Position numbers and translations under genes: made by a program
Notes under the pieces: model-generated
Told to the model about the DNA's origin: nothing
Seen by the model: the letters and a program-made list of their open reading frames with translations, nothing else
Databases searched by the model: none
NCBI GenBank assembly: GCA_965662895.1
Contig: CBFIJH010000003.1
Location: 133,793-178,185 of the forward strand
Origin: Candidatus Poseidoniaceae archaeon
Lineage (GTDB): Archaea > Thermoplasmatota > Poseidoniia > Poseidoniales > Poseidoniaceae
Length of the DNA: 44,393 bases
Reading direction: 5' to 3'
Shown here: positions 1-44,393 of the stretch, one piece after another
How the letters are laid out: each line of letters opens with the position of its first letter
How positions within the stretch are numbered: the stretch's first letter is position 1

Positions 1-690
1 TAATCCTTCATACAACTGTTCAGAACAAATTCTCAAGGATTCTCGGATTTCGTCTTCATGAAGGATTCCATCGTTTGCAGTTGCACGATCTGTACCATCA
101 TCAACACCAAATTGCATCACAACGCCTTTTGGGCAAATTGAGGTTGATGCTGGATGTTGTTCGATGAGGGCTGAGTAACCTTGTGAACCGTCTGCACCTT
201 GTTGACCCTGCGGACCCTCCTCACCGAGTTGACCGTCACAAACATGGGCAGTTGTCTCAATTTCACTCTCATCCAAGTAGAGGTTGTGATTATGATCGAC
301 GCCGGATTCAATCTGAATGCCTCCAAATTGGCATGGAATTCCAGGCGATAGTGCTGTGAGGTTGACAAGGCTTGAATTGCCATTGGAACCGTTTTTCCCA
401 TCAACGCCAGATTGGCCTTGTGGACCGGATAACCCTTGTTGACCGTGACAGACTTTGGTGCTGCTCGTAATTTCGGTTGCTGAGAGTTTCCCATCACCGT
501 TGAAATCGGTTCCTAGGAAGATGTCTGCTCCACCCTCAGGGCAGAAGACATCGGCTTCACGGCCTTCGGTTTCGACCAAAATCGGTGTGTCTTCTTCATC
601 AACGGATTCAATCGACTCGACCGAGTTGTGCAATGCAACCGACCAAACCGAAAGAATGAGTGCACTGAGCACAACGGTTGATTTGAACAT
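1..690 (-). CDS. Secreted repeat protein, 3' end outside window; three C-x-x-G(G)...G-x-D-x-N-x-[DN]-x-x-L-x-x-x-E...[VI]C repeats (DUF7151-like) separated by short collagen-like Gly-X-Y runs
   Basis: Hand translation of the minus strand from ATG at 690: MFKSTVVLSALILSVWSVALHN (signal-like)...CPEGGADIFLGTDFNGDGKLSATEITSSTKVCHGQQGLSGPQGQSGVDGKNGSNG...CQFGGIQIESGVDHNHNLYLDESEIETTAHVCDGQLGEEGPQGQQGADGSQG...CPKGVVMQFGVDDG; open to position 1. Absent from the ORF track because it has no stop in the window. Confidence 0.85.
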   Translation of the reverse strand, partial: MFKSTVVLSALILSVWSVALHNSVESIESVDEEDTPILVETEGREADVFCPEGGADIFLGTDFNGDGKLSATEITSSTKVCHGQQGLSGPQGQSGVDGKNGSNGNSSLVNLTALSPGIPCQFGGIQIESGVDHNHNLYLDESEIETTAHVCDGQLGEEGPQGQQGADGSQGYSALIEQHPASTSICPKGVVMQFGVDDGTDRATANDGILHEDEIRESLRICSEQLYEGL

Positions 691-857
691 CTTTACGATG
701 TTTTCACGTGATAAAAAACGTGTACGTGTTCCATCACGGCGGGCTGTTTGGGTATTGTTCTCTACTGAGGACATAAAACCCGGAGAGACGTCAACCGTAT
801 CAAAACCATCGGTCAAGAACACGAGTCTTGATGAAGCGCCGATGTTTGGAATTGTAC

Positions 858-2603
858 ATGCAACTTCCAAATCGACTGGAAAAGCAGTTGGAAGGCAAAG
901 AAGGTCCGACTCGACAAAAGGCTGCCCGCCTCGTGGTTGATCTTGCGTATGTTGCCAAAGCAACCTCGTTCGTTGAGGTCGATCATGCACACGTCTCCGG
1001 TGTCTCTGTCATTACTGGTGGACACGGCCTTCGTACGTTCCTCAAAGATCTCAGTGGTGATGATGCTGGAACGGTTGTAATTCCGACAACATTGAATTCT
1101 GCAGGATGTGATCGGGAAAAAATGGAGGAAATGGGAATTTCTTGGCCCAATTTTCTTGAGCAGCAATTCGAGATTGTTCAAGCCTACGACCGTCTAGGAA
1201 TAGAAGCAACACTCTCCTGTACGCCCTACGATCGCAGCATTGAGATTGAAGGTGAAATCGGTTCATGGGCAGAGTCCAATGCTGTCTGTTACTCCAACAC
1301 CTGGACTTCGTTGATTACCAACCGAGAATCAGGTCTGAGTGCACTTGCTACGGCGTTAACAGGCTATGCGCCAGCGTGGGGTCTCCATCTTGAATCAAAT
1401 CGGAGACCGAACATTCGAGTTATTATTGATTGTGCATTGGAGACGCTGTCGGATTATTCCATTCTCGGTGATTGGATTGGCAAGAATGCGAAAGCAGAAT
1501 GGGACCTTCCATTTGGACCAATGCCCTATCTGCAAGGTTTGGACGGTCACATTTCATTCGCCCGAAAAAAGGCCTTGACTGCAGCTGCGGCCAATTATGG
1601 CACGCCGATGATGTGGGTCGAGGGCCATACAACTGCGCTGGATGAATCCATTGATGCAATCGAGTGGCAGGGTACGCTTCGTTTCACGAAGCGTGACCTC
1701 GATGAAAGATATCAGGAACTTTCACCCAAAGGCCGGGTTGATTTGGTTGTCATTGGTTGTCCTCAAGCGAGCTTGGAGGAGATGCGAATGACCGCAGCGG
1801 CATTACGGACGCACATGGAATTTGGCGAATCGATCCCCAATCAACGCTTGTGGGTTTTCACGAGCAAGGAGAATTATGCGTTGGCTGAAGCGGATGGGAC
1901 GGTATCGATGTTGGAGGATGCTGGTGGGCTTGTACTGGTTGATACCTGTCCTGAGGTTACGCCCTACAATCGTGAAAAATACAATCATTTGTTGACAAAT
2001 TCAATGAAAGCAGAACATTACCTAACAAGTGGCCTTAATCGCATACCGACAAGCGTTGCCACAATCCAGGAATGTGTCCGCCATGCGATCGATCCTTTGC
2101 GCGCTGAAGGCCCAACGCCAATGCTTTCACAAGCCTCGCATGGAGGTCATGAAACTGCGAAAACTCCACAAACAGGGTTGCCAACAATCCGAGGTTCCGG
2201 GCTAAACTCTCAGGGTGACTTTTGCATTGAAGGAACTGCGATGGTCACCGATGTACCAATCACTTATCTTGGGTACGTGAATCGAGACACTGGTGTTGTT
2301 GAAGAGACTGGTCATCCACTTGATGGGCGAGCGATTCAAGATACAATTTTGATTTATCCAAAAGGTTCAGGTTCAACTGTAGCTCCATATGTTTTGATGG
2401 GCTTATTGTACCAAAACAATGGACCGCTGGCCATCATCAATCGCGATGTGTGTCCACTTACACTTCCTGCTTGTTCGTTGCTGAACGTTCCATATGGACA
2501 TGGATTCGACGATGATCCGTGCATGGTCGTGAACGATGGCGACAGAATTGTGTTCAAGCGTGAAAATGGAAATGTCACAATAGAAATCATCGAAAGGGTG
2601 TGA
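858..2603 (+). CDS. acnX: Aconitase X (DUF521 catalytic domain fused to C-terminal DUF126 swivel domain); possible phosphomevalonate dehydratase
   Basis: HAHVSGVS, PTTLN, SCTPY, WAESNAV, TNRESG.SALA, GCPQ, DTC, TNS.K motifs of the large subunit; ITYLGYVNRDTG...HPLDG...PKGSGSTV of the small subunit. Start moved to ATG 858 (MQLPNRLEKQLEG resembles family N-termini). Confidence 0.85.
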   Translation: MQLPNRLEKQLEGKEGPTRQKAARLVVDLAYVAKATSFVEVDHAHVSGVSVITGGHGLRTFLKDLSGDDAGTVVIPTTLNSAGCDREKMEEMGISWPNFLEQQFEIVQAYDRLGIEATLSCTPYDRSIEIEGEIGSWAESNAVCYSNTWTSLITNRESGLSALATALTGYAPAWGLHLESNRRPNIRVIIDCALETLSDYSILGDWIGKNAKAEWDLPFGPMPYLQGLDGHISFARKKALTAAAANYGTPMMWVEGHTTALDESIDAIEWQGTLRFTKRDLDERYQELSPKGRVDLVVIGCPQASLEEMRMTAAALRTHMEFGESIPNQRLWVFTSKENYALAEADGTVSMLEDAGGLVLVDTCPEVTPYNREKYNHLLTNSMKAEHYLTSGLNRIPTSVATIQECVRHAIDPLRAEGPTPMLSQASHGGHETAKTPQTGLPTIRGSGLNSQGDFCIEGTAMVTDVPITYLGYVNRDTGVVEETGHPLDGRAIQDTILIYPKGSGSTVAPYVLMGLLYQNNGPLAIINRDVCPLTLPACSLLNVPYGHGFDDDPCMVVNDGDRIVFKRENGNVTIEIIERV

Positions 2604-2607
2604 AGCA

Positions 2608-3561
2608 ATGCGTAGCCTTGTCACCGGAGGTTCAGGTTTCCTCGGCTCAAGTTTGGTTGAAGCCCTGGTTGGCCAAGGGCACCAAGTCGTTGTCCTCGAT
2701 AACCTGTGGAGAGGAAAAAAAGAGAATCTTGACTCCGTTGATGGCCAGATTACGTTCATTGAAGCAGATGCATGCGAATCATCGTCCTATGACCTCATAA
2801 CTGAACCGCAAACCGTCGATGTTGTATTTCATCTGGCTGCAATAAATGGAACCAAATGGTTCCATGAAGAAGCACGGATGGTCATGGATGTGAACCTCAA
2901 TGCAACATTACGCTCCCTTGAATTTGCTGAACAAAACAATTGCCGCTATGTGTTTACCTCGTCACCAGAAGCGTTTGGGGAATCTGAGATGATGCCGCTT
3001 GGTGATGACGAACCGGCGGTCTTCCCTGCTTCACACCATCACCAAAGGCATGCCTACGGAGCAAGCAAATATCTTGGTGAACTTGCGGTTCATCATGCAG
3101 TGCGAAATGGTCTTGATGCTCGAATTGTGCGTCCATTTAACGGATATGGACCTCGCCTCTTGGGTACGGAATATGGGCAAGTTGTTTCGATGATGCTTCA
3201 ATCTGCACTTGAGGAAGGAATGGTTCTGGTCCATGGAGATGGGCGGCAAACCCGTTCACTGACGTACATTGATGATCTTGTTCGAGGCATCTTACGTTCT
3301 GCTTTCACCGATGGCCTTGCAGGTTCGTGTTTGAATTTGGGGTCGGAACATGAACTCTCAATGCTTCATCTTGCTCAACAGATTTGTCAACTTGTTGAAC
3401 AAGAAACTGGTCGTAAAATCACATTGAACCATGGCGAAGGATATCCGGGTGATTCAAAACGGAGAATCCCGGATTTGTCCAAGGCTCAAACCCTTCTGAA
3501 TTGGAAAGCAGAAGTCTCGTTGCAGGAAGGTCTTGTTCACACGCTTCGATCGATGTTGTAA
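2608..3561 (+). CDS. NAD-dependent nucleotide-sugar epimerase/dehydratase (extended SDR)
   Basis: TGGSGFLG Rossmann motif, HLAA, YGASK catalytic YxxxK, RPFNGYGP, GDGRQTR. Confidence 0.92.
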   Translation: MRSLVTGGSGFLGSSLVEALVGQGHQVVVLDNLWRGKKENLDSVDGQITFIEADACESSSYDLITEPQTVDVVFHLAAINGTKWFHEEARMVMDVNLNATLRSLEFAEQNNCRYVFTSSPEAFGESEMMPLGDDEPAVFPASHHHQRHAYGASKYLGELAVHHAVRNGLDARIVRPFNGYGPRLLGTEYGQVVSMMLQSALEEGMVLVHGDGRQTRSLTYIDDLVRGILRSAFTDGLAGSCLNLGSEHELSMLHLAQQICQLVEQETGRKITLNHGEGYPGDSKRRIPDLSKAQTLLNWKAEVSLQEGLVHTLRSML

Positions 3562-4349
3562 TGCCATTCTGTTGGGGTTGCCATCAGTCGGTTCAATCCA
3601 TGCTGGCAGAGGAGGTGTGCAGGTTCAAGACCATCTGAGGTGTCCGGGACCAGAACCTCCGACAATTTCAAAACAACCAATTTTGCTTTTGCCTCAGACA
3701 AATCAATTTCATCGATCATTTGACCAGTGATTGCGAACGCTGCATCCTGCAAGACCAGATGATGGGATTCCAGTTCTGTGAGTCCAAATTCCTCCCACTC
3801 GCTGGTTTTTGCATCGAGTGGTTGTGCCGTTTGTTCAACAATTTTGGCGGCTGATGAGGTCGCTGGAAGGAAATTGAGAACGGCTTTTTTTGTCTCGCGT
3901 AGATTGATGAGCGTATCCCGCCAGCGGTCATCCCGATTTGCTGAAAGAGAAACGATGGCAAGTGGGGGTGAATTCGAGACGATGGATAGGGAAGTGTACG
4001 GGGCGATGTTCCGTGTTCCTGAATGTGAGGTCGTACCGATGAGTGCTAAAGGTCGTGGGCTTGCAAGGTTTGTGAGCCATGCTGAACGCATTTCATGGGA
4101 CAGCGTTTCAAGGTCGATTTTGGCGATATTTCGGTCGACAAGTTGTGGTTGTTCGGAGGGAAACCATCGATCGAGTTCTCCTGCTTCAACTTCCATGACG
4201 GCATGAGCCGTGAAGTCGCGATATGCTTCCCATTTTGGGACATCCTCAAGTTCCCCTCGCTTGGTTTTCCGTTCAATCGATGCATTTGCATAATCAATGC
4301 ATCTTTTGAGAAAAGAGATGACGTGAGCTTTGCCTTCCATACCAATCAT
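3537..4349 (-). CDS. Flavin reductase (DIM6/NTAB-like) family protein with N-terminal helical extension
   Basis: PRPLALIGT, NIAPYTS, SNSPP, RDTLINL motifs; start set at ATG 4349 overlapping the upstream stop (ATGA). Confidence 0.8.
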   Translation of the reverse strand: MIGMEGKAHVISFLKRCIDYANASIERKTKRGELEDVPKWEAYRDFTAHAVMEVEAGELDRWFPSEQPQLVDRNIAKIDLETLSHEMRSAWLTNLASPRPLALIGTTSHSGTRNIAPYTSLSIVSNSPPLAIVSLSANRDDRWRDTLINLRETKKAVLNFLPATSSAAKIVEQTAQPLDAKTSEWEEFGLTELESHHLVLQDAAFAITGQMIDEIDLSEAKAKLVVLKLSEVLVPDTSDGLEPAHLLCQHGLNRLMATPTEWHYNIDRSV

Positions 4350-4813
4350 TCTCTCGTGTCGTATTCTTCCCGTGTCATGAGGTACTGAGCGGGGTTGCCT
4401 ACCCAAACCTCTCCATCTGGAAGTGGTTTGGTCAAAACAGAGCCGCCACCCAAAACTGCTCGGCTGCCAACGTTTGCTCCGGGAAGAATGGTGCATCCTC
4501 CTCCGATAATGGCGTTTTCACCGATATGTACGGGTTGCCATTTGCTCTGGTCACCCGATGGAGGATACTTGTCGTTCAAGATTGTCGAATTCGGACCAAT
4601 AAACACGGATGTCCCGATGCGGGTTCCGTCGGCGATGTAATTTGCTCCTTGGATGTTGGACATTGTTCCAATACGGACATTGCGGCCAACGTGGCACATT
4701 GAACCGATGGACACAGCGTCGCCGATGTCAAGCCCTTTGCCAATGTAACACGGTTCGTAAGCGAATGAGGTTGGAGACAAGTGAATTTTTTGCCCCCCAA
4801 CATCCTCGTCCAT
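4346..4813 (-). CDS. Hexapeptide-repeat (left-handed beta-helix) acyl/acetyltransferase, WbpD-like
   Basis: Repeated IG hexads, FIGPN, NDKYP, IGGGCTILPG, VGNPA C-terminal motif. Confidence 0.88.
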   Translation of the reverse strand: MDEDVGGQKIHLSPTSFAYEPCYIGKGLDIGDAVSIGSMCHVGRNVRIGTMSNIQGANYIADGTRIGTSVFIGPNSTILNDKYPPSGDQSKWQPVHIGENAIIGGGCTILPGANVGSRAVLGGGSVLTKPLPDGEVWVGNPAQYLMTREEYDTRE

Positions 4814-4822
4814 GCGTTCACC

Positions 4823-5308
4823 TCATTCGTTGATTTCGAGCTCTCTCATCAACATCTCAACGTGGCCTGTGGCTCGAACGTTGTAACGGCACCATTCGAT
4901 GACTCCATCCGAATTGATAACAAAGGTCGAACGGACGCAACCGAGGTATTCTCTGCCGTAGTTTTTCTTCATCCGCCATGTTCCGAACATCTCGTGAAGA
5001 TGTCCTTCTTCGTCCATCAATAGAGGGAAATTGAGTTCTTGTTTGGTGATGAAATTTTCATGAGATTTTTCCGAGTCCTTTGACACACCGAGAACCACGT
5101 ATTCTTCGTTTGCTAGAATTGCAAGATTATCTCTGAAGTCGCATGCTTGTTTGGTACAGCCAGGAGTTGAGTCTCGAGGGTAGAAGTACAAGATGACCTT
5201 CTTGCCATCTTTCATGTATGTTTCAAGATTATGGCTTTTTCCGGCTGAGTCGATGCATGAAAATACGGGGCTTTTCGATCCTACTTCAAGTGTTATTGGG
5301 GTGCTCAT
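4823..5308 (-). CDS. bcp: Peroxiredoxin (BCP/PrxQ)
   Basis: YFYPRDSTPGCTKQAC peroxidatic/resolving Cys motif, GVSKD, RSTFVI. Confidence 0.93.
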   Translation of the reverse strand: MSTPITLEVGSKSPVFSCIDSAGKSHNLETYMKDGKKVILYFYPRDSTPGCTKQACDFRDNLAILANEEYVVLGVSKDSEKSHENFITKQELNFPLLMDEEGHLHEMFGTWRMKKNYGREYLGCVRSTFVINSDGVIEWCRYNVRATGHVEMLMRELEINE

Positions 5309-5464
5309 GCATTGAGGGTATCGACTGACATTTTCAATGCTTGGTTGGGCTCTTGAGATGGAAGAAAATAGGAATATTTGTTATGCATAAAAAATGATGC
5401 GGCATGAATAAAACCATGTTTTTTGTCCAATTGTTTGATAAACTGCCAGTGCAGAACATTGCAT
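5309..5464. promoter_or_regulatory. AT-rich divergent promoter region between bcp and the archaellum-containing operon
   Basis: Strongly AT-rich gap; perfect palindrome TTATGCATAA at 5381-5390; TATA-like TTTGATAAA about 25-30 nt before ATG 5465. Confidence 0.5.
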
Positions 5465-5896
5465 ATGGCGGCTCCAAGCATGACGCGACGTAGCCGCAAA
5501 TACTTCAAGAAAATCCAGCGAGCAAAAACCCGTTACGACTTACAGACCATCGCTTCGACCATTCAAACCGAACTCGATCGACGGAACCTTTCGTACGATG
5601 AAGCGCTGAATCTTGGTAATTTTATCCAAAATAGGGCAGATCAGTTGCCAGGCGACTCCATTGTCTACGCTGTTTCCGATCGAGATGCATATCGCCGCAC
5701 GCTTGAGTTGTATCTTCGGGACGCATTACTGACACGAACGGAACAACTCCTGCTGTGGGAAGAGCGTCGAAGACTCGGCATTTCCGATGAGGAGCACGAC
5801 CGACTGCTCAACCAACTCCTTGAAATTTGGAAGTCTCAAGGAAAATCCGTAACCATTCAACGCTTTGAGAAAGCTGGAGGTAACGCAGATGTTTAG
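5465..5896 (+). CDS. Hypothetical helical protein with TerB-like C-terminal motif
   Basis: YRRTLELYLRDALLTRTEQLLLWEERRRLGISDEEHDRLL resembles the Y..AL.DG.IT..E..LL...R..LGIS.EEH motif; overlaps next gene by 8 nt. Confidence 0.7.
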   Translation: MAAPSMTRRSRKYFKKIQRAKTRYDLQTIASTIQTELDRRNLSYDEALNLGNFIQNRADQLPGDSIVYAVSDRDAYRRTLELYLRDALLTRTEQLLLWEERRRLGISDEEHDRLLNQLLEIWKSQGKSVTIQRFEKAGGNADV

Positions 5897-8800
5897 TCGC
5901 AGAGCCTTGCCTGTTCTATTGGTTATTTTGCTTGTTGGCCACCTTGCTTTGCCATTCGCTGATGCATCTTCGGCAAGCGGTCGTTCCGGGCCAGATTTCC
6001 AAGTGAACAAAGTGGTCTTTGACGGGGCGGGATCTGTATCCACAAGCAGCGGTTTGGTTCTCGCACCCGACACACACACAGTCCGCGTCGATGTATCGAA
6101 CGCTGGATCTTCTTCTGGAAATGCTTTCCTTTCCTTGGTTCACAAAGGGTCCCCGAATGCTGCAGAACAAACCGTCGACACCGTCGACCTCGGCGTGATG
6201 TCTGCCAATTCCGGGCCAACGACGTATTTGTTGAGTTGGACTGCAACAACCGGCCCTTCTCAAACACTTTTCGCCCGTGTGACCGGTGCAAACGACGGCA
6301 ACATTGCAAACAATGAGTATCGAAGAGATTTTGACGTCGAGCGATTGGTTGATTGGTCAATTACCACACCCGAAACCCTTCCAACCGTAACACCGGGTTC
6401 GACCAGCGCATTTTTGGAGCGCCAAACACACAAATTCAACGTCTCTGTTGTTAACGATGGCGTCATGCCGTTTTCGGCTCGAATGCAAATCGTGCTGACC
6501 AATGCCTCAAACCTTCCTCCAACGGTAAACATCGATTCCGAAATCAAAACCATCCACGCTCCCTCCACGTACGATACGGAAATTGGAAACGTCGAAGCCT
6601 TGCCTCTTAACGCGACTTTCGACGCTTCGACGATGACCGGATTGTGGAACATGTCCGTCCGAGTCATACTCGATGATGGCAGTGGTCCAGTTACAGACAT
6701 CTACAAAGAATTCGACGTAACCTTTAGCGATTACATCGCAGAATTGGTCGGGGCATCAAGCCGCACAACTTCGCCAGGCGACTCGACAACGTTGTTTTAC
6801 ACGGTCAAGAATACTGGTTCAACAACGGACAGCTTCACAATTGGCGTCAGTTCGACCGAAGGGTGGGCAGACACATCGCTCGATGGGACGTTTACGGATT
6901 TCCTCATTGCTGGCGCAACCACACTTGTACCCGTTCACGTGCATGTACCTCAAGGAACTTCATTGTCCGAGGTTGACATTATCTCGTTCTCGATTACTTC
7001 TGCCGGAAGTGGTTACACCCTGTCGAATACAACCCAAGTCATGGCAGGTGAGTATCTTGAAGCCACGGTTGACATCACAAATGACACCACATATGTTTTG
7101 CCAGGAAAGTCCGATACAATTGCTTTCAACATCACGAACACTGGGAATGCAAGGACCTCTTTTGACTTGGTTGCTGGATTTACATCGGATCCTATGAACT
7201 GGGTTCACAACATTTCCATCGATAATACTGGAGAATTGGCCGTGGGACAGTCTGTATCTGGCTTTATTCACGTTGAAGTGCCGCCGATTCAGTTGCCACT
7301 CGTTCCTGCTGAAGACAATGCTGCTGGCAGTAGCCTCAACGTCTACGTTACCGCAACTGCAGATACGGGGAGCATTCCAAGCACGGATTCGGGCCAGATC
7401 GAGGTCCGGCCGGCGATTGTTGTTGACCCCGGCCTTCCAGTTGATACAATTGTATTGAGTGAAAGCGATGTGCTCAATGCAGGATCGTCGATTGGCGTCA
7501 ACGAGATTCTCGCACTCAATGTGCAGGTCCGACACAACTTGGTTTCCGACCTTTCTGAAACGATTGATGCGAACATCACGGTTGGCGACATATCCTTTGA
7601 AGCACTCACTTCAGGTGGGTTCAATGAGGTTGATCGATGGAATGCAACTGTCACGCCAAATGAAATCACAGGTCTCACGCTAGGTGAATCCTTCCCGGCC
7701 TCGTTGGGTATTCAGAGCCGAATCGGTCAAATTCCACTTGCTGGAACAGTCAAAATCCCGGTAACAACAACCCCGACGCTCGGTGGAGTCCACACCGCCT
7801 CTTCTGTGTATGCTCCCACGATTGAACAAAATCTGTCCATCGTTGTGCCTCGCGTAATTAATGCAGAGATAGCCGAAACCGGTCCGCTGGATGCAAACGT
7901 TGGCGTCGATACAGATTTCATGTTTACGTTCGCAAACACCGGGAATGACCGTTCAGACTTCCGTTTGGAAATAGTCGAGAACTTACCCACTGGATGGTAT
8001 GCGAATTTGACGACCACAAGCCCAGACAACACCATCCTCAATCTTGCGAGTGACTTTGAGGACTATCCGGCTGACAGTGGTGTCCATCTCTCTCTTGTCA
8101 CACTGACCGTAAAGACCGATCCACTCGCACCTGCCCAGATGTTGCAACCCCTCACCATTCGCTACTACGACCTTGACACCGGCGCCTACATTGGTGAACA
8201 AACCATGGACATCCGCGTCGGTGAATCTGTCGCGGCGGAATTAACCCCGACAAATCAATCGATTGAAATCACGCCGTTTGAACAATTGTCTGCCTTTGTT
8301 AACATCGCAAATACCGGAAACGGACCAACTTCTTTCTCTATCGAGTTGGATGATGGTGGCTATGATGACGTATCGTTCGAACTTGATACCTCCTCCACAG
8401 TTGTCGTCGCTGCTGGCTACGAATCGTCGATTCGAGTGAACATCATTCCGACTGTGGATGCGAGTGCCGATGCGTTTTACATGGCCACGCTGACCGTCTC
8501 GATGGTCGATGAAAACGGAGATCTTGTCGAACTCAAAGCAAACATTGTTGCAAACATTTCAGAAGTTCACGACGTACAACTCACAGCACCGGACAGCCTC
8601 GTCGCAGTGCCGGGGACAATCGTCAATCTTCCGTTCACGCTCTTCAACACAGGAAATCTTGTTGAGACGGTCAACATCAACATCACGGTGGATGGCGGTT
8701 GGAGTACAACGCCCACAGTCCAGTCGTTCACAGTACCAATCGACGGCGAATCCACTGGTAGTTTCGATATCGCCATCCCTGCACTTGATGGCTCCGATAA

Positions 8801-10796
8801 TCTCCTTGATGGGTCCATTCATGAAGCCAATTTAACCGTCTATGATGCCTCAACGGATACGGTGTATGTGCTCAAGAAGGTTGAGCTTCTTGTCGCCCCA
8901 GTCTTTACCTATACGATTGATGGTTGGAAGGATGAATACTTCTTCCATGAGGGCGATAATCGAATCCTAACTGCCCAAATTACGAACACTGGAAACAAGG
9001 ACGTCTATGTCGACCTCGGTTACGAGGTTCGTGCTCCGGGTCTAACAATTCCAAGCGATGATTGGAGCGTTGACAGCGCATCACCCAGCCAGATTTTCCT
9101 TCCCAGAAACACGCCTGTTGAACTTGTCATTAGCGTTGACAAAAACCCTGGTGGAAGCAGCAGTACTACTCTTGCAACAGCAGCAGATTTACGCGTAACA
9201 TTGGTGCCAACGGATGTTGATGTTGACGGAAGCGGTGAATTGATGACATCGTTAAAGATGAAGCGTCTCTTTGACACCGGTTATGCCGACAAACTTCAGG
9301 CTCCAGCCAACGATGATCCTGTCACTGTGGCCATTGAGTACTCTCACATACCGTACCTCAACACTGCACCTGCAGCTTATTCAATCGAATTTTGTGGCAT
9401 TGAACGAATTCTCGACATCGACGGCCTAGGTCTGGACGAAGATGAATACATCTGGAACATTTCTCTGACCAACCTCGAAGGCGAAGAGAGTGTTCATTAC
9501 ATCAATCTCTCGGCACCATGCGTTCCGGGGAGTGAGCTTATTCAACTTCCCGAGCGGCCGGCTTACGTCCTGTCACCGAATCTCATCTTCAACGTAAAAG
9601 TTCCAGACCGACCCAATATTCTCCCGGGTGACGGTTACGACATCACAATGCTTCTTCACCATCCTGATCCGAACGAACCCGTCACTGAAGAAACATTCCG
9701 ATTTGCGTTGAATGTCTATGCCGATCCGATGATTGACCCGGATTCGCAACGGATTGTCGATGCGGATGGTGAAGAACTCGATCTCATCATGGAGGGCCAA
9801 ACATCCTACATCGAATTCGATCTCAAGAATGAAGGAACTGCTCTTGCAATCGGCATAGGTTCTCAACTCGTGTGCGAGGGTCTCGTGATTGAAGATGCCC
9901 CTGCATACCTACCCCTCCTCGCAGAAGGTGAAGTTCAAACACTGCGCTGGAAGATTACCGGTGAAACACTTGACTGGTGGGAACAGAGCAGAGATGCTGA
10001 TTGTACTGTCGAGATACTGTCCTCGTATGCCCTCAACAACGTCGTTGAAAACGACAAGATTCAGTTCAAACAGAAAGTGGATTCGAATTCTCCATCCACT
10101 CTCACTTCTTTTGCAGGATTCGGAATTGCATTGATTGTAACGATCGGTTTGCTTGGATTGACCAACCAGAATGAAAAATATCGACTCGGAGCGGTCTATT
10201 CTGGAGTCATCATGCTTGGATTCCTCTTCCATCTCTATGATGCAATATGGTGGGGTCCAGTTACCGTTGTGATTGCTGCGTTATGGGTCTGGCGAATGGC
10301 GTGGAGAAGCAGTGAGGAATTCCGTTACATCCACGAGGATTATCAACGAGCAAGGAAAGGAATATCCACGATTTATGCCGACCACTTCCAAGCATTGACC
10401 GATTCTCGTCGACAACTGACGATTATTCTCAGCCTGCCTCTGCTCGGATTCATTGGTGTCGTTTTGGGGCTGCCTCCGCAAATGACGCCAGATGAAACGA
10501 ATCTCATTACTTTGGTCGGTTACATTTTGTTCTCGACCGCCGTCGTTTGGGCCATTCTCCGCCGAGCCAACAACCAGTACGGTACGCTCTACGGCAAACT
10601 CACGGACATTGAGGTGAAGGCAACACGCATTGAACGTGACCTTGGCGACCCAGCTCGTCTTCTCAACGACCTTGCAATGGATGGACTTGACCTCTCTGCC
10701 ATCCTCGAACGACCTCAATCGACCATCAACAACGATGGTCAAACAAACACAGAATCTTCAGGGGAGGTGAATTCGAATGGCGAAGAGCAAGATTGA
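5889..10796 (+). CDS. Giant cell-surface protein (~1635 aa): signal peptide, CARDB-like domain, multiple NEW3/COG1470-type Ig repeats, about 5 C-terminal TM helices and a coiled-coil tail
   Basis: GGAGG SD then MFSRRALPVLLVILLVG; recurrent NTGN/NTGS/NEGT motif (7 times); hydrophobic segments after ~10100; acidic, Thr-rich composition. Confidence 0.85.
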   Translation: MFSRRALPVLLVILLVGHLALPFADASSASGRSGPDFQVNKVVFDGAGSVSTSSGLVLAPDTHTVRVDVSNAGSSSGNAFLSLVHKGSPNAAEQTVDTVDLGVMSANSGPTTYLLSWTATTGPSQTLFARVTGANDGNIANNEYRRDFDVERLVDWSITTPETLPTVTPGSTSAFLERQTHKFNVSVVNDGVMPFSARMQIVLTNASNLPPTVNIDSEIKTIHAPSTYDTEIGNVEALPLNATFDASTMTGLWNMSVRVILDDGSGPVTDIYKEFDVTFSDYIAELVGASSRTTSPGDSTTLFYTVKNTGSTTDSFTIGVSSTEGWADTSLDGTFTDFLIAGATTLVPVHVHVPQGTSLSEVDIISFSITSAGSGYTLSNTTQVMAGEYLEATVDITNDTTYVLPGKSDTIAFNITNTGNARTSFDLVAGFTSDPMNWVHNISIDNTGELAVGQSVSGFIHVEVPPIQLPLVPAEDNAAGSSLNVYVTATADTGSIPSTDSGQIEVRPAIVVDPGLPVDTIVLSESDVLNAGSSIGVNEILALNVQVRHNLVSDLSETIDANITVGDISFEALTSGGFNEVDRWNATVTPNEITGLTLGESFPASLGIQSRIGQIPLAGTVKIPVTTTPTLGGVHTASSVYAPTIEQNLSIVVPRVINAEIAETGPLDANVGVDTDFMFTFANTGNDRSDFRLEIVENLPTGWYANLTTTSPDNTILNLASDFEDYPADSGVHLSLVTLTVKTDPLAPAQMLQPLTIRYYDLDTGAYIGEQTMDIRVGESVAAELTPTNQSIEITPFEQLSAFVNIANTGNGPTSFSIELDDGGYDDVSFELDTSSTVVVAAGYESSIRVNIIPTVDASADAFYMATLTVSMVDENGDLVELKANIVANISEVHDVQLTAPDSLVAVPGTIVNLPFTLFNTGNLVETVNINITVDGGWSTTPTVQSFTVPIDGESTGSFDIAIPALDGSDNLLDGSIHEANLTVYDASTDTVYVLKKVELLVAPVFTYTIDGWKDEYFFHEGDNRILTAQITNTGNKDVYVDLGYEVRAPGLTIPSDDWSVDSASPSQIFLPRNTPVELVISVDKNPGGSSSTTLATAADLRVTLVPTDVDVDGSGELMTSLKMKRLFDTGYADKLQAPANDDPVTVAIEYSHIPYLNTAPAAYSIEFCGIERILDIDGLGLDEDEYIWNISLTNLEGEESVHYINLSAPCVPGSELIQLPERPAYVLSPNLIFNVKVPDRPNILPGDGYDITMLLHHPDPNEPVTEETFRFALNVYADPMIDPDSQRIVDADGEELDLIMEGQTSYIEFDLKNEGTALAIGIGSQLVCEGLVIEDAPAYLPLLAEGEVQTLRWKITGETLDWWEQSRDADCTVEILSSYALNNVVENDKIQFKQKVDSNSPSTLTSFAGFGIALIVTIGLLGLTNQNEKYRLGAVYSGVIMLGFLFHLYDAIWWGPVTVVIAALWVWRMAWRSSEEFRYIHEDYQRARKGISTIYADHFQALTDSRRQLTIILSLPLLGFIGVVLGLPPQMTPDETNLITLVGYILFSTAVVWAILRRANNQYGTLYGKLTDIEVKATRIERDLGDPARLLNDLAMDGLDLSAILERPQSTINNDGQTNTESSGEVNSNGEEQD

Positions 10797-11769
10797 AGAA
10801 GATGATTTCATCATGGATTCTGAGTTAGGTGATGGAGATCTTTCCGACGCACAGGCAGCAATCGCCGCCTCCAATGAGAGCGCCCAGCGCTTGATGCAAG
10901 CAAGTCGAGAATTGGAATCATTGGTTCAAAACGTTGTTAGTGACGAAGTCAATTCACTTGCGACAACCGAACTTGACCTTCTTCAAGCGAAGACCTTCCT
11001 CGAAACGCATCGCTTGCGTAGGGCACGAAAGAGCGTGCGTCGTGCAGAAAAAGCACTCAATGTTCTCGAAGAAGATGTTCTTTACCTGCGAAGGAGCATC
11101 GCAATGTTGCATCGTTTGTTGCGAGAAAAAGCCCTCGCTGAAGAAGAGGTTGAAAACGTTCTGCGCCGACTTCGAAATGCGACGGGTGCAGCTGAAATCG
11201 GCGATGTAGGCTATGCTGCAACCGAAGTCGAGTATCTTGTCGACGATCTCATTGGAGGGAACTCATCAACGCTCAACCCATTCCTTTTCCGCCACTTTTG
11301 GCTTTCAGTCGACACTCGATGGCCTGCAGGAGGAGAAACAGGTATTCTCCTTGTTCGAATTATCAACGATGGAGACATCCCACTTCCAATGATGCGTTTG
11401 GCTCCGCCTGTCCCTGACGGATGGGTTGCAAAGCCATCCTTCATTGATGTACCAGTTATCGGCCCAGGAGGAAATTTGCCGGTTCGATTTGAGATTCAAG
11501 CAGATCGTCGTCATGGTGCCGATGAAGTTCCTTTGTCACGAAAACTTTCAATTGCAACCGGGTACGAAATGAGGAATGGTAACGTGACTGTCACAATTCG
11601 TGCTCAAAACCGTTCGATGGAACCACTCGTCGATGTCCTCATTGAGCCTTGGATGCCACCTGGCTTCACTGCCGACAAGGTACCATTCATTAGCAGACTT
11701 ACACCCGACGAGGTAGCCATTATGCGTATGCCTCTTCGCATCGACTTGGGTCATGGAGGTGCTCCATGA
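10777..11769 (+). CDS. Hypothetical cytoplasmic protein: acidic N-terminus, coiled coil, two tandem Ig-like (NEW3-like) domains
   Basis: GGAGGTG SD; no signal peptide; VRIINDG...PPVPDGW...IGPGG...RFEI and IRAQNRS...PWMPPGF...LTPDE...RMPL repeat. Confidence 0.8.
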   Translation: MAKSKIEEDDFIMDSELGDGDLSDAQAAIAASNESAQRLMQASRELESLVQNVVSDEVNSLATTELDLLQAKTFLETHRLRRARKSVRRAEKALNVLEEDVLYLRRSIAMLHRLLREKALAEEEVENVLRRLRNATGAAEIGDVGYAATEVEYLVDDLIGGNSSTLNPFLFRHFWLSVDTRWPAGGETGILLVRIINDGDIPLPMMRLAPPVPDGWVAKPSFIDVPVIGPGGNLPVRFEIQADRRHGADEVPLSRKLSIATGYEMRNGNVTVTIRAQNRSMEPLVDVLIEPWMPPGFTADKVPFISRLTPDEVAIMRMPLRIDLGHGGAP

Positions 11770-11824
11770 CCCACATCCAATTCCACCCTCAGATGAGGGA
11801 GGACGAGTAAAAAAAGGTGAAAAA

Positions 11825-12469
11825 ATGAAAACCGAAAAAGAAACGAAGCAAGACGAACTTGCTGCGATTGGTATTGGTGCGATGATTGTCTTCATTGCAT
11901 TGATTCTGGTTGCGGCAGTAGCAGCTGCGGTCATTATTCAGACCGCTGAAAAGCTGCAACAGAACGCACAAGCCAGTGGTGACGATACCCAAGAGCAGAT
12001 GTCAACCAAGTTGACTTTGATCAATGTCGTTATTGAAACCCGTGACCTCGGCGGTGATGCTGCGATTGGCGGCGCTGGCGTAAACGCTGACACAGCAGAT
12101 TTGTTTGTCACGTTTGAACTTGCGCCTGGCTCTGAACCGACACAGGCTGATGACATAGGTTACACTGTCATCTGTGAAAACCTTGGTGAAGATGGTGCAG
12201 CTGGTGGAGCAGCAGCCGACGCTGACTTTACTGCATTTGCACAAGGTGATCTCTCAGGCGCAACCCTGCACACTGGCGACGGAGCTAACGCTGGTGCTGC
12301 GATTACACTCGATCCAGGAACGACCTACGTTGTTGTCCTTGAAATCGACGAATGCATCCCTACAGGAAACACAGACCACATTGCCATCTTCTCAGTCGAT
12401 GGTGGTGGTTCCACATACGAAGAACTCCAATATGGAAGCGCACCAACAGTTGGTGACGTAGTTGTTTGA
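11825..12469 (+). CDS. flaB: Archaellin (archaeal flagellin) 1
   Basis: AIGIGAMIVFIALILVAAVAAAVIIQT class III N-terminal helix, LAPGSEP motif; AGGTGA SD before ATG 11825. Confidence 0.95.
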   Translation: MKTEKETKQDELAAIGIGAMIVFIALILVAAVAAAVIIQTAEKLQQNAQASGDDTQEQMSTKLTLINVVIETRDLGGDAAIGGAGVNADTADLFVTFELAPGSEPTQADDIGYTVICENLGEDGAAGGAAADADFTAFAQGDLSGATLHTGDGANAGAAITLDPGTTYVVVLEIDECIPTGNTDHIAIFSVDGGGSTYEELQYGSAPTVGDVVV

Positions 12470-12479
12470 GGTGAAAAAA

Positions 12480-13139
12480 ATGAAGAATACACAAGAAAAG
12501 AAAATTGAAAACGACAACCTAGCTGCAATTGGTATCGGTGCGATGATTGTATTCATTGCTCTCATTCTCGTTGCTGCAGTAGCGGCTGCGGTCATCATTC
12601 AGACTGCAGAGAAGCTACAACAGAACGCACAATCCACAGGTGATGATACGACCGATGAGATGTCCGGAAAGATTCAGATTCTCAACGTATTTGTTGATGA
12701 ACCTGATAATTCATTCGTGATTTATTTCCGATTGGCTGCTGGTTCTGATGATACAGATGCCGGAGATATTCTTTGGCAAGTATTCTGTGAGGACCCAGAT
12801 GGTGGCGGTGCAGGACCTCCTGCAGTTCCAAGTACTGACCGACTCGCAGGGGAATTCGATGATACTGTAGGCCCCGGTGGCACGAGTATCATATTCTCGC
12901 TTGATGATGCCGGTGCAGTACCTGCTGCTGAAGCAACTGCTGAAGCGGGTATAGCCTACAGGGTTTCTCTCGATACGAACGATGAAAACAACGCCGTTGT
13001 TGGAACCAACAATTGTTCACCACAGCATCTGTTCGATGAGAACATCAAGGCATCTTTGTACGTCCACGTAGTTGGTGGCGGTACAACGTTTGACATTCTG
13101 AAAGTCAACGACGCTTCTCGTGGAGCAGTGGTGGTCTGA
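12480..13139 (+). CDS. flaB: Archaellin (archaeal flagellin) 2
   Basis: Identical 38-aa N-terminal helix, RLAAGSDD motif; GAGGTGA SD. Confidence 0.95.
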   Translation: MKNTQEKKIENDNLAAIGIGAMIVFIALILVAAVAAAVIIQTAEKLQQNAQSTGDDTTDEMSGKIQILNVFVDEPDNSFVIYFRLAAGSDDTDAGDILWQVFCEDPDGGGAGPPAVPSTDRLAGEFDDTVGPGGTSIIFSLDDAGAVPAAEATAEAGIAYRVSLDTNDENNAVVGTNNCSPQHLFDENIKASLYVHVVGGGTTFDILKVNDASRGAVVV

Positions 13140-13144
13140 GTCTG

Positions 13145-13182
13145 CCTGTGCGATGACTTGCCTCATGCAAGTCAAGCACAGG
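13145..13182 (+). promoter_or_regulatory. Intergenic stem-loop after the archaellins, overlapping the next RBS
   Basis: CCTGTGC-GA-TGACTTGC-[CTCAT]-GCAAGTCA-A-GCACAGG; 3' arm includes the first AGG of AGGAGG. Confidence 0.7.
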
Positions 13183-13192
13183 AGGTTGTACC

Positions 13193-14038
13193 ATGGCATG
13201 GCCATTTGGCAGTGCAGGGAACGACCGGGACGCAGACGCTGAACTCGCAGAAGAGCGCTTGAAGATTATGGCCAATGTGGCCATTGAACAAGTGCCACTC
13301 CCTGAACAAGGGGAGTTGAGTGAAGAGGATGCATGGACCATCTCCCCCGGTCCGACTCGAGCACGATTGAACAGCATTGGATCGGTACCATCCGTTGCAG
13401 CGACGCTTGCCCCCCAACCGGCGGCACCCGTCAATGCACAGGTGGATACATCTGGTCTGGAACGTATGATTAGCAGCCGTCTCGACATGGTCGAAGATGT
13501 GCTGGGTCTAATCTCGCACAAGATGGAGCAAACGAACCTTGCATCTGCACCAGAGGATGGAGAATCCTCCGAAGCAGGTGAAGAAGGCGAAGATGCCTCG
13601 ATTGATGCAGCAGAAGGCGACACGATTGTTACCGCCGATGGAGAAGTTCTCCCAGTCGGTGGTGGCGTAGATCGTTTGCGACAATCCGACGAAGCACGAC
13701 TTGTTGAATTGTATGAAGCACAGGCTCTTGCAGCGAATCCTTTCCTAGCAAAGGGTTCCTATGAGCATGCTGCGAACGATGGCGTAGGTGCGGCGATGGT
13801 TGCTGCATTGTTGCTGGATAACCTCTCTGGTATGGCGGCTGTGAGCTTTGCTCAGAAAGCCGTACAAAGTGGAATGCTGACCGAAGATGAAGGACGTGCC
13901 GTCCTTGCTATCGTTCAGTTGGCCGCTCCAGGTGAGGCAGAATCTGCACTGAACGACCATCTGTCGCATCGCAAGTTGCTGACTTTTTCAGCGATTGTTG
14001 AATCTTGGCGGTCACAGACATCGAAGTCGGAGGAATGA
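13193..14038 (+). CDS. Archaellum-associated protein, probable divergent FlaD/E (ArlCDE-like)
   Basis: Position between flaB and flaF; low-complexity acidic linker; C-terminal LLDNLSG..AVSFAQKAVQSGMLTEDEGRAVL...LSHRKLLTF loosely matches the FlaD/E domain pattern. Confidence 0.55.
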   Translation: MAWPFGSAGNDRDADAELAEERLKIMANVAIEQVPLPEQGELSEEDAWTISPGPTRARLNSIGSVPSVAATLAPQPAAPVNAQVDTSGLERMISSRLDMVEDVLGLISHKMEQTNLASAPEDGESSEAGEEGEDASIDAAEGDTIVTADGEVLPVGGGVDRLRQSDEARLVELYEAQALAANPFLAKGSYEHAANDGVGAAMVAALLLDNLSGMAAVSFAQKAVQSGMLTEDEGRAVLAIVQLAAPGEAESALNDHLSHRKLLTFSAIVESWRSQTSKSEE

Positions 14039-14041
14039 TGC

Positions 14042-14701
14042 ATGGGCGCTTCAGTAGGTGTTGGTGCTCTCGTGGTTGGTACCTCGTTGTTGTTGGTGTT
14101 TGCACTTGCTGTGCAAACGCTTGACGCACGATTGGATGCCAGTCTTGAGGCCATCGATGATGCTGGAGATCCTATGCCGTCGTTCCAAATTGATGACGCA
14201 ACCCTTTGGGAAGGTGCTGTACTCAGCATCAACATTGATACCAATGGAAGCGGTTATGTGAACGGCACATTGGTTGCATCAGGAACCGGTAGTGGATTTT
14301 CTGGAACGTTTACGGTCGACACAGCAGGAGGAATAGAAAGCGTGACAATCACCAGTCGCGGCAATTACTCGTCCCCTCCGACTATCACCGTCGACCCGTC
14401 CGGACAATCTGGAATCACCGGAACTGCATTGTTGAGTTCCGATATTGGAAACCATATCTATGGCAACCTGACCAATACTGGGACCGTTACATTACCCCTT
14501 CGACAGGGTTGGCTCTTCCTCGACGGAGGAACGTCACAGACACCGACGAATCTAGGAACAGCATACACACCAAGCATCAACAGTACAAACTGGTACCCAG
14601 GAGAAACGATTTTTCTTGACTGGTCTGAAGATGGACCTTCATCGTACGAACGGATCTCATTGACCGCAGGTGGGCTTACAGTGGCCCACGTTCTAGCATG
14701 A
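14042..14701 (+). CDS. flaF: Archaellum protein FlaF (ArlF) with internal insertion
   Basis: MGASV..ALVVG N-terminal TM, LTNTG, FLDG, WYPGETI motifs; synteny. Confidence 0.75.
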   Translation: MGASVGVGALVVGTSLLLVFALAVQTLDARLDASLEAIDDAGDPMPSFQIDDATLWEGAVLSINIDTNGSGYVNGTLVASGTGSGFSGTFTVDTAGGIESVTITSRGNYSSPPTITVDPSGQSGITGTALLSSDIGNHIYGNLTNTGTVTLPLRQGWLFLDGGTSQTPTNLGTAYTPSINSTNWYPGETIFLDWSEDGPSSYERISLTAGGLTVAHVLA

Positions 14702-14710
14702 GGTGATCAA

Positions 14711-15199
14711 ATGGCAGACGGTGGAGCATCATCATTCATTTTCCTGACAACAGCCTTGCTGGTTTCAGGATTGGTGAGCGTTGTCCTCATTAACCAATGG
14801 GGAGAGATGGCTCAAATAACTGCACAGGAAACTGCAGCACTAGAGGTGCAAGAAGCGACCGGTGTGGGTTTTGCAGGCGATCCGATGATGGTCGATTTGA
14901 ATACGACATCGAATGAAATTACCTTCTTCCTTCAAAACACTGGGACGACGTTGTTGGATTCTTCCACGCTTGTTGTTCTCATTGATGGACAAACGATGGC
15001 CTCGTCGATCAATTCATCCCTCGTACCCGCAACAGGGGATTGGGACGAAGACCACCTTCTCGAGGTGACTGTACATAGCACCACTTGGACCTATCAATCA
15101 GGCGATGACATCGCACTTACTGCGATCGTCTCGTCCGCAGTGACCAATGGATACCGTGGCTCGGATTCAACATCTTTGGAGGTGCGTTTGCATGGTTGA
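14711..15199 (+). CDS. flaG: Archaellum protein FlaG (ArlG)
   Basis: MADGGASSFIFLTTALLVSG N-terminal TM, GDP, FFLQNTG, VLIDG motifs; synteny. Confidence 0.8.
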   Translation: MADGGASSFIFLTTALLVSGLVSVVLINQWGEMAQITAQETAALEVQEATGVGFAGDPMMVDLNTTSNEITFFLQNTGTTLLDSSTLVVLIDGQTMASSINSSLVPATGDWDEDHLLEVTVHSTTWTYQSGDDIALTAIVSSAVTNGYRGSDSTSLEVRLHG

Positions 15200-15917
15200 G
15201 CGGCTCTCTGAAATGCCAAAACCGGTTGAAGACGGGTTCCCGTACGATGTTGAGACGGACAGCCTGGCCGATTCGCTCGGGCTGCGCCTGCCCAATCGAA
15301 GTTTGATTATGCTTCAGGGCGAAGTAGGTTCAGGTAAGTCATTGGTAAGTCAACGCTTCGTTCATGGACTTCTCCACAACGATGTCAAAGTTCTCGTTAT
15401 TACAACAGAACTGACCACTCGGGGTTGGATTGAACAAATGGAATCGATTGGTTATGGTGTCACAAGTGCTTTGACAAAAGGAAATCTCATGGTTTTCTCC
15501 CGCTTTGGAACCGTTGCTGAACCGATTCCAAACGTTGGCCTTGATGAAGTCCTGAGCAGTGAAGCCATCGAAGAGGCAGACATCGTCGTCATTGATTCTG
15601 CGAGTTCTTTGATGCCGGATGGTATGGATGATCAAGCACGGTTCGATATGATTCAACGCCTAAGGAAGATAGCGTCAACAGGTCGAAGTTTGATGCTGAT
15701 GGTTGACCGAGATGAAATGGATGCGAAACTCCTTCACTCTCTCCGTGCTAGCGCAGAAGTGGTTCTCGATCTCTCAACCAACCTCATTGGTGGAGACCTC
15801 AAACGTACGCTTCTTGTTACTCGTTACCTGCGTGCAGCAGGGCCTGTTCAATCTTCCATCGGTTGGCGTGTTGAACCAGGTATGGGCTTCATCGTCGACA
15901 TTACTGCAGTATCCTGA
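15192..15917 (+). CDS. flaH: Archaellum RecA/KaiC-like ATP-binding protein FlaH
   Basis: Walker A GEVGSGKS, VITTE, VVIDS, WRVEPGMG; synteny. Confidence 0.9.
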   Translation: MVERLSEMPKPVEDGFPYDVETDSLADSLGLRLPNRSLIMLQGEVGSGKSLVSQRFVHGLLHNDVKVLVITTELTTRGWIEQMESIGYGVTSALTKGNLMVFSRFGTVAEPIPNVGLDEVLSSEAIEEADIVVIDSASSLMPDGMDDQARFDMIQRLRKIASTGRSLMLMVDRDEMDAKLLHSLRASAEVVLDLSTNLIGGDLKRTLLVTRYLRAAGPVQSSIGWRVEPGMGFIVDITAVS

Positions 15918-15923
15918 GGTGAA

Positions 15924-17645
15924 ATGATGGTCGATGAAGAACTCAAATTTCAACGTGGTGACCTCGCTGGTGTTATGGCGGCCCACAGTCACGTCGCTGA
16001 CTGGGTTCGTGATTTTGAGAAGCGTTATGGCTCTCGTCCAATCTACTACGGACCTCTTGACCGAGGCGCCAAAAAGCAACGTCCACTCAATTTGATTTAC
16101 ATCACGAAAGAACCGGTATTCGTTCACATCTACGAGCCTCCAAGCGATGAGGAGGGTGGTGGGCAAGTTCTCTGGTTCGGATTGGAACCACAACTGAATG
16201 AGGAAGAAGAGAACATTCGACGTGATCTCGTGGAAACGCTTCTCCAAGAAGCACCAACAGCTCCTTCATTTACAACAGATTCAGAGTTTGAAACCATTCT
16301 CGGTCAAATGATTGACCGTTATACCATTTCAGAAACGGAGGCGAGTGTTGTCTCACGTCGTCGTGGCCGTCTGTGGGAACTTGTCGGACTTGACGACAAA
16401 CGCATCGTTGTATCGGACATGCAGCGTGAGCGGCTTCGTTACATCGTCATCCGTGATTTGATTCGTAATGGGCCACTTGAAACCCTTCTTTCAGATGAAA
16501 TGCTGGAAGATATTCACTCCGTTGGTCTGAAACACATCCACATGGATCACAAGGTCTTTGGAATGGTGACATCAAACATACGCTTCAGAGAGCGAGAAAT
16601 TCTCTCACGATACCTTCGCGCCATGTCCGAACGCATTGGTCGTCCTGTCTCTGACAACAAACCGATTATCGATGGCGCACTTCTCGACGGTTCACGTATC
16701 AACATCATTTTCTCAGATGACGTCTCGATGCTTGGTCCATCCTTCACAATCCGTAAGTTCGCAGAAGAAACCATTTCCGTTATTCAACTTATCAAATGGG
16801 GCACAATGAGTGCCCAGCAAGCAGCCTACATCTGGATTTGTTTGGAGTATGGTATGTCTGTCCTCGTTTCGGGAGAAACAGCATCGGGTAAGACAACAAC
16901 ACTGAATGCAATTCTTCCGTTTATTGACCACAACGTCAAAATCTATTCGGCTGAAGATACACCGGAAGTGAAGGTTCGTCACAAGATATGGCAACGTCTC
17001 GTCACCCGTGACTCAAAGAACGAGGACTCCCGTGTTGAGATGTTCGATCTTCTCAAAGCAGCTCTTCGTTCTCGTCCGCGCTACATCATTATTGGTGAGA
17101 TTCGTGGTGTTGAAGGTGCTACTGCCTTCCAAGCCATGCAAACAGGACACCCAGTTATCGCAACATTCCACGCATCATCGATTGTGAAAATGATTCAACG
17201 TTTTACTGGAGATCCAATCAATGTTCCAATTCGTTTCTTCGACAACCTGAACTTTGCGATTTTCCAAGAAGTCGTTGAGGCTCCAGGAGGAGGAATCGCT
17301 CGACGTATTACCGGTATTGACGAGGTCATTGGATACAACAAGCACAGCGATGGTGTCCTGACAAGAGGAATGTTTGAATGGGATCCAGTCAAAGACAAAC
17401 ACTACTTCCGTGGTATGTTCCAATCGCATCTGCTCGAGAACAAGATTGCAGCGATGGCAGGATTTGCAAACAAGCGAGACATTTACGACGAAATGCTACG
17501 TAGAGCGGCTGCAATTGAACGAATGGCTGATCGTGACCTTACGCATTACGATGACGTATTCGATCTTCTGAACATTTACTACAACAGTGGTTGGGAACAT
17601 TTTGATAGCGCCATCGATTCATGGGTTGGGGTCAACCACAACTGA
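15924..17645 (+). CDS. flaI: Archaellum motor ATPase FlaI
   Basis: DGSRINI, SFTIRKF, GETASGKTT, AEDTPE, LRSRPRYIIIGEIRG, QTGH..ATFHA. Confidence 0.96.
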   Translation: MMVDEELKFQRGDLAGVMAAHSHVADWVRDFEKRYGSRPIYYGPLDRGAKKQRPLNLIYITKEPVFVHIYEPPSDEEGGGQVLWFGLEPQLNEEEENIRRDLVETLLQEAPTAPSFTTDSEFETILGQMIDRYTISETEASVVSRRRGRLWELVGLDDKRIVVSDMQRERLRYIVIRDLIRNGPLETLLSDEMLEDIHSVGLKHIHMDHKVFGMVTSNIRFREREILSRYLRAMSERIGRPVSDNKPIIDGALLDGSRINIIFSDDVSMLGPSFTIRKFAEETISVIQLIKWGTMSAQQAAYIWICLEYGMSVLVSGETASGKTTTLNAILPFIDHNVKIYSAEDTPEVKVRHKIWQRLVTRDSKNEDSRVEMFDLLKAALRSRPRYIIIGEIRGVEGATAFQAMQTGHPVIATFHASSIVKMIQRFTGDPINVPIRFFDNLNFAIFQEVVEAPGGGIARRITGIDEVIGYNKHSDGVLTRGMFEWDPVKDKHYFRGMFQSHLLENKIAAMAGFANKRDIYDEMLRRAAAIERMADRDLTHYDDVFDLLNIYYNSGWEHFDSAIDSWVGVNHN

Positions 17646-17659
17646 GGAGGCGATGAAGG

Positions 17660-19462
17660 TTGGAACGAATGCCGATGTGGCAAATTGCCATCCGTCGGCT
17701 TGAAATGCCGATCGGCCGCTTTATTGCCATTTATGTTGGAGGCGCATTTGCAGCAGGCCTGCTCGCATCACTGTTGCTTATTTTTCTCACCGGGGGTTTT
17801 GCAGAAGGGGCACTGTTTTCTGGTCTTTCGGGAATCCTCCTTCTGTTTCTCCTTCCGATACTCGCTGCCGGTGGGGCAATGGCCTTCCCTTTGCTCGAAG
17901 TGAGCCGTTCTGCCAACCTTATCGAACGAGAAATGCACATGTTCATCACAAGAATGGGCATTCTTTCCTTAGGTGAGGTAGGAGCACAGACAATTTTCGA
18001 TATTCTCAAGCAGATGCGTGATTACGGTGAACTTGCTTCTGAAGTCCAACGGATTGAAACGCTTGTAGACAAATGGCACACATCACTTCCAGAGGCAGCG
18101 CGAATTGTGGCGCAGCAAAGTCCAAGCCCATTATGGACCGATTTTCTTGATCGAATGGCGTTTTCCATCGAAGCAGGGCAGCCAATTGACGAATTCATGC
18201 GTTCGGAACAGGAGACCGTTGCAGAGCAGTACAACACACTCTACGATACCCGACTTGAGAGTGTTGATACGATGCAAGAGATCTATGTTTCGATGGTCAC
18301 TGCTGGACTTTTTGGGCTTGTCATTGCGGGTATCCATCTCGTCCTTTTTGAGGTTGGAGGCGAAAATGATACACCGATTGAAGTTGCCTCACGATTACGA
18401 TTCCTGTTGTTAGCATCCATGCTCTTCCTGATTATCCAGGTCGCTGCGATGATGGCCTTTCGTGCGACGATACCTCGCGACCTTATTTTCGCTCGAGACG
18501 AGTTGGATACGCCGTTTCGAATCAATTTTAGACGTTCCATCCTCTCAGCAGGGGCCGTCTCGTTGATTCTACTACTGATTACTCTATTCGTGGTTCTATC
18601 AACTTGGGAAGAAATAAGCTCACAATGGGACCGCTACGGCCTTATTTTGCTCGCTGCACCGCTTTCACCGATGCTCATTCCAGCCTGGCTGATCGGCCGA
18701 GAAGAAAGCAATGTTCAACGGCGTGATGGAGCCTATCCTGACTTCATACGTGCACTTGGTGGTACGGCACAAGCTCGAAGTGCTGAACCATCGGCAACCA
18801 TCAAAGCATTACGGGGGGTTGATTTTGGTATGCTCGATGCATCAATCGATCGATTGGAACGTCGTCTTGCAACCCGAATTGATTCTGACCGAGCGTGGGA
18901 TTACTTCAATGCGGACACAAATTCTGCGGTCATATCTCGTTACACTCGGATTTACATCGAAGGTTCACAATCTTCAGGTAAACCCGCTGCAACTGCGGAG
19001 ATGGTTTCCCGTTCGGTTGGAAACCTTCTCTCACTCCGACGACGTCGAGCGCTTTCTGCCAATACCATGTGGGGCGTATCTTTGGGACTCCTTGTTGCCA
19101 GTGTCACGTCTCTAAACGTCACAATTTCGATTGTTTTGCAACTTGGTGAAGCAATCGCTGGTGTTGCTACAGGTTTGGCATCGACCGATGTAGGAGCACT
19201 CCAAGATTTTGGAAGTGGAATTGCGTTGCCAGTCATGGAAGATGCTTCATCGGTTGAAGACAACATTCGGATGTTCAAAATTATCGTATCAATTCTCATC
19301 ATTGGACAAATCATAGCAGTTTCTGCAATTGCTACACGACTTCGGGGTGGAGGAAAAACAAGTGCTGCAGGTCAAGCAATTCAACTGCTTTGGATTGCTG
19401 GTATCACTTCATGGATTACTGCCGTTCTCCTCGAAGGAGCCTCTTCCTTCTTCGGAGTTTAG
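17660..19462 (+). CDS. flaJ: Archaellum membrane platform protein FlaJ
   Basis: Polytopic GspF/TadC-like; YGELASEV, SPSPLWTDFLDRMAFSIEAG, YPDFIRALG; TTG start with GGAGG SD (ATG 17669 alternative). Confidence 0.92.
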   Translation: MERMPMWQIAIRRLEMPIGRFIAIYVGGAFAAGLLASLLLIFLTGGFAEGALFSGLSGILLLFLLPILAAGGAMAFPLLEVSRSANLIEREMHMFITRMGILSLGEVGAQTIFDILKQMRDYGELASEVQRIETLVDKWHTSLPEAARIVAQQSPSPLWTDFLDRMAFSIEAGQPIDEFMRSEQETVAEQYNTLYDTRLESVDTMQEIYVSMVTAGLFGLVIAGIHLVLFEVGGENDTPIEVASRLRFLLLASMLFLIIQVAAMMAFRATIPRDLIFARDELDTPFRINFRRSILSAGAVSLILLLITLFVVLSTWEEISSQWDRYGLILLAAPLSPMLIPAWLIGREESNVQRRDGAYPDFIRALGGTAQARSAEPSATIKALRGVDFGMLDASIDRLERRLATRIDSDRAWDYFNADTNSAVISRYTRIYIEGSQSSGKPAATAEMVSRSVGNLLSLRRRRALSANTMWGVSLGLLVASVTSLNVTISIVLQLGEAIAGVATGLASTDVGALQDFGSGIALPVMEDASSVEDNIRMFKIIVSILIIGQIIAVSAIATRLRGGGKTSAAGQAIQLLWIAGITSWITAVLLEGASSFFGV

Positions 19463-19498
19463 AAAAAGAGTATATGCTAGGTTGAGATTCACTGAGCC

Positions 19499-19942
19499 AT
19501 GCAAGCTCCTGTAAAGCAAGTCAATCCGCCCGCAACAAACATGTATCATCCGCCTCAACAGGCGATGATGGGTGGAGGATTGTTCTCGCTGCACAAATTT
19601 CTGATGATTGGCGTCATTCTGATTCTCATTGCAGTCTTGGTAAGCGTACTTCCAGACTTCTCCGGGCCTCCAGCATCGGTCGATTATACATCCGATCTCG
19701 AAGATCGAACACAAAAGATTGCAGAAGATACAGAATCGCACAACGATTTCGTCCGAATAATGGACACTTTGGCAACAATTATTGCAACGACAGGTGTTGG
19801 TCTGATTGCCTATGCCTTCGTTCGAGAAGCCTACGATGAAGATACAACAACGCCTGGGCTGCGAATCACACTGTTGATTCTCGGTACACTCATGCTTTTG
19901 CAAATTCTAGGTTCGGGAGTGAACTTTACGGCATCACTTTGA
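19499..19942 (+). CDS. Small hypothetical membrane protein (3 predicted TM segments)
   Basis: Hydrophobic segments; 36 nt after flaJ on the same strand. Confidence 0.7.
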   Translation: MQAPVKQVNPPATNMYHPPQQAMMGGGLFSLHKFLMIGVILILIAVLVSVLPDFSGPPASVDYTSDLEDRTQKIAEDTESHNDFVRIMDTLATIIATTGVGLIAYAFVREAYDEDTTTPGLRITLLILGTLMLLQILGSGVNFTASL

Positions 19943-20605
19943 TTTCTTTTTTCGGTTCATTTTCGCTTCTTCTGCAATCCGTTTCTTCGTTGCAGCCCAC
20001 GAACACATCGGGCATTGGGACAAGTCGTGATATCGAGCGGGACAATACTCCCGTCCAAAGAAGATGATTTGCAAGTGAAGGTCATTCCACGCTTCTTTCG
20101 GAAAAACCGCTTTGAGGTCTTTCTCAGTTTGTCCCACATTCTTTCCATTGGAAAGACCCCAACGGGCTGCGAGTCGATGGATGTGTGTGTCGATCGGAAA
20201 AGCCGGTATTCCGAAGGCTTGTGCAAGAACAACTCCAGCAGTTTTGTGACCAACCCCTGGAAGTGCTTCCAATTCTTCGAATGTACTCGGAATCTCACCT
20301 TGATGACGTTCAAGAAGGAGTTCTGACAATCGCTTAATGTTCTTGGCTTTTGTCGGAGCAAGACCTACTTCTCGAATCAGTGATTGGATTTGAGAGACTT
20401 CCAAGCCAGCCATCATTTCCGGATTTGGACCCTGTTTGAACAACTCGGGGGTGACCTGATTGACTTTCAAATCAGTCGTCTGTGCGCTCATCAATACTGC
20501 GATCAACAATTGGAATGGCGTGTCATGGTCGAGCGGCACAGGCGTTTCAGGATACAATTCTTCGAGCATGGTCTGAATGCGCTCAGCTTTCTCTTTGCGC
20601 CTCAT
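19934..20605 (-). CDS. nth: Endonuclease III
   Basis: LLIAVLMSAQTTD, HhH LPGVGHKTA, IDTH, C-x6-C-x2-C cluster motif (last Cys absent); start set at ATG 20605. Confidence 0.95.
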   Translation of the reverse strand: MRRKEKAERIQTMLEELYPETPVPLDHDTPFQLLIAVLMSAQTTDLKVNQVTPELFKQGPNPEMMAGLEVSQIQSLIREVGLAPTKAKNIKRLSELLLERHQGEIPSTFEELEALPGVGHKTAGVVLAQAFGIPAFPIDTHIHRLAARWGLSNGKNVGQTEKDLKAVFPKEAWNDLHLQIIFFGREYCPARYHDLSQCPMCSWAATKKRIAEEAKMNRKKKSK

Positions 20606-20613
20606 CGCCTCAC

Positions 20614-20820
20614 CTATTCTGCATATTCTGAGCCAGTGACCCAACCAAAGAACAAACCAGAGAAGATACTTGCGAGAGGTATTGCGTTGCACACAAGGAC
20701 TTCAACGATTGGTGACTCACCGTCTTGAGGTTGCCCTACCGCAATCCACAGAAGTAGACCCAGGAAGAGACCGGGAATGACCATGAGTGCGCCCATGATG
20801 AGGGTGCGTGTTAGTCGCAT
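20614..20820 (-). CDS. Small 2-TM membrane protein
   Basis: MRLTRTLIMGALMVIPGLFLG...; AGGTGA SD; fills the gap between polX and nth. Confidence 0.7.
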   Translation of the reverse strand: MRLTRTLIMGALMVIPGLFLGLLLWIAVGQPQDGESPIVEVLVCNAIPLASIFSGLFFGWVTGSEYAE

Positions 20821-20857
20821 ATCTTGACCACTCACCTTTCATTCAAGAACTGTTGCT

Positions 20858-22801
20858 TCACTGAAGGGCCAATTGCTGTGCTAAGGATTCTGAACTCATC
20901 GAGTTGATGACATCTGCTTGCTCCAACCATCCCTTTCGAGCAGTCATGACGCCGTACTGGATGTCAGCAAGACCTCGAGTTGAGTGTGCGTCCGGACTGA
21001 TTGCAACTGGAACTCCCATGAGTTTTGCATATTTGCAAAGGCGATAATCAATGTCCAATCGATATGGGCTTGCATTCAGTTCAATGGACTTAAATCGCCC
21101 TTCTTCGATGTGTTCTGCCATTGCATCAATGAGGCGATAGACATCGACTTCGTACCCTTCACGACCCTGAAGAATTCGACCCGTTGGATGTCCAAGGACG
21201 GTTGTAGCAGGGTGTTCAAGCACCTTCAACAATTCTTCAGTATTCTCGCTCTCGTCCCGGCCTCGCCATTTTGTCATAGCGTGAACCGAAGCGACAACAT
21301 AATCCAACTGCTTTAGGACGTCATCAGGGTGATCCAGCTTCCCTCCTTCAAGAATGTCGGACTCAACGCCATGAAACAATCTGAAATTTACCCCTCCATC
21401 CTGCCAGTTTTGATTGTAATCTCGGATTTTTTGGCCTTGTTCCAATAATCGGTCGGCAGGAGCTCCATTTGCGATTTTCAGTGTAGGCGAGTGGTCAGCA
21501 ATCCCGAGCCATGTCCATCCAAGTGCTTGAGCTGCATGTGCCATCTGTTCCAATGTCGCCTCTCCATCGGATACAACCGTGTGGTTATGCAGTGCACCTT
21601 GTATGGCGTCAAGCTCCAACAATTGGGGGAGATTCTGTTCGCTTCCGGATTCGATCTCTCCTGTATCTTCTCGCAATTCAGGAGGAACCCATTGCAGGTC
21701 AAGATGTGAATAGATTTCTTGTTCTGTCATGGCTGAGAGCGAATATTGTGCGGCTTCGATACCTTTCAGTTCGCCTGCTTTTGCTTCGGGAATGAGCCCG
21801 AACTCATTGAGACGAAGTCCACGGTCAATCGCTCGTTGGCGCATCGCAATGTTGTGCTCTTTGCTGCCAGTAAAGTAGGCCAACGTAAAGGCAAACATTT
21901 CAGGAGGGACCAATCGCACCTGAGCATCGATTGTACCAGCGCTCTCCAACTGTTCGTAATCATCACCGCCAATCGCCTCCAAAACGTTCGCATCGATGTG
22001 GCCGATTGAAAATCCATCCTCGAAAATACTTGCTTCAAGAATAAGGCTAATTTTCGAATCACCTGCTCCTTTGACGTCTGCGATTCCTTGCAGTGCTAGG
22101 ATTGCGTTCGCAACTTCATCATGGTTCTCTGGCTTGACGCCAACGACGATATCCAAATCTCCAATCGTTTCTTTTCGACGACGTGCACTTCCAGCAAGTT
22201 GTACCCGCTCCACGCCGGGAATAGCCTTGATTCTCTGCTCAAATGCTGTTCCATACTTGAGGCCGATGTCCAAACGACGTCGTGATCGGAATCGTGAGAG
22301 AAGTTCAATCCCATCGAGCATTCGTTGTTCTGATTTTTTCCCGAAGCCCTTCATCGGAGCAATGCGACCTTTTTCAGCAGCTTCCTTCAGTGATGCAATG
22401 GAGTCAACACCCAATTCTTCGTGCATCAATTTGATTCGCTTCGGACCAAGTCCTGGAATCCCCAGCATTTCGATCATCCCTTGCGGTGTATCCTCATGCA
22501 AACGGACCCAATCTTCCGGCCAAACGCCTTCAAGTATCGCTTGTGAAAGAGCCGAGCCGAGTCCTTTTCCAATGCCTTTCATCTCGAACAATCGGCCTGT
22601 TACAACCAATTCATGCAAATCTTCAGTAAGCGTCCCAATCATACGACTTCCGTTTTGATAGGAACGAACTCGGAAGATGTTCGCACCTTGGAGTTCGAGC
22701 AAAACAGCAACTTGATGCAGAACCGCTGCAACCTGATTACGGGAAAAGAACGGTGCACCGCTTGCACGGGCTTTCGGAAGATTGAATCCACTGCCTGCCA
22801 T
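20858..22801 (-). CDS. polX: DNA polymerase X / PHP 3'-5' exonuclease fusion
   Basis: GIGK, IPGLGPK, GFGKKS HhH motifs, AGSARR..ETIGDLD, YFTGSKEHN, LNEFG, PPELRE; PHP motifs HNHT, DHS, GVE, SVH, GHPTGR, ELNA, DAH. Confidence 0.93.
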   Translation of the reverse strand: MAGSGFNLPKARASGAPFFSRNQVAAVLHQVAVLLELQGANIFRVRSYQNGSRMIGTLTEDLHELVVTGRLFEMKGIGKGLGSALSQAILEGVWPEDWVRLHEDTPQGMIEMLGIPGLGPKRIKLMHEELGVDSIASLKEAAEKGRIAPMKGFGKKSEQRMLDGIELLSRFRSRRRLDIGLKYGTAFEQRIKAIPGVERVQLAGSARRRKETIGDLDIVVGVKPENHDEVANAILALQGIADVKGAGDSKISLILEASIFEDGFSIGHIDANVLEAIGGDDYEQLESAGTIDAQVRLVPPEMFAFTLAYFTGSKEHNIAMRQRAIDRGLRLNEFGLIPEAKAGELKGIEAAQYSLSAMTEQEIYSHLDLQWVPPELREDTGEIESGSEQNLPQLLELDAIQGALHNHTVVSDGEATLEQMAHAAQALGWTWLGIADHSPTLKIANGAPADRLLEQGQKIRDYNQNWQDGGVNFRLFHGVESDILEGGKLDHPDDVLKQLDYVVASVHAMTKWRGRDESENTEELLKVLEHPATTVLGHPTGRILQGREGYEVDVYRLIDAMAEHIEEGRFKSIELNASPYRLDIDYRLCKYAKLMGVPVAISPDAHSTRGLADIQYGVMTARKGWLEQADVINSMSSESLAQQLALQ

Positions 22802-22876
22802 GTTGTTCTCAATTGCCCACAACTCAAAAAGGATGGCAAGTGGTTGTTTCAAAAACCCCCTCCGTATGGTTCAACC

Positions 22877-23206
22877 ATGCTCGAGGTCGAGTACATCTCT
22901 TTGCTCGTCCAAGCCTTCTGTGGAACCTCCGCAATTTTGTTCATGTTCGTGGCAACGTTTTCCCGTTCGGAAAAGGCAGAACTTCTCGTTCAAAACATCA
23001 TTTTTACAACGCTCTTGCTTGCTGCGGCGTCCTTATGGTGGCTCTCATTAGCCGGCGGCTCACTGTTGGGTTCCAACTATTTGCCACGCCCACTTTCGAT
23101 TGTGTGCATCGTCCTTGCGATTGCTGCTCGAATGAACATTAAAGGAGAAAACGTCTCGTTTGGAGCAAATCCACACAGCATCGGAAGGCAAGGTGAAGAA
23201 GAGTAA
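22877..23206 (+). CDS. Small 3-TM membrane protein
   Basis: Hydrophobic ORF from ATG 22877, divergent from polX. Confidence 0.65.
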   Translation: MLEVEYISLLVQAFCGTSAILFMFVATFSRSEKAELLVQNIIFTTLLLAAASLWWLSLAGGSLLGSNYLPRPLSIVCIVLAIAARMNIKGENVSFGANPHSIGRQGEEE

Positions 23207-23524
23207 TCAAACGATTTCGCCTGGTTGTTCATCGGATGATTCCGCAGATTCCTTCTCCATTTTTTGGTTGATGAAGGTGCGCATGTACTCCGGCAGTTCC
23301 CCGTTAACGAAAATCACATCATTAACGGATTCAAGTTTTTTGAGTGAATAGTAAATTTGCATCGCAGTCATCGGTGTCGATGAACAACCAGTGCATCCTC
23401 CATCGAGTGAAAGCATGATGTTTCCTTCGCTCGTGTCAAGAACGGTAACAACGCCATCGTGTGCATCGAGCACTTCTTGGACAGGACCGATCTCAGCAAG
23501 GACCTCCTCTGCGCTGATGCTCAT
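23207..23524 (-). CDS. NifU-like Fe-S cluster carrier
   Basis: L.AHDGVV...LSLDGGCTGCSST NifU-C CxxC motif. Confidence 0.85.
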   Translation of the reverse strand: MSISAEEVLAEIGPVQEVLDAHDGVVTVLDTSEGNIMLSLDGGCTGCSSTPMTAMQIYYSLKKLESVNDVIFVNGELPEYMRTFINQKMEKESAESSDEQPGEIV

Positions 23525-23671
23525 AGTCACCCGACGGCGTCCACCTCTTTCAACGATTGGATAGAGCAAACCTCGGCGTAAGGAATACCAATCAGAAACT
23601 ACCCGTTTAAGCGTATTATCACAGGGAATCTCTTATGAGGGGTTCCTAGGTCGGCCAAAGTACAGGTGTAC

Positions 23672-25735
23672 ATGATGATGGAAAATATACCATTGATTGC
23701 AGCAGGCGCAGGTGCCGTAGGACTTTTGATTGCATTTTACCTTTACAATCAAGTAACGAAGGTCAAAATCGACAACGAAGTCGTCGCAGACATTACAGAC
23801 GAAATTCAAAAGGGCGCTATGGCGTTCCTTTTCGCAGAATACCGAATTCTATCGGTTTTCGTCGTTGTTGTCGGTGCTGTACTTGCCTATCTCAACGATC
23901 TTGACACGGCCATTGCCTTCTTCGCTGGTGCTATCGCATCGGTTCTCGCTGGATTCTCAGGAATGCGTTCCGCAACCTCTGCCAACGGCCGAACAGCCAT
24001 GGCCGCAAAGAACGACGGTCAAGCCGGCGCTCTTGCGGTATCCTACAACGGTGGAGCCGTTATGGGATTGTCTGTCGGTGGTCTCGGTCTTCTGGGGATC
24101 TCCCTCATCGCATACTGGCTCGGTGCTGAAGACGGAAGCACACTCTCCGCAGCAGCAGGATTCGGTATGGGTGCTTCCTCCATCGCACTCTTTGCTCGTG
24201 TTGGTGGCGGAATTTACACCAAGGCTGCGGACGTTGGAGCCGACCTCGTTGGAAAAGTCGAGGCCGGTATTCCTGAAGACGACCCACGAAACCCTGGTGT
24301 TATCGCTGACAACGTCGGTGACAACGTCGGTGACGTTGCAGGAATGGGTGCCGACATCTTCGAATCCTTTGTCGGTTCAATCATTGCTGCCATGATCATC
24401 GCAAGTGATGATACTGCACCAATGGCCATCGATTACGTACTCATGCCAATCCTCCTCGGATTCATCGGATATGCTGCTTCCATTATCGGTGTCTTCTCAA
24501 TGACCTTCCTCAAGAATGGAAGCGACCCAGCAGCAGCCCTTCGAAATACGACTTTCATCGCAGCCATCCTCTTTTGGGCAGGTGGCTATCTCTCCATCCA
24601 ACAAGGTCTGATTTCTGTTGAATACGGAATCATGCACTCCGTCGTTCTCGGAAGCGTTGTTGGAATCCTCATCGGTCTTGTTACAGAATACTACACCGGT
24701 ATCGAACCAGTCTTTGGAATTAAGACAAAGGCGATTCCTCACATTGGTGAAATGTCCAAGACAGGTCCTGCAACCAACGCTATTGCAGGTCTATCCGTTG
24801 GAATGATGTCGACCTTCATTCCAGTCGTTCTCATTGCACTCGGTATTCTGGGAGCAAACGAATTCGGTGGAGACAAATACGGCCTCTACTGCATTGCGAT
24901 GGCCGCTATGGGTATGCTCGCAACGGTCGGCGTTACAATGACGGTCGATGCATACGGTCCAGTTGCTGACAACGCAGGTGGAATCGCAGAGATGAGTGGA
25001 CTTGGTGACGATGTACGTGCCATTACGGACGAACTCGACTCGATTGGAAACACAACGGCAGCTGTTGGTAAGGGATTCGCTATTGGATCCGCTGCTTTGA
25101 CTGCACTCGCTCTCTTCGCTGCATACACAACATCCGTCGGTGGTGTCAATCTCGACTTGACTGAGCCAATGGTCGTCATCGGTCTTCTCATTGGTGGCGG
25201 ACTACCATTTGTTGTTGCTGCCATGACCATGACTTCAGTCGGTAAGGCTGCAGGTGACATGGTTGTCGAGATTCGCCGACAGTTCAAGGAAATCCCTGGA
25301 CTCCTCGAAGGAAAGGAAGGCGTCAAACCAGATTCCCAAACATGTGTCGACATCTCGACAAAGGCTGCCCTGCGTGAGATGGTTGGACCTGGTGTTGTGG
25401 CCGTTGTTGCCCCAGTCGTCATCGGGTTTGGACTCGGAACCGCCGCTCTGGGTGGTATGCTTGCAGGCTCTCTTGTAACTGGTGTTTTGATGGCGCTCTT
25501 CATGGCCAACGCTGGTGGTGCTTGGGACAACGCCAAGAAAGCCATCGAACAGGATCATATTCCTGGTGCAAAGAAGGGTGACGATGCCCACGATGCAGCC
25601 GTTATCGGTGATACGATCGGTGACCCATTCAAGGACACCTCCGGACCATCGCTCAACATTCTCATCAAGTTGATGTCCATCGTTGCTGTTGTTCTCGCCG
25701 GTACTGGCAAGCTCACTGACAATGGACTTCTTTGA
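23672..25735 (+). CDS. hppA: Membrane-bound ion-translocating pyrophosphatase, K+-dependent, probably Na+-pumping
   Basis: [69 protein letters not shown]. Confidence 0.96.
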
Positions 25736-25781
25736 GAAGATTAAGCGTTAGCCTCTTGAACAGAGGTCGATAGGGCAATCC

Positions 25782-26750
25782 ATGCAAGCACTGCATCGTG
25801 GCCTGTTTCTGGTTGCTTTGTTGCTCTGCATGAGCCTTGCTGGCTGCACGAGCAACGATGCATCACCGGACTCAAACAACAGCATGACCGAAGAAGAGAA
25901 GCAACTTCCTGAATGGAGTGTTGGTCAGAATTGGCTGTACACGTTCATAACGCCCCAATTTGGCGAGGACAGCGCCCGTCTCGTCGTCGCTGAAATCGAC
26001 AATGGTTCTGATGAATATGTCCTCGGTATTTCTTCAGAACGCGAAGCTCAACGTCATGCCGTCATTAATCACAATCCATTCCTTGGTCGCATGACCATCG
26101 ATGCCTTGGCGGTCTACGAAAACGGAGAACCGCAACAAGTGTTTTCGTTCCCATGGAGCGTCGGTGATTCGTGGTCCTTCACGCTTCTTGGTCAACAATG
26201 GGAGGCAACAACGCTGTCACTCACCAACGGCAATGCTCGAGTTGAAGCAGAATCTTCTGAAGGTCATGAATTGTCCTATACCTTTAGCGGTAGCAAAGGA
26301 TTCCTTGAACGACTGGTTTGGCGAGACGGAGATGGAACAGTTCAACTTCGAATGGACCTCAACATCGCACGTCAAAACTACGAAGGCGATGTCTTCTTCT
26401 ATCGAGCACGTGATCTCATCGATCGCATGTATGAAGAAAACGATCAGGAAATTTACGACTCCTTCTTTGACGCAGGTCACCCCTCAGAAGGCGACTGGGA
26501 CACACTGGTTTGGTATCTTGATGTCGAAATCGCCTCTGGAGGTGCTGCATCGGGTTCGTTGACAATGAAAGACCATGCTGGAGCTTCTCCGTTGACGCGA
26601 GCGTGGGGTTCAGGGGCAACAGAAAAAGGAGCGATTGGAACCATTCCGTCAAATTCAGGCGATTATTCCCTGACCGTGACCGTTCGAGGACCTTCTTCCT
26701 TTATCCATCTCAAGGTCGCAGGTGCACTTGTTTTCCAGTGGTCCTTGTGA
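25782..26750 (+). CDS. Hypothetical lipoprotein
   Basis: Signal peptide ending in lipobox SLAGC; beta-rich body. Confidence 0.8.
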   Translation: MQALHRGLFLVALLLCMSLAGCTSNDASPDSNNSMTEEEKQLPEWSVGQNWLYTFITPQFGEDSARLVVAEIDNGSDEYVLGISSEREAQRHAVINHNPFLGRMTIDALAVYENGEPQQVFSFPWSVGDSWSFTLLGQQWEATTLSLTNGNARVEAESSEGHELSYTFSGSKGFLERLVWRDGDGTVQLRMDLNIARQNYEGDVFFYRARDLIDRMYEENDQEIYDSFFDAGHPSEGDWDTLVWYLDVEIASGGAASGSLTMKDHAGASPLTRAWGSGATEKGAIGTIPSNSGDYSLTVTVRGPSSFIHLKVAGALVFQWSL

Positions 26751-26760
26751 GGGGAAGCAA

Positions 26761-27366
26761 ATGCCGACACTCATCATGATGCATGGGATGACTGGAACCG
26801 CAGAGATGATGCGCCCATTTGCCGAAAAGATTCTCCCAGATGGCTGGACGTTGCTCGTTCCAGATGCCCGATTCGATCATCCACGTCGTGGAAAAACGTG
26901 GTGGAGGTACGAAGACGAAAATCCAGATGTCACTCGAAGGTTGCAATTATCACGACGAGAATTGATGGATGTTGATTCATCGCTTTCGCAACTTGAGAAG
27001 TTGATTGCAGAGGAAGCGCCCATGGGGCCGCTTGTCGTTGGCGGTTTTTCACAAGGAGGGGCGATGGCTCAAGAGATGCTTCAACTCCCTCTTGCCGATC
27101 GCATTCTTGGTATCGTCGCCCTTGGTACGCGTTTGGTGCGACCGATGGAACTCCGGATTCGATTGGAAGAATTGGACAAGAAGCGCATGTTTTGGATGCA
27201 CGGAATAAAAGATGTTCGCGTTCCGCTTGAGGATGGATGGGCGGTGGCTCATCTGTTTGAGGCTGCAGGTTGGAGCGTCGAATTGGTCGAACATCAAAAA
27301 GGGCATATGATTCCAACAGAACATCATGAGGAACTCAAGGATTGGCTGGACGATCTCATCCATTGA
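26761..27366 (+). CDS. Alpha/beta hydrolase (phospholipase/carboxylesterase family)
   Basis: MHG, GFSQGG nucleophile elbow, HG..D..VP, GH catalytic His. Confidence 0.9.
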   Translation: MPTLIMMHGMTGTAEMMRPFAEKILPDGWTLLVPDARFDHPRRGKTWWRYEDENPDVTRRLQLSRRELMDVDSSLSQLEKLIAEEAPMGPLVVGGFSQGGAMAQEMLQLPLADRILGIVALGTRLVRPMELRIRLEELDKKRMFWMHGIKDVRVPLEDGWAVAHLFEAAGWSVELVEHQKGHMIPTEHHEELKDWLDDLIH

Positions 27367-27628
27367 GCGGGTATTTACTAAGCTCGTCAAAGCCTCCGAT
27401 GAAGATACGATCTTCGCCACGGATATCGAAAATAACTGGAACAGTTCGATGCATGGTCGCTTCGACGACTTCATCCCGTAATTCTGATGGCTGCTCGTCA
27501 AATGATACTTCGATAAAGGGGAGATTCTTTTGCGTTAAGAAACGCTTTGCGGCTGTACAGTACCCACAGAATCGTCCAGTGAAAACGAGGAAATTACCCT
27601 TGTATTGTTCAAGCATTTCAGTGAACAT
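27356..27628 (-). CDS. grx: Glutaredoxin
   Basis: CGYC active site, RTVP, IGGFD. Confidence 0.9.
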   Translation of the reverse strand: MFTEMLEQYKGNFLVFTGRFCGYCTAAKRFLTQKNLPFIEVSFDEQPSELRDEVVEATMHRTVPVIFDIRGEDRIFIGGFDELSKYPLNG

Positions 27629-27715
27629 GGAGAAAACTTTGGGAATGACCTATTTCAAACCATGGTCTCTGTCATGCAACCAACGGTTGAAATATATTTA
27701 ATCGGAGCAGTCGGT

Positions 27716-28216
27716 ATGGATTCCTATGTATTGGTTCTTAGTGCCTCATCCGGGAAGAATCTCGAACTTGCACATCGATTTGCCGAATCGTTCATAGCAA
27801 CAGGCACTGGCGCACAAGTCGTTGATTTAACAACACTCGATTGGCCTGTTTACACGCCTGAACTTGATGGAGACGTGAAACGAGAACCGAACACATCGAA
27901 CCTTGAGGATTTGATCCTTTCCTCAAAGGCACTTGTCGTGTGTGCGCCAGAATACAACGGAGTTATGCCACCGGCGTTGAACAACAGCATAGCTTGGTTA
28001 TCGGTACGAAGCGATGATTTTCGTCGATTGTTCAACAATCGGACCGTCCTCCTCGCCACGCACAGTGGAGGGGGTGGAGCACATTGTCTCATGGCAATGC
28101 GGCATCAATTTTCTTTCCTTGGTAGCAATGTCATCGGCCGAACCATGACATTGAACAAAACCAAGCCCTTTTCTCAATCAACAATGGATGATTTGATTCA
28201 ACGCGTTTTATCGTGA
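27716..28216 (+). CDS. NAD(P)H-dependent FMN reductase (flavodoxin-like fold)
   Basis: APEYNGVMPPALNNSIAWLS, SGGGG motifs; TATTTAA box about 20 nt upstream of ATG 27716. Confidence 0.88.
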   Translation: MDSYVLVLSASSGKNLELAHRFAESFIATGTGAQVVDLTTLDWPVYTPELDGDVKREPNTSNLEDLILSSKALVVCAPEYNGVMPPALNNSIAWLSVRSDDFRRLFNNRTVLLATHSGGGGAHCLMAMRHQFSFLGSNVIGRTMTLNKTKPFSQSTMDDLIQRVLS

Positions 28217-28298
28217 AGGATTTGTCCACGAATGCTCTTGTTGCCTTACGTTTGAAGAGCCAACGGTTATGAACAAGAGGTGACACGGGATGTCATTG

Positions 28299-28373
28299 GC
28301 TCGTGTGGTGTAGCCAGGTCCATCATCGCGGGTTTTCATCCCGCTGACCCGGGTTCGAATCCCGGCACGAGCA
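28299..28373 (+). tRNA. tRNA-Glu (TTC)
   Basis: Acceptor GCTCGTG/CACGAGC, anticodon arm GCGGG-TTTTCAT-CCCGC, T arm CCGGG-TTCGAAT-CCCGG. Confidence 0.96.
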
Positions 28374-28464
28374 CCTGGATACTTTTTGCCTGAATTTTTG
28401 AACGTCAGATATACATACTCGGCATTTAACCCTATTATAACGGGGTATCCTGGTGTTATCAAAA

Positions 28465-29106
28465 ATGCAATTTCTCATTCAATACGAAGACGCGTTGCAA
28501 TTACCTGCGGGAGAACTTGTCAACGTGTTTGAAAAATTAACCTTCATCCGAATCATGGAAATCATAGATGGTTCGCCAGTTCTCTTGTTCAATGCCACCT
28601 TTTTGCCAGAGCATGATGCCGAATCAATTGCAACAATACCTACGTTGGAGTTGCGTGAAGTGCTCGGACGAGATGGGAACAAAATTCTCTTCTCTGCACG
28701 AATGTCTGGGCCGATTGCACAGTTGCTTGTTGCTCAAAGTGATGCATGGCCGATCGCTCCAATCATTATCAAAGAGAAGAAACTCATCCTCTCGATGCAG
28801 GGGACATCTTCTGGATTATCGAACTTCCTTGGTGAAGTGAAATCGCTCATAGGCTCACGATTTCAGATCAATGTCAACAAAGCGTATCAAGGCGAGTGGT
28901 TAACGGCTCCAAGTATGTCACCTCGTCGAAAACAGGTCCTTGAAACTGCGATACATATGGGATATTACGACCACCCACGCCGTTGCAAACAGCAAGATAT
29001 TGCCGCACAACTTCATCGTAAGCAAGGCACAATTGCTGAACATCTCCTCCTTGCTGAAGGGAACATTCTCAAGGCATGGTTCAATCAATCACGAATTTCA
29101 GAATAA
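28465..29106 (+). CDS. Transcription regulator with C-terminal HTH_10 (bacterio-opsin activator-type) domain
   Basis: SPRRKQVLETAIHMGYYDHPRR...IAAQL....GTIAEHL..AE. Confidence 0.85.
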   Translation: MQFLIQYEDALQLPAGELVNVFEKLTFIRIMEIIDGSPVLLFNATFLPEHDAESIATIPTLELREVLGRDGNKILFSARMSGPIAQLLVAQSDAWPIAPIIIKEKKLILSMQGTSSGLSNFLGEVKSLIGSRFQINVNKAYQGEWLTAPSMSPRRKQVLETAIHMGYYDHPRRCKQQDIAAQLHRKQGTIAEHLLLAEGNILKAWFNQSRISE

Positions 29107-29709
29107 CTGAACTGCACCGAATGCAGCAAACAGGAAGATCGCTCCTGCAAGGCATCTTTGCAAAATTGGGCCTTTACGTTCATGTCGAAGCGTGTCCATC
29201 AGTTTATGACCGGTGAGTGTCCAAAGAACCATTGAGAGCAACCCACCAGTACACGTGATTGATGTCATCAAGAGGATGCCTTGCAATCCGCCACCAAAGC
29301 CGTCAAGGAATTGAATCATCATCACAGAAACAAATGCCCATTCTTTTCCATTGACAAACTGCAATGCGATTCCGTGACGAAAATCGATCTTTGTTATGTC
29401 CTCCTCGATGCTTAATCGCTCGATTGGTATACGTAAAATGACGAATCCAAGGAGGACAAAGAAGAGCAAACCAAGCCACTCAAGCAACGAAAAAAACATT
29501 GAATTTTCGTCGATTCGATCGATGGCTAAACCGATGATTAAGTGCACTGCAACAAATCCAATGACCATTCCAGTGATCAGTGAAACATTGCTTCGAGCAC
29601 CATGAACAGCTGAGTGAGAAATTGCAGTTATGTTGTTGGGCCCAGGAGTAAAAATGCCCACGGCTAAAAGTGTCAACAAACCAGCAAGCGCATCAGGTTC
29701 GATGGCCAT
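29098..29709 (-). CDS. LysE/RhtB family exporter
   Basis: TPGPNN motif, LQFVNGK (canonical NPK), 6 TM pattern. Confidence 0.85.
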   Translation of the reverse strand: MAIEPDALAGLLTLLAVGIFTPGPNNITAISHSAVHGARSNVSLITGMVIGFVAVHLIIGLAIDRIDENSMFFSLLEWLGLLFFVLLGFVILRIPIERLSIEEDITKIDFRHGIALQFVNGKEWAFVSVMMIQFLDGFGGGLQGILLMTSITCTGGLLSMVLWTLTGHKLMDTLRHERKGPILQRCLAGAIFLFAAFGAVQLF

Positions 29710-29720
29710 GTTCCATTCCT

Positions 29721-30317
29721 CTATGCAACGTTTGCTTGTTGTTTGTTCTTGCTCATCCACCAAAATGCAAGACCAAGGAGGGCCAGCAGAGCCACTGCCA
29801 TGATGATTTCATGGTCGAGCAACCACGTCACTGCATCCATTGCGACATCCCCGTAGACATAGATGAGAAGGGCTTCCAAGCCAAAGCGAAGGCCACGGCC
29901 GAAAATTCCAGCAAGAATGAATGGTTGTAGTTTCATATCGCTCGCACCAGCAATCCATCCGAACACCTTGTAAGGTAATGGAGAAACAGCGGCAATAAAC
30001 ATCCCCCATGTACCGTACTTTTCAAACAGGGACTCCAGTCGTTCTCTGTGCTGGGGCTTTCCAAATCGGTCGAGAAGTTTTGTACCGTAGACCTTTCCAA
30101 GCGTGTGTCCAACAATCGCTCCCAAGACCGATGCTGCTGTAACGATGAACCATAACCAGAGCAACGTCGACGCGTTGTTGCGCTCTTCATACGCCATCGG
30201 AAGGAACATGACATCTGGCGGAATTGGCTGAATGATGGCTTCGGTAAACGATAGGAGAGCAAGCGCAAACGGACCGAACTGATTGAAGAAATCCAAGATG
30301 AGGTCTTCTCCAATCAT
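29721..30317 (-). CDS. DedA/YqaA (VTT domain) membrane protein
   Basis: SFTEAIIQPIPPD, ASVLGA, SPLPYKVF, GRGLRF. Confidence 0.9.
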   Translation of the reverse strand: MIGEDLILDFFNQFGPFALALLSFTEAIIQPIPPDVMFLPMAYEERNNASTLLWLWFIVTAASVLGAIVGHTLGKVYGTKLLDRFGKPQHRERLESLFEKYGTWGMFIAAVSPLPYKVFGWIAGASDMKLQPFILAGIFGRGLRFGLEALLIYVYGDVAMDAVTWLLDHEIIMAVALLALLGLAFWWMSKNKQQANVA

Positions 30318-30395
30318 GGTCTAAGGTGCGGATTCGTCTTCTTGAGGGTATGGGTTATCGACGTCTTCTTTACGTGCATTCTCCACCATTCACCC

Positions 30396-30884
30396 ATGGC
30401 CGTCCTCGATACTGCAGCCCTGCTTCACTGGCCGATTGAACGATGCAGAGACCAGATTGTCTCCGTTCTTCAACAAGAAGAGTTGGCTCGAGTCGATGAA
30501 CAGCGTTCTTTCCTCATTGAAGGATTGGAAATGGATTGGCAAACAGCCAGCGAGGAGGAGCGAAGGGTTGTTGAAGAGATTGCAGCAACAACAGGCGACC
30601 TTCCGCGATTGTCGGATGTCGATCTTGACCTTCTTGCCCTTGCTCTTGTGAACAAAACGAACCTGATAACGGACGATTATCGAATGAAAAACGTGGCGAG
30701 GGAAGCGGGAATTGAAGTTCAAGGTGTCCTTACTAAGGGTGGAAACAAGTCATGGAAATGGGTTCTGCGTTGCATAGGTTGCAGGCAAACTGAAACGGTA
30801 GCAAATGACGCACATCGTTCGAAAAAGGATGACGTCAAAGAGTGCGATCGCTGTGGTTCACCAATGAAACTGAAACGAGCGTAA
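30396..30884 (+). CDS. nob1: Nob1-type PIN endonuclease with Zn ribbon (rRNA maturation)
   Basis: VLDTAALL, TGD..RLSDVD, TDDY, CIGC...CDRCGS. Confidence 0.88.
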   Translation: MAVLDTAALLHWPIERCRDQIVSVLQQEELARVDEQRSFLIEGLEMDWQTASEEERRVVEEIAATTGDLPRLSDVDLDLLALALVNKTNLITDDYRMKNVAREAGIEVQGVLTKGGNKSWKWVLRCIGCRQTETVANDAHRSKKDDVKECDRCGSPMKLKRA

Positions 30885-31187
30885 TCACTCTTCATCATTG
30901 AGAGCTTCAAGGGCTGTAACTTTCTTTTCAAGTTCGTCAACAGCCATCCCTGTTGGGTCGATTCCAACCGCTTTTGCACGATCCATTAAGACCTGATCTG
31001 GCGTCTTTCCACCTGCCTCCAAATCGGTGATGGTTGCTGCAGCAGTCGCCTCATTGAGGCCTTTGTGGAATTCGCCTTTTGAGCGGCCGAGTGCGTTTGC
31101 CATCTTTGGTAAGCGCTCTGCTCCAAAAAGTATGAAAAAGATACCAAGAAGAATAACGATTTCAAGTGGTCCGGGACTAAAAGCCAT
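30885..31187 (-). CDS. tatA: Twin-arginine translocase TatA/E subunit
   Basis: GPLEIVILLGIFFILFGAERLPKMANALGRSKGEF. Confidence 0.92.
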   Translation of the reverse strand: MAFSPGPLEIVILLGIFFILFGAERLPKMANALGRSKGEFHKGLNEATAAATITDLEAGGKTPDQVLMDRAKAVGIDPTGMAVDELEKKVTALEALNDEE

Positions 31188-31258
31188 ACTGTTCCCCGTA
31201 GGCCCCTAAACGTTGAGGCTTTCAAGACTTGCCATTGCTGACGAGGCTTCGTTTGGGA

Positions 31259-31501
31259 TTATCCACCAGAAACTGGGGGGAGGAGCGCAACTTCATCGCC
31301 TCGTTGACAATGGATGTCCAACGGGCATCGTTCTCCGTTGAGTGCAACGGCAAGACCCTGCCCAATCCAATGGCCTACATCGAGTTCGTGCACGATGTCT
31401 TCTATGCTGAGGTTATCTCGCCATTCTACCTTCGTGGTTCGAGAACCGATCGTTTCAGCAATGGGACCGAAGGCGAGGATGCGTACGTACCCTTCGGACA
31501 T
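31259..31501 (-). CDS. MoaD/ThiS/SAMP ubiquitin-like protein
   Basis: GDEVALLPPVSGG C-terminal diglycine. Confidence 0.9.
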   Translation of the reverse strand: MSEGYVRILAFGPIAETIGSRTTKVEWRDNLSIEDIVHELDVGHWIGQGLAVALNGERCPLDIHCQRGDEVALLPPVSGG

Positions 31502-31551
31502 GGACCGAGGTTGATGCGGTAGTTTATCAATACGCAGCCGTATGGTCTTTT

Positions 31552-32244
31552 ATGGCGTTTGCACTTCAAGCGGAAGGCCTCTGGAAATTGTACGAATCTG
31601 GGGAGACGGTTATACAAGCGGTACAAGACGTCACGCTCTCGGTTGATAGCGGCTCCATGGTCGCCATCATGGGACCATCTGGCTGTGGCAAAACAACATT
31701 GCTCAACGTTCTCTCTGGCATCGATGAGCCCAACTCAGGTACCGTTCGCATCAATGGAGAAAATCTCTACGGCTCGACCGATGATGAACGCACACGCGTC
31801 CGTGGAAAGCACATGGGATTCATATTCCAAGAATTCAATTTACTCCCGGTGATGACGGCTCTTGAGAACGTCGAACTGCCGTTGTTGATTCAGGGCATGC
31901 CTGCGAGTGAAGCAAGACAAGAAGCAAGCAAAGCATTGTCTGCCGTTGGCCTTGGTGACCGCCTCGAACACAGGCCTGCAGAGTTATCCGGGGGGCAACA
32001 ACAACGGGTTGCAATCGCCCGAGCAGTCGTGCACCGTCCGACGATTGTTCTTTGTGATGAACCAACGGGGAATCTTGATGCGGACACATCTGCATCCATC
32101 ATCAAACTGTTGCGAACACTGTGCAACGTTGGAAATACGACGTTTTTGATTGTCACGCACGACGAATCCATCGCAAAACAATGCGATTCAATCCGTTATA
32201 TGGCAGATGGGCGATTTCTTGGGGAAGCACATGAGGAGGAGTAG
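31552..32244 (+). CDS. ABC ATP-binding protein (LolD/MacB-like)
   Basis: GPSGCGKTT, GFIFQEFNL, LSGGQQQR, DEPTGNLD, VTHD. Confidence 0.95.
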   Translation: MAFALQAEGLWKLYESGETVIQAVQDVTLSVDSGSMVAIMGPSGCGKTTLLNVLSGIDEPNSGTVRINGENLYGSTDDERTRVRGKHMGFIFQEFNLLPVMTALENVELPLLIQGMPASEARQEASKALSAVGLGDRLEHRPAELSGGQQQRVAIARAVVHRPTIVLCDEPTGNLDADTSASIIKLLRTLCNVGNTTFLIVTHDESIAKQCDSIRYMADGRFLGEAHEEE

Positions 32245-35200
32245 TGTTGTTGTTCCTTCTCCTGCTCGGACTTGTCCTGTTGCTGACTGCAATCGCAACG
32301 GCGTATGGTCTGCGTAAGGAGTGTTCAGGGGGCGCACTTGCTCTTATCCTCATTGCCCCTCTCGGTGATGGGATTCTCACCTACGTTCTTCTCGATTGGT
32401 TTGGTTACGTCCCCGTCACATCATTGGTCGGAGGATTGATGTTCGGTTTGTTGAGTCTTTTCGGTGTCCAGGCTCTCGTATCATCAAGGCGTCTGCTCGG
32501 TTCCCGTTTGGCATGGCAACAACTCAACCGAAGAAAGCGTCAAGCTGCTTTGTTGATTGCAGGGTTAATGGTCGGTTCTGCAATCATCTCATCGTCTCTT
32601 ATTGTTGGTGATTCTCTCGATCAAACGGTTCGTAAAGAAGTTGAAGCCGCTTGGGGGGATACGGATGTCCTCATCTCAGGATACGACCCGAGTGTTGGCC
32701 AAGTTACGGAAATCCCTCAATCGATTGTCGAGGACCTGCGAAATGAAAACTTGGAAAATGTCGAACGATTCCAGGCAGGACGAGTCCTTTCGACGGCAGT
32801 CGTAACATCCGAAGGAAAGGCCAATCCAAGCGTGCCTTGGTTCGCCTTAGAACACAACGACGATGTACGAATCGGTTCGATGACAGAAGGTTTGACGTGG
32901 TTTGAATTGGAAGAAATCAATCGCTTTTCTTCAACACCACAAGTCGTCGTGAATCAAATGTTTGCCGATGAACTTGAAGTCAAGGTTGGCGATGAAGTTC
33001 AATTTCAGTGGTCTGTGCGCAATCAGAATGGGATCGAGCGAAGCATAGAAAATTTCACCATCCATCAAATCGTAGCAATGGATGGACAAGGACAACTTGC
33101 CGGAACCACTTCACCTGCGGTTTTTACCGATCTGTTAAGCGCCCAATCTTGGCAGAAATCTGAAGGGAATGTCACTTCAATTCGCGTTTCTCTGAACGCG
33201 GCAGACGAACGCTCCGCAGTTGAGCCAATTATGGATGAACTTGTTCAGGCATTAAACCAAAGCATTGGAGTTGACGAATCAGGCTTGCAGTTCATCGCTG
33301 AAAGCGATGCGGTTACAATAGCATCAACCAACGGTTTGGGTCGCCTCGCTCCGCGTCTGGTTCAGAGTTTGGGTGAGAATCGTTCTGTTCTGACACCTCA
33401 AGCAGGTATGATGGAGGTTTTGCAGGTTCCTTTGGTAGGTTTGGAATCAGCATCATCCAATCTTCTGACGCTCGCTGATGGAGATGTTGACGGCCTTGCT
33501 CTTGAGAGCGAGGTGCTCTGGCATTGGGGTCCTGGTGGCTTCGGATTTGAAACCAATGAGACATCTTGGGTTTGGCGCGTTCCGAATGGTGATATTATCA
33601 ACCATGTTTCGGTTCATGACGGATTTGGATTTGCAGCATACACCGACGGGCTTGTCCTAGGAAATTCTTCGGATGATGGTGCTACGGACTACATTTTGGA
33701 AGACAGCAACATCGTGGCGGTCGCTTCAACATCATTGCACTGGTATGCTATCGAGGAAGGAGCATCCCCACGCTTGTGGTTTGGAAACTTGGAGAACGGA
33801 AGCCGTGAGTCGTTGCCGATTGGTGTTGACGTTCCACCAACAGTGCTCGAATGGGAATTGGCGCAAGACGGCGATTGGCTGTATTTACGCATCGAAGGAA
33901 TCCTGAGCCAAACCTATTACAAACGTCCAATCCTCAATCTTCTGGAACCGTTCATTGAAATCAATGCTGTTGATTGGCCGAATCAATCCTCGACCTCCCC
34001 CGATGTATGTTCAGATTATGGAATCGTCTACAATGAATCGAATGCGTGGTGCATCGAAGAACATGGGCTGGTCCTGCGTTCGATTTCCGATGCTTCGATT
34101 CAATCGATACGGTTGCCAATTCTTTCGGACGCAGGCGGGTTTGGTACACTTCCACAAATGTTCTTCGCCTTTGATGGTGATGCTTCAACCCTCAACGTTC
34201 AGCAAGGCGAAACTCGGATTGGACAACGACTCGAACCTCTGTCTATCATCAACAGCGGCAACATCACCGTGTCTGGCTTGTTCCAGTATGCGTTTGGTTC
34301 AGACGAATCGGTGAATCTAAGCATCAACGGTTCGTTTGTGGATGATGCACGTCTTTCTTCACTTTCCGATCTTGATCCAGTGATTTTGGGCTTGATCAAC
34401 ATGTCCGATGCTGAATCTCTCGCCTCGGCAGATGAAGGTGAGCGTTCGATGTTGATTTTCAGTAACGTTTCCAATGTTGAAATGAGCGCCATCGAACAAC
34501 ATCTTGACTCGCTTGTTGGAATCGATGAGTTGTCTTTATCGGTTCAGGCTGTTAAAATCGACGCGCTCGAGCAGGCTGAAGCATCATCAGGTGTCTTGAG
34601 TGCGATGTTTTTGGTATTCGGTTCGTTTACCATTGCTGCAGGTGTTCTGCTTGTTGTGACCATCATCACGATGCTCATTGATGTGCGTCAAAAGGAGTAT
34701 GCTACAGTTCGGGCGCTCGGGATGACTCGCTCGGATTTACGCTACGTTGCGATGGTTGAGGGCGCGATTGCTGCTACGATTGGGTGTGGAGCTGGTTCGT
34801 TGCTTGGTGTCGGCCTTGCTTGGTTGATTGGAAATGGATTTTCCAGTGTCTTTGCCACTGCTGGTGCAGACGTCTTTTCTTTCCATGTGGACTCGTCATC
34901 TCTCCTTGCTGGTTGGTTTTGGGGCTTTCATATTGCCATGCTGACGCTGTATTGTTCAGCGTTGTGGTCGTCGCGCATTGTCATTGTGCATGCCCTGAAA
35001 AACGTACCTCAGCGCGTACCAAAACACGTACCATGGGGTGTGTATCTTTTCATCATTGGGGCTCTTGGTATGATTCTTTTGAGCGCAGGTCTGTTCCTCC
35101 TTGGTAGCGGTAGTCTTGCTCACAGCGTTTGGATCGTCTTTGGGTGCTCAATCGTCGTGTTTGTGTGTCCAATTCTCTTCTGGATTCTGCCCGTACTTCG

Positions 35201-36746
35201 TGCGAAGCGAGCTCCTGATGGTTCGCTGCCAACATTTCGCGAAGCACCGCGAAAAACCATCGGCTTTGCTGGACTCTTCCTGCTTCTCTGGACTGGCCTG
35301 CCTTCCTCGCTCGACCCGGTACGCGCTGACCTCTCTCCCAACGAATTTTCCTTTATCGTGATCGGACTGGTTCAGGTTTTTGCCGGGGTTTTTGTTCTGG
35401 CAGCATTGGCTCCCCTGATGATTCGTGGGCTTCTACGTCTGGCATCGTTCCGAAGCGGCCCCGTTATTCCTGTTGCACTGTCCTACCCACTTCACAAGCC
35501 GATGCGAACAGCGGTTGTCATGGGGATGTTCTCGATTACGGTCTTCTCAGTTGTCGTGTTGAGTGGATACACGCTGCAGTTCGAAAATTATTCGAGCAGT
35601 TTCGTTGAAGAATCCGAAGGTGAATTCGAATTGATGCTTTCTGCTGCACGTTCACGCCCGTTAGACCTAGAAGGACCGATTGAAGATTGGAGTTTGGAGA
35701 ACACCGATATCTCGCAAATTGATGCAGTCGGCAGGGTATACCGAGCGCAAGCCTTCATCGAGAATTCTGATGCAGAACGTTCCCCGTACATCCTCCGTGG
35801 GGTTGATGCTGATTTCGCTGACCATGGCGGACTGCCACTGCATTTGTGGCATGACTCGTTAGGAAATTCCTCTGATGAAGCCTGGTCAACGATGCATGAA
35901 CGCGGCGATGTTGTCTTTGTGGATGCTTCGTTTGGATTGGAATCAGCGCTTGATGGTGCAAGCGTCGGCGTGTTTTCGGTCCTGGTGGGTGAGAACATGA
36001 CAATCATTGATGCACAACAACCGAGCCATCGGCGAGAGGTGATGATAGGAGGAATACTTGAGCAATCTTCGTATCTGTTTTCAGCAGGAGTATGGATGCC
36101 CTCCGAGGCAGTCGTCGAGCAGTATGAAGGTTCGTTGACGCGAGTGTATGTTTCCGTCTCCGAAGAGAGCCAAGCCTCCTCTTCGTTTGCCTCAAGCGAT
36201 GTACGCTATTTTGCTGCCGCTGGAAAATCCTCAGAGGAACGTGAGGCGGCAACAGAATTATCCGAAAATCTTCGTTCTGATTTGGAAAAAGACGGCGTTG
36301 ACGTCTCGTTAATTGCAGAGGATGTTGCGCTTATTCAAGCGCTTGTTTTGTCCATTCTTGCTTTGTTTGAAGGTTACCTTGCCATCGGATTGATGATCGG
36401 AATTGCAGGGATTGGTGTCGTAACCTACCGTTCCGTGTCAGAACGGAGGAAACACATTGGAATGTTGCGAGCGTTGGGATTCACCAAAAAAATGGTCACT
36501 CGCGTCCATCTTATCGAAATTGCTTGGGTCTCGATGCTCGGTATCCTGAACGGTGTTGCTGTTGCTTTGATGTTCCATGTTGGCCTTCATTCAGCAATCT
36601 GGGAAAAAGAGGGTGCAGTTTTGGTTCTACCCTGGTCGGCTGTTGCGTGGGTTTTGCTCGGCGGAGCGATCCTTGTGTACCTCGCGACGCTCTCGCCAGT
36701 ACGTGCTGCTACAAGGATCGAGCCATCCGAGGCTTTGCGATCGTAA
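32244..36746 (+). CDS. FtsX/MacB-family ABC permease, two repeats, with very large extracytoplasmic insertion (1500 aa)
   Basis: RQKEYATVRALGM and ERRKHIGMLRALGF motifs, PSEALR terminus; GTG start overlapping the ATPase stop (TAGTG). Confidence 0.9.
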   Translation: MLLFLLLLGLVLLLTAIATAYGLRKECSGGALALILIAPLGDGILTYVLLDWFGYVPVTSLVGGLMFGLLSLFGVQALVSSRRLLGSRLAWQQLNRRKRQAALLIAGLMVGSAIISSSLIVGDSLDQTVRKEVEAAWGDTDVLISGYDPSVGQVTEIPQSIVEDLRNENLENVERFQAGRVLSTAVVTSEGKANPSVPWFALEHNDDVRIGSMTEGLTWFELEEINRFSSTPQVVVNQMFADELEVKVGDEVQFQWSVRNQNGIERSIENFTIHQIVAMDGQGQLAGTTSPAVFTDLLSAQSWQKSEGNVTSIRVSLNAADERSAVEPIMDELVQALNQSIGVDESGLQFIAESDAVTIASTNGLGRLAPRLVQSLGENRSVLTPQAGMMEVLQVPLVGLESASSNLLTLADGDVDGLALESEVLWHWGPGGFGFETNETSWVWRVPNGDIINHVSVHDGFGFAAYTDGLVLGNSSDDGATDYILEDSNIVAVASTSLHWYAIEEGASPRLWFGNLENGSRESLPIGVDVPPTVLEWELAQDGDWLYLRIEGILSQTYYKRPILNLLEPFIEINAVDWPNQSSTSPDVCSDYGIVYNESNAWCIEEHGLVLRSISDASIQSIRLPILSDAGGFGTLPQMFFAFDGDASTLNVQQGETRIGQRLEPLSIINSGNITVSGLFQYAFGSDESVNLSINGSFVDDARLSSLSDLDPVILGLINMSDAESLASADEGERSMLIFSNVSNVEMSAIEQHLDSLVGIDELSLSVQAVKIDALEQAEASSGVLSAMFLVFGSFTIAAGVLLVVTIITMLIDVRQKEYATVRALGMTRSDLRYVAMVEGAIAATIGCGAGSLLGVGLAWLIGNGFSSVFATAGADVFSFHVDSSSLLAGWFWGFHIAMLTLYCSALWSSRIVIVHALKNVPQRVPKHVPWGVYLFIIGALGMILLSAGLFLLGSGSLAHSVWIVFGCSIVVFVCPILFWILPVLRAKRAPDGSLPTFREAPRKTIGFAGLFLLLWTGLPSSLDPVRADLSPNEFSFIVIGLVQVFAGVFVLAALAPLMIRGLLRLASFRSGPVIPVALSYPLHKPMRTAVVMGMFSITVFSVVVLSGYTLQFENYSSSFVEESEGEFELMLSAARSRPLDLEGPIEDWSLENTDISQIDAVGRVYRAQAFIENSDAERSPYILRGVDADFADHGGLPLHLWHDSLGNSSDEAWSTMHERGDVVFVDASFGLESALDGASVGVFSVLVGENMTIIDAQQPSHRREVMIGGILEQSSYLFSAGVWMPSEAVVEQYEGSLTRVYVSVSEESQASSSFASSDVRYFAAAGKSSEEREAATELSENLRSDLEKDGVDVSLIAEDVALIQALVLSILALFEGYLAIGLMIGIAGIGVVTYRSVSERRKHIGMLRALGFTKKMVTRVHLIEIAWVSMLGILNGVAVALMFHVGLHSAIWEKEGAVLVLPWSAVAWVLLGGAILVYLATLSPVRAATRIEPSEALRS

Positions 36747-36810
36747 ATTTGAGTAAAATCCAACGCAGTGTACTCTTTTCGTACAACATTAAATCCCATT
36801 ATTATTCGCA

Positions 36811-36865
36811 CCTATAGATTATATACGTCGTATGCTCTAGAACGGGTTACCGCCCATATTGGAGG
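36811..36865 (+). promoter_or_regulatory. Putative TATA box (TTATATA) and GGAGG RBS for the surface-protein gene
   Basis: CCTATAGATTATATACG at 36811-36827; GGAGG at 36861-36865. Confidence 0.55.
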
Positions 36866-36872
36866 ATATGAC

Positions 36873-39800
36873 ATGAAAAAAATAACCCCTGTAATGCTTG
36901 TTTTGTTGCTTGTAGCTAGTCTTATGGCAAACATCGACGTAACAAACTTAGAAACAACAGAAGAAATTGAAGAAACCGGTGCCCGAAACGGTGCTGACGC
37001 TGAGCTCATAGCGATTACATCGCCAAAGGAGACGCAGTGTAACCCAACCTGCCGTAATGAAGTGCTCGTTGGTCAAGACACCACCTTTGAAGTGTATCTT
37101 CAGAATTCTGGCGACCAAGCTCTTACTGAACTTGGTTACAGTGTAACTATTTATCTCGCTGATCAGCAAGGTGGCCCATCGGACATTGTTGCAAAGAACT
37201 CCCTTGGGGACGAATTGGTCTGGGAGAACACATTGGCAATTTGCGACTTTGGATGCGATGAAACGTCACTCGCAGCCGGAGACGTTTACAAGAACGGAAA
37301 AACTGTTCTTCAGTATCAAGGAAACGACATCGTTTGGACTCCAAGCGCAGGGGAATATGTTGTCTACATCGAAACCATTTCTGAGGAAGACGTCGACAGA
37401 GAGAACGATTTCCAGTTCACCTACGTCAAGGTCATTGACTACATCGACATCGAAGTCGACATCCAATGGACAGGCGTCGATGCTCAAGGAAACGACGTCA
37501 ATCCAGACTTTGCTACCGGTGGAGACGACAAAGATTTCACGGTCACTGTCACAATGAACGGGTCAACCGATTTCGCTACCAACAACTTGTCGATTGTCGT
37601 CAATGTTGGAGGAGACCTGGACAACGCTGTTGGTGAGGATGGAGCCGACTTGCGAACAGAATCTTCCGCTGGAGGACACACCGTTCAAATCGGCAGTCAA
37701 CAAAACGTCATCGTCAAGCAAAATGCAACCGATCCGACGGACAACGAAAGCGGTAACCGAATTGTCTTTGCAAACGACATCAACGGTGGTGAATGGACAT
37801 ACAACGGAACAGTCTCACCTGACACCTCCGGAAATGGAGAGGCAACCTATTATGTCGATGTGTCACTCGGTAGTTTCTTCTTGTACGATTTGTTCGAATC
37901 ATGTGTTGAAACAGTTACTGTCAACGGTACCGATGAGGAAGGGAACACCGTTGAGGAAGAACAATCCTTCCAGTATTTCTGTGAAGAAGAACAACAACGT
38001 GACGGAATCACCCGGAACAACATCGACGAAATCACCGGCTCAACAACAACCTTCCATGACATCCGTATATCCGGCTTGACGGTCTTCCAAGGATTTGAAG
38101 AAGATGGAGGCGGCCAACCAAGTTCAGTTGTTACATCCGATTCTCCGAACGACCTCGTCGTCGGGGCGTCGTGGGTACACGCTGTCGTTGAACATCGTGG
38201 CTCAGAGGAGGCAGAGTTGTACGACTGGAACGTAACTTTCGTTGTGACAAATCTTGACACCGGTGTTGCAGAAACCATCACAGACTCGAAAGAATGTACA
38301 GCAATCGAGCCAGTTTACACATACATGCCGCTCGGTTTCGATATGAATGCTCAGATGGAAGGAACCGCATGTGCGCTCTTTGACATAGGCGTCGGCAATT
38401 ATCAAATCGATGCAACCTTGAATATGGACAGCACGAAAAATACCGACCAAAAACTGAGCAACAACGTCGCTACGATTACCAAGAAATCCATCAACAATCT
38501 ACCGCTCATCTCGTCATTGGATCTCATCACACAAGGGGACCTCTACCTGGGAATGCAGGGTGTTGTTGAACTCGAAGCCTTCGTTTTTGATGCTGATGAC
38601 GTCAATGGAATCCATCTCAACTATTCGTGGACAGCAGGTGCTGACAATCAACCGCTTCCATGCGGAGGAATGGACGAATTCGCCCACACCTGTGCGTTCG
38701 AAATCATTCCTGACTACGTCACAAACTTCCCTGTTGTCCTAACCGTTACCGACGAATACGGCGGAACCACAAGCGATAAGATTGACCTAGAGATATGGAA
38801 CAGCATCTCTGCGGATTCAACATCGACGTCCGGAGTGATGCTCGAATACGACATCATTTATTGGTCGCCGAGTGATTTCACCGTGTCGATTGCCGATGTT
38901 GATGCATCAACTTGTGAAGGAATTGAACTCCAGAATGACGGTGTCAAACTAAGAGGCACTTACACTCCTGTTGCACTTATGGATTTCTCCGCATCGCAGT
39001 ATGACGCATCCTCTGTACTCCAACAGAGCATCAAGCTAACCTTCGACAACACGCTTGGCGTCCAATCGTTGTGGTACTCGTCGTCGTGTGACAACATGCA
39101 ACTCACCCAACTTCTGTCCGAAACCGTTGAGGTTGACGCTGAGGATTCAACCAAATCAACCATAACGGCTGTCTTGGATGGTGCTTCACTGCGATCCGGA
39201 CAACTCTTGCTCATTGCAGATGAGCTCGTTGAGGAGCAACCTCCTGTTGCGGTGATTAACGGTTTCAGCGCCTCTGCTGGAAAGGGAGGCGCCATTCTCA
39301 TGAACTGGGGTCTCACAAACACACCTCTCCAAGGAGACAAGATCTCAGTTAGCGTCACCCACGAGGACGGAACAATCTTCGAAGTTGATCTAGATACATC
39401 CATTGCCACGTACACATACAGTGGCAGCTCAACGACCCATGGCGAATCCTACGACATTGAGGTTGCAGTATGCAACACTGAAGGTCTATGCAGCTCACCA
39501 ATCGGCAGTGCAACAGTAGTTGCCGACAAAGAAGTCGAAGGCGCCACTGCCACTTCCGTGCAAGTCACGGAAGCTGATGATAAGTGGACCTTGACATGGA
39601 GCACAACATCGGATGAACTTGATGATGTCGCTTCTTGGAACGTGTGCTACAAGAACCGAGAAGCCTTTGACGCAGCGAACATGCCCACAACATGCGTCAA
39701 CACAGGAAGCGCTGATACGCTCACTGCTGATGTCATGATGAGCACCGCACCAGGTCAATACACGGTTTACTTCGCAGTCGTTCCAGTCGATGAACTTGGA

Positions 39801-40037
39801 AACACGGGAACTGCAGGTTCTTCAAGCGATGCTGGTGCAGATGCAGCCTTCTACAAAGCCAACGAGGGCGGAGAAATTACAGATGACAACACAGATGGTG
39901 ATGATACATCCAGCGGCGAACTCCCAGGATGGACTTGGGGAGCAATCGGTGGCGTTGTTGTCATAGCCTTCATCGCAGGCGCTTTCATCCTCTCACGAGG
40001 CGGCGGCGACGGCGAAGACAAAGATTGGGATTACTGA
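36873..40037 (+). CDS. Acidic cell-surface protein (~1054 aa): signal peptide, CARDB-like, PKD-like and two FN3-like domains, C-terminal TM anchor
   Basis: MKKITPVMLVLLLVASL; D.D.END and DQKLSNN motifs; YDIEVAVCNTEG and YFAVVPVDELGN FN3-like strands; LPGWTWGAIGGVVVIAFIAGAFIL anchor. Confidence 0.85.
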   Translation: MKKITPVMLVLLLVASLMANIDVTNLETTEEIEETGARNGADAELIAITSPKETQCNPTCRNEVLVGQDTTFEVYLQNSGDQALTELGYSVTIYLADQQGGPSDIVAKNSLGDELVWENTLAICDFGCDETSLAAGDVYKNGKTVLQYQGNDIVWTPSAGEYVVYIETISEEDVDRENDFQFTYVKVIDYIDIEVDIQWTGVDAQGNDVNPDFATGGDDKDFTVTVTMNGSTDFATNNLSIVVNVGGDLDNAVGEDGADLRTESSAGGHTVQIGSQQNVIVKQNATDPTDNESGNRIVFANDINGGEWTYNGTVSPDTSGNGEATYYVDVSLGSFFLYDLFESCVETVTVNGTDEEGNTVEEEQSFQYFCEEEQQRDGITRNNIDEITGSTTTFHDIRISGLTVFQGFEEDGGGQPSSVVTSDSPNDLVVGASWVHAVVEHRGSEEAELYDWNVTFVVTNLDTGVAETITDSKECTAIEPVYTYMPLGFDMNAQMEGTACALFDIGVGNYQIDATLNMDSTKNTDQKLSNNVATITKKSINNLPLISSLDLITQGDLYLGMQGVVELEAFVFDADDVNGIHLNYSWTAGADNQPLPCGGMDEFAHTCAFEIIPDYVTNFPVVLTVTDEYGGTTSDKIDLEIWNSISADSTSTSGVMLEYDIIYWSPSDFTVSIADVDASTCEGIELQNDGVKLRGTYTPVALMDFSASQYDASSVLQQSIKLTFDNTLGVQSLWYSSSCDNMQLTQLLSETVEVDAEDSTKSTITAVLDGASLRSGQLLLIADELVEEQPPVAVINGFSASAGKGGAILMNWGLTNTPLQGDKISVSVTHEDGTIFEVDLDTSIATYTYSGSSTTHGESYDIEVAVCNTEGLCSSPIGSATVVADKEVEGATATSVQVTEADDKWTLTWSTTSDELDDVASWNVCYKNREAFDAANMPTTCVNTGSADTLTADVMMSTAPGQYTVYFAVVPVDELGNTGTAGSSSDAGADAAFYKANEGGEITDDNTDGDDTSSGELPGWTWGAIGGVVVIAFIAGAFILSRGGGDGEDKDWDY

Positions 40038-40096
40038 TCTCTTTCCTGGAATTCTCCAGCAGTAGTAACCTGTCCATAACATTGGACAGATGCCGT

Positions 40097-40139
40097 CAGA
40101 GGGGGCGTTCAGGCGCCCTCTCTGGCCATTTTTTTTTTT
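40097..40139 (+). terminator. Intrinsic-type terminator: 11-bp GC-rich hairpin followed by T11
   Basis: CAGAGGGGGCG-TTCAGG-CGCCCTCTCTG then GCCA and 11 T. Confidence 0.8.
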
Positions 40140-40281
40140 GTCTCTTTTCAAAACCTGTACCTGTCCAGGGAGAGCAGGAATTTCTTCCATGCTTTTTACT
40201 CGATAAAATCGAAGGTTCTATTTACAAATGGTTTGTACCAATATGATAGAAAAATACGTTTCAGTATAACGATTTGAAGTG

Positions 40282-40305
40282 TGTTTGAAACAGCCATTTC
40301 AAACA
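40282..40305. promoter_or_regulatory. Perfect 9-bp inverted repeat upstream of a TATA-like box; putative transcription-factor site
   Basis: TGTTTGAAA-N6-TTTCAAACA; TATAAG at 40323-40328. Confidence 0.55.
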
Positions 40306-40373
40306 TTTTGCACCCCAACGCCTATAAGTGTCTTAGAACGTGGTGAAACTTGCATACAGTATGTATGAGGTGA

Positions 40374-43300
40374 ATGAAAATGTTGGGAAACAAGAATAAG
40401 AACAAAAAAACCGTGCTCGGCGGAATCGGAACTGCGATTTTCCTCTGTGCTTTGATGGCGTTTATGCCGATGTCAAGCCTAGTGGACAACCCAGTTACAG
40501 AAAACGTAACAGAGATAGAAACTGAACCAGAGTTCGGTGAATATTTCAAGCTGCCAGACACGCTCGAAAAAGCAAACACGCAATATGAAGAGTCGCAGGA
40601 ACTTCTCGGAATGAGAGATCCTACGACCAAAGGCTACCTCCTCGAGGATGGCCGTGTTGCACAATTGACCAGCCCAGACCCAATCCATTTCTTGGATGAA
40701 ACAGGGGTCTACCAGGAAATTGACTTGAACATCAAGGCAAGTCCGTTTGGGTGGGAAGTTTCTGAAAACACATTCAAGACAAATTTCGCCAGTGAGCTTC
40801 ACAACGGTGTGAGCATTCAGGCGGATGTCAACGTCGATCCAATCATCACCGGTATCAACCCAATGGTTGTATCACTGGACTCGACTGGAACCAACATCCT
40901 TCCAGTCGACCTTGAAGCATCGATGAACGATGTGGAAGTTGGGGGTAACGTGATTCGCTACCCTGTAGCAGATGGCTATGCTCTTGATTACGCCGTCCAC
41001 GCAACGCACATGAAGCAAAATCTGCTTATTGACGAGCGACCCGTTTTCGATAATGCGTTGGAATATTTTGGATTCACTGAAATGATGTTGCTTCCTGAAG
41101 GTTTCGGATTGTATCTCGATGGAGAACTTCTTGGCGATGAGCCAGTAAGTACCCAAAACGGACTTGAAATCCGTGAAACCGAAACAGGCAAAATTCTAGC
41201 ATTCATCCCATCGCCTACAGTTCTCGAAAAAGGCTCAAACGAACCGTACATCGGGACGTATTTCATTCAAGTCGACCAGGGCATGGTTCTTCTTACGACA
41301 GCAGTTGAAACGGACTGGTTAGCCTCGGAAGATCGTGTTTTCCCAATCATGATTGACCCGTCGGTTGTCCTTCTTTCAAGCTCGGCAGGAGAGTGTAACT
41401 TCTCAAGTTACTACGGTGGCTACTGTCGAACTTCTGCGTACAACTACGGTAACCGAGTTTACATGCAATACAGCACTTACAGAGGTGCTGTCCGCGTGTA
41501 CGATCTCCCATTTTACAAGTTCACCTTCTCCGCAAGCAACCAACTCCCAACGGGTGCTACGATCGATGAGGTCAACTTTGTCCAGACCGTTACCTTTGAC
41601 GGATACAGTTGGAGGCCAAATCCCAAGATTGACCGAAGTGTCGCAATTTTGGAAGCTTGTGGAACACCAACCAACAACCAACTAAAGCAATATACGGTGC
41701 CAACCGCCTCATGTTCTGGTTCCTTTGCTGCGAGCAGCATAGGCGTCAGTTCATTCAACAACTACTACAGTACCACCTTCGAGCGTCAATTGATTTCTTC
41801 AATTTGGAATTCAGATGAATCTGGAACCTACGGTCAAGGAACAGGAAAGAAAACCGCTGAATTGTGCGATAATTCCAATTCCGCAGGTACGCTGTGTACT
41901 GCAACAGGTAACCACAATTACATCATCAACGCAGTGAACAACACTGGTACCGTTGGAATTGGTCTCCGTATGAACGCGACAACCTCGATGTACGCTTATT
42001 CCACTGAATCCGGAAACAACAAAGCATACTTGGAAGTCATCTACTCTGGAGGCAGTGATACGAAAGCACCTACTGCCGACTTCGTACCTTACACCGGAAT
42101 AACAAGCTATGTCGAAGGAGAGCGCACGTTCTTCACCACAATTTTTGATCAAAGCGGTGTCGACACGACTGCAGGAAACATGCCGACCTTGGTCTACAGA
42201 ATCAACAATCAGACTTGGACGTCGGTGAATGCTGACACCATCAAGACGTGCTCATCCAGCGCTTCCGAATGTAAATTCAAGGCTACAACGCCTGACATTA
42301 CAGCAGGTGATTACGTTGAGTACTACTGGAAATTCCAAGACCTTGCCGCCACGGCAAACGTTGGATATCACCCTGTTCCTCCAACCACCAACACAGCTCC
42401 TGAATCGTGGGCTCGCACCAATGCTCACTGGTTCTTTGTTGACGACGTCGACAACGCTGGAACAGCGAAGAAATTCCAAATTTACCAATCAGACCTAGAG
42501 CAGGCCTACAGTTACAGTTCGACCGGTCGCTACGACAAGCAAATGACGTATTTTGACCACAGCGACGAGTACCTTGTTGAGTTCGACACAACCGGCTGCG
42601 GATCGACGCAAAGCACAGCTTGTTTCATCGGCACATCCGGTTCTCCTTACTCATGGGTCTCAATTGGATATTGGGAAGTTGAATGGACTACACGGCCATC
42701 AACTGGATACTACGGTACAGGAGGTACCCGCTCCGGTGAGTTGCAAATGGCTGAGGAAGACGGCGGTTATCTCGTCCTCTCTAACCAGCATGGACCTCAA
42801 ATGAATCTGATGTTCCTTTACGATGCAACCTTAAACGAATTTGCAATGGTAGGAATTGGCGATTCCACACCCGAAATTGAAACAGGCGCCCTCGTTGCTG
42901 GAACAGACGCTGTTCAGTACAGGTCAGGGTACTCCTACTACATCCCTCTTGCAAATGAGGACATCAACGGAACGTTCGCCAAATTTGATTGGGGATACGG
43001 CTCATACAGCTCAAGCAAAGCCAACCACATCTGTGTACTCACAAGCGGTTGGATTTATTGGTACGCAAAGTCTTATTCTCCACGGTGCTATACCACGTCT
43101 TCGAGTTCAGCATTTACCGGAATTGGAACGCCGATGGGCAGCTATCAGAGCCAAGACTCTAGCGGGGTCACACAATACAAGACCTCCAATGTGAAGCCAA
43201 CGCCTGATACATTTGCGCCTGAGATGACCCATGGAACACTCATGGATTCGCACAGCAAGACCCGAACGTTTACATACACAATTCTCGATAATGGTGATCC

Positions 43301-44393
43301 AGCTACTGGATTGAACATCAACCGCACAATCGGAGAGGGTCCAACACTCTACTACACCATCAACAACGGAACTCAACAATCCGTTCTTCTCAACCCTCCA
43401 TCAGGGACGAACATCGCAGATTGTGAACTTTCAGCCTGTGATTGGTCCTACACACTAACGGGACTCAACCGTAGTGATTACGTCAGTTACTATGCTACCT
43501 CGGTCGACAAATCCACGGTTTCCTCAGGAACGAACCAAGAAACGACGGCTGCGGCAAACTTTGAAGTCGGTGACCCGAATCAAATGTTTATCGTCGAGTG
43601 GAGAGACATTGGATATTCCTCTGGTACGACTTGCAGTTACCAAGTTATATTCTATGATGTCACCAATGAAATTGAATTCAATTACGACACAGCATGCAAA
43701 CTACGGTATGACTACGGTACAACTGGGTTTATGGATCACACTCGAACAAACGGCCAACACATCAAGAAGGGCGAAAGTTACCTTGGTTACAATGGTGGAA
43801 ACCCATTCACAACGAACTACCGAATTACAACTGATGGAACAAACAGTTCGGTTGAAGAATTCGCGCTAGGAATGGATGAAACCGATAACGCTGTTGCAGT
43901 AATCAGTGGAACGACGTCAGGTTTCAGAATGAGCAACTGTGCAAGCACAAGCTCATGGTCTGGATGGTCTCGATACACAACGCAGTGTAATGCCAACGTC
44001 GACGTACCAGCTGGATTCACGTTCGACTACTTTGAGAAGAGTTTCGATGGAGACGATTCGCAAGATCGTCTTCGTATCGGATTGAACGGGTACCTCTACT
44101 TCATTGACAGCGGTTCCCAAGCGCTCGAGCAAGGAATCTATTACTGGGGCAACCAGATGATTGAACTACCATACAACTCAGGTAGTGGAAACACCTACGC
44201 CCGACCAGGAACCATCGCTCCTTTCTGGGGCTACGGTTCTTCATCATGGACGTCTCTGTACTGTTACGATAACACAGCAGAAGACTGTGGTGTGTACGTG
44301 CGAACTGTCCCATTCGAAGGAAAGGGTACGGACATCAAGGCAGACTTGGACTGTTCATCCCTGACCGCTCAGTGTACTTGGGACAGCGAAGGA
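40374..44393 (+). CDS. Giant secreted protein, partial (>=1340 aa): WapA/Rhs-type N-terminal module, DNRLRE-like domain, tandem Ig-like + nidogen-like units
   Basis: Hand translation: MKMLGNKNKNKKTVLGGIGTAIFLCALMAFMP signal; ELLGMRDPTTKGYLLEDGR...DPIHFLDETGVYQEIDLNI; WLASEDRVFPIMIDPSV; frame consistent at checked landmarks up to the window end, and no stop-terminated ORF is listed for this frame; GAGGTGA SD (ATG 40380 alternative). Confidence 0.88.
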   Translation, partial: MKMLGNKNKNKKTVLGGIGTAIFLCALMAFMPMSSLVDNPVTENVTEIETEPEFGEYFKLPDTLEKANTQYEESQELLGMRDPTTKGYLLEDGRVAQLTSPDPIHFLDETGVYQEIDLNIKASPFGWEVSENTFKTNFASELHNGVSIQADVNVDPIITGINPMVVSLDSTGTNILPVDLEASMNDVEVGGNVIRYPVADGYALDYAVHATHMKQNLLIDERPVFDNALEYFGFTEMMLLPEGFGLYLDGELLGDEPVSTQNGLEIRETETGKILAFIPSPTVLEKGSNEPYIGTYFIQVDQGMVLLTTAVETDWLASEDRVFPIMIDPSVVLLSSSAGECNFSSYYGGYCRTSAYNYGNRVYMQYSTYRGAVRVYDLPFYKFTFSASNQLPTGATIDEVNFVQTVTFDGYSWRPNPKIDRSVAILEACGTPTNNQLKQYTVPTASCSGSFAASSIGVSSFNNYYSTTFERQLISSIWNSDESGTYGQGTGKKTAELCDNSNSAGTLCTATGNHNYIINAVNNTGTVGIGLRMNATTSMYAYSTESGNNKAYLEVIYSGGSDTKAPTADFVPYTGITSYVEGERTFFTTIFDQSGVDTTAGNMPTLVYRINNQTWTSVNADTIKTCSSSASECKFKATTPDITAGDYVEYYWKFQDLAATANVGYHPVPPTTNTAPESWARTNAHWFFVDDVDNAGTAKKFQIYQSDLEQAYSYSSTGRYDKQMTYFDHSDEYLVEFDTTGCGSTQSTACFIGTSGSPYSWVSIGYWEVEWTTRPSTGYYGTGGTRSGELQMAEEDGGYLVLSNQHGPQMNLMFLYDATLNEFAMVGIGDSTPEIETGALVAGTDAVQYRSGYSYYIPLANEDINGTFAKFDWGYGSYSSSKANHICVLTSGWIYWYAKSYSPRCYTTSSSSAFTGIGTPMGSYQSQDSSGVTQYKTSNVKPTPDTFAPEMTHGTLMDSHSKTRTFTYTILDNGDPATGLNINRTIGEGPTLYYTINNGTQQSVLLNPPSGTNIADCELSACDWSYTLTGLNRSDYVSYYATSVDKSTVSSGTNQETTAAANFEVGDPNQMFIVEWRDIGYSSGTTCSYQVIFYDVTNEIEFNYDTACKLRYDYGTTGFMDHTRTNGQHIKKGESYLGYNGGNPFTTNYRITTDGTNSSVEEFALGMDETDNAVAVISGTTSGFRMSNCASTSSWSGWSRYTTQCNANVDVPAGFTFDYFEKSFDGDDSQDRLRIGLNGYLYFIDSGSQALEQGIYYWGNQMIELPYNSGSGNTYARPGTIAPFWGYGSSSWTSLYCYDNTAEDCGVYVRTVPFEGKGTDIKADLDCSSLTAQCTWDSEG

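Follow-up and report, generated by a model that had tools for sequence, protein, structure and literature searches.

A gene pair for a predicted multi-Ig membrane protein and a coiled-coil protein, linked to the archaellum operon in two classes of Thermoplasmatota

Background

No other planktonic archaea are as abundant in the surface ocean as those of Marine Group II (MGII). It is debated whether they use their archaellum to swim or to stick (PMC6461757 versus PMC6336850). Rinke et al. regarded the operon as serving adhesion, because chemotaxis genes are missing (PMC6461757), whereas Tully (2019) depicted a "putative MGII motility operon", in which several unannotated orthologous proteins are syntenic with FlaGHIJ and flagellins (PMC6336850, Fig. 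4). Most likely, these unannotated genes are those termed g1 to g3 here; that work gives neither a description nor an analysis of them, and no domain architecture, genome-wide co-occurrence or relatives outside MGII. The conserved genes (two or three) heading this operon are an obvious place to address the swim-or-stick question.

Another open point is what keeps the archaellum motor still within the envelope, above all where there is no regular S-layer (PMC12448462). The ArlF/ArlG stator braces the motor against the S-layer, and how these proteins brace it without one is described as an open question for the Thermoplasmatales (PMC12448462). Multi-Ig, S-layer-like proteins encoded in archaellum loci are arCOG05057 in the Methanococcales and a similar one in the Thermococcales, with the proposed role of letting the filament cross the wall (PLoS Genet 2026, PMC13705601); the name Poseidoniales does not occur in the main text of that paper. 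Here we compare with these systems an operon in a stretch of 44,393 nucleotides (the window) from a Candidatus Poseidoniaceae archaeon; coordinates refer to this window.

Results

Twelve forward-strand genes span positions 5465-19942 in the ORF listing, with an opposite-strand gene on each side: an AhpC/TSA gene (4823-5308) forms the left and an HhH-GPD (Nth-like) gene (19934-20692) the right boundary of the block. An earlier note on this DNA had claimed twelve co-oriented genes with gaps of at most 55 nt, and the listing reproduces every junction exactly (-8, -20, 55, 10, 53, 3, 9, -8, 6, 14 and 36 nt). Nine of the twelve are archaellum (arl) genes or are located within the arl block. Core genes and their order (archaellins, putative ArlF/G, ArlH, ArlI, ArlJ) are as in the euryarchaeal arl1-type operon arlB-arlC/D/E-arlF-arlG-arlH-arlI-arlJ. 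The present operon differs from that type by three additional genes at its head, by a protein in the ArlC/D/E position that is unrecognisable as ArlC/D/E, and by a genome in which no chemotaxis genes were detected.

The two archaellins, arlB1 (11825..12469) and arlB2 (12480..13139), match PF01917 above cut-off (E 3.6e-21 and 4.1e-21, respectively), as does the motor/assembly ATPase ArlI (15924..17645) its profile NF058587 (E 3.4e-200; 666 bits versus a cut-off of 550). The KaiC-like ATP-binding protein ArlH (15192..15917; NF052589, E 1.6e-51) and the platform protein ArlJ (17660..19462; NF004704, E 6.1e-116) score below the NCBI equivalog cut-offs. Below cut-off are also the ArlF-like protein (14042..14701; NF052590, E 3.6e-5; hydrophobic segment 1-29) and ArlG (14711..15199; NF052591, E 6.2e-12; PF01917, 4.8e-7), both having an N-terminal hydrophobic helix. 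The gene after arlJ (19499..19942) encodes a 147-aa membrane protein with three hydrophobic segments; a homologue was found in only one (L019) of the seven fetched loci that extend past arlJ, and it is uncertain if this protein belongs to the archaellum system. No Pfam or NCBIfam family was matched above cut-off by the 147-aa protein, by the 281-aa cytoplasmic protein in the ArlC/D/E position (13193..14038) or by g1, g2 and g3, the latter three having rightly been called non-canonical for fla/arl operons in the earlier note.

The 281-aa protein occurs order-wide and is kept in all seven fetched loci reaching its position. It did not match the FlaC_arch and Arch_fla_DE profiles at E<=1; one relative matches FlaC_arch at 0.014. 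In a comparison with true ArlC/D/E proteins from another class, hhalign aligned a 29-column motif only (probability 3.2%, E 0.014). A short motif after the coiled coil is common to g3, the 281-aa protein and true ArlC/D/E, extending over 8-29 aligned columns with probabilities of 1-23%. CheF and CheW were not found in the source genome, which is 92% complete. Peptidase_A24, the class III signal peptidase, had no match in this genome, where a divergent enzyme is possible, and no match above the Pfam cut-off in any of 41 order genomes with a completeness of at least 90% (the same search was positive in 12 of 14 known genomes); thus, the archaellin-processing enzyme is unrecognised. Weak A24-like matches in four of the 41 genomes lie in frames of 334-369 aa.

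Upstream of g1 we found a promoter-like motif (5425..5449, forward strand). Its TATA-like heptamer (5437-5443) lies some 25 nt upstream of the start codon (ATG, 5465), a position that would suit a leaderless mRNA. A similar motif at equal distance is present in five of the eight upstream regions compared (the window, L019, L017, L018 and L011). The 55-nt spacer between g3 and arlB1 is devoid of a TATA-like AT-rich box, as had been stated earlier for the region before flaB1 (arlB1). It contains a predicted RNA hairpin (11782..11803, forward strand); between this and the arlB1 ATG lie an A-rich leader and GGTGA. The hairpin is the minimum-energy fold in all 11 Poseidoniaceae spacers, with differing stem sequences; the single z-scores are modest (-0.3 to -4.2), and RNAalifold on a MAFFT alignment of the spacers retained three pairs only.

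The first gene, g1 (5465..5896), overlaps g2 by 8 nt. Its product of 143 aa is cytoplasmic and helical, has a basic N-terminus and contains a conserved helical motif; identity across the order is 46-75%. Strong matches lie directly 5' of g2 in families f1 and f2 and in the f3 genera g9 and g23. In genus g11 the gene is located about 3.2 kb upstream of g2 (L014), and it was not found in genera g10 (0 of 21) and g25 (0 of 9). The g1 HMM gave no match in 26 loci of other classes either; as far as found, g1 is a Poseidoniales-only addition to the g2-g3 pair. Its former label "TerB-like" found no confirmation: none of eight family members match Pfam TerB (PF05099) at E<=5, and the only hint in this direction comes from ESM-Atlas clusters with TerB/ENT (score 0.83).

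A secreted/membrane protein of 1635 aa is encoded by g2 (5889..10796). It comprises a signal-peptide-like segment (residues 1-29), about 12 Ig/CARDB/NEW3-like domains, a 5-helix membrane domain (~1403-1558) with a cytoplasmic loop (1476-1507), a C-terminal helix and an acidic 75-aa tail. Strong hydrophobic segments are found at 1403-1426, 1508-1531 and 1538-1558, in addition to two weaker ones, and a structure model of residues 1290-1635 (pLDDT 84.6) shows five helices of membrane length and one long helix at the C-terminus. Hydrophobicity and model agree with the number of about five TMs proposed before. Pfam matches of g2 itself stay below cut-off (NEW3, 23.8 bits versus 24.4; FixG_C, 24.2 versus 25.6); relatives carry CARDB above cut-off (54.2, 42.9 and 39.9 bits). 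The last beta domain of the model superimposes on macroglobulin/CARDB domains with Z 9-11 and an rmsd of 2.0-2.7 A over 95-102 residues (for CARDB 3idu Z 9.1, rmsd 2.3 A, 95 residues; for macroglobulin Z 10.6-11.0). Judged by the relatives' profiles and the modelled fold, the ectodomain is Ig-like, of the CARDB/NEW3/macroglobulin type. An N-x-G-N motif recurs in g2 every ~110-130 residues (alignment A7), and no S-layer family of Pfam or NCBIfam was matched at E<=0.01. Homologues across the order are full-length and collinear at 21-42% identity. Conservation is flat, with a mean pairwise identity of 0.24-0.30 per 100 residues and no strongly conserved contact surface, and the invariant columns of an alignment spanning two classes (A8) all fall into the beta domain, none into the membrane domain.

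The g3 gene (10777..11769), overlapping g2 by 20 nt, encodes a cytoplasmic protein of 330 aa whose N-terminus is acidic and which has no predicted hydrophobic segment. Its model (pLDDT 78.4) is helical/coiled-coil at residues 21-159 and forms two Ig-like beta-sandwiches within 174-322, in line with the helical plus tandem-Ig architecture suggested in the earlier note. Fold matches of this model are generic tandem-Ig/PapD-like only, and four g3 members have weak NEW3 matches at one shared place. Aligned with ArlC/D/E (A5), the g3 family (A1) gave 8 columns at 23% probability. Among 1.84 billion proteins, g3 is represented by only 56 clusters at 50% identity.

Co-occurrence was counted in 251 order genomes taken in a single draw, each at least 80% complete, among which ArlJ was detected in 166, g2 in 169 and g3 in 162. 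Both g2 and ArlJ are present in 165 genomes and neither in 81; a single genome has ArlJ only and four have g2 only, one of these being a weak match and the others sitting at the end of a contig or in an assembly of 250-260 contigs. For g3 and ArlJ the tally is 159 with both, seven with ArlJ only, three with g3 only and 82 with neither. In nine genera (75 genomes) without ArlJ, there was a single weak match each for g2 (9.8e-6) and g3 (8.5e-5). Orthologues were thus not common in genomes lacking fla genes, nor unlinked to such genes: g2 and g3 track ArlJ in the 251 genomes, and the association put forward earlier stands. The gene order g2-g3-arlB was seen in eight of nine fetched loci from three families, the ninth ending at a contig edge. 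In all 18 loci read from the order and the other class, g2 and g3 either overlap or are no more than 6 nt apart, as calculated from longest-ORF starts. The g2-g3 pair is inherited and lost together with the arl genes, is single-copy and lies immediately 5' of the archaellin gene. Physical and phyletic linkage of g1-g2-g3 to the archaellum operon is strongly supported.

Outside the order, at least four Thermoplasmatota families of another class have a homologous g2-g3 pair in front of arlB. Their g2-like giant has 1282-1675 aa, a CARDB domain and a multi-helix C-terminus, with a g3-like gene alongside; both stand directly before arlB in f18 (5/5 loci), f35 (2/2), f10 (1/1) and f20 (one locus). 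The g3 families of the two classes align over 257 columns (hhalign, 98.3%, E 1.2e-14). We define the module by a g3-type gene (its product having a helical domain and two Ig-like domains) whose immediate neighbours are, on the 5' side, the gene of a giant CARDB protein with a multi-helix C-terminus and, on the 3' side, arlB; this arrangement was found in the window, in eight of the nine loci of the order and in nine loci of f18, f35, f10 and f20. A 34-row tree of ArlI places the 16 rows whose genomes carry the module, without exception, in one 20-row clade (support 94/90). The module label requires two changes, and none of 500 shuffles had as few. The four rows of this clade without the module belong to f7, f22, f24 and f30, and no similarity was seen for the large ORFs that f7 and f30 have upstream of arlB. 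In genome G280 the pair, arlB and stator-like genes are on one contig and arlH-I-J on another. The operons of the other class match FlaC_arch and Arch_fla_DE and have bona fide ArlC/D/E beside g2-g3, which rules out the module as an ArlC/D/E replacement. By the arl genes, no module was detectable in 16 of 20 ArlJ-picked Thermoplasmatota loci, or 12 of 15 families; it has to be considered that these 16 include L039, too short to tell, and that f20 has the pair elsewhere in the genome. Among the families without it is the S-layer-less, Thermoplasma-like f34. With many archaellated Thermoplasmatota lacking a detectable module, it is not a general anchoring solution.

The association of the g2 tail with the protein starting at 10777 (g3), which had been suggested for checking, received a complex prediction score of 0.40 for g2 residues 1395-1635 plus g3 (runs 0.40, 0.42 and 0.37), the best of three controls reaching 0.02. 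Runs agree in at least 47% of contacts, with a partner pLDDT of at least 65. Of 80 solved complexes, 58 attained the pass mark, as did two of 110 mismatched pairs; at scores <=0.60, however, just seven of the 80 and both mismatched pairs reached it. These counts are rough for the present case, which used its own alignments, and such a pass is wrong more often than right unless the guess was likely beforehand. The support that the score lends to a contact is weak.

Discussion

New here are the g2-g3 homologues before arlB in another class, beside true ArlC/D/E. The recurrence of the pair in front of the filament gene in distant relatives makes it probable that the two proteins are an uncharacterised component of the archaellum machine. 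We propose that g2 and g3 are dedicated accessory archaellum components of one Thermoplasmatota lineage, forming a complex that scaffolds the archaellum base and is joined by g1 in the Poseidoniales, a proposal for which we see an even chance. According to it, g2 and g3 would be made in fixed proportion, because the g2 stop and g3 start codons overlap or abut, and would assemble into a single complex across the membrane, with g3 held by the loop and tail that g2 has in the cytoplasm. This complex would sit at the archaellum base as a structural scaffold. Its g2 ectodomain might form a collar, or a patch of local wall, that lets the filament through and gives the ArlF/G stator something to brace against, and g3 would connect this structure to the ArlH/I/J motor in the cytoplasm. 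Least certain in the proposal is what the complex does there in detail, whether anchoring, forming a collar or positioning. Against the proposal speak the flat conservation of g2, the four rows of the ArlI clade without the module, the many archaellated Thermoplasmatota with no detectable module by their arl genes and the weakness of the complex prediction. A bolder version, which we consider tentative and rather doubtful, is that g2-g3 represents an unrecognised trans-envelope motor part across a Thermoplasmatota clade (Marine Group II, EX4484-6-like and related sediment lineages), with a ring or collar of multi-Ig ectodomains as a private wall for ArlF/G, fastened via the 5-helix domain to a cytoplasmic g3 layer positioning ArlH/I/J. 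If true, this would be a self-supplied stator anchor and possibly a counterpart of the polar-cap/anchoring structures that tomography shows in other archaea.

It is unlikely, yet to be taken seriously, that g2 is instead a co-regulated giant surface adhesin for particles or algae, with g3 as its cytoplasmic anchor or chaperone, standing beside the filament and not being part of the machine. CARDB/NEW3/Ig-like domains are typical of surface and adhesion proteins, shared regulation would equally yield linkage and co-loss, and the lack of CheF/CheW matches in the source genome fits the adhesive operon of Rinke et al. (PMC6461757). However, adhesins usually vary in their repeats, whereas g2 is nearly fixed in length and domain number (1398-1670 aa in the order) and can be aligned collinearly from residue 1 to 1595 at 21-32% identity. 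It would also be unusual for an adhesin to have a polytopic 5-helix anchor and a cytoplasmic partner coupled to it in translation, and the pair stays adjoined to arlB across two classes and in the split locus. That g1-g3 are functionally unrelated passengers hitch-hiking with the arl operon is hardly credible in view of the near one-to-one co-occurrence across 251 genomes, the order conserved in two classes, the overlapping reading frames and the clustering of module-bearing rows on the ArlI tree.

Two further explanations concern motor control and filament assembly. The g2 ectodomain could sense contact or a ligand and, via the membrane domain, make g3 start, stop or brake ArlH/I/J, substituting for missing chemotaxis input. 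Neither CheF nor CheW was found and the protein in the ArlC/D/E position is divergent, which leaves the usual signal input unrecognisable; g3 is cytoplasmic and combines a helical domain with protein-binding Ig-like domains, and it has the above-mentioned motif in common with the 281-aa protein and true ArlC/D/E. That motif covers few columns at low probabilities, though, and no kinase, receiver, HAMP or PAS domain was found in g2 or g3. Moreover, the module sits with full ArlC/D/E in the other class and so does not replace that signal input; we regard a sensor or clutch as quite improbable. Still less probable is a maturation or assembly factor, aiding archaellin export, processing, glycosylation or polymerisation without becoming a lasting part of the machine. 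The pair's tightest linkage is indeed to arlB, and an above-cut-off Peptidase_A24 is missing from the 41 genomes, but weak A24-like matches exist elsewhere in four of them. A membrane domain without a residue invariant across two classes speaks against an enzyme, no enzyme family was matched, and an ectodomain of ~1370 aa is hard to explain for a chaperone.

As a membrane-spanning pair that has been passed on along with the motor in two classes, g2-g3 offers a concrete and testable candidate for motor anchoring, and its wider distribution offers more organisms for testing as well as a family definition for searches.

Cytoplasmic coiled-coil proteins acting as scaffold or switch around ArlH/I/J are ArlX in the Thermoproteota and ArlC/D/E in the Euryarchaeota. 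g3 is likewise operon-encoded, cytoplasmic and of coiled-coil type, and shares with ArlC/D/E the short motif after the coiled coil. It differs by the absence of family-level similarity and by two additional Ig-like domains, and in the other class g3 and ArlC/D/E are present together. On the envelope side, g2 as a proposed brace or anchor would address the same functional problem as the ArlF/ArlG stator described in PMC12448462. Yet g2 is not archaellin-like, its signal sequence is of Sec type and not class III, and putative ArlF and ArlG are present in the operon as well. By description, g2 may be likened to the arCOG05057-type protein (PMC13705601): both are large, secreted, archaellum-locus-encoded proteins with several Ig-like folds, and both are proposed to act at the envelope where the filament crosses. 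The 5-helix membrane domain and the translationally coupled cytoplasmic partner distinguish g2, neither being mentioned in the description of the arCOG05057-type protein in that source.

Operon layout and the leading proteins

The ORF listing gives twelve genes on the plus strand of 5465-19942, with junctions of -8, -20, 55, 10, 53, 3, 9, -8, 6, 14 and 36 nt, and the block is flanked by opposite-strand AhpC/TSA and HhH-GPD (Nth-like) genes. The earlier note had described twelve co-oriented genes with exactly these gaps, which the ORF listing and family searches bear out as written. Pfam and NCBIfam recognised two archaellins, ArlH, ArlJ and ArlI, the last above its equivalog cut-off, as well as ArlF-like and ArlG proteins below cut-off. 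No family of either collection exceeded its cut-off for the three leading genes g1 (5465..5896), g2 (5889..10796) and g3 (10777..11769), for the 281-aa gene after arlB2, or for the terminal 147-aa membrane protein. The latter (19499-19942) has three hydrophobic segments, lies 3' of arlJ and overlaps the end of the convergent nth-like gene; a homologue was found only in a close relative (L019). Further downstream, at 32244-40037, an FtsX/MacB-type permease of 1500 aa, much of it predicted to be extracytoplasmic, is located 3' of an ABC ATPase and is followed by a 1089-aa ORF without Pfam match.

The g1 protein (143 aa, no hydrophobic segment) shows the highest conservation among the three leading proteins, with 46-75% identity across the order Poseidoniales. 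Its previous label, "TerB-like", was not confirmed: none of eight members matched Pfam TerB at E<=5, and the ESM-Atlas lead to TerB/ENT clusters had a score of only 0.83. Solved structures offered no similarity (best E 0.044 over 37 residues), and within its own genome g1 has only a short helical motif in common with two unrelated proteins. The g2 protein (1635 aa) has a signal-peptide-like N-terminus and an N-x-G-N motif repeated every ~110-130 residues; together with sub-threshold Pfam matches to NEW3, FixG_C and Ig families, this spacing indicates about a dozen Ig-like domains. In the model of residues 1290-1635 (pLDDT 84.6, pTM 0.72), a beta-sandwich can be aligned structurally with macroglobulin and CARDB domains (Z 9.1-11.3, rmsd 2.0-2.7 A, 95-102 residues); it precedes five helices of membrane-spanning length, with a further long helix at the C-terminus. 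As the ectodomain is outside and the number of helices is odd, the tail would be cytoplasmic. For the fold of the membrane domain, no match exceeded chance for helical bundles (best Z 8.8, designed helical proteins), and the ESM Atlas gave no usable match for residues 1395-1635. The g3 protein (330 aa), like g1, lacks a hydrophobic segment; its model (pLDDT 78.4) comprises a helical domain (21-159) and two beta-sandwiches (174-322), for which the fold search returned only generic tandem-Ig proteins (transglutaminase C-terminal barrels, PapD-like chaperones, MSP/ASH domains). Public names in Candidatus Poseidoniaceae/Poseidoniales MAGs are hypothetical, "NEW3 domain-containing" or "uncharacterized membrane protein".

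In all 18 loci inspected, the g2 and g3 frames, taken from longest-ORF starts, overlap or abut with a gap of at most 6 nt. Complex prediction for g2 residues 1395-1635 with g3, using one alignment each, yielded a score of 0.40 (runs 0.40, 0.42 and 0.37), while the best of three controls reached 0.02; at least 47% of contacts are common to the runs, and the partner has a pLDDT of 65 or more. The pass mark was attained by 58 of the 80 solved complexes and by two of the 110 mismatched pairs, counts that are only roughly valid here, where own alignments were used; at 0.60 or under, only seven of the 80 solved complexes pass, along with both passing mismatches. The prediction gives weak backing to g2-g3 binding. 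Because pairing was likely beforehand, we read it as a small rise in the odds and not as proof.

Association with the archaellum in Poseidoniales

One fixed draw of 251 genomes of the order, each at least 80% complete, was searched with four queries. ArlJ matched in 166 genomes, g2 in 169, g3 in 162 and g1 in 159, weak motif-only matches being counted in for g1. Both g2 and ArlJ were present in 165 genomes and neither in 81, with ArlJ only in one and g2 only in four; for g3 and ArlJ the respective numbers are 159, 82, seven and three. Most of the discordant genomes are fragmented or carry the match at a contig end. At genus level the patterns of the module genes and ArlJ coincide, and the nine genera without ArlJ (75 genomes) gave one weak g2 and one weak g3 match. 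Eight of nine fetched loci from three families (f1-f3) show the order g2-g3-arlB-(281-aa gene)-arlF-arlG-arlH-arlI-arlJ, and the ninth stops at a contig edge. Family f1 is Poseidoniaceae according to source names; f3 is probably Thalassarchaeaceae. In f1, in f2 and in part of the f3 genera, g1 adjoins g2 on the 5' side, and in one genus it is 3.2 kb away; it was found in 0/21 genomes of genus g10 and 0/9 of genus g25, both of which have g2, g3 and ArlJ.

Transcription signals

A motif with a TATA-like heptamer (5437-5443) was identified at 5425-5449, about 25 nt 5' of the g1 ATG, in five of eight loci compared; its placement would suit a leaderless g1 mRNA. Absence of an AT-rich promoter before flaB1 (arlB1) had been noted earlier and holds, the 55-nt spacer being devoid of an AT-rich box. 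In this g3-arlB1 spacer there is a hairpin (11782-11803), the minimum-energy fold in 11/11 Poseidoniaceae spacers, with differing stem sequences; RNAalifold on the MAFFT spacer alignment kept three pairs only, and support for the hairpin comes from the single folds. On its 3' side lie an A-rich leader and the ribosome-binding site GGTGA; the hairpin could mark processing or stabilisation of the archaellin mRNA or serve as a protein-binding site. At 61-234 nt, the g3-arlB spacer of f2 and f3 exceeds the 55 nt seen here and is frequently AT-rich, and an internal promoter before arlB is quite possible in these lineages. A sigma-70/terminator scan, which is unsuited to archaea, found sites no more frequently than in shuffled sequence.

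The sole RNA run with part of the window (X1, contigs, 5% of words) covers 11734-12826 and 13122-13200, over the archaellin genes. Two of its contigs, running from 11734 or 11748 to 11848, cross the g3 stop and enter arlB1 by 24 nt only. X1 contigs carry no start information, and DNA may be in the library. The gap over g1-g3 is uninformative, and the contigs are compatible alike with read-through, an internal start or processing at g3/arlB1, between which they cannot decide.

Spread of the pair to another class

Outside the order, the g3 profile gave weak partial matches only, in 17 of the 301 genomes of a phylum draw, of which 171 have ArlJ. These matches correspond to a 330-570-aa gene between a 1282-1675-aa giant and arlB, with arlC/D/E, arlF/G, arlH, arlI and arlJ 3' of arlB. 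The g3 families of the two classes are homologous, to judge from a profile alignment (hhalign 98.3%, E 1.2e-14) of 257 columns over the helical and both beta domains. The giants of the other class have CARDB above cut-off just N-terminal of the membrane helices, and the product of the gene after arlB is a genuine ArlC/D/E, with FlaC_arch and Arch_fla_DE both exceeding their cut-offs. No g1 was found in the 26 other-class loci. Contigs of family f18 are annotated as Thermoplasmatota or "Thermoplasmatales" MAGs, one as EX4484-6, and all named protein matches come from Thermoplasmatota/Thermoplasmata MAGs.

When 20 arl loci from 15 further families, picked by ArlJ match, were scanned with local profiles, the pair was present in four (f18, f35, f10); with earlier loci added, it was seen in f18 (5/5), f35 (2/2), f10 (1/1) and once in f20. 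These profiles did not detect it in loci of f6, f7, f15, f22, f24, f26, f27, f29, f30, f34 and f41, nor in f9, whose locus is too short. Large ORFs 5' of arlB (901 aa in f30; 1211 and 498 aa in f7) were considered as divergent g2/g3 and rejected (hhalign probability only 0.1-0.3%). A stand-alone g3-like gene of 354 aa in f24 (G318, locus L032), restricted to the Ig-like part (local HMM E 1.8e-20), adjoins neither a giant nor arl genes on its 5.9-kb contig. In the f20 genome (G280, loci L028/L035) the cluster is split: g2-like, g3-like, arlB and a 357-aa gene share one contig with two large ArlF/G-like (stator-like) genes of 642 and 715 aa, and an ArlG-like gene and arlH-I-J are on another.

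The ArlI tree has 34 rows; all 16 from module-bearing genomes fall inside one 20-row clade (94/90), f20 being entered as module-bearing despite its pair lying on another contig. The module label requires two changes, and 0/500 shuffles were as low. This tree, which is unrooted and in which kin share labels, fits a single origin with later loss or divergence. Two tandem arlI genes, forming two sister clades in the tree, were observed in f15 and f26 (L048, L049, L052).

Proposed role

We propose that g2 and g3 are accessory parts of the archaellum that together would span the membrane as one complex, most likely serving at the archaellum base as a structural collar or anchor, and give this putative role an even chance. 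Against the anchor idea counts that many archaellated relatives lack the pair, S-layer-less Thermoplasma-like genomes included. The module is no replacement for ArlC/D/E, since operons of the other class hold both. An adhesin co-regulated with the archaellum is the strongest rival for the Ig/CARDB surface protein and its partner, albeit an unlikely one. Mere passenger status of the leading genes appears highly improbable.

Doubtful, too, is a surface sensor or clutch. The 281-aa protein (13193-14038), which occupies the ArlC/D/E position, is kept across the order and unrecognisable as ArlC/D/E, and neither CheF nor CheW was found in the window's genome. Just past the coiled coil, g3 (11263-11286), the 281-aa protein (13718-13747) and, in the other class, the genuine ArlC/D/E (L037, L038, L046, L053) all have a short motif with N-P-F-(L/I) at its end, which may be a common docking motif. 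A role of g2-g3 as archaellin maturation factor is less probable still than sensing. Peptidase_A24, the prepilin/archaellin signal peptidase, exceeded the Pfam cut-off in 0/41 genomes of the order at least 90% complete, the window's genome included, and in 12 of 14 known genomes used as control; there were four weak matches, to frames of 334-369 aa (L079-L081). The processing enzyme of the order seems very divergent.

Comparison with known systems

The archaellum operon with its lineage-specific, putative envelope-spanning accessory pair is a real, conserved feature, and the spread of this pair to another class is the main addition here. Our search of the literature on Poseidoniales archaella found no paper on the g1-g3 genes, and the terms archaell-, motil-, flagell- and S-layer are all absent from the EX4484-6 paper (PMC12220078). 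In the accessible part of Tully 2019, "several orthologous proteins lacking annotations" are mentioned in the operon of Marine Group II (MGII) without analysis (PMC6336850). A 2026 survey, judging from its main text, in which Poseidoniales are absent, describes S-layer-like multi-Ig proteins (arCOG05057) in archaellum loci of Methanococcales and Thermococcales, with a proposed role in filament passage across the wall (PMC13705601). The genus pattern that we observed agrees with the distribution in the accessible part of PMC6461757, according to which the operon is present in every genus of subgroup MGIIa and in roughly half of those of MGIIb.
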